Below, piece by piece: positions 1 to 64,000 of a stretch of 64,000 nucleotides of DNA. The stretch is from IMG/VR virus record IMGVR_UViG_3300037258_000161, positions 32,001 to 96,000 of that record, one strand, 5' to 3'. Origin of the DNA: a virus. Under the pieces are notes generated by a model. The model saw only the letters and a program-made list of their open reading frames with translations. It was not told where the DNA came from and did no database searches. Made by a program: the position numbers and the translations under genes. The stretch's first letter is position 1; each line of letters opens with the position of its first letter.

Positions 1-2
1 TG

Positions 3-1397
3 GTCGGCCGCCGCGGCCTGGGTCAATGAGCCAGCGGCAGCCGACCCGCTGAGGGCCTTGATGTCGCTGGCGGTAGTGTCCACCTGCAGCGGCAGCGTCC
101 ACGAGGCGTGCGTCGAGTCGGTGGCGATGGGCACCCGCCCGCTGGCCACGGTTCCCGAGACCGCCACGGCTCCGATGTTGGACGTGAACGGGTGGATGTG
201 GTCGGCAGGTGACGCCTGCGTGCTCACGCCCGGGGAGGCGGCACCGAGCGCGGCCGGGTTGTCGACCGAGTCGATCGCCAGCGTGTCCGCCGTCTGCCAC
301 GTGGCCGCCGAGGGGCCAGTGCAGATGATCGCCTTGCCAGTGGCCGGCGAGCCGCTGACGGTGACCCCGTTGATGATGCTGGTGGACGGGTGAATGTGCC
401 CGGCGTCCGACGCCTTGCCCACCGAGCCAGGGGCGGCAGTGCCGAGGGCCAGCGGGTTGTCGGTGCTGTCGATCAGCAGGCCGCCGCCCGCGTAGAACGC
501 CCACACGATCGCCGTCGTGCCGATCGTGAACGGCCCCGCCGAGGCGACAAACCAGCCCGTGTCGGTGCCCGCCGTCCCGGCTTCGACCAGGGCGAACGCG
601 CCCGGCACCTGGGAGCCGGTACTCATGTCACTGGCGCGGGTGAGGATGTAGGGCAGCGAGCCCGAGCCGGCCTGGGTGGTCACGTAGATCCCGTTATGGG
701 ACTGGGTAACCTCGTTCTTGACCAGCACCCGGTCACCAGCGGAGACGCTGACGCCGTCCACGGTCAGCGCGGCGTTCGCCGTGGCGGTGAGCACCCCGGA
801 GGCGTAGGTGTTGCCAGCCAGTGCCGCAGCGGTCGCCAGACGGACCGCAGGCTTCGCGTCCAGCCCCGCCGACGCCGTGTCCACGTAACCCTTGGTGGCC
901 ACTTCCAGGGCCGTCTGGGGCGACTCGGAGGCGTACAGGGGGCCTGTCATCGTCCCGCCGGCGAGCGGGACTGCTCCCACCTCGGATGCGGTCAGCACCA
1001 CAGCGCCGGTCTGCCCGTTGATGCTGTAGACCGCAGTCCCGGAAGGGGTGGCGAACGGTGGCGACGGGGCGACTGTGGATAGCTGCACCGAGGCGCCGAG
1101 CGAGGAAGGCAGCAGAACCGTGAACGGGTAGCTGTCCATCCCCTGCACGTCGATCATGACCCTGTAGGCCCATTGCCCTGCGGGGCTCAGCCCGGAGTTG
1201 TCAGTGCAGGGGAGCGTGAGCGTGAAGGTGCCTGTGGCCTGATTCACCGGAACGGTGACCGGCTGGATCGGGAAGACCACATTGCCGTCGGCCAGGCGGC
1301 AGGTGGCAGTGAAGGACACGCTCCCGCCAAGCGGGTTCCCGGTGATATCCGAATAGGCGTCGGTCACCGTGATCGTGGTGAGGCCACCAGGCAGCAT
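3..1397 (-). CDS. Tail fibre protein with HxH repeats, truncated by the window edge
   Basis: Not in ORF track; hand-translated from ATG 1397 (RBS GAGGAGG): MLPGGLTTITVTDAYSDITGNPLGG...GDRVLVKNEVTQSHNGIYV...DAGHIHP repeats; frame open to position 3. Confidence 0.85.
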   Translation of the reverse strand, partial: MLPGGLTTITVTDAYSDITGNPLGGSVSFTATCRLADGNVVFPIQPVTVPVNQATGTFTLTLPCTDNSGLSPAGQWAYRVMIDVQGMDSYPFTVLLPSSLGASVQLSTVAPSPPFATPSGTAVYSINGQTGAVVLTASEVGAVPLAGGTMTGPLYASESPQTALEVATKGYVDTASAGLDAKPAVRLATAAALAGNTYASGVLTATANAALTVDGVSVSAGDRVLVKNEVTQSHNGIYVTTQAGSGSLPYILTRASDMSTGSQVPGAFALVEAGTAGTDTGWFVASAGPFTIGTTAIVWAFYAGGGLLIDSTDNPLALGTAAPGSVGKASDAGHIHPSTSIINGVTVSGSPATGKAIICTGPSAATWQTADTLAIDSVDNPAALGAASPGVSTQASPADHIHPFTSNIGAVAVSGTVASGRVPIATDSTHASWTLPLQVDTTASDIKALSGSAAAGSLTQAAAAD

Positions 1398-1470
1398 TCC
1401 GGAACCCTCCTCGCAGTGTTCTGGCAAGCGCGGAGTACCGGGGATGGACCCGGTACGGGAGGCGTTCTGG

Positions 1471-2553
1471 CTAGATGGCCTGCACGGTCATGGCCACGGG
1501 GAGCCCCTGGCTTGTGCTGCCGAAGCCGGGAGAGGTTCCGGACTGCCCGATCGCATTGACGGTCAGCGTTCCGGCGCTCGCGATGGCGAACATGAGGTCC
1601 AGGTTGTAGCTCGTACCGGCGGTCAGGCCGGTGACGATGAATTCGAGCGACTGCGGCAGGTTCACTCCGGTCGCCGGCAGGCTGAACGCCGGGGTTTTGC
1701 CGACCATCGGCGTGACGGTCCCATGGGCCGCCAGGCCGAACGCGACGGCATCCGCAGCGCTGACCTGCGCGGAGAAGGCCGCAGTCACGACGACGCTGCC
1801 GGATGGCGGGGCGGCGAAGGAACCCGTGTTCACGTTGGCACTGGACACCGCGGCAAAGGTTGCCGAGGTGGTGGTGAGCGACGCCTGGGCCCCTGGCGCG
1901 TACTGGGTGGGCGTGCAGAGGTACTGGCCGGAGACGACGCCCCACGCCGGGGCGGCGCTGACGGTGCCGTTGCCGGTCTGGGTGAACACCTTGACCTGGG
2001 CGGTCGTGTTCCCTGCCAGCCGGGCGCTCGCGTTCGCCCCGGAACCGTAGGTGATGTCACCGAGGGTCGTATTGGGCGAGAGCGCGTTGAAGGCCGCCGA
2101 TGCGGTCCCCGCGCCGGTGCCGCCCTGGGTGACAGGAACGTGGCCGCTGCTGTTGAGGCCGGCGACTCCGGACGGCTGCCCGATATTGGCCGTGGGCACA
2201 TACGTGGAGGTCTCGGGTGCGTCAGTGATGGTCTCCAGCGTGGAGATGTCCTGCGTGGAGGCGGTCGCGTAGGCCAGCGAGAAGGAGTACGCGGCTGGCG
2301 CGATCCCGGTGATGTACTCCGTGCAGTTCCACACCCATCCCGACGGCAGCAGGTCGCTGTTGTCCGTCGCATACAGCTCGACCGAGAAGGCACCTTCCGT
2401 GCTGAGGGTCGCCGTGATCGGTGACTGGCGGACAATCTCGGAGTCCGTGGCATCGGTCAGCTGGGTGTTCGGGACAAACTTCAGGTAGCCGGCGAGCGGG
2501 GCACCCGTCCCATCCTGGTAGGTGCCCGTCAGGGTCACTTTGTTCAATGCCAC
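1471..2553 (-). CDS. Tail fibre / minor tail protein
   Basis: N-terminal ~105 aa paralogous to 3293-5119; VxxGGTGA fibre motif; Thr/Ser/Gly-rich. Confidence 0.8.
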   Translation of the reverse strand: MALNKVTLTGTYQDGTGAPLAGYLKFVPNTQLTDATDSEIVRQSPITATLSTEGAFSVELYATDNSDLLPSGWVWNCTEYITGIAPAAYSFSLAYATASTQDISTLETITDAPETSTYVPTANIGQPSGVAGLNSSGHVPVTQGGTGAGTASAAFNALSPNTTLGDITYGSGANASARLAGNTTAQVKVFTQTGNGTVSAAPAWGVVSGQYLCTPTQYAPGAQASLTTTSATFAAVSSANVNTGSFAAPPSGSVVVTAAFSAQVSAADAVAFGLAAHGTVTPMVGKTPAFSLPATGVNLPQSLEFIVTGLTAGTSYNLDLMFAIASAGTLTVNAIGQSGTSPGFGSTSQGLPVAMTVQAI

Positions 2554-2609
2554 AATCTGCCTCCGGCCGGGGTGGATGGTGTCAGGAAGGGGCAGCCGGA
2601 AGGCTGCGG

Positions 2610-3293
2610 TCAGGCGGTGAAAGCGAGCAACGCCGAGCCTGCGGTGACGGTGACGGAGCCTGGAGTCAGCGCGAGGGCGATGCCTGCATGGACGGCCTGA
2701 TTGGTGCTTGTGGTCGCCGAGTAACTCACCGTCCCCGCGGACCCGGGGATCTGGTAGTCCGCCACAAGGCCCCCATAGACGCTGCTGACGCGCTGCACCT
2801 CGCCAGCCGCGCTATTCCACGGCGACCCCGCGCCGCTGATGGCCAGAAGCGAGGACGAGTTCCCTGCGAGCATCCCGATCTGCACGGTGCCCGCAGGCGC
2901 GGATGCGGTAGTCCCGGACGCCCAGCTGGTGGTGTTCGGGACGGTCGTGACCAGCGACGACGCGGGCGTTACCGACAGCGCCGGCGCGTTGCCCATGCCG
3001 GAGAACTCGAAGGCGAAGATGTTCTGGATTGTCGCGTCCGAAGCGGTGAAGGCAACGTTGCTGGCACTCCCGTTGCAGTCCGGGTCCAGCCACACCGCGA
3101 TGACCTGGCCGCCCCCTGAGACGGTGATCAGCGACGACCAGTTGTCGTTGGATCCACCGAGGGTGACCTTCGACACCGACGACGCCCCATAGGCCTGCAC
3201 GCAGGCGATGAGGCAGTTCCCGGCTGCCGCATTTGATCCAAGAGTGGTGCTGCTGCCGGCACCGCTCGAGGACTGGACGAAGGCAGCAGTCAT
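2610..3293 (-). CDS. Minor tail protein, beta-rich
   Basis: ATG at 3293 overlaps the upstream TAA (TAATG); MTAAFVQSSSG...; tail context. Confidence 0.7.
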   Translation of the reverse strand: MTAAFVQSSSGAGSSTTLGSNAAAGNCLIACVQAYGASSVSKVTLGGSNDNWSSLITVSGGGQVIAVWLDPDCNGSASNVAFTASDATIQNIFAFEFSGMGNAPALSVTPASSLVTTVPNTTSWASGTTASAPAGTVQIGMLAGNSSSLLAISGAGSPWNSAAGEVQRVSSVYGGLVADYQIPGSAGTVSYSATTSTNQAVHAGIALALTPGSVTVTAGSALLAFTA

Positions 3294-5119
3294 TAGAAGC
3301 CCAGCGAGGATCCGGCAAAAATCCATTTGCCTTTGCTGGAGGAGTAGATGAAGCCGAGGATGTCCCTCGCACTGGCCGTCGCCGTCAGGGACGGTGCCCC
3401 GGCCGTGCCGAAGATGTAGGCGGAACTGAAGGCGACCGTCCGGCCCCCAGTGCCGTCCTGGATGATCTCGAACGTGATCTTCTGGCCGTCCGTGAGGTTG
3501 GTCGGCGTCCCCATCGTCGCGGTACTGGCCGTGAGGGTGAGCCGGAAGTGGTTTCCCTGGCTGGCGTCCACGCTGACCGTCGTGGCGTAGGTAAGCACGA
3601 ACACCCCGGCAGTGAGGGCCTTCGTGGTGGAAACCACGCCAGTGAAGGCAGCTCCTGCCAGGAGGGCCAGGCCCGTATAGGGATGCACGTGCCCGGCGTC
3701 AGCGGGCGTCCCGACCGACCCGGCCGCGGCCGATGAGGCCAGCGCCTGGATGTCTGAGGCCGTGGCATCCGTCAGCGCCGACCATGACGCCGCCGAGCTG
3801 CTCGTGCAGACGATGATCTTGCCGCTGGCAGGCGTCCCAGAGACTGTTACGCCGTTGATCACCGACGTCGTGGGGTGGATGTGGCCGGCATCCGCCGCGA
3901 GCCCGGTAGATCCCGCAGCGCGTGAGCCCAGTGGCTGGATGTCCGTGGCCGTGGAGTCGAGGATGGTGCCCCACGCCGCCGCAGACGAACTGGAGCAGAC
4001 GATCAGCTTCCCCGCAGCTGCAGTCCCCGAGACGGTGACCCCGTTGATGATGCTGGTGGACGGGTGGACATGGTCTGCTGGTGACGCCTGCCCGCTGACG
4101 CCAGGCGATGCGGAACCGAGCGCAGCCGGGTTGTCGCTCGTATCCAGGGTCACGCCCGCAGCGGGAGTGGACCAGGTCGCAGCACTCCCGGACGTGCAGA
4201 CGATCGACTTGCCTGAGGAAGGCGAGCCGGAGACGGTGACCCCGTTGATGATGCTCGTCGCCGGGTGGACGTGGTCGGCCCGCGCGGCCTGCGTGTTCGT
4301 GCCCGCCGCCTGGGTCCCGAGTGCGGCGATGTCGCCGCTCGTGCTGTCGAGCGTGACCCCGGATCCGGACGGCTGCCAGGACGCCTGCCCGGTGCCGTTC
4401 GAGGTGAGAATGTCCCCTGAGGCAGCCCCGTGGGTGATCTGCAGGGGAGAAGTCCCGCTGAGGATCAGGGTGCCGGGGATAGTGCCGCCCGCCAGCGGCA
4501 GAAGCACTGCTTCTGCCGCCTCCGCGCGGGTCGTCTCGGCGTCCACGTACTGCTTCGGCGCGGCCTGCAGGCTCGCGGACGGATTGGCGGGCAGCACGAT
4601 CGCGCCCGTCATGGTGCCGCCCGTGAGCAGGAGCTTCCCGCTCTCCGCAGCCTCGGCCCGCGTGGTCTCGGCGTCCACGTAGGCCTTGGTCGCGGCCATC
4701 AGGGACGTCGTGGGGGCACCGGCAAGGGTCAGCGGGCCAGTGAGCGTGCCGCCCTCGATCGCGAGGTATTCCGCCACCGGAGGGGCCAGCACGACAGCGT
4801 CCAGGCTGGAGATGTCCTGCGTGTCCCCGTCCGCGGAAGGCAGGAAGAAGCTCCATGTCCGGGGGGCGATCCCGGTGATGACTTCCTTGACGGTCCAGAC
4901 CCAGCCCTCAGGGGCGAGATTGGCATCATCCGTCGCGATCAGCGGCACCGAGAAGTGCCCGTCGGGGTCCAGCGTGATACTGATCGCCGCCTGGCGCATC
5001 AGCTGCTGGCCTGCCGCGTCCGTGAGCGGCACGTTCGGCACGAACAGGACGTAGCCCGCCAGGGCGTTGCCGAGCCCGTCGATGTACGTGCCGGTGAGGT
5101 TCACGGTGGTCAGCGCCAC
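3293..5119 (-). CDS. Tail fibre protein with four HxH repeats
   Basis: 608 aa; YVDAETTRAEAAE x2; ~60-aa repeats carrying H(V/I)HP; C-terminal IIQDGTGGRTV tip-like domain. Confidence 0.85.
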   Translation of the reverse strand: MALTTVNLTGTYIDGLGNALAGYVLFVPNVPLTDAAGQQLMRQAAISITLDPDGHFSVPLIATDDANLAPEGWVWTVKEVITGIAPRTWSFFLPSADGDTQDISSLDAVVLAPPVAEYLAIEGGTLTGPLTLAGAPTTSLMAATKAYVDAETTRAEAAESGKLLLTGGTMTGAIVLPANPSASLQAAPKQYVDAETTRAEAAEAVLLPLAGGTIPGTLILSGTSPLQITHGAASGDILTSNGTGQASWQPSGSGVTLDSTSGDIAALGTQAAGTNTQAARADHVHPATSIINGVTVSGSPSSGKSIVCTSGSAATWSTPAAGVTLDTSDNPAALGSASPGVSGQASPADHVHPSTSIINGVTVSGTAAAGKLIVCSSSSAAAWGTILDSTATDIQPLGSRAAGSTGLAADAGHIHPTTSVINGVTVSGTPASGKIIVCTSSSAASWSALTDATASDIQALASSAAAGSVGTPADAGHVHPYTGLALLAGAAFTGVVSTTKALTAGVFVLTYATTVSVDASQGNHFRLTLTASTATMGTPTNLTDGQKITFEIIQDGTGGRTVAFSSAYIFGTAGAPSLTATASARDILGFIYSSSKGKWIFAGSSLGF

Positions 5120-5184
5120 GGAGGCCTCCCGGCATCGCTCAGGGCCGCACCGGGCGGCATGGGACAGGGAGGGCCGGCAGACGG

Positions 5185-5496
5185 CTAATCAGGCCACGCG
5201 GTGACGATGCCTGACGCGCGGTACAGGTACGCGCGCTCCGCGCAGCAGGCCGGCTTGTGGTGCCTGGACACCCGCAGGGCGTGCGCGAGGCCGCGGTCGC
5301 TGTTCGGCTCGAACAGCAGCGTCAGGCAGGCGGGGCAGCGGAACTCGACGTACTGGCCGTTGCAGATCAGCCTGCCCTCGCCGTAGGCGGCCGTGACATG
5401 GGCGAAGCCACCCTGCGCCCGGGGCCCGGCGAGCGGGGGGAAATGCTGGCGCTGGCGCCAGAGATCAGCCAGGACCGCGGCGGTCAGGTGCGGCAT
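5185..5496 (-). CDS. Hypothetical protein, possible Zn-binding (CPAC)
   Basis: RBS GGGAGG; co-oriented with tail genes. Confidence 0.55.
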   Translation of the reverse strand: MPHLTAAVLADLWRQRQHFPPLAGPRAQGGFAHVTAAYGEGRLICNGQYVEFRCPACLTLLFEPNSDRGLAHALRVSRHHKPACCAERAYLYRASGIVTAWPD

Positions 5497-5519
5497 GACG
5501 CCTCCCGTCTGGTCATCGC

Positions 5520-6659
5520 CTAGTCCGGGAGCAGCCCTCCCGCGCCACTGCTGCTGCCCGACGAGGTCACGGTGGACGTCGTCGGGAAGATCGCCGCGAG
5601 GAGATCCGAGAACGAGCTCGCGACGGATTGCATAGGAGTGATGGTCGCCGTCTGGGCCGCATCATCGAACTCGTATTCCCCCACGACGAAGGTGACCGGA
5701 GCCGCGGTGACCTCGCCGCCGTACCCCGCATCGGTGAGGATGAGGCGGCACACCCCTCCGGCGTGCTCGGCGCCGAGGTCAACCGGGACACCGCCCGTGT
5801 TCAGGAGCTGCCCCGGGGCGACGGTGAACGGCCCGGCGAAGTTCGCCCGGTTGTACCGCTTGAGCACCGCGTTCCCGTTGGCTTCCACTGCGCCCGCGGT
5901 CATGACGCCATTGCTGCTCAGGTCGTAGAAGTCCTCGGTGGTCCCGTGCGCGGCGATGTCCGCCGCATTGGTGACGTTCACGGTGCCGTAGGTGGCTGCC
6001 GTGGCCGTGGAGGAGGTGTCGTCGGTGATCTGGTAGTACAGGAACAGGCTGTTGATGTCCGCGGCGACCGTCCTGGCCACGGGGATCGTGCAGACGAGCA
6101 GCCGGTTCACCGTCGTCGGCAGCACCCCGATCGACAAGGTGTTGTCGCGGCGGTCGATGCTCCACCCGAGCGCACCCTGGACGGTAATGCCGGACAGGAA
6201 GTCGGAGATCATCTGTGATCCGGAGTCCACCTGGTCACCGAGCCAGAGTCCGGAGACCCCGGAGACCCCGGGGTTGCGCCAGTTCATGCCGCGGGCTATC
6301 GCCTGGTTGATGTGGTCGTCCGGGTCGTCCCAGGTCGTGTAGATATCGCAGAACTGGGTGGCAAAGGCTCCTGAGCCATGGGCGGCCAGGGTCCAGCCGT
6401 CCGTGCCAGGTGCTGGCTCGTCCATGAGGCCGTTCCAGACAACCCCGGTCCCCCGGTAGATCCTGACGATGCGGCCGGGGTTCAGCGCCTCGGTGCGGAA
6501 TGTGGGGGGCACCTGGAGGAGCGCTGACATCTGGTCGCAGCCGCCCGGGTAACTGAACGAAAATTTCAGTCCGGACACATGGCCGATTGCCCCGAGCCAG
6601 CGCGAGTCGCTTCCATCCTGCTTAGTCGTGAGAATTTGCGAGAGATCTCGGCGCTCGAT
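5520..6659 (-). CDS. Minor tail (baseplate hub/Tal-like) protein; start uncertain (ATC 6659 or GTG 6578)
   Basis: Position after the distal tail gene; PGGC...VRIYRG..VVWNG pattern; frame open to 6659 behind a strong RBS. Confidence 0.75.
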   Translation of the reverse strand: MERRDLSQILTTKQDGSDSRWLGAIGHVSGLKFSFSYPGGCDQMSALLQVPPTFRTEALNPGRIVRIYRGTGVVWNGLMDEPAPGTDGWTLAAHGSGAFATQFCDIYTTWDDPDDHINQAIARGMNWRNPGVSGVSGLWLGDQVDSGSQMISDFLSGITVQGALGWSIDRRDNTLSIGVLPTTVNRLLVCTIPVARTVAADINSLFLYYQITDDTSSTATAATYGTVNVTNAADIAAHGTTEDFYDLSSNGVMTAGAVEANGNAVLKRYNRANFAGPFTVAPGQLLNTGGVPVDLGAEHAGGVCRLILTDAGYGGEVTAAPVTFVVGEYEFDDAAQTATITPMQSVASSFSDLLAAIFPTTSTVTSSGSSSGAGGLLPD

Positions 6660-6726
6660 GGCTACACCACTCCTCCCGTTTTACGGAGTGGCTGCGTGCC
6701 CGCTCACGACATCGGAAGCACGTGGC

Positions 6727-7143
6727 CTAGGCCAGGATGTTCCCGGCCGTCAGCCTTCCGATCAGCGCATTCAGCAAGTCCGCCATGTCATTGACCGTCG
6801 TGTTCACGCTATTGAACTCGGCGTTCGTGATGTTGTTGCTCGCCCCGGAACCGCTGATCGTCCCGACCCCGGTGTGCGCCTGGGTCCCGGGCACCGCTGC
6901 CTGCGTGACCGTGCCGAGGTAGCTCTGCTGGGTGTTCCCGCCGAGCCGTGTCCCCAGGTTCGTGAGGTTGGTCGTTTGCGTGGTGATGTTCGTGGTGTTG
7001 GTATTGGTCGCCGTCCAGTGCGCCGCATAGTCGGCGCTGACGCGGTTCTTGGTGTTGTTGGCCTTCCGGCTCGGCACCGACCGGCCGCTCGCCATCGCCA
7101 GTGAGACGAGCCAGATGCCGAGCAGGAACGCGAGTCTGCGCAC
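6727..7143 (-). CDS. Tail-region hypothetical protein with hydrophobic N-terminus
   Basis: RBS GGGAGGAG; Asn/Thr-rich coiled segment. Confidence 0.6.
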   Translation of the reverse strand: MRRLAFLLGIWLVSLAMASGRSVPSRKANNTKNRVSADYAAHWTATNTNTTNITTQTTNLTNLGTRLGGNTQQSYLGTVTQAAVPGTQAHTGVGTISGSGASNNITNAEFNSVNTTVNDMADLLNALIGRLTAGNILA

Positions 7144-7161
7144 TGGGCACTCCTCCCTGAA

Positions 7162-9645
7162 TTAGGACAATCTGTCCAGGAACCAGCGCGGCGAGTAGTA
7201 TGCGGCCAGACTGGGCACGCCGGTCATTGAGTAGCAGAGCAGGGTGTTTGCGTTTCCCGGATCCACCGTCAGGGGTCCTCCGCTGACGAACGAATTCGCC
7301 AGCACGGACACCGCCTGCGACCTGCCGAACGCGCTGCCCATCACCCGGCCGAGATCGCGGTCGCTCGCCGGCTCGTCGACATACATGATCGGGTACTCAG
7401 TGGATGGCAGGTTGACCCAGCAGGTCTGTCCCTGAGTGTCGAGGATCAGGCAGTCCAGGTAGCGCGTGCTGGTGAAGTTGTCGGTCACCGCGACGGCGAA
7501 GCTCGCCGCAGTGTTGTCTGGGGCAATGTCTGCGACGGGGAGGGTAAGTTCCCCGATGGTCACCATGCCGTTGGTCACGTCGGTGGAGGGGGTGAAGGTG
7601 CGGCTGACCTGCGCGGTGATCGAAGGTCCGGAGGCATACTCGTACTGGTAGACGGTGATCGTGACGGTGTGCGCGCTGCTCGCGCTGGCCCACGACGCCG
7701 CGGTCAGCATGAAACTGTATGTGCCGCCAAAGCTAGCACTGATGCCGCTGACCAGCGACGGGACCGGGTAGAGGGTTGAGCCGTTCGGCACGTCCCCGCC
7801 GCTGCCCACGGACAGGAACGGCGTCAGCGAAGCGGGCGAATCGGGGCCGGGCCGGTGGGCCACCAAGGTTGAGAATGGCGTCGGGGACGCGTAGGTGATC
7901 GAGACCTGTCCGGCTGCCCCGTTCCCGCCGGCCTTGGCGGTACCGGAGGACCGCGCCCCACCCCCACCGCCGCCAGGAGCCGACCCGGCGGTGCCGTTGC
8001 CACTGCTGGCGGTCTGGCCGTTCCCGCCCTTGCCGCCACCGGAGACTGCCGCGCCTCCCGTGGCGCCGGAGCCGGGATTCCCGGCCGAGATGGGACCGCC
8101 AGCGCTACCAGCACCACCGCCGTGACTGCTCGCTACCCCGGCCGCGCCCGCGCCACCGCCGGAGTGCTGGGTGTTGAGGCTCCCCGTCCCGCCGGGCCCC
8201 GGGGTGCCGTTAGCGTGCCCAGGCTGGCCCGTGTTCGCCTCGACGAGTACGCCGCCGTCGCCCGTGAAGTAGGAGTTCTGCCCGGCATTCCCGTCGGCGC
8301 CGGAGACTCCTATGCCGCCCGCGCCGACGAAGCCGCCGTAGGGGTTGCCGGGCGTGAAGGGGACCTCGGGCTCAAAAGCCCATTCGGCCCCTCCGGCGCC
8401 TCCGCCTACGGCTCCTGATCCGGTTGCGCCACCACCCGCGGATGTTCCCGCAGTGGTGCCGACAGCGCCCGTGGTCACGCCCGCTGGTGCGTCCCAGGTG
8501 AATGCGCCAGGGGAACTGAAGGTGTCCGTCGCAGTCGCGGACGCCTGCTGGAACTGCAGGCTGATGGGTGCCGGAGCGGTCCCGGTGATCCCAGCCAGCG
8601 AGTAGATCGTGCCCCTGGTCCCGGCTGCTGCGGTCGCGGACACCGGGACGGCCTGCAGGTCGTTCAGGTAGGCGACAACGTTGACGAGCTCGCCATTGGA
8701 ACTGTTCCACAGGGAGATCGAGTAGCTGGTGATGTCGTCGTAGGCGAACGACGGGTTCCCCTGCGGGATGTGCGCGGTGATGTAGGTCCACGCCGGCTTA
8801 GAGATGGAGTCGGAGACCGTGACGGACTTGGTGGTGCCCAGCGACAGGGTGTGGCCGGTGCCGTCATGCAGCGTGATCGCGAAGGTGACCGGCGGGAAGC
8901 CCGAGTAGTAGTAGTAACTTGAGCCGAACCCGGCCCACAGTCCCACGGAGACAAGCCCGGTGATATCCACTCCGGCGGCGGATGCCGAGTAGGACGCCAC
9001 CCCTTCGGACCCGACGTCCTTCCCGCTGCCTCCCGAGCCGGGATTCCAGAACGCCGAGTAACTCCCGGTGATCGCCTGCGTGGATTGCGACCAGTCAGTC
9101 CCCGAGACACTGGAGAAGCTGTCCAGCGTCACTGCGGAGGGGGGAGCCGTGGTGCCGGTGATCGGCGAGGAGAAGCTCAGCTGGTTGGCCGTGTCGGACC
9201 GGCCGTACGGGAGCGCCTGGAAGGCGATCTCGATGCCGTCGGAGAACTGCTGCGCGTCAATCAGGTCATAGGCAGGAGTGGACGGGCTGGCGCGGAAGCA
9301 GTCCAGGATAAGCGGCAGGCCGCCGTCCCGGGTCCACGTCAGCGTCCACGTCTGCTGGTCAATCAGCTCGAGCAAGGTCTCACGGGCACCGGCCAGGGTG
9401 GTCCTGTCCGGAGCCGTGATGGCGACCGGGAGTTTGATCGTCCTGTTTGACGCGCGGGTGCCATAGGGCCGCTCGCCGTTGAGGATCAGGCTCTCGACGA
9501 TGTCCACGACAGGCTGCGGGGCGCCGAGGTCGAACCCGGGCGACAGGGTGAACGTGGCACCGTCACACAGCGGGAGCGAGGACTGGACGCCTGCACCGCC
9601 GCCGAGCAGCTCGATCAGGCCCCCGACAATGAGGCTGTCCGCCAC
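7162..9645 (-). CDS. Distal tail-like minor tail protein with Gly-rich domain
   Basis: Directly follows tape measure; 827 aa; GGGGGG repeats. Confidence 0.8.
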   Translation of the reverse strand: MADSLIVGGLIELLGGGAGVQSSLPLCDGATFTLSPGFDLGAPQPVVDIVESLILNGERPYGTRASNRTIKLPVAITAPDRTTLAGARETLLELIDQQTWTLTWTRDGGLPLILDCFRASPSTPAYDLIDAQQFSDGIEIAFQALPYGRSDTANQLSFSSPITGTTAPPSAVTLDSFSSVSGTDWSQSTQAITGSYSAFWNPGSGGSGKDVGSEGVASYSASAAGVDITGLVSVGLWAGFGSSYYYYSGFPPVTFAITLHDGTGHTLSLGTTKSVTVSDSISKPAWTYITAHIPQGNPSFAYDDITSYSISLWNSSNGELVNVVAYLNDLQAVPVSATAAAGTRGTIYSLAGITGTAPAPISLQFQQASATATDTFSSPGAFTWDAPAGVTTGAVGTTAGTSAGGGATGSGAVGGGAGGAEWAFEPEVPFTPGNPYGGFVGAGGIGVSGADGNAGQNSYFTGDGGVLVEANTGQPGHANGTPGPGGTGSLNTQHSGGGAGAAGVASSHGGGAGSAGGPISAGNPGSGATGGAAVSGGGKGGNGQTASSGNGTAGSAPGGGGGGARSSGTAKAGGNGAAGQVSITYASPTPFSTLVAHRPGPDSPASLTPFLSVGSGGDVPNGSTLYPVPSLVSGISASFGGTYSFMLTAASWASASSAHTVTITVYQYEYASGPSITAQVSRTFTPSTDVTNGMVTIGELTLPVADIAPDNTAASFAVAVTDNFTSTRYLDCLILDTQGQTCWVNLPSTEYPIMYVDEPASDRDLGRVMGSAFGRSQAVSVLANSFVSGGPLTVDPGNANTLLCYSMTGVPSLAAYYSPRWFLDRLS

Positions 9646-9657
9646 GGGCCCTCCGCT

Positions 9658-12600
9658 CTAGCTGTACCGGCCCTTCTGGGCTGCCGCCTTCGCCACGCTG
9701 TTCAGCACGTCCGCCACCGCGGTTCCGGTTGCCTGCCCGATCTGCTTGGCGTTCGTGGTGGTGAGCAGCCCGATGAGCTTGTTCATCTGCTGCCGCGTGG
9801 CCAGGGTGTTGTCCACCGAGTGGATGTCCCGCAGCTGGGAGACGACCGTGGCCGCCTGGGAGCGGGTGAATCCCGCCTGCGACGTGCCGCCGTTGATGGA
9901 CTGACCCGCACCCCCGCCGCCCGCAGTGCTGGCCACGGCGGTCGCCGCCCCGCCACCCGAGCCGCCGCTGCCCGTGGTCAGCTTGACCTTGATCTTGAGG
10001 CCGACATCGAAGTCCTTGCGGACCTCCTTGGCGATCTCGTCACCAAGATCACGCATTTTCTTCTTGAGCTTCGATTCCTCGGCGGTCAGCCCGGACAGGA
10101 ACCCCTTGGAGATGTTCTGGCCGTACTGGATGTCCGCGGCCCGATTGCCGATCAGCTTGTCTTCCTGGGCAATTTTCTTCTCGTCGGCGTTGATCTCGTC
10201 GATGAGCTTCTTGCCGCCGGCGAGCGCCGCCTTCAGGTAGGTGTATCCGTCCACCGGGCCGAGGGCGATGGCCTGCTCGATGAACGTCTTGTCCAGTCCC
10301 GCTCTCTGCGCCTGCCCGATGATGCCGAAGAAGTTCTGAAGATCCTTCAGGTCCTGTGCGAGCTGGGTCTGGATCCCGGCACCGATCTGGGACGCGGTCT
10401 CGCCCGTCTTGGGTGCGGTGAGACTGGACAGGTCGGAGAACGACCCCAGGTTTGAGGTCACCGAGGAGGCGAACTGCTTCATATTCGCTATCTCGGTTGC
10501 GATGGCCGCCGACTTGTCGGCCAGCTTCTCCAGCGCCGACGTCTGGCTGTTCAGCGTGCCCAGGAGCTGCTGCCGCGCCGAGCCTGTGTAGTACTTGCGG
10601 ACCTCGTCGTCGAGCTGCTTCGCCTCAGACTCGATCTGTGACGCGGTCTTCAGCGACCCGTCGCTGAACGCCTTCGCGATGCTCGCCCCGGCCTGCTGCG
10701 CCGCCTGGAGAGCCGCGGGGGACAGCCGCTTCGCGAGGTCCGCCTGCTGCTGCGCCAGATCCTCGCCGCCGAGCCCACTGCGGCCCCATCCGGGGGCCCA
10801 GGGCGGGAGATTGAAGGTGAAGTTGAAGGTATCCGCACCCTCAACGGCTGACACCGCCCCGCCGATGGCGAAGTGGTGTGGCACGTTCTGGCGCCCGGTG
10901 ACACGCGATCCGCCGTACTTCGCGTTGAGCGCATGAATGGCGGAGGAACCCCCGAGCCCGCGAACCGCCTCCGGGACGAGGATGCCCTCGCCAGGCGAGA
11001 GCATCGCGTGCACCGAGTCAACGCCCGGCGCATATCCCGGGATGACGCCGCCGGTAGCCGCGCCCGGGGCAGTCGGCTTCAGTTCCCCGATCGTCGGCGC
11101 CGCTCCAGTGCTCCCGTGCACGAGCACGTCGATATTGATGGTCTTGGAGTGCAGGGCGGCGATCTGGGCGTTCAGTTCAGCGATGAGCTTCGCCGCGCCC
11201 TGACCGTGCAGCCCGGCGGCGTCGAACTGGTTGACCAGGCGCTGCAGCGGCGCGATGGCCTTCGTCGTGCTGCCCGTGGACGTCAGGATGTCCCCGGACA
11301 GCTTCAGGGCCGCCGCCGCCGCCCCAGTCGATGCAGTCGTCGCGGCTTGCGTCGCCGTACTGTAGGTCCCCAGCCGGCCATGTGAGGCCGCCAGGGCCGA
11401 CGCGAGGGAGGTCTGGTCCTGCTTGAAGGTCACCGTGTCGTTCATCAGGGTCAGTTGCGGGGTAACCAGCGCCGCGAAGGCGTTGTTCAGCGCCGAAACC
11501 TTCTCTGTTGTCGTCGCGGTGGCGCTCCCGAGGATTCCTTCCTCGATCGCGAGCTTCGACGTCGCAGTGGACGCCTGAGCTCCGGCCATGGCGTAGGCGA
11601 TGGTCTTGTTCGCCGCATCCTGGGCGGACCGGCCGCCCTTGGCGAACGCCGACGACGACACCCCGGCCGCCTCGGCGGCCTTGATGGCCTGCGCCTGGCT
11701 GATCCCGAGCGCCTGCTCAACCTCGCCGAGACCGGCTTTCAGGTTCTTCGCCGACGCCGACGCCTGCTGCTGCGCCGTCGCTACCTGACCCTGAGCCTGG
11801 ACGTACGCCTCGGAGCCGTAGCGGCCCTTCTCGAAGCCCGACGCCGTGTCCTGGATGTCCTTGTTCAGCTTCACGGCACCGGAGCCGGTCAGGGACATCT
11901 GGCTGGCCAGCTTCTGGTAGCCCGCCACATTGAAGCCGCTGGCCTGGTCGGCTTCCCGCATCTTGTCAATGAGGCCGGAGAGGGACGGGGTGTCCTGCAG
12001 CGCCACGTACCCGAGGGCACCGATGGCGACCGCAGCGCCGCCGATGAGGGCGGCTGGCGGTATGGCGGCACCGAGGGCCAGCATTGCAGCACCGAGGCCG
12101 CCAGAGCCGATCGCTGCCGCCGCTCCGTCTGCTGCGACAGCGGTTCCCTCGATGGCGGTAGTCCCTGCGGCGGCCTCGGCCGCCGCGGCCGTCGTCGCGG
12201 CAGCCGTTGCCTCCGTGGCGGCAGCCGCGCCCTCCTCGGCCACTCCAAGGCCCTTGTATGCGGCCGTGACCTGCGCCACCCACGCCCACTTGCCGGACAG
12301 GCCGGCGATGACATCCGAGGAGACCGTGAAGTCGGCATTGGAAATGGAGCCCAGTTCAACGGCTGCGGAGAACGCCTTGACGGCCGCCGTGACGCTGCCG
12401 ATTGGGCCGCGGAGTGCCAGGTACGCGAGCCCGGCATCCACGAGGAGGGGATTCGCGCGCAGCAGGGGTGACACGACGTCGGATATGCCAGTCGCCAGCG
12501 CGGTGACCGGCGGCAGGACGGCATGCAGCCCGGCCACGAGATCGCCTGTGAGGGCGCCCGTGATCTGCAGGATCGGGGGCAGGAGCTTGTCCAGGGCACC

Positions 12601-13686
12601 GATCAGGGTGTTCACCAGCGCAACGGACTGCGTGGCATTCCCGTTGGAGGCGAACGTCTGGAAAAGGTCACCCAGGGTCTTGCCCAGCAGCGACGCGGTC
12701 TGCCCGAGTTCGGCTTCCGCCGGCTGCATTTCACGAAGCGCCGAGGTGAACTCCGGCAGGAACTCCGCAGCCCCCTGGTGCAGCCCCGACAGCAGATCTC
12801 TCAGCCCGGGAAGGCCGGCCTGGAAGGCGGCTGCCACTTCCGGGGTCAGCCCCTCAAGGCCCGTGGCGAATTCCTGCAGCGAGGGCAGGAGTTCGGTGGC
12901 AATGGGGGCCAGTTCGGTGATGGCCTCGTCCTTGACCCCGGTGAACATCGAGGTCACCGCGGCCTTGAGTTTCGGGTCCCCGGCGATCACCGCGGCGGCG
13001 ATGCCGCCCACGAGCCCCACGCCTATCGCGGCCCCGGCCGCCGGAGCCAGGGCAGCCGCCCCGACGAGGATGCCGGCGATGAGGGTGCCGAGGCCGATGC
13101 CGCCCCCGCCGGCTGCCGAGCCTGAGTCGCTCACCCCCTTGAGGGCAGCGCCAGCCTCAATGGCCTTGTCCCGGACACTGGCGAGGGACTCGGCCTCCGC
13201 CTCATTGGCCGCGGCACTCTCCGCAGCTGCCCCCGCCTCTTCCGCGACAGCACCGGCTAGCTCATTGAGGGCGCCCCCGGCTTCGGCTCCGTCGCGGCCC
13301 ACATTGGCCAGGGCTTCCGCGAAGGCTTCGGAAGACGCGTCCCCGCCGTCCATGAGGCCGGCGAGTTCCTCAACCGAGCCGCCCAGGGCCTGGGTGGTCG
13401 CGGCCACCTGGCCCATCTGGTCCCGCAGATGGGAGGCACCCTCGGAGGTGGTGGCAAGGCTGTCGTCCAGGGTGCCGAGTTCGGCATCGACTTCTGCGAC
13501 ATTGCTGTTGATGTTGAGCTTGGTGTCGGCAAGGGCGGCTTCTATGCCCTCTTTGAGATGATCACCGATCTCAACGCCCAGCTCGTCAGCCTCGGGCAGT
13601 ATCTGGCTTTTAAGCTTGTCTGACCAGCCCTGGGCGCTCGGCACCACGGCGACGGTCACAGACCCGACTTCGCCCGCAGAAGGCAC
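9658..13686 (-). CDS. Tape measure protein
   Basis: 1342 aa, Ala-rich; ATGGVIPGYAPGVDSVHAMLSPGE motif; follows tail chaperones. Confidence 0.95.
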   Translation of the reverse strand: MPSAGEVGSVTVAVVPSAQGWSDKLKSQILPEADELGVEIGDHLKEGIEAALADTKLNINSNVAEVDAELGTLDDSLATTSEGASHLRDQMGQVAATTQALGGSVEELAGLMDGGDASSEAFAEALANVGRDGAEAGGALNELAGAVAEEAGAAAESAAANEAEAESLASVRDKAIEAGAALKGVSDSGSAAGGGGIGLGTLIAGILVGAAALAPAAGAAIGVGLVGGIAAAVIAGDPKLKAAVTSMFTGVKDEAITELAPIATELLPSLQEFATGLEGLTPEVAAAFQAGLPGLRDLLSGLHQGAAEFLPEFTSALREMQPAEAELGQTASLLGKTLGDLFQTFASNGNATQSVALVNTLIGALDKLLPPILQITGALTGDLVAGLHAVLPPVTALATGISDVVSPLLRANPLLVDAGLAYLALRGPIGSVTAAVKAFSAAVELGSISNADFTVSSDVIAGLSGKWAWVAQVTAAYKGLGVAEEGAAAATEATAAATTAAAAEAAAGTTAIEGTAVAADGAAAAIGSGGLGAAMLALGAAIPPAALIGGAAVAIGALGYVALQDTPSLSGLIDKMREADQASGFNVAGYQKLASQMSLTGSGAVKLNKDIQDTASGFEKGRYGSEAYVQAQGQVATAQQQASASAKNLKAGLGEVEQALGISQAQAIKAAEAAGVSSSAFAKGGRSAQDAANKTIAYAMAGAQASTATSKLAIEEGILGSATATTTEKVSALNNAFAALVTPQLTLMNDTVTFKQDQTSLASALAASHGRLGTYSTATQAATTASTGAAAAALKLSGDILTSTGSTTKAIAPLQRLVNQFDAAGLHGQGAAKLIAELNAQIAALHSKTINIDVLVHGSTGAAPTIGELKPTAPGAATGGVIPGYAPGVDSVHAMLSPGEGILVPEAVRGLGGSSAIHALNAKYGGSRVTGRQNVPHHFAIGGAVSAVEGADTFNFTFNLPPWAPGWGRSGLGGEDLAQQQADLAKRLSPAALQAAQQAGASIAKAFSDGSLKTASQIESEAKQLDDEVRKYYTGSARQQLLGTLNSQTSALEKLADKSAAIATEIANMKQFASSVTSNLGSFSDLSSLTAPKTGETASQIGAGIQTQLAQDLKDLQNFFGIIGQAQRAGLDKTFIEQAIALGPVDGYTYLKAALAGGKKLIDEINADEKKIAQEDKLIGNRAADIQYGQNISKGFLSGLTAEESKLKKKMRDLGDEIAKEVRKDFDVGLKIKVKLTTGSGGSGGGAATAVASTAGGGGAGQSINGGTSQAGFTRSQAATVVSQLRDIHSVDNTLATRQQMNKLIGLLTTTNAKQIGQATGTAVADVLNSVAKAAAQKGRYS

Positions 13687-13733
13687 GCTTTGTCACCGCC
13701 TTCCCGCTCGCCGGTCCGGGCAGCGGGAAAGCC

Positions 13734-14210
13734 TCACTCCAGCGCCGGTATCTCCAGTCCCCCCTCGGCCGCCCTCTTCCGCAGGCGCGGATCCAGGCGC
13801 AGCCTGTCTTTCATGCTGAGCCGCTTCCTCCTCGGCCTGGCGCCGGGGCGCTGCACCGGGTCAGGAGGCGACCCGGCTGCATTGCCGCCGGCGCTCGCTG
13901 CCACGGTGGTCCACCGCAGCAGCCGCACCTCGTCCACGAGCAGGGCCAGAAGCATCTCCGGGGAAGACCAGCGGCCGGCGTCCGGATCAACCGGCTCCAC
14001 TGGTGCCGCGTCCGGGTCATCCTGCGCGGCGTTGCGGAGCCCGGTCAGCGTCAGGGACTCCGGAGGGAGCGCGTCGATCAGTACGAGGAGCTTGCGCAGG
14101 CTGAGCTTGCCGCGGTAGTGATCAAGCAGGTCCAGCCCGTAGTAACGGTGCAGGTCGGCCTCTAGCGCCTCGTGGTGCTCCTTGAGGAACGCGAGCGCCG
14201 AGAGGGTTTT
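13734..14210 (-). CDS. Tail assembly chaperone, -1 frame portion (gpGT-like)
   Basis: The -1 frame after GGGAAAA reads TLSALAFLKEHHEALEADLHRYYGLDL...LIDALPPES...WSSPEMLLA. Confidence 0.85.
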   Translation of the reverse strand, partial: KTLSALAFLKEHHEALEADLHRYYGLDLLDHYRGKLSLRKLLVLIDALPPESLTLTGLRNAAQDDPDAAPVEPVDPDAGRWSSPEMLLALLVDEVRLLRWTTVAASAGGNAAGSPPDPVQRPGARPRRKRLSMKDRLRLDPRLRKRAAEGGLEIPALE

Positions 14211-14536
14211 CCCGGCGTGATACCACTGGCAGAGGACACGACCTCGATGATCCGCTCAAGCTGGTAGTTCCGGACCTTCGCCGCGGTGAACGCCTTGAAG
14301 TCCTTGTCGCTCAGGACGCGCTGCGCCCACGCGATCGAGTTTCCGTTCCCGAGGAACACGCTGGCCTCGTGCGGCCAGTCCTTCTGATGCGGGAAGGTGA
14401 CGACCTTCCCGCCGATGCGGACGCTCGTGGGCTCGCCGACCGCCTCACGGCGCAGGGCGTCATCTTCGGCGTCCAGGTCGAGGTCAACAACGTCAGCCTC
14501 TTCAGCGTCCCGTTCCGGGGCGTCTGCGGCGGTCAT
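14162..14536 (-). CDS. Tail assembly chaperone (gpG-like)
   Basis: Between major tail and tape measure; ends ...ITPGK at the slippery site. Confidence 0.9.
   Translation of the reverse strand: MTAADAPERDAEEADVVDLDLDAEDDALRREAVGEPTSVRIGGKVVTFPHQKDWPHEASVFLGNGNSIAWAQRVLSDKDFKAFTAAKVRNYQLERIIEVVSSASGITPGKPSRRSRSSRSTTRR
14207..14213 (-). other. Programmed -1 frameshift slippery site GGGAAAA
   Basis: G GGA AAA heptamer joins the two chaperone frames. Confidence 0.85.
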
Positions 14537-14618
14537 TCAGGGTCCTCTCTGGCGCTCCCATTCCGGCAGCGCGGACGGCAGGAAACGGCCCGGTACATTC
14601 CGCACCGGGCCGCACTGG

Positions 14619-15224
14619 TTACGCGAAGAACGGCGTCAGATCAGCGGCGCCGTAGTCGATGTAGCGCTGGATCGCCGCCCTGGTGGACCCGATCATGTCG
14701 GGGTACAGGGTGATGGTCAGCTGGATGGTCTCGGCGTCGGTCTGCTGCTGCTGGTCGTTGCCGCGGCTGGTCACCTTGGCGTTGACAGCGAAGTTCCGCA
14801 TCGCCTTGTCGCCGTCGATGGTGTCGAACAGGAAGCAGTACCTGTTGTCGGTGGGGATCTCGGGCATCAGGTACGTGGCCACGGTGGTGCCGGTCGCAGG
14901 CTGCAGCTGGTCGAGCAGCACATCGTCGTACAGCGCCCTGACGGCGGGGTTCAGGCCCTCCATGAAGGTGACGTCGAACGTCTTAGGGGCTGCGGACGTG
15001 ATGGTGCGGATCGGGTCCAGTGTGCCGGCCGCCATCACATCCTTGATGGTCTCGGCCAGCTTGAAGGTGGCACCCGTGGTGTCCACCCAGCCCAGGCAGA
15101 TCCACGGCGATGTCACCGCAGCGAAGCCCGCGGGCGGCGTAGTACCCAGGTCGGCGTAGTACGCCATGACATCACCTGCGGCATATGTGAGGTCAGCTGA
15201 CCTAGTGTCCGTAATGAGACTCAC
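14619..15224 (-). CDS. Major tail protein
   Basis: WICLGWVDTTG motif; 201 aa; synteny. Confidence 0.9.
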   Translation of the reverse strand: MSLITDTRSADLTYAAGDVMAYYADLGTTPPAGFAAVTSPWICLGWVDTTGATFKLAETIKDVMAAGTLDPIRTITSAAPKTFDVTFMEGLNPAVRALYDDVLLDQLQPATGTTVATYLMPEIPTDNRYCFLFDTIDGDKAMRNFAVNAKVTSRGNDQQQQTDAETIQLTITLYPDMIGSTRAAIQRYIDYGAADLTPFFA

Positions 15225-15235
15225 CCTCTATCTAG

Positions 15236-15934
15236 TCAGGTTTCCTCACCGCCCGTCCCATTAGGCGATGTGGGGGCGGATTTGGGTTCGGTAGTGACTG
15301 CCGGCCAGACGACCTGCGCTCTTGCGGTCAGGACGTTCTTCCGGTACGTCGGGTCCTGCCACTGGGCCTTCCGGGTCGCACTGAGTTTCGCTAGCGCCTC
15401 CGCAGAGTGCGTTCGGCCTATGTGAGCTTCCGAGCGGTTCTTACGGCCCTCTTCGGAGCGCTGCCCTGCCAGGATGGCGGCACGTTTCTCCTTGTCAGCC
15501 CACATAGCGCGACCGTTCGCGGACATCGTGGCCAGCAGTTCCGGGCTCTTCTCGCGACCGCGGTTAGCCGCCCCGATCTTGGCCCGCGTCTCGGCGGACA
15601 CCACGCGCCCGCGGTGTGCCGCGCTGAGCTTGGCCCGCGTCTCAGGGGAGATCGAGCCCTTGATGCGCTCATTGAGCAGTGCGCCGCGGGTGAGTTTGCG
15701 CAGGGCGATGATGCATGCCCGCTCCACCTTGTTGGCCTCTTCGCCGTCCTCGACGATGGCGATGATCCGGAAGGCTGGCGGAGCATCCAGCGTCCGCAGC
15801 CACTGGTGCAGCTTGTTGTTCCTGCGGGTGCGGTCGTTCCAGTGCTGGCGCTGCCTGCCTTTACCGCTCACGGACTGCCCGATGTACCTGATCTCACCCG
15901 CGTCGCCGAGTACGGCGTAGATGTCTGTAGCCAT
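15236..15934 (-). CDS. GIY-YIG homing endonuclease with NUMOD3-type repeats
   Basis: DIY-x9-RYIGQS; repeats SPETRAKLSAAHRG / SAETRAKIGAANRG / SAEALAKLSA. Confidence 0.85.
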   Translation of the reverse strand: MATDIYAVLGDAGEIRYIGQSVSGKGRQRQHWNDRTRRNNKLHQWLRTLDAPPAFRIIAIVEDGEEANKVERACIIALRKLTRGALLNERIKGSISPETRAKLSAAHRGRVVSAETRAKIGAANRGREKSPELLATMSANGRAMWADKEKRAAILAGQRSEEGRKNRSEAHIGRTHSAEALAKLSATRKAQWQDPTYRKNVLTARAQVVWPAVTTEPKSAPTSPNGTGGEET

Positions 15935-15977
15935 GCGGTCTATTGTACATCCATGTACATGAGCTAGCATGGATGTC
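15935..15977. promoter_or_regulatory. Overlapping divergent leaderless promoters with TGTACAT repeats
   Basis: - strand TACAAT-N7-ATG; + strand TTGTAC-N16-TAGCAT-N7-ATG; TGTACAT twice. Confidence 0.6.
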
Positions 15978-16169
15978 ATGAGCGAGTCTTCAGAGAAAGG
16001 CGTCGCCGAGTTGCGGCTTGAACTGGCCGACGTCCTCAATGCCGCCGCCGTGCGCGGCGAGATAACCTACGTCACCAACCGCGGGAGGCGCATGGCCGCC
16101 GTCGTCCCCATTCCCGTCGCTGAGGCGGCCGAAGCGGCGGCCAAGTCGAGGACTGATCGGCAGAGATGA
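15978..16169 (+). CDS. Phd/YefM-family DNA-binding protein
   Basis: GVAELRLELADVLNAA...GEITYVTNRGRRMAAVVP fits the Phd consensus. Confidence 0.8.
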   Translation: MSESSEKGVAELRLELADVLNAAAVRGEITYVTNRGRRMAAVVPIPVAEAAEAAAKSRTDRQR

Positions 16170-16624
16170 CTACCGATAAGGCCGTTGACGTCTGGCTGAT
16201 CGCCTTCCTGTCCGCCCGGCTGGACGAGGACGAGCTGGCCGCGCGGAACGCGGGCGGGGAGACATGGGACTTCACGGGCCCGGACTGCAAGGTACGCGTC
16301 CGCGAGCCTGACGGCGACCTCGGGCGCATCATCGCCTACTGCCGGCACGGCGAGCCACTGAACGAAGATCTGGCGCTCGCAATCCATATCGGCCACAACG
16401 ACCCAGCCCGCACGCTCCGCGAGATCGAGATCGAGATCGAGATCAGGCGGGCGAGGCTGAGGCGGTACCTGGAACAGCCCAGCTGGCACCTGCCCGAGGG
16501 TGTCCGCGACACCGACGAGCGCCAGCGCGCCCAGATAGTGAAAGACGTACTGGACGGCGAGGTCCGGGAGGACGCCGCCGTCTACAGCGACCATCCGGAC
16601 TACCGGCAGGAGTGGAAACCATGA
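16166..16624 (+). CDS. DUF6221-like protein
   Basis: FLSARLDEDE...DPARTLRE...YSDHPDYRQEWKP. Confidence 0.8.
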   Translation: MTTDKAVDVWLIAFLSARLDEDELAARNAGGETWDFTGPDCKVRVREPDGDLGRIIAYCRHGEPLNEDLALAIHIGHNDPARTLREIEIEIEIRRARLRRYLEQPSWHLPEGVRDTDERQRAQIVKDVLDGEVREDAAVYSDHPDYRQEWKP

Positions 16625-16824
16625 CCGGCCAGATCCTGGTCATCCTGGGGATTGCGATTGCCGTGTTCGTAACGGTCATCCTGGGTGCGTTCTTGTATGC
16701 GGCGCTCAAGGGGGCCACATTCCGTGAGGCGTGGCACCTCTGGTGGGAAGCTGTGGACCGCGAATACAAGGAGCACCCGACGTGGATTGCCCGGTGGCGC
16801 AGGCGCCGGCGAGCGCCTAAGTGA
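16621..16824 (+). CDS. Small membrane protein
   Basis: One transmembrane segment, basic C-terminus; ATGA overlap with upstream gene. Confidence 0.65.
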   Translation: MTGQILVILGIAIAVFVTVILGAFLYAALKGATFREAWHLWWEAVDREYKEHPTWIARWRRRRRAPK

Positions 16825-16833
16825 CGTGCCCTG

Positions 16834-17265
16834 TCAGGGCCGGGCGTGGATCTCGTAGCTCGCGCCGTAACGCGACATGTCCTGGTTCTCGTCGGGGATC
16901 CACCGCGGCCCGACTACCACCGTGACCGTCTGGACCGTCCCCTCCGGCAGGCTCACCCCCCGCAGCTGCCACAGCAGGAGGCATTCGCAGGCCTGCGCGA
17001 TGGCGTACGCCGCATCCCGGTCGAACGAGTACACGTCCAGGTCCACGATCGGGCGGTCCACGAAATAGCTCCGCGTCGCACCGGACACGCGGCTGATCCG
17101 GGTCCACGCACCGGACGCGCCAGGGGGGATGTACGGCAGGTCGGTGCAGAGCCTCACCGGGGCGAGCACGGCGTTCTGCCCGAGCCCCTGCTGCCCGGTG
17201 AGCCAGTTGAGCAGCAACACCTCGATGTCAGGGAACGGCTTCGGGCTGAACCTCGGCAGCGGCAC
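16834..17265 (-). CDS. Tail terminator
   Basis: FPDIEVLL...DRPIVDLDVY; synteny. Confidence 0.8.
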   Translation of the reverse strand: MPLPRFSPKPFPDIEVLLLNWLTGQQGLGQNAVLAPVRLCTDLPYIPPGASGAWTRISRVSGATRSYFVDRPIVDLDVYSFDRDAAYAIAQACECLLLWQLRGVSLPEGTVQTVTVVVGPRWIPDENQDMSRYGASYEIHARP

Positions 17266-17266
17266 G

Positions 17267-17605
17267 TCAGTCGCCGGCCGCGCTCATCAGCGCGTTGAGC
17301 ATCGTGTGGTGAGCCAGCTGGCGGTGCGTGCCGTACTCGACCCAGCGGGCTTCGGGGGCTGAGTTCGAGATGATTGCTGCCGCCCTGTCCCCTTTCCAGC
17401 CGCCAGCGCTGGTGATCGTCATAGAGAAGGAGTCCTTGTACCGGCCGCGGTGCGGATCTTCCCAGTCGCCGTGATAGACGGGGGCCGTGGCGATGCACTG
17501 CGCCAGGACGTTCGCGCCGCGGCGTCCCATCTCGGCCTGCAGGAAGTCCGAGCGGAGCATGGCACCGATTCCGGCATAGCTGCCCTGGTAGGTGCTGCCG
17601 CCCAT
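17267..17605 (-). CDS. HK97 gp10-like neck protein
   Basis: APV...GRYKDS...ARWVEYGT motif. Confidence 0.8.
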   Translation of the reverse strand: MGGSTYQGSYAGIGAMLRSDFLQAEMGRRGANVLAQCIATAPVYHGDWEDPHRGRYKDSFSMTITSAGGWKGDRAAAIISNSAPEARWVEYGTHRQLAHHTMLNALMSAAGD

Positions 17606-17614
17606 TGGTGCCCC

Positions 17615-17986
17615 CTAACCCGCCTCGGTAGACATGTGGGCCGTGGCGCCCGTGACGCGCTTCAGGTGGACGAAGACCGGGCCGACGAGGCCGGTAAAGG
17701 GCGACGTCCAGGTGCCACCCTCGCCAGTAATCTCGAACGTTTCGCCGTTCTCGCGGATGATCCGGTCCTGCGGCGCGACCGGTGTTCCCCGGGGCAGGTA
17801 CATCTGGCCACCAGCCGTGACCTGCTCAGTGCCGATCGCGGCTTCGGCCTCGGTACCGGGCTCCCATGCGACGGGGCCGACCGTAGAGTCGGTGAAGGTG
17901 ATGATGTCGTTGCCGCGAGCGCTCCGGCCGGTTATGGCCGCCCTTTGGTACGTGACGTACTCACCTGGACCGCCGGGATCCAGCAT
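17615..17986 (-). CDS. Head-to-tail stopper
   Basis: DRII..GETFEITG...WTSPFTG; synteny. Confidence 0.8.
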   Translation of the reverse strand: MLDPGGPGEYVTYQRAAITGRSARGNDIITFTDSTVGPVAWEPGTEAEAAIGTEQVTAGGQMYLPRGTPVAPQDRIIRENGETFEITGEGGTWTSPFTGLVGPVFVHLKRVTGATAHMSTEAG

Positions 17987-18007
17987 CGGCTACCTCCCGC
18001 GCTCCGG

Positions 18008-18343
18008 TCAGGCCACGTGCTTCCAGGTCACCCGGTTGACGACGTCGTGCACGGTCGGCTGCTTTACGCCATAGGCGGCACCGAGGGTCTGCTGGGAGAC
18101 GCCGCCTGCGTCCCATCTGCGGCGTATCTCTCTCACTTTGTCCTCGTTCAATTTGGCGCAGCAGTGCTCGTTGCCCTTGGCTGGGTGAAGTGAGCCATGG
18201 CGCAGCGAGTCCTGCACGTTCTCGCTGTGAGTGCCGAACTCAAGGTTGGACGCAGCACAGTCGGTCTTGATGCCGTTCTTGTGCCGGCGGACCAGACCGG
18301 GCGGCAGAGGTCCGAGGAAAGCGGCCAGGTCGTATCCGCGCAT
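18008..18343 (-). CDS. HNH endonuclease with C-terminal HTH
   Basis: RHKNGIKTDCAASNLEFGTHSENVQD; AKLNEDKVREIR. Confidence 0.85.
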   Translation of the reverse strand: MRGYDLAAFLGPLPPGLVRRHKNGIKTDCAASNLEFGTHSENVQDSLRHGSLHPAKGNEHCCAKLNEDKVREIRRRWDAGGVSQQTLGAAYGVKQPTVHDVVNRVTWKHVA

Positions 18344-18987
18344 TAGCGCAGGCGCGTCATGATCGTGCCAGTCGTGAGCCGGTAGTCCTTCAGTGCCGCG
18401 AGGTCAGCCTGAGTCAGGGCGACCGCCACGCCACCGCCAGACCGCTCCAAACGGTACGAATACGCCCCTAATGTTTCCCCGATCACGCCCGCCGCAAGAG
18501 TCGGCGCCGCGAGTACTGACAGCACTGCATTCGCGCAGACCATCACCACGTCGTCGGGTACCTCGGGGTAACCGTAGTTCCGGCAGACCTTGAAGGTCTG
18601 GGGGTACAAATCGGAATCCCAGTACACATAGGGCAGGTTGATGATGAAGTCGGTCCCCACGTCCAACCGGATGCGGTCGATCCCGTCGAAGATGAACCAG
18701 GTGATCGGGATGTCCGGCAAATCAATGCCGCCGCCGAAGTCGCTCCCGATCGCGGTCACGGAGATGACCTCGGTCGTGGTCTTGTCCGGCAGCAGGATCT
18801 CGGAGTCGTGGCCGCGGAAGATGCCCGTCTCATCCGCGTGCAGCAGGAAGTCCCGCCGGCAGTAGCGGCGGATCTGCGCCGAGGCGTCGGCCAGGAGCGC
18901 CGGGGCACGCGTGGCCTCAGCCTCGGTCAGGTCGCGCCCCAGCCGCGCGGCGACGTCATCCGGCTGGGCGAGAGGGGGCGGGCTCAT
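18343..18987 (-). CDS. Head-to-tail adaptor
   Basis: LAQPDDVAARLGR...LLADASAQIR...ETLGAYSY. Confidence 0.85.
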   Translation of the reverse strand: MSPPPLAQPDDVAARLGRDLTEAEATRAPALLADASAQIRRYCRRDFLLHADETGIFRGHDSEILLPDKTTTEVISVTAIGSDFGGGIDLPDIPITWFIFDGIDRIRLDVGTDFIINLPYVYWDSDLYPQTFKVCRNYGYPEVPDDVVMVCANAVLSVLAAPTLAAGVIGETLGAYSYRLERSGGGVAVALTQADLAALKDYRLTTGTIMTRLR

Positions 18988-19035
18988 CGGCTACCCCTTC
19001 CTGCCGTCACCGGATGACGTCGCCGCGGTCAGGTG

Positions 19036-19389
19036 CTAGTGGGTGCGGATGCGGCCGGTCACCCAGAGGGTGATCTTCGCCGTGGTCCCCTGCAGGCCAC
19101 TGAGGAAGTCGCCGGGCTGCATGACGATGCCGAGTGTGCCGAGGGTTGAGGCCAGCGATGACGAGGACACCGCCGCCACGGACAGGGCGGCGGCCACGCG
19201 GTGCGTGACCCCGGCGGTACCCCCCGAGGGCACGACGTCCAGCGTGTAGCCGTACGCGGTGCTCCCGTCGTTGTTGCAGGCCACCACGTTGTCGAGGATC
19301 CAGTCCTCGCCGGCCGGAACGGTGGCGAGGGTGGTCGCCGAGGTAGTCGGCTGTCCCTTGTAGAAGTTGGCGTTCTGGAGCGGTCCCAT
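19036..19389 (-). CDS. Small beta-sandwich virion (decoration-like) protein
   Basis: Follows capsid; paralog of 34305-34670. Confidence 0.6.
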   Translation of the reverse strand: MGPLQNANFYKGQPTTSATTLATVPAGEDWILDNVVACNNDGSTAYGYTLDVVPSGGTAGVTHRVAAALSVAAVSSSSLASTLGTLGIVMQPGDFLSGLQGTTAKITLWVTGRIRTH

Positions 19390-19440
19390 GCGTCTTCTCC
19401 TGTTCCTGGTTCGTGTCTTCGTGTTGCCCGGGAACCGGCG

Positions 19441-20442
19441 TCAGACGGCGCTCGCGATGGCACCGAAGGGCCAGCGCTGCTGGGTCCCCCCCGCTCCGTC
19501 GATCGTCTCGGTCGGCTGCATGATGGTGACCGGGTTCGCGGTGGCATAGGCCATGCGGAAGGTCAGCTTCATGGCCACGGCGTTCTGCTGGAGGAGGTTG
19601 AGGACGACCTGCCCGGAGTCGTTGCTGATGACGCCCACATCGGTCATCTGGAACGAGATGTCCTGCCGCAGCCCGATCACAGCCTTGGTCCAGTCGCCGC
19701 ACAGCACCTGGGCCTTGGCGCCTTGCCACGAGCCGTTCTTGACCTCCGTCATCGTGTAGCCGTACAGAAGCGAGTTCCCCGTCGCCTTGCCGTTCTGCAT
19801 GTCGGGGGCATAGATCGGGACACCCTGTTCCGACCGCAGTCCCTTCAGCCGCCATCCCAGGCCGGGACGCGCGGCGAAGCCGTCCACCGTGTAGCCGGTC
19901 TGGGACATTGCGTCCCCGAGGGCCGCGATGGACTGCCCGAAGTCGTCCGCCGACTCGGTCCCGGCGGAATCCAGGTAACCATCCTGGACGACGTTCCCGG
20001 CCGCTACCGCACCGTCGTAGATCGCCTGTCCCCATGTGGTGGGCTTGGCGACATTCCAGAAAACAGCCGAGTCGATCAGTGCGCCGAGCGCCTCCACCAT
20101 CCGCGGCTGGACCTGCGCCCAGACATCCACATCGGCGTCATCGAGATACGCCTTCGGAACGGGGATGATCGTGGCGAGTTCCTCCACGACCAGCTGGACG
20201 CCCTTCCATGCCTGCGCCGCCGTCTGCACGAGGCCCGTGTCGCCTCCGACGAAGTAGGCGACCGGCAGCATGTCCAGCACGGGGATGCGCTGGGTCTTGG
20301 AGGACAGCGGCATGTGCGCCATCAGGCCCAGGGCCGCGCTCGAAGTCGGGAGTTCCTGGAAGATCTCGTTGCTCAGCGGCTCCGGCACGAGTGCGTCGGA
20401 ACCGCTGGAGCGCGAGATGAGGTCGTTATAGACACCCGTCAT
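19441..20442 (-). CDS. Major capsid protein (HK97 fold)
   Basis: LVPEPLSNEI...EELATIIPVP...GDW...IGLRQDI...NLLQQNAVA. Confidence 0.95.
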   Translation of the reverse strand: MTGVYNDLISRSSGSDALVPEPLSNEIFQELPTSSAALGLMAHMPLSSKTQRIPVLDMLPVAYFVGGDTGLVQTAAQAWKGVQLVVEELATIIPVPKAYLDDADVDVWAQVQPRMVEALGALIDSAVFWNVAKPTTWGQAIYDGAVAAGNVVQDGYLDSAGTESADDFGQSIAALGDAMSQTGYTVDGFAARPGLGWRLKGLRSEQGVPIYAPDMQNGKATGNSLLYGYTMTEVKNGSWQGAKAQVLCGDWTKAVIGLRQDISFQMTDVGVISNDSGQVVLNLLQQNAVAMKLTFRMAYATANPVTIMQPTETIDGAGGTQQRWPFGAIASAV

Positions 20443-20495
20443 CGGGCTTACCGCCTTTCACTGTGGGGCAGCCCGGCATGGCGGTGCTGCTGGAA

Positions 20496-21194
20496 TTACC
20501 TGGAACGGAGGTCTTCGTACTGGTTGCGGATCCACTCGCCGCCAGTCCGCGGCGCGTCACGGCCCGCAGGGGACGCCCCGGCGCGCATGGCTTCTACGGG
20601 CCGGCGCCCGCGGGCTGCCGCCGCCGTTCCCGCGGCAGTGGCTGAGGTGCCGTTCGCGCCAGCCGCCGCCTGGGCCGTGGCGAGCTGGGCCGCCACCTGG
20701 TCGGCGACACGGTTGTTGATCTCGGCGGCGATGGCCTCCGCATTCGCGTTGATCTCGTCCTCGGTCGCACCGCTGAGCGTGTCGATCAGCCCGGGAGGGA
20801 GTCCGTACGTGGCCGCCGCGAGGGTGCGGTGATAGCGGCCCTCCGCGTCAGCCGCGCGCTGCTCAGCCGCGGCCCGGGCGTCGGTCTCACGCTGGAGCTC
20901 GGTCTTCTGGGCGTCCTCGATCGCGGCGAGCTTCCTGGCTGCCTCGCCGCCCGCCTGGACCTGGTTTCTGTACCTGTTCGCCGCCGTCTCGTTCTTGCGG
21001 GACAGGTCCCGCCACTTCTTTGCCTCAGCCTGCGCCGCGGCGAGCGGGTCACCCTCGGTGCCGTCATCGCCGCCGGTGAGAGCGTCGGCGAGCATCTCCG
21101 CCGGGTCACCCCCGGCGTCAGCGGCCGGGGCTGCGGGTGCGGTGGCGTCAGCGGTTCCGGTGCCTTCCGCCCCGGCTCCTGCGTCTTCGGACAT
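20496..21194 (-). CDS. Scaffolding protein
   Basis: EAKKWRDLSRKNE, coiled coil, LSGATEDEI; directly upstream of capsid. Confidence 0.85.
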   Translation of the reverse strand: MSEDAGAGAEGTGTADATAPAAPAADAGGDPAEMLADALTGGDDGTEGDPLAAAQAEAKKWRDLSRKNETAANRYRNQVQAGGEAARKLAAIEDAQKTELQRETDARAAAEQRAADAEGRYHRTLAAATYGLPPGLIDTLSGATEDEINANAEAIAAEINNRVADQVAAQLATAQAAAGANGTSATAAGTAAAARGRRPVEAMRAGASPAGRDAPRTGGEWIRNQYEDLRSR

Positions 21195-21273
21195 GCGGAT
21201 GCCTCCCATTCCGGGAAATGAAAAAGCCCTCCGCCATTCCGGCTGAGAGCTCCGTGGTGCCGCGCGAGCGCGG

Positions 21274-21645
21274 TTACTTGCGGGTGGGGCCGTCCGCCTT
21301 GAGGCTGCCGTCAGGTGCCCAGGTCGGGGGAATACGGGAAGAGAGACCCAGCTGTTTCGCGCGCATCATGACGAATCTCCGGACCGCCGCGCGTGCCTCG
21401 TCGGTAGCAGGCTTGATGCGGCCGATCGCCTTGATGGCGTTGTCCAGGTCAGCGGCGTTCTGAATGTTGAACCGGGGGCGCCCACCGGGCTTCGCTGGAG
21501 GCAGCGCCTTCCGCTGCTTCTGGAGCTTCCGCATGGTCGCGACGTCGGGTGTGGCCATGGGCCGCTTCCTTCCTGGCGAGAGGGGTTCGGGGACGAGGGG
21601 GTCACTGCCACTCGAGCGGGAGATGGCTGAGCCATAGGAAGCCAC
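21274..21645 (-). CDS. Head-associated protein (DUF6582-like) with a capsid N-terminus copy
   Basis: GTG 21645 with RBS GGGAGGT; RFNIQNAADLDNAIKAIGR...RAKQLG...IPPTW. Confidence 0.7.
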   Translation of the reverse strand: MASYGSAISRSSGSDPLVPEPLSPGRKRPMATPDVATMRKLQKQRKALPPAKPGGRPRFNIQNAADLDNAIKAIGRIKPATDEARAAVRRFVMMRAKQLGLSSRIPPTWAPDGSLKADGPTRK

Positions 21646-21760
21646 GGGACCTCCCGTCGCTACGCTGGGAGCATGGCCAAGGTTCACCTGCAGGTCCGGG
21701 CCGCTGGACCGGGTCGCGCACGGAAGCTCGCCCGGTACATGACCCGGTGGGAGGGCGGTA

Positions 21761-22567
21761 CTACGCGACCCGAGGTGCCCCTACCGCGTCAGGGTGAGCC
21801 TTATCCCAGTACCGCCGCCATGCCCGCACTGCATCCGGTCCAGAGAAACCTCTGGTGACCCGCCTCCATTGCCGGTACAGGTCGTTGTCGCGGAGGGCCT
21901 TGGCGTCTTCCCTGCTAAAGGCTGCTGCGGCGCTGCAACGGCAACGCGAATGCGCCTTAAATCCTGCGGTCTGGGCGGTTTTGTACACTGCGCCACGTCC
22001 CGCTAGAAGGGCGCACCACGCGCATGGATCCGCCGCCGTAACGCGGTACCAGGCGACCGCTGCCGAGTCCTGCTGGACGGCCTGCAGGACCGCTGTGCGG
22101 GCCCCGTTCTGGATCAGCCGGGTAGCCGCCGACGCCATCACGTTCCCGGTCGCCTGCGCCGCCTGCGGGACGGGCTGCCCGGCCTTGATGCGCTTCAGCA
22201 GCGAGTACGGGCCGGTCGAGTCCAGCGTGGCCGTGACGAGTTCCGGGGGAGGCGGAGGGGGCACGCTCAGCAGCGGGGGAAGCGTGACCACCCCGGCTGC
22301 TGAGCGGGCCTGCTGATAGTACGCGTTCCCCGCCTGCCCCATCGCCTGTGACTGGGTCCCGATGACCGCGGTGATGGACGTGCGCACCTGGGGCCATGAC
22401 GAGATCACGTTCCGCAGGTCAAGCAGTCCCCACAGGCTGGTGATCTGCGAGAGAAGCCATGCCACCTGCCACGCCTGCTGCTGCCTGGAAGATTCGGCGA
22501 TCTGGGCCTGCGCCGCACGGGACGCGGTCGGCTGCGTGAGCGGCACCGGCCCGGCGTAGAGGCTCAC
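21761..22567 (-). CDS. MuF-like / capsid maturation protein
   Basis: WYRV...CAWCALLAGRG..Y...AHSRCRC. Confidence 0.8.
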   Translation of the reverse strand: MSLYAGPVPLTQPTASRAAQAQIAESSRQQQAWQVAWLLSQITSLWGLLDLRNVISSWPQVRTSITAVIGTQSQAMGQAGNAYYQQARSAAGVVTLPPLLSVPPPPPPELVTATLDSTGPYSLLKRIKAGQPVPQAAQATGNVMASAATRLIQNGARTAVLQAVQQDSAAVAWYRVTAADPCAWCALLAGRGAVYKTAQTAGFKAHSRCRCSAAAAFSREDAKALRDNDLYRQWRRVTRGFSGPDAVRAWRRYWDKAHPDAVGAPRVA

Positions 22568-24177
22568 ACGCCGTGGGTCCGTTTCAATGCTGGCCCCTGG
22601 AAGGGATCGTCATCACCCGGAGGTGCCTGCTGGGCGCCCTGGGTCATCTGCGACTCGATCAGCTGATCCAGTTCCGCCAGCGCACCCTGCTTCGACGCTG
22701 CGGCCTTCCAGCGGGCCACATCATCGGCACTCGTCCCCGGCACCCGCTGCCACAGTTCCGTCGCGGGCACGCCGAGCATCTGGGTGAGTTTCCCGAGGGC
22801 GTCCACGGTGCCGGCGAACGCCCGGCCGCCCGTGTCGCGCCAGACGATCACCGCGGCGTCGTCATTCCACCCGGCCAGGTCGCCGGCTGCTTTCGACGCG
22901 AGCTGGAAGGTCTGCTTGTGGGGCTCGTTCAGGACACCCTGGGCCTCTTCCACTCTGCGGTCGAGCGCGTCGCGACTCGCAGTCAGGGCGTCTGCGGACA
23001 GATTTACCATCTGCCCCAAAAGATAATAAGGCGGCAACTGCGTGATGGTGCTCATGTGCACGATCGTGGCCTCGGCCGACTTGAGAAACCCCGTGAGATC
23101 CGTTTGCGCGAATTCACCGAATTTCGTGTCGGAATCCTCAGCCGTAAAGAGGCGGTCAACACCAGCCCGGAACGGCTCCTTCGGGTTCCCGTCCTCGTCA
23201 GACACAACCATCCCCGTGACCCACCGCTGCCTGAAAGCCCCGTACTGCTGGGCCATCAGGGCATTGAAGGTCGTGGTGTTCAGCTGGTCCTGCAGCGGGA
23301 TCAGCGGCTCCACGATCCCGGAGACGTCCATCTCGCCGTCAAGGTCAATCTGGTGCAGGTAGCGAACGACGGGGCACACCCCGAGCCCATGCTCGCTGAC
23401 CGCCTGTGTTCCGTTGAGCAGGACCGGGTCGTCGTCCTGCGGCCAGAACAGGCCCTCAGTGTCGGCCTTCCCGGTCAGCGTGTAGACCTTCTGGTCGTCA
23501 TACAGCCGCACGATCCGCCGCGCCCCGCCGGGCGCGTTGACGACGGTCTCCTCGACTGCGTAGGCAGGCCATTCGTCGTCAACGTCATCGGCGTACAGGG
23601 CGGTGAGGCGCCGCGGCGACACCGGCCGGATCACCGGATACGGCTCCCCGGGCAGCACCACTGTGTAGGCGAGCCCGTACTCGATCACCGAGCGGTGCAG
23701 GCCGTGCTGACGGCCTCCCATCCGGTTGGCCTGCCAGATCCGCCACGGCCCGTCATCTTCCTGCGGGGACTGGGCCTCTGCATGCGCGGCCTTCGCCTGG
23801 GCGAGAATCCCCGCCGCCCCAGCGGTATCACCGGCCTGCAGGGCGTCGTGAGCGCCCGCCAGGGCCACCGACACGTCATCGACCACATCCGCCGCCGCGC
23901 TCGGCCGGTAGCCGTCCACGTGCAGGTTCTGGCTAATCGTGGACACCACCAGCGGCAGGAAGTTCACCACCGACCGGTGCAGCAGCCAGCGGTACTCCTC
24001 CCGCGCGCCCCGCGGCACGTACACCGAGTCGTGGCGCCCGCGCATGTACTTGGAGATCCGCTTCAGGCGCCGCTGCTCGTGACCGCGGATGGCGAGGATC
24101 TTCTGCGCAAGCTGCGGGATGTCCTGGCTGTTTGCTGCGGAGGGAGCGTCGGCCTGCGCGAGCGTCATGACGGTCAC
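22564..24177 (-). CDS. Portal protein (SPP1 gp6-like)
   Basis: NFLPLVV...WQANRM...LGVCPVV...GAFRQRWVTG. Confidence 0.95.
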   Translation of the reverse strand: MTVMTLAQADAPSAANSQDIPQLAQKILAIRGHEQRRLKRISKYMRGRHDSVYVPRGAREEYRWLLHRSVVNFLPLVVSTISQNLHVDGYRPSAAADVVDDVSVALAGAHDALQAGDTAGAAGILAQAKAAHAEAQSPQEDDGPWRIWQANRMGGRQHGLHRSVIEYGLAYTVVLPGEPYPVIRPVSPRRLTALYADDVDDEWPAYAVEETVVNAPGGARRIVRLYDDQKVYTLTGKADTEGLFWPQDDDPVLLNGTQAVSEHGLGVCPVVRYLHQIDLDGEMDVSGIVEPLIPLQDQLNTTTFNALMAQQYGAFRQRWVTGMVVSDEDGNPKEPFRAGVDRLFTAEDSDTKFGEFAQTDLTGFLKSAEATIVHMSTITQLPPYYLLGQMVNLSADALTASRDALDRRVEEAQGVLNEPHKQTFQLASKAAGDLAGWNDDAAVIVWRDTGGRAFAGTVDALGKLTQMLGVPATELWQRVPGTSADDVARWKAAASKQGALAELDQLIESQMTQGAQQAPPGDDDPFQGPALKRTHGV

Positions 24178-24223
24178 GCTCGGCCACCGCCCCCCGCGTT
24201 GCCAGCGTCTCTAGGCTGGATGG

Positions 24224-24601
24224 ATGGCAGACGATGAATACGCAGCCCAGACGGCCTTCCTGCGGGCACGCCTGGACGAGGACGAGGTGTGGGCACGCGA
24301 GGCTGTGCCGCGACCATGGCTCACCCAGGACAACTTCATCGAGTCGCCCGATGGCGGCGAGGTGGCCCGGTTCAACATGAAGGCGGACGCCAGGCTCGCC
24401 GCCCAATACGACCCGGCCCGGGTGCTCCGCGAGGTTGAGGCCAAGCGGAGGATCCTGGATCAGCTGGGGACCGACCTGTCATACCGGCCGCCTGTCCCGG
24501 TGGGCCACCGACGCGCGTGGGCTATCGCGTCGCTGATCGCGGAAGCTATGGCCGGTCCCTACAGCGACCACCCGGACTACCGGCGGGAGCGGAAGCCCTA
24601 G
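24224..24601 (+). CDS. DUF6221-like protein, antisense between terL and portal
   Basis: FLRARLDEDE...DPARVLREVEAKRRIL...YSDHPDYR; TAGGCT 6 nt before the ATG. Confidence 0.8.
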   Translation: MADDEYAAQTAFLRARLDEDEVWAREAVPRPWLTQDNFIESPDGGEVARFNMKADARLAAQYDPARVLREVEAKRRILDQLGTDLSYRPPVPVGHRRAWAIASLIAEAMAGPYSDHPDYRRERKP

Positions 24602-26280
24602 CTGAACCCGTAGACCTTCCCCGAACGGGGCTTCTTCTCCGCTGGCTTGCCGGCCAGGTACAGCCGCCGCACCATCCGGGCGCCGATCACGCACACCGCG
24701 GCGTCGATCTTCTTCGGCGAGTCCCTGGTCTCCTTCGCGACCGACACGCCCCACCTATTCGGGTGCCGCCGCGCGTTCCCCACATGCCGGGCAACCCGCG
24801 AGTCACCGTCGTGGGTGAACGCCCGGTCCTCGATCTCCTGCAGGGTGAGCTCGCACGCCATCGTGAAGTCATAGACCCGGGTCCGCATATCCCACGCGAC
24901 CGGCTGCGGATCCTTCCCGCCCGGCACCGCGTGGAGCTTCAGCTGGTCGCCGTAGCGCTTCGGCCACTCGACCTTGGTGAACGACTCCCACTCACGGACG
25001 TCCGCGAAGAACGCAACGACGTTCCAGTGCTCGAAGGAGTGCTCCACGGCCGCGTCGACCTGTGCGACGGGAACCGGCTGGGCCTCCACGCCGGCACGTG
25101 CAGGCGCCGGCTCCCAGACCTCTATGCAGAAGACGTGGCCGGTCTCGACATGGCAGCCGAGGAGCGCGGTCGCGTCATTGGTGCGCGAGCCGTCGAAGAA
25201 CATGACGATCTCGTCGCCATCAGGGACTGGCACCGAGGGGTCGGAGATGGCCGCCCACTCCTGCGGCGTGACCCAACTCGTCAGTGACGCGACCGGCTGG
25301 TTCAGGTAGAACCGCCTGGCAACGTCCGGGGCGGTCCGCAGCGACAGGATGCGGTCCATGATCGTCTGCTGGTCAACCCAGAAGCAGTCGTGATACGCCG
25401 CTGCGATCCCGGTCCGCAGGGAATCGTCGTCGGTCAGGTCCGTGTCCGGCGGGGCAACGTACGCGTCGTAGAGAATCTTCGCCCGCGACCGGGTGAGCCC
25501 TTCCTCCTGGGCCACCCACGCGTCCCACGTAGCCTCGGCCACCGAGCCCGCGCCAGGCTCCCACGCGTTGCACGTCTCCACGCCACGGCTGCCCGACTTC
25601 GCCATGTTGCGGTCCATCACCGCAGCGAGCTCAGAACCGCCGTTCGCAGGGCGCCACAGTTCGGTCTCGTCAAGCAGCCCGAACGTCGTCAGCGCGCCCT
25701 CAGCGGCGGACGCCGATGAGGTGATGATCTCTAGCTGGCCGCCGTTCTCGCTGTACGTGACCGTCTTCCCCGGGTCGAGCCCGAAGTCGCGCACGAGCCG
25801 CGAGCTCTTGGGCATCATCGCCCGGACCATGCGGTTTGTGTTCGCGGTCTGGGACTCTGACGTGGCCGCGATCTGCACCAGCGGCATGTCCACGGGCTTG
25901 CCGCGGACACCGCCCCACGTCCGGGGGTCGTCAGGGTCGCGTTCGCAGAAGTGGGAGAAGCGCACGGGCCCGCAGAGTTCCGTGATGCAGTGCGCGCCGG
26001 CCCCGGGCGACTTCCCGGCACCTTTGCTGAGCCTGCGCACCCCATGCTGGTACAGCCATCGCGTGGTGATCTCCTCCAGCGAGTACCACCACAAGATCCA
26101 GTGGCGCTGCGACGGCGTGTACTCCCACGGCAGCCCCGCTCGCGGGCCGTTCGGGTGCCTCAGGTACTTCGCCGCGAAGAAGATTGCCTCGTAGCCCAGC
26201 GTGAACTCAGGCTCGCCTGGAGGAAGCGTTACCAGCCGGTCGAGCGGGCCCGGTAGCTCAGTTGGCCTCGCGCTTGCCAC
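24598..26280 (-). CDS. terL: Terminase large subunit
   Basis: Walker A KGAGKS, Walker B LLDE, nuclease FFDGS...DAT and KIDAAV. Confidence 0.95.
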   Translation of the reverse strand: MASARPTELPGPLDRLVTLPPGEPEFTLGYEAIFFAAKYLRHPNGPRAGLPWEYTPSQRHWILWWYSLEEITTRWLYQHGVRRLSKGAGKSPGAGAHCITELCGPVRFSHFCERDPDDPRTWGGVRGKPVDMPLVQIAATSESQTANTNRMVRAMMPKSSRLVRDFGLDPGKTVTYSENGGQLEIITSSASAAEGALTTFGLLDETELWRPANGGSELAAVMDRNMAKSGSRGVETCNAWEPGAGSVAEATWDAWVAQEEGLTRSRAKILYDAYVAPPDTDLTDDDSLRTGIAAAYHDCFWVDQQTIMDRILSLRTAPDVARRFYLNQPVASLTSWVTPQEWAAISDPSVPVPDGDEIVMFFDGSRTNDATALLGCHVETGHVFCIEVWEPAPARAGVEAQPVPVAQVDAAVEHSFEHWNVVAFFADVREWESFTKVEWPKRYGDQLKLHAVPGGKDPQPVAWDMRTRVYDFTMACELTLQEIEDRAFTHDGDSRVARHVGNARRHPNRWGVSVAKETRDSPKKIDAAVCVIGARMVRRLYLAGKPAEKKPRSGKVYGFS

Positions 26281-26713
26281 GCCACGCCGCCATGCTCGCC
26301 ACGGCCGCCGCTTCGTCCGGGTCCTCGGGCTTATCGCGCTCCAGTTCCAGCCGCAGGCGACGCCTGTCGCCCTCGGTCATCAGCAGCCGGGCCATCAGCG
26401 CGTCCCAGGCCGCGAACATCACCGCCGACGGGCGGCCAGAGTTCAGCTGCTGCGACATGACCTCCGAGCCGATCCGCAGCATGTTCCAGTCGGTCGGCTC
26501 CCAGAACGCGCTCTGCCCCGACCGCCCAGCGGACTCGTACAGGTCTCGGATCAGCGGATGCCACGCAGGGTCGGGCTCGGGCACGCCAGGCCCGGAGGAT
26601 GCCCCACGGCTGCCTGCTGGTGCCTTCGTGACGGGCCCTGCTGGATCCTTGTTCGTCCTCCGGCGCTGGTCTGTGCGCTTCGGGACCGGGCCGCGGCTAC
26701 CCACGGTGGACAA
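26258..26713 (-). CDS. terS: Terminase small subunit
   Basis: GPVPKR..QRRRTNK...WHP...SGQ..FWEPTDW...TEGDRRRLR, actinophage type. Confidence 0.85.
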   Translation of the reverse strand: MSTVGSRGPVPKRTDQRRRTNKDPAGPVTKAPAGSRGASSGPGVPEPDPAWHPLIRDLYESAGRSGQSAFWEPTDWNMLRIGSEVMSQQLNSGRPSAVMFAAWDALMARLLMTEGDRRRLRLELERDKPEDPDEAAAVASMAAWRGKREAN

Positions 26714-26799
26714 CCTTCATCGACTGCTCCCATTCCGGGTACGGCCCATTCCGGGCTACTGCCAGGGATGGCCCGCATTCCGCAGGGAGCCCTAGCCGA

Positions 26800-27696
26800 T
26801 CAGGAGCGGCTTCGGAGCGCCGCCTCGTTGTTCTTCCTGCTGTTACAGGAGTAGTGGGCGCACTGAGCGTTCGCCGGCTCATGGAACCCGCGTGGCTCTC
26901 CCTCGCGGGGCCGCAGCGGGACGATGTGGTCGATCGTCGGTGAGAGGAGGTCCGGCCAGACGGCGCCCCGGCTGACGGGCTTCCCGCAGAGCTGGCAGAT
27001 CCAGCCGTCGCGCTCAAAGATCTCCAACGGCTCAACAGGTGCCCGGAACGCAGCCGCCTCCACGGCCCGGCGTACATGCGAGGCGATCCGGCCGTAGCAG
27101 CGCTGCGAGCACGTCCTGGTCTTCGGGTCAATACTCACAAACCATGTACCGCAGCACGAGCAGCGACCTGAATACCACTGCTGGCGCAGGCGTGGCAGCC
27201 TCGGGCTGGCTGCCTTGAGCCGCGCTAGTAGACGTGGATGCAGCCATCCTTCGGGGCGTTCCCAGAGGACTACCTGCGAGCGGGCTGCGCGCACGGCGTC
27301 ATAGTCGCAACTCACGGAGCGGCCGGAGCGGCAGCTATCCGAGCAGTAGAACGAAGTTGGAGCGGGTGCCTGCCACAAATCGCCGCAGCTTTGGCATATC
27401 AGCGTCCATTTGCGCGTCTTATTGTGGCAACTATTTGAGCAGAACCAGGTACGGGGCTCGGAGTTCGTCCATTTCTTGCCGCAGTTCTCGCACGTGTGCT
27501 CGTAGCGGTATTGGGATCTCCACGTCTTCCCGGTGCGCTTGGCGTAGCTGCGGAAATACTCTCTCGCCCGATCATTATTGCGCCGCCGTTTACATTCAGG
27601 CGCAGAGCATGTTTTCCACCTCTCCTGCGCCGTCTCGGTGCCGCAGTACTCGCAGGCACCCCGGACGGGCGCAGGGACTGGCACGAGGATCCTCAT
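26800..27696 (-). CDS. HNH endonuclease with multiple Zn fingers
   Basis: Many CxxC; IFERDGWICQLCG...TIDHIVP...NAQCAHYSCNSRK. Confidence 0.9.
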   Translation of the reverse strand: MRILVPVPAPVRGACEYCGTETAQERWKTCSAPECKRRRNNDRAREYFRSYAKRTGKTWRSQYRYEHTCENCGKKWTNSEPRTWFCSNSCHNKTRKWTLICQSCGDLWQAPAPTSFYCSDSCRSGRSVSCDYDAVRAARSQVVLWERPEGWLHPRLLARLKAASPRLPRLRQQWYSGRCSCCGTWFVSIDPKTRTCSQRCYGRIASHVRRAVEAAAFRAPVEPLEIFERDGWICQLCGKPVSRGAVWPDLLSPTIDHIVPLRPREGEPRGFHEPANAQCAHYSCNSRKNNEAALRSRS

Positions 27697-28114
27697 ACGC
27701 CCAGCTTAGAGGCCCCTACCGACAGTCTCACGGGGGTCGAAATACGTATCCACAGGCCGCCGCTATACGGGGCCGGTCGGGCGAAGCCCGGCATTTGGGC
27801 ACTCCCCCCACCCCTGCCATTGCTGCAGTGCGCATCCCGTGCCAGGCCTTGCCCGCGGCCCTCTGTATGCACACCGTGGCCTGCGCGGATGCCCGTACCC
27901 CGCACCGTGCCGAGCTCACCGGCACTGCTGGCAGCTGGCCACCATCCCCGCGGGGGACTGCCGCGGATTCCTGGCCGCTATTCCCTCGAGGCTGGCTTTC
28001 CGTGCCCCGATTGCCGCGTGGCTTAGTGCCTGCTCTCAGGTGGACTCAGCAAGCTTTGCCTGTGCTTTGCGCGATTCGCTTGCCTGCCAATTCGGTAGGC
28101 CATACGGTAGTGGT

Positions 28115-28288
28115 ATGCCAATCAACCAGACCGCTAAGCGCCTCGAAGCGGGCGCCCCGCAATGGGTGCGGGATGCCCAGGCCGATCTGTACCTCTGCCA
28201 GTGCGGCCAGCAGGCCATATCTATCTGGGCTGGCACGGGCAGGCCGATCTGTGACACGTGCCTGCAGCGGAAGCAGCGGCAGTCATGA
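28115..28288 (+). CDS. Small Zn-finger protein, leaderless
   Basis: TTGCCT-N17-TACGGT-N6-ATG; CQC...CDTC. Confidence 0.6.
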   Translation: MPINQTAKRLEAGAPQWVRDAQADLYLCQCGQQAISIWAGTGRPICDTCLQRKQRQS

Positions 28289-29181
28289 CTGCCGCTAAGC
28301 GCGTCGTGCGCGCTGTCCGCATTGCCTTCCGTGCCGCGCGCATCCTCGCGACTGATCCGCAGCTCCCGTGGCTGCTGCGCATCCTCTTCGTTATCGGATG
28401 CGTGCAGATCCCGGTGTGCCCAGTGGATGAAGTCGCCATGGCGCTGGCGCTCGGGTGGCTGTTCCTGTTCCACCGTGACCGCCTGGCGCATGCCGTGCGC
28501 GAGGCCCGCTCATCCGATCCGAAGGAGCGCAAGCCCATGAACGTTCGCAAGCTCGCTGTTGCTGCCGCCGCCAGCCTCGCCGCTCTGGCCGCAGTCATCT
28601 CGCTCACTGCCGGTCTCATGCCGGCATCTGCCGCGGCCCGCTCGCCGCTCGCTACTGTCATCGCTCACGGCGTGCGGATGCCGCAGCACCACGAGACCAC
28701 CTGCACCCGCCAGCTTGAGGTGATGGGTGCTGCCGAGTACGAGACCGGCGTGCACCCCGGTTCATACACCATCGCGCCTGTCGCCCTCGCCGGCCCGCGT
28801 GCATGGGCCCGGCAGCTGCGGCGCGCTGGCCTGTTCCTGCTGGCAGCGACCGCGGAGGGCGTTCACGATGCGGCCTCGGCGCATGACTTCACGATGGCGC
28901 TGCTGGCGTCGGTGAAGGCGGCGCGTATGGGCGTGGACTGCCGCAGCGGCTATCCGGCGCCTTCACCGGCCGCGTGCGCCCGCCTGTCACCGCGGCCGGG
29001 TCACGTCCCGCCGGCGTTCGAGATCGGCGCCTCCGGTCTCACGTGGCAGTACGTGACGAAGCGGGAGGCGGCTTACTTCCACGTGTCCCGCTGCTCTGTG
29101 GTGGTCGTGAGCCACAACCGCTACGGGCAGGATGCGGACTTCATCCTCACGCCGTCGGGGCGCGTGACTGGCCGCAGCTGA
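28285..29181 (+). CDS. Membrane/secreted hypothetical protein; likely internal start at 28537
   Basis: Hydrophobic N-terminal part, then RBS GAAGGAG and signal-peptide-like MNVRKLAVAAAA...PASA. Confidence 0.55.
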   Translation: MTAAKRVVRAVRIAFRAARILATDPQLPWLLRILFVIGCVQIPVCPVDEVAMALALGWLFLFHRDRLAHAVREARSSDPKERKPMNVRKLAVAAAASLAALAAVISLTAGLMPASAAARSPLATVIAHGVRMPQHHETTCTRQLEVMGAAEYETGVHPGSYTIAPVALAGPRAWARQLRRAGLFLLAATAEGVHDAASAHDFTMALLASVKAARMGVDCRSGYPAPSPAACARLSPRPGHVPPAFEIGASGLTWQYVTKREAAYFHVSRCSVVVVSHNRYGQDADFILTPSGRVTGRS

Positions 29182-29365
29182 CTGCCACGGTGGCGCTCGC
29201 TGCTCACGAGGGCGAGCGCTGCCGCGGTGGCCAGATGGCGCCGGTAACCACGGGGGATCACATGCGCAGTGCCGCGCGGGAGATCGAGACCAGGATCGCG
29301 GAGTGGCTCACCAGCTTCGCGGAGAAGCAGATGCGGCGCAGGCCGCTCACTGAAGGGGGATCACG

Positions 29366-30556
29366 ATGACGATCACGACGGACGCGCCTAGGACGCCACT
29401 CGACGAGGTGCGCAGCTTCCTGGGCAAGTTCATCGACGCCAGCGACACCCAGCTGGACGCCATCACGCTCTGGGTGGCGCACACCAACGTGCTGGGCGCG
29501 TTCCCGGCGTCGCCGCGCCTGCTGATCACCAGCCGTGACCCGGGCTGCGGCAAGTCGGAGACGCTGCGGCGGATCCGCGACCTGTCGCAGAACGGGTGGA
29601 GCGCCAAGGGCACGAGCTTCGCCATCCGCGCCAAGCTCGGCGAGCCGGACCGGCCGACAATCACGGTGGACGAGGTGAGCGACGTGTTCGGCAAGTCGGG
29701 CCGCTCAGGTGCGACTCACCCGCTGGGCACGCTGCTGCGGCTCGGCTACAAGGCAGGCGAGACGGACTGCTTCGCGCAGAACAAGGTGGCCGAGGAGATC
29801 AGCATCTACACGGCGGCGGCGATGGCCGGGCGCGGTGCGGCCGTGCCGGACGACATCCGCTCGCGGTGCGTCATCATCAAGCTCAAGCCGGGCCGGCCTG
29901 CGGAGGATTACGTGATCCGCGAGCACGAGCCACAGGCGCGGATGCTGCGGGACGCGCTCGGCCAGTGGGTGAAGTCGCAGTTCGGCGAGGTGCAGAAGTT
30001 CCGGGCGCGCGGCCTGCACCCGAAGCTGACCGGCCGCCGGCGCGAGATTTGGGAGCCGCTGCTGGCTGTGGCTAAGGCGGGTGGCGAGGAGTGGCTGCGG
30101 CGCGGCCTGTCGGCGCTGCTCGACCTGGCGCTGGACGAGTCCGACCAGCCGGTTCTGACGCCGCAGCAGACCGTGCTCCGCGACATGGCGAAGGCGGCCG
30201 GGCTGGTGGAACTGGCTGGCGGCACCGAGGACGGCTTCGCTCTGGGCGCTGACCTGCGCGAGGAGATGCGGCGCATGGGTGAGCCAATGTACGAGACGCT
30301 GGCCGACCGGGCGCTGTCGATGCTGATGGCCGAAGCGGTGGCGGACGCCTCGCCTGACGGGCAGGCGATCGTGACGGTGGGCGAGCGGCGCGGGCGCGGC
30401 TACCGGCTGGCGGACATCCGCGCCGAGTGGGCTGCGCGCGCTCCGGTCGGTTCGGCCGAGGAAGTCGCGGACACTGAGCCGCTCGACCCGGATGCGGTTG
30501 AGTTCGTCGCGCAACCTGACGACCTGACAACCTCGACGACCTCGGACGCGGCCTGA
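29366..30556 (+). CDS. DUF3631-like P-loop ATPase (replication-associated)
   Basis: LWVAHT...PRLLITS.DPGCGKS...TVDE...IRSRCVII...WEPLLAVA. Confidence 0.8.
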   Translation: MTITTDAPRTPLDEVRSFLGKFIDASDTQLDAITLWVAHTNVLGAFPASPRLLITSRDPGCGKSETLRRIRDLSQNGWSAKGTSFAIRAKLGEPDRPTITVDEVSDVFGKSGRSGATHPLGTLLRLGYKAGETDCFAQNKVAEEISIYTAAAMAGRGAAVPDDIRSRCVIIKLKPGRPAEDYVIREHEPQARMLRDALGQWVKSQFGEVQKFRARGLHPKLTGRRREIWEPLLAVAKAGGEEWLRRGLSALLDLALDESDQPVLTPQQTVLRDMAKAAGLVELAGGTEDGFALGADLREEMRRMGEPMYETLADRALSMLMAEAVADASPDGQAIVTVGERRGRGYRLADIRAEWAARAPVGSAEEVADTEPLDPDAVEFVAQPDDLTTSTTSDAA

Positions 30557-30706
30557 TTTTTGCCGCAATCTCAGCCGATAGGCGTCACCCTGATGGGTGG
30601 CGCCATCGGCATGTCCGGGCATGAACCCGGTAAGCTTGGAGAACACAAACGCCCTGGTGAGCGCTGCAAACACCCACCAGGGCACGACCTGAGAAGGCAG
30701 GCCGCT

Positions 30707-31426
30707 GTGAGCAATCTACCCTTGGGCGAGATCCCCGCTGATGCGCTGATGAGGGAACTCGGTGCCCGTGACTTCGACCCGCGCGGCTTCTTCGTCTACA
30801 TCCTGTGGGATGCCGAGGATGAGGCCGTCTACGTGGGCCAGTCGGCCAACATCCTGTCGCGGCTCGGCAACCACATGCAGGACGCGGAGAAGCGCGGCCA
30901 GACGGTGCGCGCGTCGTTTATCCGCTGCGAGACGCGGCGCGAGATGGACGCCACTGAGGCATGGCTGATCAGCAAACTAGACCCGAAGCTCAACATCGCC
31001 CTCACGGACAAGCCGCGCAGCGTGCGCCGTAAGGCGATTGCGGTCTGGCCGACCGACGCGCAGATGGCGTCAGAGGACGCTGCTGCCGATGCCCGCTGGA
31101 TACCTGCCGCCGGGCGGCTGGTATCACGGGCCGCCCTTGACCAGCTGGTCGCCGACATCGTGACCGTGTGGAAGCCGACGGTGAGATTGCGCAGCGTTGC
31201 GTGGCTCACGGACGCCCTGCTCGCGATCCCCGGTGGCCAGTACGCGGCCATGTGGGACTCAAACCGGGTGTTCGCGATGCACAACCTGGAGTGGATGCTG
31301 GAGTACAGGCTGGGCATTGAGCCGCACCCTGGCATCGACGGCGCCTGTGGTGTGCGCACAGTTGGCTGGCGGCGCGACCAGTTCCCTGCCGACCTGCCAG
31401 CCTCCGCTTTGGTGACAACCCACTGA
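30707..31426 (+). CDS. GIY-YIG nuclease
   Basis: FVYILW...VYVGQS...RL..H...E..LI...PKLN. Confidence 0.75.
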   Translation: MSNLPLGEIPADALMRELGARDFDPRGFFVYILWDAEDEAVYVGQSANILSRLGNHMQDAEKRGQTVRASFIRCETRREMDATEAWLISKLDPKLNIALTDKPRSVRRKAIAVWPTDAQMASEDAAADARWIPAAGRLVSRAALDQLVADIVTVWKPTVRLRSVAWLTDALLAIPGGQYAAMWDSNRVFAMHNLEWMLEYRLGIEPHPGIDGACGVRTVGWRRDQFPADLPASALVTTH

Positions 31427-31487
31427 CCTGCGGCGAGTCACGATCGCTCACCGGCCGGCAAGCGCGGCGCGCGGGCAAAGCCTCCGG

Positions 31488-31739
31488 TTAGCGGGACGGC
31501 CACGAGGGCACACGGGACGGCTTAGCCGCTGCACCGTTGCCCGTGCCTATCCCCCGTGCATCCAGCTCCGCAGCGACAGCCTCACGGACGAGCAAGCGCA
31601 TCTGCTCGTCCGGGTCGGGCAGCAGGCGCCGCGCCTCGAGCGCCTCACGCAGCAGCACCGGGATAGACGCGCCGGACTGCTTCCACGCCGCCCAGAGGTC
31701 GTCGGGTAGCTCGCTGCTGGTTTTCCTGCCTGCACCCAT
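31488..31739 (-). CDS. Small RHH-like regulator
   Basis: RKTSSELPDDLW...LLREAL; TAGCCT-N7-ATG. Confidence 0.55.
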   Translation of the reverse strand: MGAGRKTSSELPDDLWAAWKQSGASIPVLLREALEARRLLPDPDEQMRLLVREAVAAELDARGIGTGNGAAAKPSRVPSWPSR

Positions 31740-32140
31740 GCGGGACAGGCTACCTGACGGGGCGCCGGAAACAAGTTCCGCGACTTGCCACGTTGCGGTT
31801 GACCTGCGGATTCGGTAGCGGGTACTGTAGTCCCATGATCGCAAGGATGGTGGTCCGGAGGGCGGTGCGGCAGTCGCGCCGCAACTCCCGCGCGCGGCGC
31901 CCGAGGCCGGCGGTGCGCGTGATCGTCATCCCCGCGGCGCGGCGGGTGCAGGCGGTGCGCAGTGAGCGCACGGCGCGGCCGGCATGGGCGGACGTGAGCG
32001 CGTGGCGGGCGTGAGCGCGGCGCAGGCGGCCGTGCGAAGCAGGCGGATCGGCCCATGCCAGACATGACCGAGATGACGGGCACGGGTCCGCGCGCGCGCG
32101 GATAGCCCTGAGTCGGCCTGAGTCCGGTTATGATCCCTGG

Positions 32141-32449
32141 ATGAGCGAATCGGCCACGCAGCACGCACGCGCTGTCGTGCCACCGCTAGGTCACTTCCTG
32201 TGGATCCAGAACCTCGCCGATGGCGGGCAATGGGTAACACAGACCGAGCAGGATGGCGCTGCGTTCTTCATCAGGATCGACGGGCACCAGGTCGTATGCT
32301 ATGGCCCGTTCCGGCGGCACGCTGAGTTCGGGTGCGCCCTGTCGCCTGTGATCAGGATGGACGCGCTGCCAGCCGATGAGCACCCGCCAGGGCTAGGTGC
32401 TGACACCGAAGTGCTCAGTCCCGGGCCGCTGGATCCGCCAGCTTGTTAA
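32141..32449 (+). CDS. Hypothetical protein, leaderless
   Basis: TATGAT-N6-ATG; globular composition. Confidence 0.55.
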   Translation: MSESATQHARAVVPPLGHFLWIQNLADGGQWVTQTEQDGAAFFIRIDGHQVVCYGPFRRHAEFGCALSPVIRMDALPADEHPPGLGADTEVLSPGPLDPPAC

Positions 32450-32744
32450 GCGCGGTCAGACGGCTCCTGAGCGCACAGCGCTCCCTATAGGGAGACCGAT
32501 TTTGAGATTTCCCGGGAAACCATTTCCGGCGAGCCGCTGAAAAATAAGGGATGGTCACCATGCCACCCTCCGCGAGGTCTTCCCGGGAAAATCCCGGCCG
32601 CGCAATGCTGTGGGCGGCTCCGGAATAAGGGAGGTGGGTACCTCCTCCCGCAGGGTCAGTCAGTACCGCCAGCACAGCAGGCACAGCGGTCGTCCGAGCA
32701 GTCTTCGCACCTGCCAGATCTGCATGCCTTGCAGACGTACGCCA

Positions 32745-33473
32745 TCAGCTGTCCTTCTCGAGTGCGAGACCGGCCGCGATCTCGTCGCCGAGCACCCGCA
32801 TCCTGGCGTCCAGGTCCGGGCTGCCCTCGTTGAGCGCCGCAAGGAACTCCCGCGCCGCCGGGCTGACCCGCTGCCGTGGCTTCGCCCGGGTGGCACCGAG
32901 CGCGGCCCGCATCCTGCCCGCCGAGGTGAACCTGGCGAAGCACTGGCCAGCGGCTCCCTGGTGGACTGCCCACGACTCCCACGGCTTCGGGACCGCCGCC
33001 TGCCCGGGCGCACTATCAGGCGCGAAGATCCACAGCGGATACGGGCCCAGGCCCGCACAGTTCCCCGCTGCGGCGAAAGCAGGTGACGTGCACACCACGG
33101 GAACGCGGCCGAGGACGGCTTCCAGGGATCTGGCGGTCATCCGCGCCCACACGCTCACCTGCGCCGGATTGCGGCTGTCAGTGGTGTCGAGGCTGACCGC
33201 GATGCCGTCGCCGTCGCCCAGGCCGAGATTCGTGACGGCTGAGGTGAAGAACTCCGCCGTTTCCTTCGGCGACGATGCGGGATGGCCGATCAGGCAGGCG
33301 ATCCGGGCTTTCCCGTTCGCCGCGAGCCAGTCCCATTCTTCCGCCGCAGTGGAGCTGAGCCACCGGGAGCCGTCAGCCCTGACCTCGGTCACGGTCACGC
33401 CAGCCCAGGTGATGTCCGCGTCCTGCCACGGCTGGGGGGCGCCCCAGCAGGAGATGTCAGCGCCGGAGAGCAT
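32745..33473 (-). CDS. GH25 muramidase-like protein with altered active site
   Basis: GADIS, GRVPVVCT, GNCAGLGPYPLWI, PWESWAVHQ; SLD where DxE is expected. Confidence 0.7.
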   Translation of the reverse strand: MLSGADISCWGAPQPWQDADITWAGVTVTEVRADGSRWLSSTAAEEWDWLAANGKARIACLIGHPASSPKETAEFFTSAVTNLGLGDGDGIAVSLDTTDSRNPAQVSVWARMTARSLEAVLGRVPVVCTSPAFAAAGNCAGLGPYPLWIFAPDSAPGQAAVPKPWESWAVHQGAAGQCFARFTSAGRMRAALGATRAKPRQRVSPAAREFLAALNEGSPDLDARMRVLGDEIAAGLALEKDS

Positions 33474-33475
33474 GG

Positions 33476-33712
33476 TCAGGTGCGCTCTGGCCAGTGCCAG
33501 GTGCCACCCTTGCGCTCCTGCGGCAGGTCGTCATCGTCGAAGATGACTCCCCGGTTCAGGAAGAGGCCGGTCGGGTTGAGTACGCACAGCCCTACGGCGT
33601 GCGCTTCCTCGACCTCGGTGACGATGGCAGCGCGGCACTCCTTGCCGTACTCGCCGCCCGGCGTGCCGTAGCTGGTGTAGTGGACGATGCTGCCGATTGC
33701 GGGACTGCTCAC
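33476..33712 (-). CDS. Conserved-looking actinophage small protein
   Basis: IGSIVHY..YGTPGGEY...CRAAIVTEV...GTWHWPE. Confidence 0.7.
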   Translation of the reverse strand: MSSPAIGSIVHYTSYGTPGGEYGKECRAAIVTEVEEAHAVGLCVLNPTGLFLNRGVIFDDDDLPQERKGGTWHWPERT

Positions 33713-33957
33713 GTGGCCGGCTTCTCGTCCGCCTTGCGGGCGGTGGCCGTGCCGACAGGCTTGTCCTCGCCCGTGACCCGGATACCCTCGCCGGCCCCCA
33801 CGGCTGGCCGGTCAGGCCGCGGTGGCGCGGACCTGGCACCCTCCGCGACGGGGATCTGCGCCGAAGCCGGTGCTCCCTCGGGCAGTGCGGCGACCGGCTC
33901 GGCCTTGTGTGCCTGCTTGTGCCGCAGGACGGCGAAGTTCGGCCAGCGCTGGCTCAT
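33709..33957 (-). CDS. Hypothetical protein
   Basis: Four-base overlaps with both neighbours. Confidence 0.5.
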   Translation of the reverse strand: MSQRWPNFAVLRHKQAHKAEPVAALPEGAPASAQIPVAEGARSAPPRPDRPAVGAGEGIRVTGEDKPVGTATARKADEKPAT

Positions 33958-34301
33958 AAGTTCCCCTTCGGAATCAGCCCCGGATGGGACTCGGCCGGGC
34001 GGAATCTTGCTGCCGCGATCTTGCGGCGGAGCGCACCAGCGGCGCGGCCAGCTTCAACGCCAGTCTTGTGATTGTGATGAAACGGGCAAAGTGCCTGGAG
34101 GTTGGACAGATCGTCAGGGCCGTCCGGATCTATGTGATCCGCCTGGTTGGCCCGCTGGCCGCAGATGCCGCCGGGCATGCGCCACCGGCAGGCGAAGCCG
34201 TCGCGGACCAGGCACTGGGTCCGGAGCCCATGCACCCCCTCCCAATTGGGCGGAAGGGGGCGCCGGCGCCGGCTACCCGGATGGCCGGGCCCGGCGCTCA
34301 C
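33954..34301 (-). CDS. HNH endonuclease, packaging-associated type
   Basis: PPNW...RDGFAC...ADHI...DDLSNLQALCPFHHNHKT. Confidence 0.9.
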   Translation of the reverse strand: MSAGPGHPGSRRRRPLPPNWEGVHGLRTQCLVRDGFACRWRMPGGICGQRANQADHIDPDGPDDLSNLQALCPFHHNHKTGVEAGRAAGALRRKIAAARFRPAESHPGLIPKGNL

Positions 34302-34304
34302 GGC

Positions 34305-34670
34305 TTACCCGCCGATGATCAGCAGTGTGATCGACGAGCTCGTCCCCTGGAGGCCCTGCAGGGTGTCACCCGTCTCCAGCTGGAGCCCGTTCAGCGCCGA
34401 GTACAGGTGCTCCGACGGCAGCAGGGCCGCGGTGGAGTTGGCGGCCACCGACACTGCGGCGGCGATGTTGACCGCATAGGCGTCGCTCGACGTGCCGCCC
34501 TTCCTCACCAGATTCAGGGTGATCGTCGCCGCGGCACCCGTGCCGTTGATGGCGTAGATGCCCTTCACGACGGCCGGGGCGGACGCGGTGTAGAGCGTGG
34601 CGTTGCTGGTGGAGGGGGTCGTGTCGTAAAGCGTCGGGTAGGTCACGGGTGACTGGACACCGGAAGCCAT
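34305..34670 (-). CDS. Small beta-sandwich virion-like protein
   Basis: Paralog of 19036-19389 (SVAA...GDxLxGLQGT...ITL). Confidence 0.65.
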   Translation of the reverse strand: MASGVQSPVTYPTLYDTTPSTSNATLYTASAPAVVKGIYAINGTGAAATITLNLVRKGGTSSDAYAVNIAAAVSVAANSTAALLPSEHLYSALNGLQLETGDTLQGLQGTSSSITLLIIGG

Positions 34671-34803
34671 GGTCGTTTCTCCTCAGGTCGGAGGGCGTCG
34701 GGAATGCCGCGCCGAGGAGGAGCGGCCAGGGGATTGCTGCGGAAATGCTGCACCGCCCTGCCGCGGTCCTGGAGCAGGAGGTCCGTGGCAGGGCGGGGAT
34801 GAT

Positions 34804-35157
34804 TCAGGAAGCCGGGGGCGCCGGGGGGGCCGCGGCGGTGGCGACACCGGCCACGCCGTTCGCGGCGGTCTGCGCGTCGCCGAGCGCGGCCTCCAGGCCG
34901 GTGAAGTCCAGTTCCGCCGGCGGGGTGCCGTTCGCGATGGCCTGCTGCAGCGCGGCAACCTCGGCCGAGGCGGTCTGCACGCTGTCATTGATGGCGGACA
35001 CGACGGTAGTGAGCTGCTGGGTGTCGGCGTCGAGCTCGGCCTGCTGATCGGACAAGATGTTCTCCTTTGCGAGGATCTGGTCAACTTTGCTGTGCAGGTC
35101 ATCGTGACGGCCCGCGAGCAGGCGCAACTCGGCGATCACGGTTTCCCAGATCGTCAC
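34804..35157 (-). CDS. Coiled-coil protein
   Basis: Heptad-like, acidic; RBS GGGAGG. Confidence 0.6.
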   Translation of the reverse strand: MTIWETVIAELRLLAGRHDDLHSKVDQILAKENILSDQQAELDADTQQLTTVVSAINDSVQTASAEVAALQQAIANGTPPAELDFTGLEAALGDAQTAANGVAGVATAAAPPAPPAS

Positions 35158-35169
35158 GTGCGCCTCCCG

Positions 35170-35493
35170 TCAATCGCCTGCATTGAAGGCCAGTTCGGCC
35201 GTGAGGGTGCCGCCGGACAGTGCGGTCAGATTGGCCCGCACGTACCGGGCCAGGACCCCGGTGACCGTCGTGCCATTGGTCACCGCCACGACCGCGGACC
35301 CGAGGGTGAACCAGTTGCTCCCGTCGACCGAGCCCTGGAAGGTCACCGAGAACGTGGGCGAGCCCGTGGTCTGCACGAGCACGCTGAACTCATCCCGGAT
35401 GTCACCCAGGTCCGCGCCCGTGCCCGCGCCAGTCCCGGTGACGGCGGCCAGCAGCGTGACGAGATGCCCCTCGCCTGCCTCAGCGCTCGGCAT
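35170..35493 (-). CDS. Small beta-sandwich protein
   Basis: FQGSVDGSNW...ARYVR motif, discoidin-like. Confidence 0.65.
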   Translation of the reverse strand: MPSAEAGEGHLVTLLAAVTGTGAGTGADLGDIRDEFSVLVQTTGSPTFSVTFQGSVDGSNWFTLGSAVVAVTNGTTVTGVLARYVRANLTALSGGTLTAELAFNAGD

Positions 35494-35495
35494 CT

Positions 35496-35822
35496 CTACG
35501 GCTCGAAGGCCGTGACCTCGACCAGCGCCGAGTTCGCCTGGTAGGTCAGCTGGGAGCCGAAGGTCCGGGTGTCGAACTCCGACAGCCATTCCTTCGCGCT
35601 GGCCCCGAGGGTGATCACCAGGTCGGCCAGCGCCAGGCCGTCCTCGGTGGGGATGGTCGTGAACGTGACCGTGTGCGAGGACGAGTCGGTGTTCTGCAGC
35701 CGGAAGATCGTCGCCCCGCTGTTGGGCGTGATGTTCCCGTTCGTGGCGTCACAGAACGTCGGGCTGGGGTCAGCCGTCGGCGTGCGCGACAGCTGGACCG
35801 ACGCGATGGCGGTAGCGGCCAT
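35496..35822 (-). CDS. Small beta-rich virion-like protein
   Basis: RBS GGAGGAG; DATNGN..PNSG...QNTD..SHTVT. Confidence 0.65.
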   Translation of the reverse strand: MAATAIASVQLSRTPTADPSPTFCDATNGNITPNSGATIFRLQNTDSSSHTVTFTTIPTEDGLALADLVITLGASAKEWLSEFDTRTFGSQLTYQANSALVEVTAFEP

Positions 35823-35894
35823 GGGGCGTTACTCCTCCGTGAGATGAGAACTGGAGACGCCCCGCAGCGGGGGCAGAGTCAGGGGTCAGGCGGA

Positions 35895-36194
35895 TCACGC
35901 CGCGTGACGGCGCTTGATCTGCACGTCAGTTCCCGAGGCCTTGATGGCCGCTTCCCATGCCCTGTGCTCGGCGGCGATCACGTCTTCCCAGGCATACAGC
36001 GGCTTGCGCGGCGGGCATCCGTCCAGCGGCGTGAGGTATCCGCGGCTGCGCCACCAGGTGATGGTGCACGGCGCGACCCGCATTGCGGCGGCGGCCTGCT
36101 TGGTGCTGACGTAGATCCGGTCATCGGGGGCAGGCTCGGGCAACTCGAAGTCCTGGAACGCCGGCAGCGAGATCGCCTCCCCCGGGAACGGCAA
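35895..36194 (-). CDS. MerR-like HTH protein
   Basis: STKQAAAAMRVAPCTITWWRSRGYL...PLY. Confidence 0.7.
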   Translation of the reverse strand: MPFPGEAISLPAFQDFELPEPAPDDRIYVSTKQAAAAMRVAPCTITWWRSRGYLTPLDGCPPRKPLYAWEDVIAAEHRAWEAAIKASGTDVQIKRRHAA

Positions 36195-36320
36195 AGCCCC
36201 CGACCGGAGGACTCCCGGATCGAGGGCATGACGAAACTGCTCAGGCGCAGTTTAGGGGCTCCACCGACCGGTTGTCACGCAGGGTCGTGATCTTTCCCCC
36301 GGCCTCGCTACGCTGGGACG

Positions 36321-36644
36321 ATGCCGCGCAGGAGAGTTACGCTCCGCCAGTTCACCGTCTACGGCGACCACGGCGGCGGCGTGACAGTGGAGCACGTATA
36401 CCGCAGGTGCGATTGGACCAGCAACATTCAAGGCGAGACGCCCGGCGAGATCATGCAGATAGCCCGCGTTCACGCACGGGAATGCAGGGGGGAGCCGCAG
36501 CCTCGGCTTCCCGCGGGGACAGTGGCTTCCGGCCTCATTCCAGGGGTGTTCCTCGTTGACCTGGGTAACGGGCTCATGGATACCTGGAAGGTCACGCCAC
36601 CAGGCCGGGATGGCCTCTGGCACGCCGAGCGCCCAGCCGGCTGA
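36321..36644 (+). CDS. Hypothetical protein, leaderless
   Basis: TACGCT-N6-ATG. Confidence 0.5.
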   Translation: MPRRRVTLRQFTVYGDHGGGVTVEHVYRRCDWTSNIQGETPGEIMQIARVHARECRGEPQPRLPAGTVASGLIPGVFLVDLGNGLMDTWKVTPPGRDGLWHAERPAG

Positions 36645-36650
36645 CCCCGT

Positions 36651-37361
36651 TCAGGTACTCGCGCCGGCGGTCTTGCCCGCTATCGCGGCACCCGTCGCCG
36701 ACTCGGCCTCGGCGGCCAGATCCTCATACTCGCGGACACTCATCAGCCGCCCGCACTCGCGGCACTTCACCACGTCCGACCCGCGCTCCTGGGACAGGCC
36801 CATCTTGCTGCACCGCGGGCACGGCACCGGCTTGGACACCAGCGCCGGGCCCGCCTTGGCCAGCTTCGCCAGCCGCGAGTGCCACGAGCGGACCGCGTCG
36901 TACAACTGCGCGGCGTAGTCCTCGTCGATCATGTAGAGGTTCAGGTTCGCGATCAGCCACGACGTGGACTCCGTCACCGGCCGCGCCAGGTAGCCGAGCC
37001 TCGCCGCTACCGGGCGCTTGACCGCTACCCACTGGCGCAGTGCGTCCTCAAGCTCGCCGAGGAGATCCGAGACCGGCGACGGGGAACCTCTCCCGGTGCC
37101 GTTCCTGTGCGCCCTGATGGCCGCGTCCGATCCCGTGGAACCGCGGAAGCCGTCAGCCTCGGCAGTCAGCATCGCGGAGAGCGTGTCCAGCCCGGACAGC
37201 TCGTTGCGCAGGACCGAGACGCACTTGGGGCAGAGGACCGGGTCGCCCTCCCGGCCGATGCCCTTCCCGTTCTTGCGGTACAGGGCATTGCAGGCACCTG
37301 GGCAGAGTCTTGGCCGGTCCCGCTCATCGGGCTCTGTGTCCGGAACTGTTATCTCGCTCAC
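36651..37361 (-). CDS. Zn-finger putative late transcription regulator
   Basis: CPKC, CPRC and CREC motifs; precedes the HTH and late genes. Confidence 0.65.
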   Translation of the reverse strand: MSEITVPDTEPDERDRPRLCPGACNALYRKNGKGIGREGDPVLCPKCVSVLRNELSGLDTLSAMLTAEADGFRGSTGSDAAIRAHRNGTGRGSPSPVSDLLGELEDALRQWVAVKRPVAARLGYLARPVTESTSWLIANLNLYMIDEDYAAQLYDAVRSWHSRLAKLAKAGPALVSKPVPCPRCSKMGLSQERGSDVVKCRECGRLMSVREYEDLAAEAESATGAAIAGKTAGAST

Positions 37362-37510
37362 GAGGAGCCGTCACGAGGGGTCACCGATGTAGGTGTACCG
37401 CACACGGACCGTGACGGGCAACCCCTGCGCCCTAGTGCGCCGCCTTCAGGGTCGTGCACGCGTTGTGGGCATCGGCCAGCAGCTTCTCCAGGTCCCCTGC
37501 CACCGCATGT

Positions 37511-37783
37511 TCACGGCGTGCCCTCAGGTGGCCTGGAGGCCATGGCGACCGCCTCCGCGGGCCCGAGCCCGAGTTCCTGCGCCCACCCGTCCAGGTGCAG
37601 CCAGTTCAGGTTGCCCGGCTCTACCGAGCTGGACGTGACGGCGATCTGCATGGCGCTGACGGCCTGCTCGCGGTCCAGCCTGCGCCCGGGGAGCCACGAC
37701 ACTGCCCAGGTGCCGTCTTCCTCGCGGGCTGTGTGCGGGGTGGCGTCGCTGAACATCAGGCTGGTGGTGATGTGCAGGCTCAT
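37511..37783 (-). CDS. Hypothetical protein
   Basis: WAVSWLPGRRLDREQAVSAM; ATGA overlap. Confidence 0.6.
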   Translation of the reverse strand: MSLHITTSLMFSDATPHTAREEDGTWAVSWLPGRRLDREQAVSAMQIAVTSSSVEPGNLNWLHLDGWAQELGLGPAEAVAMASRPPEGTP

Positions 37784-38073
37784 GGGGTGGCTCCGCCGCT
37801 ACGGGGCCGCTGCCAGCCGATGTCAGCGTGCTCCGGGTCGGGCTCCAGGTTGCCCAGCCAGGCGTAGCCGAATGCCTGGAGGATCCACTCCCGCTCCCAG
37901 GAGCCAGGACGGTAGACGGCCTGCTGGGCATGGTCGGCGAGTTCGTACAGGACGGTGCTGATCTTGTGTGCCTGGTCCCGGTACTCCGCGCCCGGCTCGG
38001 CCACGGCGGCGAGGCGCGCTGCTACCAGGGGAGTGAACGTCAGGGTGACAGTGACTTGCCCTGGCTCGGTCAT
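37780..38073 (-). CDS. Hypothetical protein
   Basis: MTEPGQVTV...YRPGSWEREWI; ATGA overlaps. Confidence 0.6.
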   Translation of the reverse strand: MTEPGQVTVTLTFTPLVAARLAAVAEPGAEYRDQAHKISTVLYELADHAQQAVYRPGSWEREWILQAFGYAWLGNLEPDPEHADIGWQRPRSGGATP

Positions 38074-38252
38074 GACGAAGCCTCCGCGATGACGAGGCCG
38101 GCCTGGATTGTGTCGTAGACATCCTGTGCGCGCTGCGGATCCACGGCAGCGAGGACGCGGAGGAAGTCGGCCACGGCTTCCATGTCCCGCGCCTGGAGTG
38201 CCCGGTGAACGCCCTCGGTGAGCTGGTCTGCGGTCCACGGAATGTCGGCCAT
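38070..38252 (-). CDS. Hypothetical protein
   Basis: RBS GGAG; in operon. Confidence 0.6.
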   Translation of the reverse strand: MADIPWTADQLTEGVHRALQARDMEAVADFLRVLAAVDPQRAQDVYDTIQAGLVIAEASS

Positions 38253-38263
38253 GGTTCAGTCTC

Positions 38264-38629
38264 CTAGATCGCCTGGGCGGCCACGACTTCCGCGGCCCGC
38301 GCTACAGCTTCGGGATTCTCCTGCCGCCACTGCTCCCAGGACTCGTCAGTGAGCTTCCAGTTCAGCCATTCGGCCGTGTCGGGGGTGGCATCGAAGGGCG
38401 GTTCCCCGTCAATGCAGCGCTCGCACTGCTGGCAGGGGTCACCGCCAGTCAGGTGCTCACCGCAGAAGTACAGGCCGCAGCCGTCCTCGCCGCCATACGG
38501 TTCGCCGCCGCACACGTAGCCCAGTCCGCGGTCGACCGCCTCGCCGCAGGCAGGCTGATCGCAGATAGCGGGGACGCCGTAGCCAATGTCGCGGCTCCAG
38601 TTGGAGTCGAACCCTACTGACCATCCCAT
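38264..38629 (-). CDS. Cys-rich phage protein
   Basis: RDIGYGVPAICD..AC...DRGLGYVCGGEPYGGE.GCGLYFC. Confidence 0.7.
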   Translation of the reverse strand: MGWSVGFDSNWSRDIGYGVPAICDQPACGEAVDRGLGYVCGGEPYGGEDGCGLYFCGEHLTGGDPCQQCERCIDGEPPFDATPDTAEWLNWKLTDESWEQWRQENPEAVARAAEVVAAQAI

Positions 38630-38665
38630 GACTTGCTCCATTCTCTTGGGTTGACCCTGGTGACA

Positions 38666-39349
38666 CTAAATCGCGTGGACGTGGAGGTACGGGACGGCTG
38701 CCCGGTAGGCCAGGAAGCCGAGGGCCAGCAGGAGAGCAGGTGCGACCACAAGGTTCTCCCGCCAGGTGCCGGTAACGAAGCTCAGCGGGCGGGGCAGGCC
38801 GAAATGGCGCATGGTCACGGGCCACGCGAGCGGGCAGCCCTGCACCGTGATCATGTCCCCGGCGATGTGGGTTGCGCATCCCAGGGCGCAGGCGAGCGGG
38901 ATGAGTGCCAGCGAGAAGCCTTCCCATCCGACAGCGAAAGCAGCACCGAGGGCGAGGAGGTCCGCGAAGTGGCCGCCGATCCGCAGCGCCCGCAGGCCGG
39001 CGGCGAAGGCGAGAGCCAGCAGGAGCGCGAGCGCCCAGTGCCCGGCCGTCGTGTGCCGGAAGGCGCAGCACAGCCACGTGAGGGCGGTGAACACGGCGAC
39101 GCCGAGCACCGAGTGGCTGCCGTGGCGATGCCCCCCGCTGATCTTGCCGATCACCCAGGCGAAGGCCTCGGACAGGAAGCCGAGCGAGCGGGAGACCGTC
39201 GAGTGGCAGGTGTCGATGTCGGGCAGCGTGGCGAAGGCTGCGGTGAAGCCGGCGAGCGCCGCCGACTGGAGCGGCGGCAGGTGCAGGACGAACTCTCCTG
39301 CACCTGCGCCGGTCACCCCGCCGGACAAGGCGTGCGAATGTCCCAGCAC
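38666..39349 (-). CDS. Membrane metal-dependent hydrolase (YdjM-like)
   Basis: GHSHALSG, LPDID, GGHRHGSHS, HIAGDMIT..GCPL.WP. Confidence 0.85.
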   Translation of the reverse strand: MLGHSHALSGGVTGAGAGEFVLHLPPLQSAALAGFTAAFATLPDIDTCHSTVSRSLGFLSEAFAWVIGKISGGHRHGSHSVLGVAVFTALTWLCCAFRHTTAGHWALALLLALAFAAGLRALRIGGHFADLLALGAAFAVGWEGFSLALIPLACALGCATHIAGDMITVQGCPLAWPVTMRHFGLPRPLSFVTGTWRENLVVAPALLLALGFLAYRAAVPYLHVHAI

Positions 39350-39350
39350 T

Positions 39351-39935
39351 TCATCCCCCTGGTTGGTAGAACTGGCGGTCAGCAGCCCGGACGGGTGCCG
39401 ACTGGACGGCCTCGGCGATGCCCCCGTGACGCCGCCGCAGACCGTCACGCATCCGGCTGGCAATGTCGGCCGCAGTAGCCAGTTCCTCGCGCAGCCGTTC
39501 CCGTGCCCGCTCCAGCCTCTGACTGGCGGCCCGGAGGTCTTCCTCTGCCGCACCGACAGCGGAAGCTTTCGCCCCGTGGCACCCGTCGCATGGCTCGTTC
39601 TCCGGCATCCCCCGGGCGGCGTCCAGTTGCTCCTGCGCATCGGACACCTGGCGCTCGGCCGCCCTCACGTCCCGGGCGGCCTGGGCCACGTCCGCCTCGG
39701 CGGCGACCATGTCCATCGCGTCACCGATGGTCTGGGCGTCCACGTCCTGGGGCTGCATCTCCTCGGCCAGTTCCAGGAACTCCCGCTGGAGCGCTTCGGC
39801 TGACACCTCGTCACCGGCTGCGCGGACCTCGGCCGGGTCGGCCAGGTCAAGGGCCGAGGTGTAGGTGGCGTCGCCGTAGCTGCGCGCTCCCCGCTCGGCA
39901 GCGGAGAGGCGTGATGCGGCCTCGGCAGGCGTCAT
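39351..39935 (-). CDS. Helical protein with HGGI..AV..AP...FY tail
   Basis: C-terminus shared with 45203-46354. Confidence 0.7.
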   Translation of the reverse strand: MTPAEAASRLSAAERGARSYGDATYTSALDLADPAEVRAAGDEVSAEALQREFLELAEEMQPQDVDAQTIGDAMDMVAAEADVAQAARDVRAAERQVSDAQEQLDAARGMPENEPCDGCHGAKASAVGAAEEDLRAASQRLERARERLREELATAADIASRMRDGLRRRHGGIAEAVQSAPVRAADRQFYQPGG

Positions 39936-40005
39936 GGCGCGTGCCAGTCAGCCTCGGCGGGGTTGGCATTCCCTCGGCCCTCACTGGACCGAGGTTCCCG
40001 GGTGC

Positions 40006-41256
40006 TCATGCGGCGCTCCGGGTGATTCCCGCTGCCCCGGCGAGTGCCGGGGACTTCTGCGGGCGTGAGACCCCGTGCCCCGGGGCGTGCGCAGGGACAA
40101 GCTCACCAGTGGTGAGCAGGAGTCCCCGGGCAAGGATGTTGCGCGCGGCATTGCGATCTGCGTGATCCTCGTGGCCGCACTCCTGGCACCGGAATACCGC
40201 TTGGCTCTCGCGGTTCTCCTTAGCCGTGTGACCGCAGACGTGGCACTGCTGCGAAGTGAAACGCGGGTCGATCTGGACGACCGTGACTCCGGAGGCGACG
40301 GCTTTGTGCTCTAGCCGCTCAGCTAGCACTCCCCAGCAGGAGGCAAGGATGCCCCGGCTCAGGCTGGCCCGTGCGCGAGCCTGGTTTCGGAGGAAGTTCC
40401 CGGCTAGGTCGGGGTCCGGCTTGGCCGCGGGTCGCCTGATCATGCCCTTGATGTTGAGCTTCTCCAGCACGACCAAGTCGTGGTCGGAGACTATGCGCGT
40501 GCTGATCTTCTCCGCCCAGTCTCTGCGGCGGTCGGCCACTCGCGCGGCCATGACGGCAAGGGTGCGACGTGTGCGCTCACGCTTGGCCGAACGCTTGTGC
40601 TGCCGTGCCATGCGCTGCTGAAGGGCGATGTAGTGCTGGGCTTGGGCGGCCGAGATCCGGGGAGCGCGGTAGTGCTGACCGTCTGATGTGACCAGTGCGG
40701 TACGGATGCCTCGGTCAAGGCCAACCGAACCCTTGGTGGACTCGCGCCTGATGGCAGGCTGCGGTGCGGGGAAGGACACATGCCAGCGGCCGGTCTTGTC
40801 ACAAGTGACCCGGGCCATACGCAGTTCGGTGGGCAGTTGGCGCGTCCACCGGAAGCGGACGTAGCCGCACTTCGGCACGAACACTGCTCCCCAGCGACGA
40901 TTTAGTCTCCGAGCCTTGGTATCGCGGATCACGAAGCCCTGGCGCCCGCGCTTGCTGCGGTAAGACGGCATCCCGGCAACCCTGGACTTGTCGAAAAAGG
41001 CGCCCAGCGCACGGTCGAAATCCCGGAGCGCCTGCTGCTGGACGGACGACGCCCCGGCCGCGAGCCAGGGTTCCGCTTTGCGCGCTTCCGCCAACTGCCG
41101 CTGGCGATCCGCGCTGCCCGGCGCTCGCCCGCGTCCGGGGCGCCACCACGACTGCTGCTCCACGGCGAGGTTCCAGACGAACCGGGCGTGCGCACAGTGC
41201 TCCAGGAGGGTTGCCTCCTGGCGAGCATCAGGGCACAGGCGGTTCCGTATGGCCAT
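40006..41256 (-). CDS. tnpB: RNA-guided endonuclease TnpB
   Basis: HARFVWN; RuvC GLDRG, VLEKL, ADRNAARNI; CHVCG/CQECG Zn finger. Confidence 0.95.
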   Translation of the reverse strand: MAIRNRLCPDARQEATLLEHCAHARFVWNLAVEQQSWWRPGRGRAPGSADRQRQLAEARKAEPWLAAGASSVQQQALRDFDRALGAFFDKSRVAGMPSYRSKRGRQGFVIRDTKARRLNRRWGAVFVPKCGYVRFRWTRQLPTELRMARVTCDKTGRWHVSFPAPQPAIRRESTKGSVGLDRGIRTALVTSDGQHYRAPRISAAQAQHYIALQQRMARQHKRSAKRERTRRTLAVMAARVADRRRDWAEKISTRIVSDHDLVVLEKLNIKGMIRRPAAKPDPDLAGNFLRNQARARASLSRGILASCWGVLAERLEHKAVASGVTVVQIDPRFTSQQCHVCGHTAKENRESQAVFRCQECGHEDHADRNAARNILARGLLLTTGELVPAHAPGHGVSRPQKSPALAGAAGITRSAA

Positions 41257-41273
41257 GTTGTACATTGTACTGC

Positions 41274-41426
41274 ATGGCACGACAGACTGAGCGGCTTGAC
41301 CTGCGGATAGACCCGGAACTCCGGGAAGCAATCGAGCGGATAGCCCAAGCGAAGGATCGCTCCGTTGCATGGGTAGTGCGGGACGCACTGAGGCGCTACG
41401 TCCAGCAGGAACAACCCCCGGGCTGA
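41274..41426 (+). CDS. Ribbon-helix-helix (CopG/Arc-like) protein
   Basis: RLDLRIDPELREAIERIA...RSVAWVVRDAL. Confidence 0.85.
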   Translation: MARQTERLDLRIDPELREAIERIAQAKDRSVAWVVRDALRRYVQQEQPPG

Positions 41427-41447
41427 GTCCGCTCATCACTTCCCCGG

Positions 41448-41981
41448 TCAGCCGTGGCGCCGCAGGAGCCGTCGCCACGCGGGAACGGGCAGCGCCAGCG
41501 AGGCTTCCGTGTAGGTGCCCGGCTCCCACTGCTCGCCCTCGGTGCGGCCCATGCCGACCACGCGGGCCACGATGCGGTCACCCTCGCGGGTCATGGTGAG
41601 CGCGCCCCGCGTCGTGCCATTGGAGATGGGCCACCAGAACCGGCTGACTACATCGGCAGGCAGGGCGTCCAGCGCCTCAGTGTTGGCCTTGGCGTGGCGG
41701 CAGTGGTTGTCGTCGTTGTCGGCCCACCGCATCGCCTCGTCCAGGTCGTGGTGCTCGCCGTGCTCCGCGAGTGAGTAGCCAACGCCACCCGGGTAGACCT
41801 TCGCCAGCGCGGGGTCGATCTTGCGCAGCAGGTACCTGGTCGCCAGGTGGGATGGCTCGCCGGGGAGTTCGATCCGCACGATGACGTACTTGCCGTCCGT
41901 GCTGCGCCACAGGCCGCTGCGCAGGTCCGTCGTCCAGGTGCGCCCTTGTGTGTCGGTAATCCGGGTGCTGGTGGTGGTCAT
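41448..41981 (-). CDS. Hypothetical protein
   Basis: ATGA overlap with upstream gene; globular composition. Confidence 0.6.
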   Translation of the reverse strand: MTTTSTRITDTQGRTWTTDLRSGLWRSTDGKYVIVRIELPGEPSHLATRYLLRKIDPALAKVYPGGVGYSLAEHGEHHDLDEAMRWADNDDNHCRHAKANTEALDALPADVVSRFWWPISNGTTRGALTMTREGDRIVARVVGMGRTEGEQWEPGTYTEASLALPVPAWRRLLRRHG

Positions 41982-43135
41982 TGCCTTGCTCCTATCTCGA
42001 TGATGTCGGCCCCTTTGCGGGACTCGTAGGCCAGACCGAGCGCATCGCGCGCCTTGTCCGGGCCGATGTGCAGGTCACGCCTCACGCGGGCCAGCGAGAC
42101 GGCCTCCGCGCCGTACACGTCGAGCATGGCTCCGACGTTGAGCGCGAGGTCTTCTGCTGGCATGCTCCGTGAGCGTGTCGCTGAGAGTTTGAGAGCGGGT
42201 GCCGTGCGCGACTTCGTGCGCGCCTCGTGAGCGGGTGCCGGGGTGTCACCGTGACTGATTCCGTCCGTGGGCTCGTGAGCGACGGGCGGCATGGCTTGTG
42301 CTGCATTCGGTGACGCTTCCGGTGCGCGCACCGGAGCGGCCCCGTTGCGGATCTCGGCGCGCTTACGGGTCACCTTCACGGCCACGTCCTCGCGGCGCGT
42401 CAGGCCGTGCACCACCCAGTCCTCAACGGGCTTCTCCCAGGCTGCCGCTCCCTTCCCCTCGGCGCCCTCGGCGACAGCCATCAGGACGGCAGCCGGGGGA
42501 CGCGAGTGGACGATCTGGCGCTTGAGGAGTGACGGGACGCGCAGCCGCCAGAAGATGCCCTTCTGGTCACGGACGAAGTCGAGGGCGTAGCGCCGGGCGT
42601 CGGCGGTCTCCGAGGCGAGCGCCACCTCGTCCTCGGTGACGGCCACCGCGTGGACCGCGGCCTCGGCGGCAAGCACCGGGAGGAAGAACGCGATCGTCAC
42701 CGCGGCGTGGCCGACCATCGCGGGGAAGTTGCCGTGCGCCGCGTAGACGTTGAGGAACAGGCTGGCGGCGGCGAACGGGTACGGCGCCCAGCGGAGCCAC
42801 GCCTTCGGCTTGCCCTTGCGCTGCAGCCACAGCCCGAGGATGTAGAGGAACAGGAACGCGCCCTCGGTCGCGGCCGGGACGGTCCAGGCGTCCGGCATCT
42901 CCGGGGAGAGCAGATCCGTGACCGTGCGGAACATGTCCAGGAAGAACACGGGCGCCAGGCCGCAGCCGAGCATGATGATGATGGCCAGGAGCGGGCGGTC
43001 CCATGAGCCGCCTGGACGGGACTTCCGGGCCGAGGCGAGCAAGGGCTTCGCGGCCTGGGTCACGGCGGCCACGAGGAACGCCGCGGCGGCGATGCCGAGC
43101 GTGAAGCCCAGCGGAATGTTCGGGATGGCAGGCAT
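41978..43135 (-). CDS. Spd-like (DUF2637-type) multi-pass membrane protein with C-terminal HTH
   Basis: 4-5 transmembrane segments; SLARVRRDLHIGPDKARDAL; directly follows the FtsK-like gene. Confidence 0.65.
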   Translation of the reverse strand: MPAIPNIPLGFTLGIAAAAFLVAAVTQAAKPLLASARKSRPGGSWDRPLLAIIIMLGCGLAPVFFLDMFRTVTDLLSPEMPDAWTVPAATEGAFLFLYILGLWLQRKGKPKAWLRWAPYPFAAASLFLNVYAAHGNFPAMVGHAAVTIAFFLPVLAAEAAVHAVAVTEDEVALASETADARRYALDFVRDQKGIFWRLRVPSLLKRQIVHSRPPAAVLMAVAEGAEGKGAAAWEKPVEDWVVHGLTRREDVAVKVTRKRAEIRNGAAPVRAPEASPNAAQAMPPVAHEPTDGISHGDTPAPAHEARTKSRTAPALKLSATRSRSMPAEDLALNVGAMLDVYGAEAVSLARVRRDLHIGPDKARDALGLAYESRKGADIIEIGARQ

Positions 43136-43140
43136 GGGTT

Positions 43141-45198
43141 CTAGGCTCCCGTGGCTTCGGACTCAGTGTGATCAGAACCGGACACAACGTGCAGGGATGC
43201 GCGCACTGGGGCGTATGTGCCGTGCTTTGTCTTCGTGATGCGCCCGGCCTCGGTCAGGCTGCGGAGCGCGTCACGCCAGGCGCCCATGCTGAACGGCTTC
43301 GCGCGGCCCCACTGGCCGGTGACGAGCTTCCCGGCCCGGATGATGATCTCCCCGCGGTCAAGTTCGGCGCCTGCCTCGTCCAGAACGGCGAGAATGGCGT
43401 CCGCGGCGGTGCGCCCGGGAGGGGCTTCGTCGTCTTGCGGCGGGACGGCAGCGAGCGGAGCAGCGGACGGGATTGCCAGCTGGACGCCGCCCTGCGCCAT
43501 TGCGCGGTCCATCGCCTCGCGGAACCTGTCGTCCAGTGCGGGCACGACAGGGTTGCAGCGCTTCATCGCCTTCGGCACCAGGTCGGTGCGCATCGGCGCG
43601 TCGGGACGGTTGTCCGGGCCGACTATGTAACCCAGCCCGGCCGTCTCCTTGCCGTCGGCGAAGTACTGGGGGATTAGCGACGGGTCCTTCTCCAGGCCGA
43701 GCATCCCGCCGGCGACCCGGTTGGCGGTACGGCCACTCCACGCATTCCCGCCGCGGAGCATGTCCCGGAGGGCCTGCTCGCCGCCGAGTTCGGAAAGACC
43801 CGGCAGGTGGGTCGCCAGCCACATGGCCTCGCCGGTCTTGCGGCCCAGGCGCCCGATGTCCAGGGTGAGCTGCACCGCCTTCCGGTCGTCCTTCGAATCG
43901 CCGGCGAGCAGCATGTGCGCCTCATCGAAAATGACCAGGACGATGGGCAGGCCCGTCAGGACGTGGTCGAACATCCCCATGCCGCGCATCGGCACCCCGT
44001 CGTCGTCCCACTTCAGGCTGGAGAGGTAACGGGAACGGTCCAGCATCCCGGCGTGCAGGCCGCGGAGCATGTTCAGGCACTCCGGCTTCCCGGCGGCATA
44101 GAGGCAGCGGTCGCGCCAGTACGGAAGGGACTGCCCTTCCTGCGGGTCCAGGACCACGGGGACGATGTAGCCGCACTCGATGGCGATGAACAGCAGCAGG
44201 TTGAGCACCTCGGACTTACCCGACCCCGTGGTTCCGCTGATGAGGGCATGGCGCGTACCGAAGCGGGGGGTGAAGAACTTGAAGTGCGCGGCGGACCCGT
44301 CCGCGAACCGGCCGACGATCGCCGTGCCGGTCTGCGGGTCGATCCCCTTGCCATTCCATTCCCGGGTCCGCATGAGGGTGTCGCGGCCGAGGACGGTCAG
44401 GTAGCCGCTGGAGGTGATGCCGTCGGCAGACCGCTCGGCGTAGGCCTCGGTCATCGGCTTGTGCCAGGCGCCGGCGATGTTCTCGGGGGCGGACACGATG
44501 TTGCCGATGGTGGTCTTGATGCCGTCGGTGCGGACCGGGTAGCGCCTGCCGCCTCCGGGGAGTTCCTCCACCATGCCGAGGCTGGCGTTCCAGCGCTTCT
44601 CGGCAGTCAGCAGGTTCCACCGCACGTAGTCGTTCTGCGGGGCGGCAGCAGGGGGCGCTTCCTCGGGGATGCGCCGGAAGTGCCGCACCCACGGGACGAT
44701 CACCACGAGGGCGCAGACGGCCAGGACGGCCCGGTAGGCGGCCACGAGCAGGTGCGGCCACGGCGGGGCGAAGCCCGTCAGGCACAGCACGGGGATCCAG
44801 AACGCGGACAGGACAGCCATCGCCTGCCACGCGTGATGCCTGAAGCCGTCCATGTGGCGGGTGAACAGCCAGATCCCCGCCGCGGTCAGGCCGGCGAGGA
44901 CGAGAGCGGCCTTGATGTTGTGCGCGGTGCCGGTGCCCAGTCCCGCTGCCAGCACCCAGGCAGCCCAGGCGAACGGCGGCAGGAAGCGGCGGAAACGGTA
45001 GGCGCGCGTCTTGCCGAGGAAGCCGTTCACCTGCGGCGCGGCGGTCACGGGAGCCGCGCCGGGCTGGGCGGCGACCTGGCGGGCGACCTCGCGGACGAGT
45101 GCCTTCTGCTGGCGCTTGCCGAGGTTGATCTGGTGGGCAGGCTTGGGCTGGCCCCGCCGCCAGCGCGGGACTTCCTTCTTGGCCTGACGGCGGGGCAT
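43141..45198 (-). CDS. TraB-like FtsK/SpoIIIE DNA translocase
   Basis: N-terminal transmembrane segments, Walker A GTTGSGKS, Walker B IFDEAH, GRKTG, C-terminal winged helix. Confidence 0.85.
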   Translation of the reverse strand: MPRRQAKKEVPRWRRGQPKPAHQINLGKRQQKALVREVARQVAAQPGAAPVTAAPQVNGFLGKTRAYRFRRFLPPFAWAAWVLAAGLGTGTAHNIKAALVLAGLTAAGIWLFTRHMDGFRHHAWQAMAVLSAFWIPVLCLTGFAPPWPHLLVAAYRAVLAVCALVVIVPWVRHFRRIPEEAPPAAAPQNDYVRWNLLTAEKRWNASLGMVEELPGGGRRYPVRTDGIKTTIGNIVSAPENIAGAWHKPMTEAYAERSADGITSSGYLTVLGRDTLMRTREWNGKGIDPQTGTAIVGRFADGSAAHFKFFTPRFGTRHALISGTTGSGKSEVLNLLLFIAIECGYIVPVVLDPQEGQSLPYWRDRCLYAAGKPECLNMLRGLHAGMLDRSRYLSSLKWDDDGVPMRGMGMFDHVLTGLPIVLVIFDEAHMLLAGDSKDDRKAVQLTLDIGRLGRKTGEAMWLATHLPGLSELGGEQALRDMLRGGNAWSGRTANRVAGGMLGLEKDPSLIPQYFADGKETAGLGYIVGPDNRPDAPMRTDLVPKAMKRCNPVVPALDDRFREAMDRAMAQGGVQLAIPSAAPLAAVPPQDDEAPPGRTAADAILAVLDEAGAELDRGEIIIRAGKLVTGQWGRAKPFSMGAWRDALRSLTEAGRITKTKHGTYAPVRASLHVVSGSDHTESEATGA

Positions 45199-45202
45199 CG
45201 GT

Positions 45203-46354
45203 CTAGCTCCCTACGTAGAAGTCGGTCTCGGCGGGACGGGGGATCGGGGCGTCATCGACAGCAGCCTTGATGCCGCCGTGCTCCTTTGTGAGGGCGTCCC
45301 TGACGGCGACTGCCTGCTCGGCAATCGCTTTGTGGTCCTCCTCAGCCTTCTTGAGCTGGTCAACGAGGTCCATCTGCGCGGTCATGGTGCCGCCCTGGAC
45401 GCCGACTGCCTGCATGTCCTCCGCGTGCTGCGTGGCGGCGGTGTGGCGCTGGGCCGCCGCGGCGGCGTCCTGCTCGGCCTCCTCGGCGCGCTTGCGGGCG
45501 TTCTCCATGACGATGTCGTAGTTGGTGTCTGCGGCCACTTGCTCTCCTTGGGTGGTGGGTGATGCGGTGGTGTCGATCGGCTGCGGGTTGCGGGAGGCGT
45601 CAGCGCCAGGCTCTGCCTCGGCGCGCTCGCGCATGCGATTGAGGATGGCTGCGTCCGGGTCACCGGCCGGGGGGATGTTGCCGTCCCGGTCGAGCGGGCC
45701 GTCGTAACCGGACTCGCGCTGGTCGAAGAACCTCCGGTCAGCGTCACTCTCGGGCTGGCCGTCTACGCGGCGGGTTGGCTCCGGTTCGACAGCAGGGGCG
45801 GCGGTGACGATCGGGGCGCAGCCCGGCAGGCACGGGTAACCGTCAGGGGCACCGCAACTGGAGCACTTCCATCCGGTCGACTGCCGCTGCTCACGCCGTG
45901 CGGCCACCTCGTCGGCTGCCCTCCGGACTGCCTTCCTTCCTGTTGCCGGACTGCCTTTTGCCTGCTGGGCGGCGAGTTCCTCTTCGATCTCGCGTTGCGC
46001 CTCAGCCTGCCTCGTCCGGTGCTCACGGATGGATGCGGCAGTGTCGCGCTCGGTCTCAAGGTGGTTCGTGCGCGCAGCCTCACGGATGTTCCGCTGCTGG
46101 GCGAGAACTGCCCTGTGGGCAAGCCATCCGGCGTGCCAGCCGGTACGGCCAGCCGGGAAACCGTGGAGTCCCTCACGGATCCAGTAGCCGGCCTGCCGCT
46201 GGCGCACTCCGCGCGAGGCTGACTTCCCCGCGCGTCCCGGCGTTGCCTTTGCGGGTGCTGGCGACGCCTTGGGAGCTCCGGCGCGGGCATTCTTGACTGC
46301 GGACTTGGAGACGTCCCAGATGGCGATCACGAACAGGATGGCGATGAGTTCCAT
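45203..46354 (-). CDS. Membrane-anchored coiled-coil protein with HGGI..AV..AP...FY tail
   Basis: N-terminal hydrophobic anchor, CSSC motif, helical C-terminal domain. Confidence 0.7.
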   Translation of the reverse strand: MELIAILFVIAIWDVSKSAVKNARAGAPKASPAPAKATPGRAGKSASRGVRQRQAGYWIREGLHGFPAGRTGWHAGWLAHRAVLAQQRNIREAARTNHLETERDTAASIREHRTRQAEAQREIEEELAAQQAKGSPATGRKAVRRAADEVAARREQRQSTGWKCSSCGAPDGYPCLPGCAPIVTAAPAVEPEPTRRVDGQPESDADRRFFDQRESGYDGPLDRDGNIPPAGDPDAAILNRMRERAEAEPGADASRNPQPIDTTASPTTQGEQVAADTNYDIVMENARKRAEEAEQDAAAAAQRHTAATQHAEDMQAVGVQGGTMTAQMDLVDQLKKAEEDHKAIAEQAVAVRDALTKEHGGIKAAVDDAPIPRPAETDFYVGS

Positions 46355-46362
46355 GTCACACC

Positions 46363-46788
46363 TCAGATCGAGTTCAGGGCGGACACGGCGTTGCCGGTCA
46401 GCGAGAGGATGGCCCCGCGCAGGCCGGCCAGTGCCGGGATCCCCGCCACGCCGACTGCGACGAGGACACCGAGGGCCAGCGCAATCCAGCCGGTCGACTT
46501 CTTCGCCTTGCCCTTCGGGTGCAGGTGATGGGCAAGCACGATGGCCAGGAGGATGAACAATCCGGCGGCGAACCCCGTGCCGAGGGCCCAGCCGGTCACG
46601 GACCCGAAGGTGTTCTGCGCCCAGGTGCCGATGTCAGCGAGTATCCGGCCGATGAAGCCGGACGTCCCGACGATGACGACGCCGAGGAATGCGAGCACGG
46701 CCCGAGCTTTCGCCCAGGTCCCAAGCCAGTACAGGACGCCGAACAGGAGCAGGAACAGCACTCCCAGCTCGGGGACGGTCAGTTTCAT
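46363..46788 (-). CDS. Four-pass membrane protein (Spd-like)
   Basis: Highly hydrophobic; upstream of TraB-like gene. Confidence 0.7.
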   Translation of the reverse strand: MKLTVPELGVLFLLLFGVLYWLGTWAKARAVLAFLGVVIVGTSGFIGRILADIGTWAQNTFGSVTGWALGTGFAAGLFILLAIVLAHHLHPKGKAKKSTGWIALALGVLVAVGVAGIPALAGLRGAILSLTGNAVSALNSI

Positions 46789-46797
46789 CAGGCCCTC

Positions 46798-47232
46798 CTA
46801 GAGCCAGTGGGTGACGAGCAGATAGACGACGACGGCGGCCACGGCACGGGCAGGGGACTCGGCCAGCCACTCCGCGACATCCAGGCACGCCTTGACGACG
46901 AGGTGCAGCCATCCCCAGGCCCGGCGCAGGGCGCGGGCGGCAGGGGACTTGCACTCGCCGGCGGCTTCCACGTGGCGCAGGTGCGCGGAGTGCAGGGAGC
47001 CGTGATCGACCTGGAGCAGGTTCGTCCCCCTCGGGATGACGAACGCGCCGAAGACCCGGGTCAGGAAGTCCCTGGCCCGGGTGTACGGGTCGTCGGGGAC
47101 GGGTGTGACGCGGGCAAGCGGAAGGGCAGTTGGTATGCTTTCGCGCGCGCGCGCCTGGACGCCTTGACTCCTGGCGTCCGGTTCAGGCGGCAGACTGCCC
47201 TTTGCGACTGCCTCACTAGCGCGGCTGGTCAT
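46798..47232 (-). CDS. Membrane protein
   Basis: C-terminal WLAESPARAVAAVVVYLL. Confidence 0.6.
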   Translation of the reverse strand: MTSRASEAVAKGSLPPEPDARSQGVQARARESIPTALPLARVTPVPDDPYTRARDFLTRVFGAFVIPRGTNLLQVDHGSLHSAHLRHVEAAGECKSPAARALRRAWGWLHLVVKACLDVAEWLAESPARAVAAVVVYLLVTHWL

Positions 47233-47527
47233 AGCCGCCTCCGTCCAGGCGCGCGGCGAGCTGCGCCAGGAGATCGCCCGCGTAATCCAGGAGCTGGTCC
47301 GCCTGGGTGAGCGCACGAGGGTCGGCCACGGCCAGCAGGCCGAGACCGCCGGGCCTCGTGTGCCGGTGGATCATCAGCCGCACCGAGGAGCGGAACCAGT
47401 CCGCCTTCACGGCGAACCGTGACGACGCGTCACCGGAGGCGGTGAGCTTGCGCTGCCAGCGCTCCTTGCGCTGCTGCGCCTTCGTCTTCGTCTCGCCGAG
47501 ATCCTGGCGGCGGGTGCGGGTGGTCAC
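47216..47527 (-). CDS. Hypothetical protein
   Basis: Overlapping junctions in operon. Confidence 0.55.
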   Translation of the reverse strand: MTTRTRRQDLGETKTKAQQRKERWQRKLTASGDASSRFAVKADWFRSSVRLMIHRHTRPGGLGLLAVADPRALTQADQLLDYAGDLLAQLAARLDGGGYDQPR

Positions 47528-47742
47528 GAGGCCCTCACCGTGGCGAGCTTCTTCCAGGTGCCGTCAGCGAACGCGACGGCCTCGAACTGGTCCCACTTGC
47601 CGCGGCCCCACTTGTTGCCCGTCAGCCAGCCGGTCAGGATCTCCCTGAGCTCGGCCGGGTTCGCCGGGTCGGCCTGCACCTTGAACGAGTCCTCCTTGCG
47701 GCCCTTGCGGCGGATCTCGATCTCGAGCGGCTGGCTGGTCAT
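47524..47742 (-). CDS. Hypothetical protein
   Basis: MTSQPLEIEIRR...; RBS GGAG. Confidence 0.55.
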   Translation of the reverse strand: MTSQPLEIEIRRKGRKEDSFKVQADPANPAELREILTGWLTGNKWGRGKWDQFEAVAFADGTWKKLATVRAS

Positions 47743-48023
47743 CGGGCTCTCCTGTCGCTGATGTACTCGGTCAGGGACGGGATCCAGCGGTGCCCGATCG
47801 CGAGGATTACCCCGCTGGCAAGGCCACCAAGGAACTGTGCGGGGAGCCCGTAGCCGAGCCACGGGCAGATAGCCAGGTAGGCAGCGAGGGACGGGACAGC
47901 CACGGCCAGTTCCTTCGCCGCCGCCCGGCTTCCGTAGTCGCGCGCCGTGCGGCGGCACGACAGCACCGTCCCGGTAGTGGCAGCGACAGCCAGGATGATG
48001 TAGGCGACGAAGTTCGGGCTCAT
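47739..48023 (-). CDS. Small membrane protein
   Basis: MSPNFVAYIILAV...; about three hydrophobic segments. Confidence 0.6.
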   Translation of the reverse strand: MSPNFVAYIILAVAATTGTVLSCRRTARDYGSRAAAKELAVAVPSLAAYLAICPWLGYGLPAQFLGGLASGVILAIGHRWIPSLTEYISDRRAR

Positions 48024-48421
48024 GCGCGCTCGTTCTCCTTGCCGCGCATCGCGCGCCACGTCTCCCGTAGCGAGTGGCCGGGGAGCGATGAGAGGGAGCC
48101 GACGGGCACCCATATGGCCGGGCCGAGATCCTCGTCCTCGTCGCAGGGCTGCACGAGGGCGACGGAGTAGGGCGCGTCGTCGTGCTCCTGGACGTAGAGG
48201 ATGACCGCCTCGGAGCCATCGGGCAGCGTCACCATCGCGTGCGGCCGGTCCCAGCGGACGCTCACCTTGAAGCGGCGCGGGATGACGTGCCACAGCGGGT
48301 GCAGGTCGATACTGATCCGCTCCAGCACCCAGTTCCCGAGGCCGTCGAGGATGTGCATCGCGCCGAGGATGGCGAGCAGGACCACGATGATGGCCGGGTC
48401 GCCGTGCAGGGTGTAGGTCAT
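48020..48421 (-). CDS. Membrane-anchored hypothetical protein
   Basis: MTYTLHGDPAIIVVLLAILG; ATGA overlaps. Confidence 0.55.
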   Translation of the reverse strand: MTYTLHGDPAIIVVLLAILGAMHILDGLGNWVLERISIDLHPLWHVIPRRFKVSVRWDRPHAMVTLPDGSEAVILYVQEHDDAPYSVALVQPCDEDEDLGPAIWVPVGSLSSLPGHSLRETWRAMRGKENERA

Positions 48422-48888
48422 GACTGGGCGCCTTCCTGGACGCTGGACTTGAGGACGGCAGGCGCGGGAGCGAGGCCCGGGAGGCGGCGCACGTAGACGG
48501 CGGCGATGAACTGGTGCTCGCCCATCGATGAGGTAGCGATGTTCTCGACGGCTTCGACGGTGAGGTTCGCGTCCGGCCCGTACAGGTCGCGGGCGCGGGC
48601 CAGGGCAGCGGATTCCAGTTCCGGGATGCTCGCGGCGCGCACGTTTGCCCGGAGCAGGTCCCGGCCATCGCCCGCAGGGACGGGGGACGCGGTGCCGAGG
48701 TGACGCAGAGGCGGCAGACGCAGCAGCAGCGAGCTCAGCACGTTCAGAGTGCAGGTCAGGACCGTGATGGTGCCGAGGGCGGCGAGGACGATAATGAGCC
48801 AGCCCAGCCAGCCGAAGTCGTTGGCGAGGAAGAAGAACGGCGCGGCCCACCATGGGTGAGGGCCGAAGGTGCCCGTGATGTCATGCAT
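48418..48888 (-). CDS. Membrane protein
   Basis: GWLGWLIIVLAALGTITVL. Confidence 0.55.
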   Translation of the reverse strand: MHDITGTFGPHPWWAAPFFFLANDFGWLGWLIIVLAALGTITVLTCTLNVLSSLLLRLPPLRHLGTASPVPAGDGRDLLRANVRAASIPELESAALARARDLYGPDANLTVEAVENIATSSMGEHQFIAAVYVRRLPGLAPAPAVLKSSVQEGAQS

Positions 48889-49062
48889 GGCGGGTGATCG
48901 CTTCCTGGGAAGTGGGAGCACAGTGAGCCGCAGCGCTGGGCGTCCGGCTCACTGTGCGACTGGGGGGCGGGAACTTTGCCGCGTAGTACGCCCGGTAGCG
49001 GTCCAGTTCCAGGTCACGGGGAGCGGTTACCCATGCAGCATGGGGGTCGGTGGTCGTGGCGT

Positions 49063-49650
49063 TCATGACGCGCGCACCTCCTGTGCTGCGAACCGCTCAA
49101 GCGCGGGCCAGAGCAGGTCGTTGCGGCCCCACCGGGGGTCGATGACGGTGACCCGGAATGCCCGGCAAAGGGCGTCCACGGCGTCCGCGTGGCAGATGCC
49201 GTAGCCCACGTGCGGGTCGCGGAGGTCGCGGCGCGGCAGCTGGGCGCCGAAGCGCGTGTAGGCCGCACCGTTGTGACGGGTGACGACGTGAGCCTTCCCG
49301 TAGCGCACGCGGCGGCGGGACGACCGCTGGGCGATCACGATGAGGCCGGTCCCGTCCGTCTCCCGCAGGATGCGGCCGAGGACACCGGGACTGGCGAAGC
49401 CTTCCACGGCTGCCCGCTGCTCCCATGTCCCGTCACCGGAGTACCCGGGCTGCGAGCAGTCCGTGACGAAGCCCGCGCGGTTGCAGGCAGCGAGGGCGCC
49501 GGTGAGCGGGCACGTCTCCTCGTCGGGGCCGCAGTTCGGGGCGTAGGCCGGCTGGGACATGATGTCCCCTTCCAGCCACTGGGCCGTCAGGTTCCCGAGG
49601 TCGGCGAGCGTGCGGGCCGAGGCCCAGCGCTTGCGGTCGGCGCGGTTCAT
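49063..49650 (-). CDS. DUF6919-like protein
   Basis: ARTLADLG.LTAQWLEG...DEET...NRAGFVT..SQPG...QRAAVEGF. Confidence 0.7.
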   Translation of the reverse strand: MNRADRKRWASARTLADLGNLTAQWLEGDIMSQPAYAPNCGPDEETCPLTGALAACNRAGFVTDCSQPGYSGDGTWEQRAAVEGFASPGVLGRILRETDGTGLIVIAQRSSRRRVRYGKAHVVTRHNGAAYTRFGAQLPRRDLRDPHVGYGICHADAVDALCRAFRVTVIDPRWGRNDLLWPALERFAAQEVRAS

Positions 49651-50099
49651 CGCTCGCCCTCCGCCGTGATCCGCTGGTACTCGTCCTGCGGCCAGAGGTC
49701 CAGTGACCAGCCGGCGAGCATCACGTCGTCCTGCGCACCGAGGGGAAGGGACTCCGCCTCAGGGTGGCCAGCCGGGGGACCGTAGTCCTCGTCCGGGGCG
49801 CTGGCGGGCGGGGCGCCGTCCCGCAGCCATGCAGGCACCGGCCGGTCCTCGGCCTTGTAGGTGCAGGCGATGACGTCGCTGATGTTGCCGACACGCTCGG
49901 CCATCGCGGCGAAGCAGGCACGCCAGTGCAGCGGGACCTGCTCCGGTTCCGGGCGGGGTGCGTGGCGCTGGGCGCGGCGCATGATCTTCTGCTGCAGGAT
50001 GGGGTCCACGGTTCCGGCCTTCCGATCCAGGCTTGGAGTCCGAGCCCCTGTGATGCCGGTGACACGGCATCCGGGGGCGCTTTTCGTTGCGGGGCTCAT
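49647..50099 (-). CDS. Hypothetical protein (start uncertain)
   Basis: ATGA overlaps on both sides. Confidence 0.45.
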   Translation of the reverse strand: MSPATKSAPGCRVTGITGARTPSLDRKAGTVDPILQQKIMRRAQRHAPRPEPEQVPLHWRACFAAMAERVGNISDVIACTYKAEDRPVPAWLRDGAPPASAPDEDYGPPAGHPEAESLPLGAQDDVMLAGWSLDLWPQDEYQRITAEGER

Positions 50100-50305
50100 G
50101 ACGGGCGCCCCTGGCGGTGATAGTCGCGGATGATGTGACCGGGGGAGTTCAGCCGCTGCGCTTCCCAGGTGACACCCTCAGTGCAGTCGTTGTGTGGTCC
50201 GTCGTGGCCGTCGAGCAGGTAGCAGCGCAGCGTGGCGAACATGGCGCGCTCGCCGCCGACAGGGCGTTCGGCGGCGCACTGGATTCCGGTGACTGGCTGG
50301 GTCAT
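50096..50305 (-). CDS. Small Cys/His protein
   Basis: C...C.L..GHDGPH motif. Confidence 0.55.
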   Translation of the reverse strand: MTQPVTGIQCAAERPVGGERAMFATLRCYLLDGHDGPHNDCTEGVTWEAQRLNSPGHIIRDYHRQGRPS

Positions 50306-50457
50306 GACACCACCGCCCGGCGCTTCTCGCAGCAGTCCCAGCAGATGAGCGGGCCGGTGGCCGACTGCCAGTAGGTCTCGCCTGGCTTCTGGCCGCAGTC
50401 CTCACAGAGGTTGCGGGCCTTGCGCTGGCTGCGGACCCAGTCGGGGAGGCGGGTCAT
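50302..50457 (-). CDS. Small Zn-finger protein
   Basis: CEDC...CWDC; ATGA overlaps. Confidence 0.55.
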   Translation of the reverse strand: MTRLPDWVRSQRKARNLCEDCGQKPGETYWQSATGPLICWDCCEKRRAVVS

Positions 50458-50717
50458 GACGTGCTCCCGGTCGTTTCCGGCCATGCGGTGAACGCGTCCA
50501 CCCAGGCGACGGGCACGAGCCACTTCTCGCCGATGCGCTTGGCCGGGACCTCGGACGGGTCCGCAAGGTGGCGGCGCTTGAGGTGGGCGACGGAGACGCC
50601 GAGAATGCGGGCTGCCTTGGCGATCGGGTACATCCGCGGCTCCGGTGCACTAGGCGGCCGGGAAGCAACTGAGGCGGAATCAGCGCTCAAGGTCACTCCC
50701 GGGGTCCAGTGGCTCAC
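50454..50717 (-). CDS. Excisionase-like HTH protein
   Basis: YPIAKAARILGVS...VPAKRIGEKWLVP. Confidence 0.75.
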   Translation of the reverse strand: MSHWTPGVTLSADSASVASRPPSAPEPRMYPIAKAARILGVSVAHLKRRHLADPSEVPAKRIGEKWLVPVAWVDAFTAWPETTGSTS

Positions 50718-50823
50718 TCATCGCCCTTATGATGCCTCACCGTTCTAGCACTGTCAACACTTACATAAGGGTGTTGTCGCGTAGTTACTTTGCCGGCAGA
50801 GTTGGAAGACCTACGCTGTAGGC

Positions 50824-51213
50824 GTGACGAAGGGGCAGAGCGCGCACGAGGAGATCGCGGCCGGGATACGCAAGCGCATCCTGAGCGGCGACCTGGCGCC
50901 CGGAGACCGGGCCGTGGCATCACTGGACGCGGCGGCGGCCGAGCATGGCGTGGCAGTCGGCACGGTCCGCGAGGCACTGCGGCTGCTCGCCGGCGATGGG
51001 CTGGTCGTGACCCGGCCCGGCAAAGGCTCGTTCGTGATCGCGGCGGACCTGGCGGCGGACGGCACGGAGGGTGGTGCGCCCATCAGCCTCGCCGACGTGC
51101 GCAAGCTCCAGGAAGACGTCGCCGGCCTGAAGGCTGACGTCGCGGAGCTCCAGTCACAGCGGGGAATCAGCAGGGGGCGGAAGCGGGAGCGCAGCAATGA
51201 GAAGTCTGGCTAA
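50824..51213 (+). CDS. GntR-family regulator (Kor/TraR-like)
   Basis: IAAGIRKRILSGDLAPGD...GTVREALRLL..DGLV..RPGKGSFV; leaderless; divergent from the TraB operon. Confidence 0.9.
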   Translation: MTKGQSAHEEIAAGIRKRILSGDLAPGDRAVASLDAAAAEHGVAVGTVREALRLLAGDGLVVTRPGKGSFVIAADLAADGTEGGAPISLADVRKLQEDVAGLKADVAELQSQRGISRGRKRERSNEKSG

Positions 51214-51979
51214 CGCAGAAGTCATCAGCCTTGCGGCCAGGAGGGCGAGCCCGCCGGACTTCCGCGGCGTGGCATCATCCCAGTTCCGGGGCGCCCGGGA
51301 GAAGCTCGGCGTCGGTCAGGAGGAGTTCGCGGAACTTCTCAGCGACATGACCGGCTGGGATGTTGACCCCGACCTCATTGGCCCCTGGGAGCAGGGGCGC
51401 GGCATCCCGACCGCTGACGTCCTGCTCGCTGCCAGGCACCTCGCCGGCGAGGAGGCAGCCGAGCCGTCCGGGGTCCTGCTGGCAGAGGTGCCGCAGGGTT
51501 TCCCGGCGCAGGCACTCGCCGGCTGGTGGCTGACCTGTTACGACTTCTCCCACGCCGGCGAGCGCCGGTACCACGCTGACGTGGCCTGCGTGAGTGCAGT
51601 GACCGGGCGCAGCGTGCGGGTCACGAACTACCCTCCGCAGCCCCGGACCGAGGGCCGCGCGTCCGGGTTCAGGAATGAAATCGAGGCCCAGCTGGCGAGC
51701 CGCCACCTGATGGGGCACTGGCGCAATGTCAGCGACACGCGGTACTTCGGTACCCTGCATCTCGCCGTGCTGCCCGGGGAGACCATCATGGATGGCTACT
51801 ACACGGGGTTCGCCAGCGACATCCAGGTCTCCGAAGGGCACTGGAAGTGGGCACGGCTGGACACGGAGACCGCGCCGCAGATGGCCTTGCGGGAGCCGGC
51901 CGCCCTGCACGGCCTCATCATGGAACGCTCGCAGGACGACCCGCCGCTGGAACTGGCCGAGATCGGGGAGGATGCCTGA
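51197..51979 (+). CDS. XRE HTH fused to a predicted beta-barrel domain
   Basis: AREKLGVGQEEFAELL...WEQG; LAGWW...GHW...MDGYY.G...GHWKW. Confidence 0.75.
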   Translation: MRSLANAEVISLAARRASPPDFRGVASSQFRGAREKLGVGQEEFAELLSDMTGWDVDPDLIGPWEQGRGIPTADVLLAARHLAGEEAAEPSGVLLAEVPQGFPAQALAGWWLTCYDFSHAGERRYHADVACVSAVTGRSVRVTNYPPQPRTEGRASGFRNEIEAQLASRHLMGHWRNVSDTRYFGTLHLAVLPGETIMDGYYTGFASDIQVSEGHWKWARLDTETAPQMALREPAALHGLIMERSQDDPPLELAEIGEDA

Positions 51980-52393
51980 ATGGCGCTCACCAGGGAGCAT
52001 GTCGAGGACGTCATCGCCACCTACATCCAGGCGTGGCAGCAGCAGGACCCGGATCTCATCGTGACGATCTTCACCGAGGGCGCCCGGTACCACGAGCGCG
52101 TCATGGAAGCGGCGATCCCGGACCGGGAAGCGATCCGGCGGTACTGGGAAACGAAGGTGGTCGGCGCCCAGGCGAACATCACCTGCAAGCTGCTGAGCCT
52201 CTACGTGGACGGCACCACGGCCATCGCCGAATGGGAAGCCGAGTTTGACGATCTCGTCAAGGGCGCGCGGAAGCGGATGCGCGAGGTGGCCATCCTCGAG
52301 TTCGAGGACGGGCTGATCGCCAGCCTGAGGGAGTACTGGGCCAGTGAGCAGGTCGGGCACCTGGCCTCGGCCGGGAGTAACGGGAGCGGCTGA
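51980..52393 (+). CDS. SnoaL-like / NTF2-fold protein
   Basis: Y..AW..QDPD....IFTEGARY...DGLIASLREYW. Confidence 0.85.
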   Translation: MALTREHVEDVIATYIQAWQQQDPDLIVTIFTEGARYHERVMEAAIPDREAIRRYWETKVVGAQANITCKLLSLYVDGTTAIAEWEAEFDDLVKGARKRMREVAILEFEDGLIASLREYWASEQVGHLASAGSNGSG

Positions 52394-52397
52394 CGCT

Positions 52398-52448
52398 CAG
52401 CACAGAAGCACGCCCCGGCCATCGCGGCCGGGGCGTGCTTCTGTGCTG
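52398..52448. terminator. Perfect 23-bp stem hairpin
   Basis: CAGCACAGAAGCACGCCCCGGCC-ATCGC-GGCCGGGGCGTGCTTCTGTGCTG. Confidence 0.8.
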
Positions 52449-52488
52449 GCCCCCTTGCAATCGCCCACCGTAGTGGGATGCTCACAGG

Positions 52489-52755
52489 ATGATCTGGGTC
52501 ATCCTCCTCGGTGCCGCGCTCTTATACGTCCTGTCCTGGTACATCCACCCGCTGATGGCGTGCCCGGCCTGCAAGGGCGCTTCCCGGCACTACGGGGCGC
52601 TGCACCGCTCCAAGTTCCGCTTCTGCCACGTCTGCGGGGGCAACGGGAGGGCGGTGCGGCCCGGGGCGAAGGTGCTCATGTCCGCGGGACTGATGAAGAA
52701 CGGCGCCGAGCGGACGGGGAGCTACGGGTGGGCGCGGAGGAACCGGCGCCGCTAG
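52489..52755 (+). CDS. Membrane-anchored DnaJ-type Zn-finger small protein
   Basis: Transmembrane segment; CPACKG and CHVCGGNG. Confidence 0.7.
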   Translation: MIWVILLGAALLYVLSWYIHPLMACPACKGASRHYGALHRSKFRFCHVCGGNGRAVRPGAKVLMSAGLMKNGAERTGSYGWARRNRRR

Positions 52756-52847
52756 CGCTTCCAGGACACTAGCCGGATCCCCAGCGACCCTCCGGTGCCA
52801 AGCTGGGCGTCTGCAGCGCTGTCGGCAGAGCGTGACACCCTGGGCAC

Positions 52848-53072
52848 ATGACGCTAGCCCCAGCAGAAGCCGCAGCGCTCTACCGCGATAAGAAGCTCTC
52901 GGCGTGCGAGATCGCGCAGCTTCACAAGCTCACCCCGCAGGGCGCGGCAGCGAGGATACGGACTGGCGGTCTTGGCGGCGTGACGTGGTGCCGGATCCAC
53001 CGCACCTACGAGGACGTGAGCCTTGTCAACGCTGAGGCGGTCTCGTACATGGCTGCCCGCTGGGGTGCCTGA
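52848..53072 (+). CDS. Small HTH protein
   Basis: LYRDKKLSACEIAQL..LT. Confidence 0.55.
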   Translation: MTLAPAEAAALYRDKKLSACEIAQLHKLTPQGAAARIRTGGLGGVTWCRIHRTYEDVSLVNAEAVSYMAARWGA

Positions 53073-53309
53073 CGCGCGCTCGCTACCAGGCGTGATGATT
53101 CCCGGGCCTTGCGCACAGGCCGTGACGAAGCGGTAACCTGAGCCCGACAACTGAAACGCCCCCGGCCGACGCTTGCGACGCCGGACGCGGGGACTTGCCT
53201 CCACCGATCCGTTGAAAGCCCGGTGACGACCAAGCATGAGCGTACCTTTCAAGCGCCTGCGAGCGCAGCGCCCCCCTGTAGCTAACCCGCTACTCCCTGC
53301 GATCTAGCC

Positions 53310-53867
53310 GTGACGCTCGGCGCAAGGTGCCAGCACTCCGACGCCGCAGACTGCCTCGCCGACATAGCCGTCAAGCTCGGCGTCCGGCCACGCGAGCAGT
53401 TCCCGCACAAGTACGTCGGCGACTGTCCCGTCTGCGGGCACCACGACAAACTCTCCGCCGAGCCGGGCACGGGCGACTGGATCGTCTGGTGGTGCAACCG
53501 CCGCAAGCGCGGGCAGGCTGGATGGTGCGACCCGGCCGAGATCCGCGGCAAGATCCTGGAGAGCGTTAGCGCCGACCACCTCGGCGGCTACGCGCGGTTC
53601 CGCTCCGACGTGAAGCCGCGCCTGTCCCGTGACGACCAGCTCGCCCAGGCGCTCCGCAAGCTCTCGCGGATTGAGCGCCTACTGCGCACCGAGGGGATGC
53701 CGCCTGCTGACCTGCGCGTGAGGATCGGCGCGGAACTCTGGAACGACGGCACTGAGCCGGACGACCGGGGCGGCTGGCTGGCTCTCGCCGAGGAATCCGG
53801 GGTTGGACGCAGCCAGCGCTACGAGGGATGGGCCCGGAGGATGGGGGGTCGTCTGCGACGCCAGTAG
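53310..53867 (+). CDS. Putative replication initiator with primase-type Zn finger
   Basis: GDCPVCGHHDKLS...WWC...C; C-terminal HTH-like LAEESGVGRSQRY; iterons follow. Confidence 0.5.
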   Translation: MTLGARCQHSDAADCLADIAVKLGVRPREQFPHKYVGDCPVCGHHDKLSAEPGTGDWIVWWCNRRKRGQAGWCDPAEIRGKILESVSADHLGGYARFRSDVKPRLSRDDQLAQALRKLSRIERLLRTEGMPPADLRVRIGAELWNDGTEPDDRGGWLALAEESGVGRSQRYEGWARRMGGRLRRQ

Positions 53868-53920
53868 TAGGTCCCCAGCAAAGGAGTTGTCAAGTCGTGC
53901 AGGTCAGAGGCATATCGCAA

Positions 53921-53996
53921 TCCGGAAACCGGACGATCGGAGGTGCCCCCGTCCGGAAACCGGACGGATTCTCGGGGCATCGTCCGGAAACCGGAC
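53921..53996. repeat. Three palindromic iterons (G)TCCGGAAACCGGAC at 31-bp period
   Basis: TCCGGAAACCGGAC at 53921, 53952 and 53983. Confidence 0.9.
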
Positions 53997-54032
53997 AACG
54001 GGCAAAGTGGACACAGGAAAGTGGGGAAGACC

Positions 54033-54347
54033 ATGAGCGCAACATCGGCGCCTGACCCGGAGCCAGTTGAAGTCGGCTCCGTTGAGGAGCTTGAGGGATA
54101 CCTCCGCCAGGCGGTCACCGCAGGGAACATGCCGGACGTGCTGTGCCTGCTGGAGGTGGCCCGGGAGATGGGGCCGGACATCGCCGACCGGGTCTACGGG
54201 GACATCGTGCGCCCCGGTCTCGTTGCCCGGTGGCAGGCCGGGATTCAGGGAGAACCCGGTGCCCCGGAACTGACCGAGGATGAACTCGCGATGCTCATGC
54301 AACTGGCTAGCGACTGGATCGGAGCGAGCCGGGCGGACTCTCGGTGA
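54033..54347 (+). CDS. Hypothetical protein
   Basis: MSATSAPDPE...; purine-rich RBS. Confidence 0.55.
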   Translation: MSATSAPDPEPVEVGSVEELEGYLRQAVTAGNMPDVLCLLEVAREMGPDIADRVYGDIVRPGLVARWQAGIQGEPGAPELTEDELAMLMQLASDWIGASRADSR

Positions 54348-54367
54348 GGGAATCACTACCGATTGGC

Positions 54368-54420
54368 TTGACGGTGGTTAGCACCTGCGCTACGGTCAGT
54401 CCATCAGAGGTGCTAACCAC
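54368..54420 (+). promoter_or_regulatory. Promoter with 13-bp inverted-repeat operator
   Basis: TTGACG-N17-TACGGT; GTGGTTAGCACCT (54374) and AGGTGCTAACCAC (54408). Confidence 0.75.
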
Positions 54421-54436
54421 CAGAGAGGACCACCCG

Positions 54437-54718
54437 ATGCCAGTGCCGGATCTCAATCCAGCCGAACCGCCCGAGGTTACGGACGAGCGGATCTACGAAG
54501 ATCTCAAGGCCTACCAGGACGCGGGGATGCTTGAGTACGTCCTGCTCACCGAGCCGCTCGGTGAGCAGTGGATCGTCGGCTGGAACGGCACGATCCTCAA
54601 GTTCGTGACCAAGGAAGGCATCGTCGGCTTCCTGACCGGCATCCAGGTCTGCGCCACGTTCGCGGCCAAGATGCGCAGGCAGTCGGACCCCTTGGCGGAG
54701 ATGTTCGGCCGCTCCTGA
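54437..54718 (+). CDS. Hypothetical protein
   Basis: RBS GAGG; follows the promoter. Confidence 0.65.
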   Translation: MPVPDLNPAEPPEVTDERIYEDLKAYQDAGMLEYVLLTEPLGEQWIVGWNGTILKFVTKEGIVGFLTGIQVCATFAAKMRRQSDPLAEMFGRS

Positions 54719-54876
54719 TGCCCAACAAGCACAAGAACCCGATGCTCGGCTGGCACCCGCCGGCCGAGCTTTCGGGGTGGGTGCGCGCCGAGGCTGAGCG
54801 TCGTGGCGTTCCCTACGGGGAGATCCTGACCGAGGCTGTTGAGGGGTACCGCCGCAAGCAGGAGGCAGAATCATGA
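54718..54876 (+). CDS. RHH-like small regulator
   Basis: MPNKHKNP...PPAEL..WVRAEAERRG....ILTEAV. Confidence 0.65.
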   Translation: MPNKHKNPMLGWHPPAELSGWVRAEAERRGVPYGEILTEAVEGYRRKQEAES

Positions 54877-55133
54877 GCGCCCGATCCCGCAGTCTCAATG
54901 CCCTCGCTGATCACATGGAGTGGCTGCGCGACGGCGGCGCGGGCTCCCCCGGCAAGGACGGCCCGGAGATCTACACCGCGCGGGACATCTGGGAGCGGGG
55001 CGCGGACATGGCGAGGCGCACCGCTGACGAGCAGACATGGACCGCGCGATTCCTGCGGCTGTTCCCGCTGAGCTTTCAGGCTTGGCTTGAGCAGATCCGC
55101 GTCAAGCACGAGACCAAGGAGAACGAGCGATGA
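54873..55133 (+). CDS. Hypothetical protein
   Basis: ATGA chain. Confidence 0.55.
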   Translation: MSARSRSLNALADHMEWLRDGGAGSPGKDGPEIYTARDIWERGADMARRTADEQTWTARFLRLFPLSFQAWLEQIRVKHETKENER

Positions 55134-55429
55134 GCACCGAGACGGGAACCTTGCACTCCCGCTTCGCGCACTCGGACTACGAGTACGAGACCACTACCGG
55201 CCAGCGCAAGGCATGGGACGCCGCAGACGTTCCGCCCGAGGGTGAGGGATGGGAGCGGAACGTGGACGCGGGTCGCCCTGGTGAGGGGTGGGACCGATTC
55301 GACTACCACGAGGAGTCGTACTGGCGGCGCCCGAAACGGGCCCACCTCTGGCCCTGCGGCTGCCTGCGCAACGACGCCGGGGCACACAGGGCAGGCTGCC
55401 CTGATCACCCGGAAGGAGTACGGGGATGA
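55130..55429 (+). CDS. Hypothetical protein
   Basis: ATGA chain; Trp-rich. Confidence 0.6.
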   Translation: MSTETGTLHSRFAHSDYEYETTTGQRKAWDAADVPPEGEGWERNVDAGRPGEGWDRFDYHEESYWRRPKRAHLWPCGCLRNDAGAHRAGCPDHPEGVRG

Positions 55430-55641
55430 GCGCCGCCCTGACGATGGATGACGCCGACCAGTTGCGCGATCTGGCAGACCGCTCAGAACGAGCCGCGGGA
55501 ACCGCGCTGCGGGCACAGCAGGCCGAGGCGGACCAGATGCTCGCCGGCTGGCTGGAGGATCTCAGCAACCGTCTCGGCGATGCGGCCGACCTTGCCCGGC
55601 GCATCGCTGGCTACCTTGAGCGCGGCGAGGGGAATCGATGA
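55426..55641 (+). CDS. Hypothetical helical protein
   Basis: ATGA chain. Confidence 0.55.
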   Translation: MSAALTMDDADQLRDLADRSERAAGTALRAQQAEADQMLAGWLEDLSNRLGDAADLARRIAGYLERGEGNR

Positions 55642-55841
55642 GCACCGAGCCGGTAGGGCTGAAGTGTCCTGGCTGCGGAGAGCCGCCCGTGTTCCTGCTC
55701 GGTGGCGGTACGCAGGCGTTCTGCCAGACCGACGACTGCCCTTGGTTCACGTGGGATCCCACCAAGACTCTTGCCGACCTGAACGCCGACTCGAAGGTCA
55801 TCGACCTTGAAGGCCACGACACCCAGGAGGGGGAGCGATGA
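55638..55841 (+). CDS. Small Zn-binding protein
   Basis: CPGC...C....C; ATGA chain. Confidence 0.55.
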   Translation: MSTEPVGLKCPGCGEPPVFLLGGGTQAFCQTDDCPWFTWDPTKTLADLNADSKVIDLEGHDTQEGER

Positions 55842-56023
55842 AGGACTACCGGATCGACGGGCCACCCGAAGCCCGGCAGCTTGTCCGCGAGCACCGGGCC
55901 TGCGAGACCGCACCGGACGGGACCGGGGCCTGGTGCACGTGCAGTTTCGGGTGCGCCAACTACTGGCTGCGTTCCCGGGGATTCAGGGCCGGGGACGGGC
56001 AGGACACGAAGGGGGAGCGGTGA
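55838..56023 (+). CDS. Hypothetical protein
   Basis: ATGA chain. Confidence 0.5.
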   Translation: MKDYRIDGPPEARQLVREHRACETAPDGTGAWCTCSFGCANYWLRSRGFRAGDGQDTKGER

Positions 56024-56451
56024 GCAGCTGCATCTACGTCACGTTCGACGAGGACGAGGGCGTCACCGGCGAAGCCTGGACTGAGTTCTGCCGCGAGCAC
56101 GGGATCCGCTACAGCCCGCAGACGGTCGGCCAGAACGTCTTCTACGCTGGCGACGTGGAGATTCACTTCGGCGCCAAGGACGGCACGGCACCGACATTGC
56201 GGCCCGGCGGCGGCTACGACTGGGACACCGCAAAGCCACCGGACTACGCGGAGGAGATTACTTTCCGGACCGTCTACGGTCACGCACTGGAACGACTGGC
56301 GGAACTGGCCCGCACCTTCTGGCTCCAGTTCGGCGGGGCGGTGTGCGCCGAGGAGACGCTGCGGCACCTGTTCGCCACTGGCACCGGGGCGCAGCGCAGG
56401 ACGGTGATCAGGGACGTGATTGTTCGCGACCAGGGCGAGATCACAGCCTGA
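56020..56451 (+). CDS. Hypothetical protein
   Basis: GTGA overlap, RBS GGGGGAG. Confidence 0.6.
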   Translation: MSSCIYVTFDEDEGVTGEAWTEFCREHGIRYSPQTVGQNVFYAGDVEIHFGAKDGTAPTLRPGGGYDWDTAKPPDYAEEITFRTVYGHALERLAELARTFWLQFGGAVCAEETLRHLFATGTGAQRRTVIRDVIVRDQGEITA

Positions 56452-56536
56452 CCATCCCCGGATCCGGTGGTGATCCATTCCCCTCCCTGGTGCGTCTGTC
56501 CCCAAGAGCACACCGAAGCCTTGAGGGGGGCCCAAG

Positions 56537-56761
56537 ATGCTCAGCCTGTTACTCCGCCGCCACCACGGACGCCACGAGGCACCGCCGCCGCAGCCACCAC
56601 GGGAGATGCCCGCCACCCCGCCGCCGCCGGAACGCTTCTGGCCAGTACTGCGCTGGCTGGAGCAGAAAGCCGCGGGGATCCGGAGCGACCCGGTCTACGA
56701 GGCGGAGATGGCTGCGTTAGCGGCGGAGCTGGACACCTGGCAGCGGGAGCAGGACGGGTGA
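56537..56761 (+). CDS. Hypothetical protein
   Basis: RBS GAGGGG. Confidence 0.45.
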   Translation: MLSLLLRRHHGRHEAPPPQPPREMPATPPPPERFWPVLRWLEQKAAGIRSDPVYEAEMAALAAELDTWQREQDG

Positions 56762-56783
56762 CCGGAGCGCTACGCTCAGTTGC

Positions 56784-64000: not shown

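Follow-up and report, generated by a model that had tools for sequence, protein, structure and literature searches.

A temperate soil siphophage carries a plasmid-type DNA pump with helper genes and may also spread without virus particles

Why would a phage that encodes a complete virion also carry a membrane-bound DNA pump of the kind known from actinomycete plasmids? The question is raised by a locus at ~41.4-51.2 kb of a 64,000-nucleotide stretch (hereafter the window, to which all coordinates refer) of the IMG/VR record IMGVR_UViG_3300037258_000161. This 108-kb soil phage genome is near-complete (~92% by CheckV), and the record is that of a temperate tailed phage (siphophage). As an earlier, sequence-only reading had stated, a complete virion operon is present (1-26713, minus strand; TerL, portal, protease, scaffold, capsid, tail, tape measure, Dit, and fibre genes), together with a Cro/C1-type HTH at 62826-63107. 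A tyrosine integrase and a serine recombinase are encoded at genome positions 15.4-17.6 kb, outside the window and ~56 kb from the locus. The host is probably a mycelial actinomycete, Streptosporangiaceae-like, with the mycelial habit suggested by relatives only. Judged by analogy with plasmid systems, the locus is probably a native transfer/spreading module of this phage, serving capsid-independent spread beside virions.

The pump itself is a TraB-like membrane FtsK-type dsDNA translocase of 685 aa encoded at 43141-45198 (minus strand), with four transmembrane (TM) segments, a motor, and a winged helix. It had been described from the letters as a membrane FtsK ATPase with a C-terminal winged helix, and this description was borne out. 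In the AF2 model (pLDDT 82), the N-terminus forms four long helices (residues 66-175), and hydropathy analysis found hydrophobic segments there. The motor contains the Walker A motif GTTGSGKS and the Walker B motif VLVIFDEAH. Its top Foldseek matches were the FtsK motor structures 6t8o and 2iut (E 1e-13), with TcpA next, and EccC and EssC were also among the fold matches. The C-terminal unit (residues 598-664) was modelled as three helices and a two-strand wing with a pLDDT of ~90. Folded alone, it matched winged-helix domains only (TM-score 0.55-0.69, E 0.01 or weaker); in Foldseek, the isolated domain had no match reaching E 0.001, nor was it tied specifically to FtsK-gamma. The C-termini of pSLE1 Tra and of a Streptomyces transfer protein align with it. 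Based on the model, the domain is a winged helix of the DNA-binding type, which may recognise DNA.

The proposed identity as TraB stood in part. Among the NCBIfam models, plasmid_TraB was the best for the ATPase (aligned over residues 95-434), and the EccC, EssC, and TraD models cover the P-loop only. The plasmid_TraB equivalog NF041214, however, scored 35 bits (E 5.8e-9) versus a cut-off of 800 bits. Comparison of the ATPase family profile by hhalign yielded a full-length match (560 columns, E 1e-46) to a 654-aa protein of PhiNon1, followed by Tra of the pZL12-like plasmid pSLE1 (E 2e-19, winged helix included), a Streptomyces 'transfer protein' (E 2e-17), and pIJ101 Tra (E 4e-6). E. coli FtsK was aligned over 66 columns only. 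In a maximum likelihood tree of 42 motor domains, a branch with 100/100 support joins the window family to PhiNon1 (the nearest non-metagenomic branch), pSLE1 Tra, and ATPases of Streptomyces and Micromonospora plasmids. FtsK and EccC lie across this 100/100 split, EccC as a separate, fully supported clade, and the FtsK side also includes pIJ101 Tra, as a long branch. By profile and phylogeny, the ATPase belongs with the transfer translocases of actinomycete plasmids and plasmid-phages, not with chromosomal FtsK or EccC. Given the 35 bits and the position of pIJ101 Tra, it is best described as a distant transfer-ATPase branch and not as a strict TraB. About 160 homologues were found in soil metagenomes. 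Searches of 50,697 phage records by tblastn with the ATPase and with the product of 41978-43135 gave no match, nor did megablast of the module block against phages.

A pump of this fold may also serve inheritance. It would then act on the phage replicon as FtsK and SffA act on chromosomes, clearing or moving it through septa as these close when hyphae form compartments or spores, and each compartment or spore would keep a copy. The combination of an FtsK-fold motor with a winged helix of the sequence-reading type speaks for such a role, as do developmental-regulator-like genes in the genome, for example that of a 68-aa MerR/BldC-like protein. Likewise, the phage's own record (~92% complete) had zero matches to ParB_N, AAA_31, and CbiA; CbiA was without a match in all four phage records searched, and neither ParA nor ParB was found in these four. 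With no ParA/ParB found, nothing points to a stable plasmid state such as pZL12 has. Against this role, the nearest characterised relatives of the pump are plasmid transfer genes and not chromosomal FtsK. Moreover, an integrase is present in 4/4 of the same records, so that inheritance is already secured by integration. We consider the inheritance role unlikely.

Capsid-independent transfer, the reading that we prefer, also draws on the genes around the pump, all of which lie on the minus strand. The claim that membrane proteins flank the ATPase was confirmed by hydropathy for 41978-43135, 45203-46354, 46363-46788, 46798-47316, and 48418-48921. At the head of the operon, an excisionase-like gene had been read. 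A small HTH gene is indeed found first (50454-50717); its resemblance to excisionase/MerR proteins is weak (HTH_17, 17.2 bits, cut-off 27). It is followed by three small genes located by GC3 frame analysis, each without a family match (50302-50523, which encodes CxxC pairs, 50096-50305, and 49647-50099), by a DUF6919 gene (49063-49650; Pfam 162.9 bits), and by a gene for a membrane protein with 1-2 TM helices (48418-48921). The DUF6919 gene also adjoins the module in the phage contigs G002 and G004 (tblastn, 53% and 41%). Further downstream lie the gene of a 73-aa protein (47524-47745), a small gene from GC3 frame analysis (47216-47527), and the gene of a small protein with a C-terminal TM helix (46798-47316), which has a match in contig G001. 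The next two genes encode a 141-aa protein with four TM helices (46363-46788) and, directly upstream of the pump, a 383-aa partner (45203-46354) with an N-terminal TM helix, a long helical region, and a C-terminal tail. Downstream of the pump, a 385-aa protein (41978-43135) is followed by a 177-aa protein (41448-41981; GC3 frame analysis, no family match), the last gene before an insertion sequence.

Four of these genes, namely those of the pump, the 383-aa partner, the 141-aa protein, and the 73-aa protein, form a conserved core. Seven further IMG/VR phage contigs (G001, G002, and G004-G008) carry them at 37-55% identity and are otherwise mosaic in gene content. The 73-aa protein was found in 7/7 of these contigs (tblastn, 34-44% identity), and the 141-aa protein is 44-54% identical in G002, G004, G005, and G006. 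Homologues of the partner upstream of the ATPase were detected in five of the seven with the window protein as query and in six of the seven with the G001 and G002 partners as queries. Its C-terminal tail, HGGI..AV..AP...FY, is conserved across 13 sequences, and the C-terminal region is weakly similar to a 128-aa gene product preceding the ATPase on a Streptomyces linear plasmid. The same tail is present in a 194-aa helical protein encoded at 39351-39935 (minus strand), a paralogue of the C-terminal part of the partner (15/30 identical residues in the tails, BLASTP E 8e-6; weaker matches are collinear). A complex prediction for the cytoplasmic part of the ATPase and the C-terminal 120 residues of the partner scored 0.11 (mark 0.32), which counts neither way.

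The 385-aa protein encoded at 41978-43135 is DUF2637-like and has four TM helices. Its gene starts after a 5-bp gap behind the pump gene, and its stop overlaps the start of 41448-41981 (4-bp ATGA). The match to Pfam DUF2637 is below threshold (16.5 bits, gathering threshold 22.8). The protein does match DUF2637 proteins encoded near the ATPase homologue on two Streptomyces plasmids: BLASTP against that of a Streptomyces linear plasmid gave E 3e-11 (small database), and a tblastn search of all plasmids reached E 6e-5. Homologues are present in G004, and a gene of the same size in G002. The sequence-only reading had called the neighbours of the pump Spd-like. In terms of position and four-TM topology beside tra, this holds for 41978-43135 (46363-46788 also has four TM helices), but homology to pIJ101 SpdB was not found: BLASTP with pIJ101 SpdA, SpdB, and KilB gave no match, and pIJ101 SpdB itself is without a Pfam family. 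The protein is thus at most analogous to Spd proteins, in position and topology only.

The tail shared by two proteins that flank the ATPase, conserved across the family, would also suit protein export, with the pump as an EccC/EssC-like ATPase exporting the products of 45203-46354 and 39351-39935. EccC and EssC are FtsK-like ATPases themselves and, as noted, appear among the fold matches. Apart from the separate EccC clade and the P-loop-only NCBIfam matches, however, the pump has one ATPase domain, not three, and its C-terminus is a winged helix of the DNA-binding type. In addition, a membrane anchor is present in one of the two proteins that bear the tail. Export is therefore quite improbable in our view.

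Equally, a membrane HerA/FtsK-like ATPase could act in defence or superinfection exclusion by blocking or expelling DNA that enters from rival phages or plasmids. Exclusion genes are common in prophages, and PADLOC returned weak HerA matches (best E 3.5e-9, 34 bits, ~60 residues). These matches span the Walker motifs only, no HerA partner (Sir2, DUF4297, or NurA-like) was found among the neighbours, and the full-length relatives of the pump are plasmid transfer proteins, which makes an exclusion function very improbable. We return to DNA transfer as the probable function.

At its downstream edge, an IS605-family TnpB gene (OrfB; 40006-41529, minus strand; Pfam OrfB_IS605 and Cas12f1-like_TNB) marks an insertion outside the transfer module, which the sequence-only reading had left unmentioned. 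In G002, the module directly adjoins a YdjM gene and the TnpB homologue sits elsewhere. The YdjM-family membrane protein of the window is encoded at 38666-39340 (minus strand; Pfam 70.9 bits, from residue 100 of a long ORF); its G002 counterpart, which also follows the module, is 50% identical. Synteny continues beyond the module into the homologues of YdjM and of 36651-37361 in G002 and G005. In agreement with the sequence-only reading, no integrase gene was found at the module edges, and no att-like repeats above chance flank 33000-56000. Nor do xis or rep genes lie at the edges. The locus thus does not have the composition of an actinomycete integrative and conjugative element (AICE), in which int/xis and rep genes of its own stand beside tra within att boundaries.

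The module does occur in other phage contigs. Three of the seven core-bearing contigs end in terminal repeats, and their virion modules differ from one another; at least three unrelated virion modules are represented among the core-bearing contigs. PHROGs confirmed virion genes for G001 and G002; G006 and G007 were shown to have them too. Assembled contigs from the probable source soil run tile 33000-52900 evenly at a depth of 8-14, so that the record is not visibly chimeric, and a second soil study yielded stretches identical to the phage part as well as to the module. Apparent joints in the contig tiling consisted of 18-31 matching letters a side (mostly 18-22) and were rejected as stray matches from other organisms. 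With the core in seven other contigs, several virion modules, edges free of att sites and integrase, and even depth, the module is native to the phage and conserved, neither an AICE nor an assembly artefact. That it is a passenger AICE or plasmid fragment, or that the contig is chimeric, is scarcely credible, even with a TnpB at one edge and the highly mosaic remainder of these genomes, considering the edges, the terminal-repeat contigs, the synteny, and the contig depth across the junctions.

A 26-protein virion panel (G000-G002) was run on 80 metagenome loci and matched 3/22 long ones, including G002 and G005; the panel is narrow and the flanks are short, and the result does not bear on how phage-specific the ATPase family is.

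Control of the module seems to lie in the 106 bp between the operon and the divergent GntR gene (50824-51213, plus strand; Pfam GntR 47.7 bits), an arrangement that had been read correctly. The GntR product is short (129 aa, a winged helix-turn-helix and a coiled-coil tail). It is 38% identical to the N-terminal domain of the pSLE1 GntR protein and 27% identical to pIJ101 KorA. The proposed likeness to Kor proteins holds for the DNA-binding domain and the divergent orientation, but the protein is a stub without the effector domain of KorA, KorSA, and TraR: full-length Kor/TraR-type repressors have ~240-260 aa and a C-terminal effector/oligomerisation domain (KorA, 241 aa; pSLE1 GntR, 243 aa). 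On these sequence features, it is a candidate Kor/TraR-like repressor. The intergenic region (50718-50823) contains a sigma-70-like promoter on the minus strand (TTGACA-17-CATCAT), the only one found in 40000-53000 (13 kb). An inverted repeat, CAACAC-N10-GTGTTG, spans the -35 hexamer, and a second small palindrome is located at 50811-50823; these inverted repeats constitute a putative operator.

The clt loci of actinomycete conjugative dsDNA translocases are clusters of short (~8-bp) repeats read by the winged helix. Searches for exact and one-mismatch 8-mer clusters and with TRF revealed no convincing clt/TRS-like array in or near the module. Weak repeat candidates at 47150-47300 and 39694-39988 lie within coding sequence and may reflect codon composition.

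The layout as a whole corresponds to that of actinomycete transfer loci, as had been claimed: a divergent GntR gene, membrane proteins, and a pump, as in Streptomyces plasmids. A GntR gene is divergent from the pump operon in pIJ101, pSLE1, and a 142-kb Streptomyces linear plasmid alike. The small conjugative Streptomyces plasmids pSVH1 (TraB) and pIJ101 (Tra/KilA), which encode Spd proteins, resemble the window: a single membrane-associated FtsK-like motor, ending in a DNA-recognition domain, stands among translationally coupled membrane proteins and is controlled from a divergent GntR gene (TraR/KorA; PMC4447253). These plasmids have an 8-bp TRS/clt array and a full GntR protein; in or near the module no such array was found, and the regulator is the 129-aa stub; the homology to pIJ101 Tra is moreover marginal, with that protein on the opposite side of the tree. 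SpdB2 homologues on actinophages have been proposed to aid the spread of phage DNA (PMC4447253). Among plasmids, the motor is matched best (42% over residues 286-531) on the 142-kb linear plasmid of S. microflavus (NZ_CP109321.1). The gene set of the window recurs there, with a divergent GntR gene, a DUF2637 gene, and a pair of genes for 414-aa and 128-aa proteins ahead of the ATPase. Unlike in the window, the DUF2637 gene is upstream of the pump; the locus is uncharacterised, and the stretch inspected contained no virion genes.

A phage with a plasmid-type transfer module is not a new idea, since pZL12/phiZL12 and PhiNon1 precede this one. The former, a plasmid-phage of Streptomyces sp. 9R-2, was reportedly described by Zhong et al. 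(2010, J Bacteriol 192:3747). Its conjugal transfer is cited in a passage of PMC3583192 as requiring the tra locus, and pSLE1 of S. leeuwenhoekii (NZ_LN831788.1) is a relative (PMC4487206). In common with the window, pZL12 and pSLE1 are tailed-phage genomes whose long operon runs divergently from a GntR gene and ends in an FtsK-like Tra with a C-terminal winged helix; the terminase and virion genes lie downstream in the same orientation. Although homologous, pSLE1 Tra is only ~29% identical to the window ATPase over the motor, and the virion modules are unrelated. As in the pZL12 type, a virion operon and a tra locus stand on one contig in the window, but plasmid maintenance genes (ParA/ParB, RepA) were not found in the ~92% complete genome: pZL12 and pSLE1 are ParA/ParB plasmids, whereas the window phage and its relatives have integrases and no ParA/ParB matches.

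PhiNon1 of Nonomuraea gerenzanensis ATCC 39727 is a 59,257-bp 'plasmid-phage element' (NZ_LT559120.1; D'Argenio et al., 2016, PMC5431353), which integrates at tRNA-Val and exists as circles too; for PhiNon1, the main text of that paper does not use the terms FtsK or conjugative transfer. Its 654-aa pump homologue is full-length, with TM domain, motor, and C-terminal domain, and, as in the window, there are a DUF2637 gene and small genes, while a 396-aa gene directly precedes the pump; tail and lysis genes are next door. It differs in that the pump is ~28-30% identical, the genome is half the size, and the virion genes are different.

Carrying a plasmid-type DNA pump and helper genes, the phage may also spread without virus particles, and a mechanism can be modelled on TraB of pSVH1 and the tra locus of pZL12. 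The short GntR protein would repress the divergent promoter, and upon derepression the membrane-anchored ATPase would assemble as a ring. Its winged helix would pick the phage's own dsDNA, as an excised or replicating circle, and the motor would drive this DNA through septal cross-walls or on into an adjacent hypha. Help may come from the conserved partners, namely the 383-aa protein with its tail, the 73-aa protein, and two four-TM proteins, one of 141 aa and the other DUF2637-like. Ring assembly, DNA recognition, substrate, and transfer are suggested here by analogy to the two plasmid systems.

Tentatively, and with somewhat less than even confidence, we extend this proposal to the four-gene core, which may be a cassette shared by otherwise unrelated integrase-bearing soil actinophages. 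Hypha-to-hypha spread would then be a common second lifestyle and not a peculiarity of pZL12, and the pump could recognise the tail of the partner and its paralogue as a docking signal. Should the module function as its plasmid counterparts do, temperate phages of mycelial actinomycetes would have a route of spread that dispenses with capsid, receptor, and lysis, and for such phages host range, within-colony prophage spread, and gene flow in soil would need remodelling. To our knowledge, pZL12 is the only such element studied experimentally. With a full-length pump homologue in a cultured strain, PhiNon1 makes capsid-free spread directly testable, and the conserved partner tail and the recognition site of the pump offer handles for biochemistry.

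Elsewhere in the genome, a primase/helicase-like gene (Toprim and AAA_25) is present, and a tRNA-Pro outside the window was the sole Rfam match at gathering thresholds.

The product of 43141-45198(-) (685 aa) combines a basic N-terminus and four hydrophobic helices with Walker A (GTTGSGKS) and Walker B (VLVIFDEAH) motifs. In its AlphaFold2 model (41 homologues, pLDDT 82), the helices (residues 66-175) are followed by an alpha/beta motor and, at the C-terminus, by three helices with a two-strand wing. Foldseek ranked FtsK motor structures first (E 1e-13), ahead of the conjugation coupling protein TcpA and then EccC and HerA. The last 84 residues, modelled in isolation, matched winged-helix domains only; these matches were weak, as is usual for such a small fold.

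Pfam recognised the P-loop alone (FtsK_SpoIIIE, 23.4 bits). The best NCBIfam model was plasmid_TraB (residues 95-434), at 35 bits against an equivalog cut-off of 800. Profile comparisons were performed with a 41-sequence alignment of the pump family as query. The 654-aa protein of PhiNon1, a plasmid-phage element in Nonomuraea, matched over the full length (E 1e-46), followed by Tra of pSLE1, a Streptomyces plasmid closely related to pZL12 (E 2e-19, 374 columns), and the 'transfer protein' of a 23-kb Streptomyces plasmid (E 2e-17, 370 columns), both including the winged helix. pIJ101 Tra aligned over 255 columns (E 4e-6), and the E. coli FtsK motor plus gamma over 66 columns around Walker B (E 1e-6). 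In a maximum-likelihood tree of 42 motor domains, which included chromosomal FtsK and EccC from two Micromonospora genomes, a branch with 100/100 support placed PhiNon1, pSLE1 Tra, the ATPases of Streptomyces plasmids and a Micromonospora plasmid clade on the side of the window family, and FtsK, EccC and pIJ101 Tra (on a long branch) on the other. The ATPase therefore does not cluster outside the transfer proteins, in line with the sequence-only reading, which had proposed a Streptomyces-type TraB module in a tailed phage. By these comparisons, the pump is a distant branch of the transfer ATPases and not a TraB in the strict pSVH1/pIJ101 sense. Within Micromonospora, a 70-kb plasmid of strain sp. 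CA-246542 (G009:C2; L031, L078) and similar contigs of 60-90 kb have two FtsK-like genes about 2 kb apart, one near chromosomal FtsK and one distantly related to the phage pump.

Several membrane proteins are found among the pump's neighbours, and a GntR gene, 50824-51213(+), is divergent from the operon. The pump with its winged helix, these neighbours and the divergent regulator had been described accurately from the sequence. Within 13 kb, a single sigma-70-like promoter was detected; it lies in the 106-bp gap between the GntR gene and the operon, and an inverted repeat overlaps its -35 hexamer. The excisionase-like character ascribed to the gene heading the operon was recovered as an excisionase/MerR-like resemblance, but a weak one (17 bits). 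The product of 41978-43135 has four TM segments and a sub-threshold match to DUF2637, and resembles DUF2637 proteins of Streptomyces plasmids, whose genes lie a few kb from that of the ATPase homologue. As it has no homology to SpdA, SpdB or KilB of pIJ101, the label 'Spd-like' holds for position and topology alone. The GntR protein (129 residues) consists of the DNA-binding domain only, which is 38% identical to its counterpart in the pSLE1 GntR and 27% identical to that in KorA. A second stub GntR, 60489-60791(-) (100 aa, 57 bits), resembles the DNA-binding domain of pIJ101 KorA, and a MerR-type protein of 68 aa, about the size of BldC, is encoded outside the window (L016:7512-7718(+)); the phage contig G002 has homologues of both. 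An inverted repeat with perfect 23-bp arms and a 5-nt loop (52398-52448), directly after a SnoaL-like gene (51980-52393), is probably the terminator of a GntR-HTH_31-SnoaL operon.

Comparable layouts are known. In pIJ101, korA (GntR) is divergent from tra-spdA-spdB; in pSLE1, a GntR gene is divergent from a 14-gene operon that ends with Tra, the terminase following immediately; and a 142-kb Streptomyces linear plasmid has the order GntR, DUF2637, a 414-aa and 128-aa gene pair, and the ATPase. pSLE1 has been described as syntenic with and highly similar to pZL12 (PMC4487206), PhiNon1 as a pZL12-reminiscent plasmid-phage element that also integrates (PMC5431353), and actinophage SpdB2 homologues have been proposed to aid the spread of phage DNA (PMC4447253). 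Identity and layout had been read correctly, but novelty was overstated: the phage is a new integrase-bearing, ParAB-less case of the known actinophages and plasmid-phages with a plasmid-type dsDNA transfer module.

We favour, with moderate confidence, a GntR-controlled TraB-like pump that would move phage dsDNA from one hyphal compartment or cell to another; what the module is, and that it is native, stand on much firmer ground than this function. A mycelial host is plausible: the closest genomic relatives are Streptosporangiaceae MAGs (49% and 38%), and the host of PhiNon1 belongs to the same family. A role in inheritance or segregation is one alternative; a search for ParA and ParB in the genome (~92% complete) found neither. 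Another is EccC-like export of proteins bearing a shared C-terminal tail (HGGI..AV..AP...FY). Two helical proteins on opposite sides of the pump carry it, the 383-aa partner just upstream (45203-46354(-)) and a 194-aa protein (39351-39935(-)); in the upstream partner, the tail is conserved among 13 members of the family, and it may be a docking signal. The EccC, EssC and TraD NCBIfam models match the pump at the P-loop only. For a role in defence or exclusion, PADLOC yielded HerA matches, but these were limited to the Walker motifs.

The window spans bases 32001-96000 of a single IMG/VR virus record of 108,411 bp (68.6% G+C), which lacks a terminal repeat and is ~92% complete (CheckV). As the DNA is G+C-rich, genes were called by third-position G+C. 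PHROGs confirmed that the minus strand carries a complete late operon of siphophage type: large terminase subunit (24598-26280), portal (22564-24177), protease (21761-22567), scaffold (20496-21209), major capsid (19441-20442), major tail (14619-15224), tape measure (9658-13686), Dit (7162-9645) and fibre (3293-5119). The terminase is of the actinophage type (52% identity to that of Corynebacterium phage Juicebox), and a GH25 lysin is encoded at 32745-33473. Beyond the window, the genome encodes a Toprim/AAA_25 primase-helicase-like protein, RtcB, a CCA/HD enzyme, tRNA-Pro, a tyrosine integrase and a serine recombinase.

Pump relatives were found on 11 IMG/VR contigs, seven of which were fetched in full (G001, G002, G004-G008). 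All seven carry the pump and the 73-aa protein (47524-47745), six the 383-aa partner and four the four-TM 141-aa protein (46363-46788); beyond these core genes they have almost nothing in common. Terminal repeats close G001 (71.7 kb), G002 (105.7 kb) and G006 (51 kb), whose virion genes are genuine but of differing types (G002, terminase PHROG 979/38; G001, PHROG 12 portal and PHROG 10 capsid protein; the window, PHROG 9 and PHROG 104). In G002, synteny extends past the module to YdjM and a homologue of 36651-37361. An IS605-family TnpB, 40006-41529(-), with OrfB_IS605 and Cas12f1-like TNB domains, lies between the downstream edge of the module and the YdjM gene; it is absent from the corresponding place in G002, which has its TnpB homologue elsewhere, and contig depth is slightly lower over it (7.9 versus ~11). 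This TnpB and the integrases elsewhere in the genome add to the sequence-only description. No repeats above chance flank the block, assembled contigs of the probable source run cover 33000-52900 end to end (depth 8-14), and a second soil study contains identical pieces of the phage part and of the module. Because the core recurs in varied phages, flanking repeats are lacking and the contigs tile end to end, a passenger element such as an independent AICE, or a chimeric contig, is very unlikely, and the block is native to the phage, as had been proposed.

Elsewhere in the late region, whose genes otherwise lie on the minus strand, a plus-strand island, 28258-31426(+), separates the small terminase region from the lysis genes; it encodes a 307-aa protein of unknown function, a DUF3631 protein (396 aa) and a GIY-YIG protein (288 aa). 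The palindrome TCCCGGGAA occurs five times genome-wide, four copies lying within 73 bp (32509-32581) in the gap upstream of the lysin gene, likely as an operator array. An RNA-repair cluster outside the window (L014:10776-15167; genome 10.8-15.2 kb) comprises the RtcB ligase, tRNA-Pro(TGG) and a CCA-adding/poly(A) polymerase-HD enzyme, and is followed by the adjacent tyrosine integrase and serine recombinase. No Y RNA was detected in the window at Rfam gathering thresholds; 58597-60255(-) encodes a 552-aa Ro60-like (TROVE) protein with a 54% identical homologue in G006. Also outside the window, an 811-aa AAA_24 (Sak4/RecA-like) ATPase (L016:2681-5116) is interrupted by an intein that contains Hint and LAGLIDADG domains.
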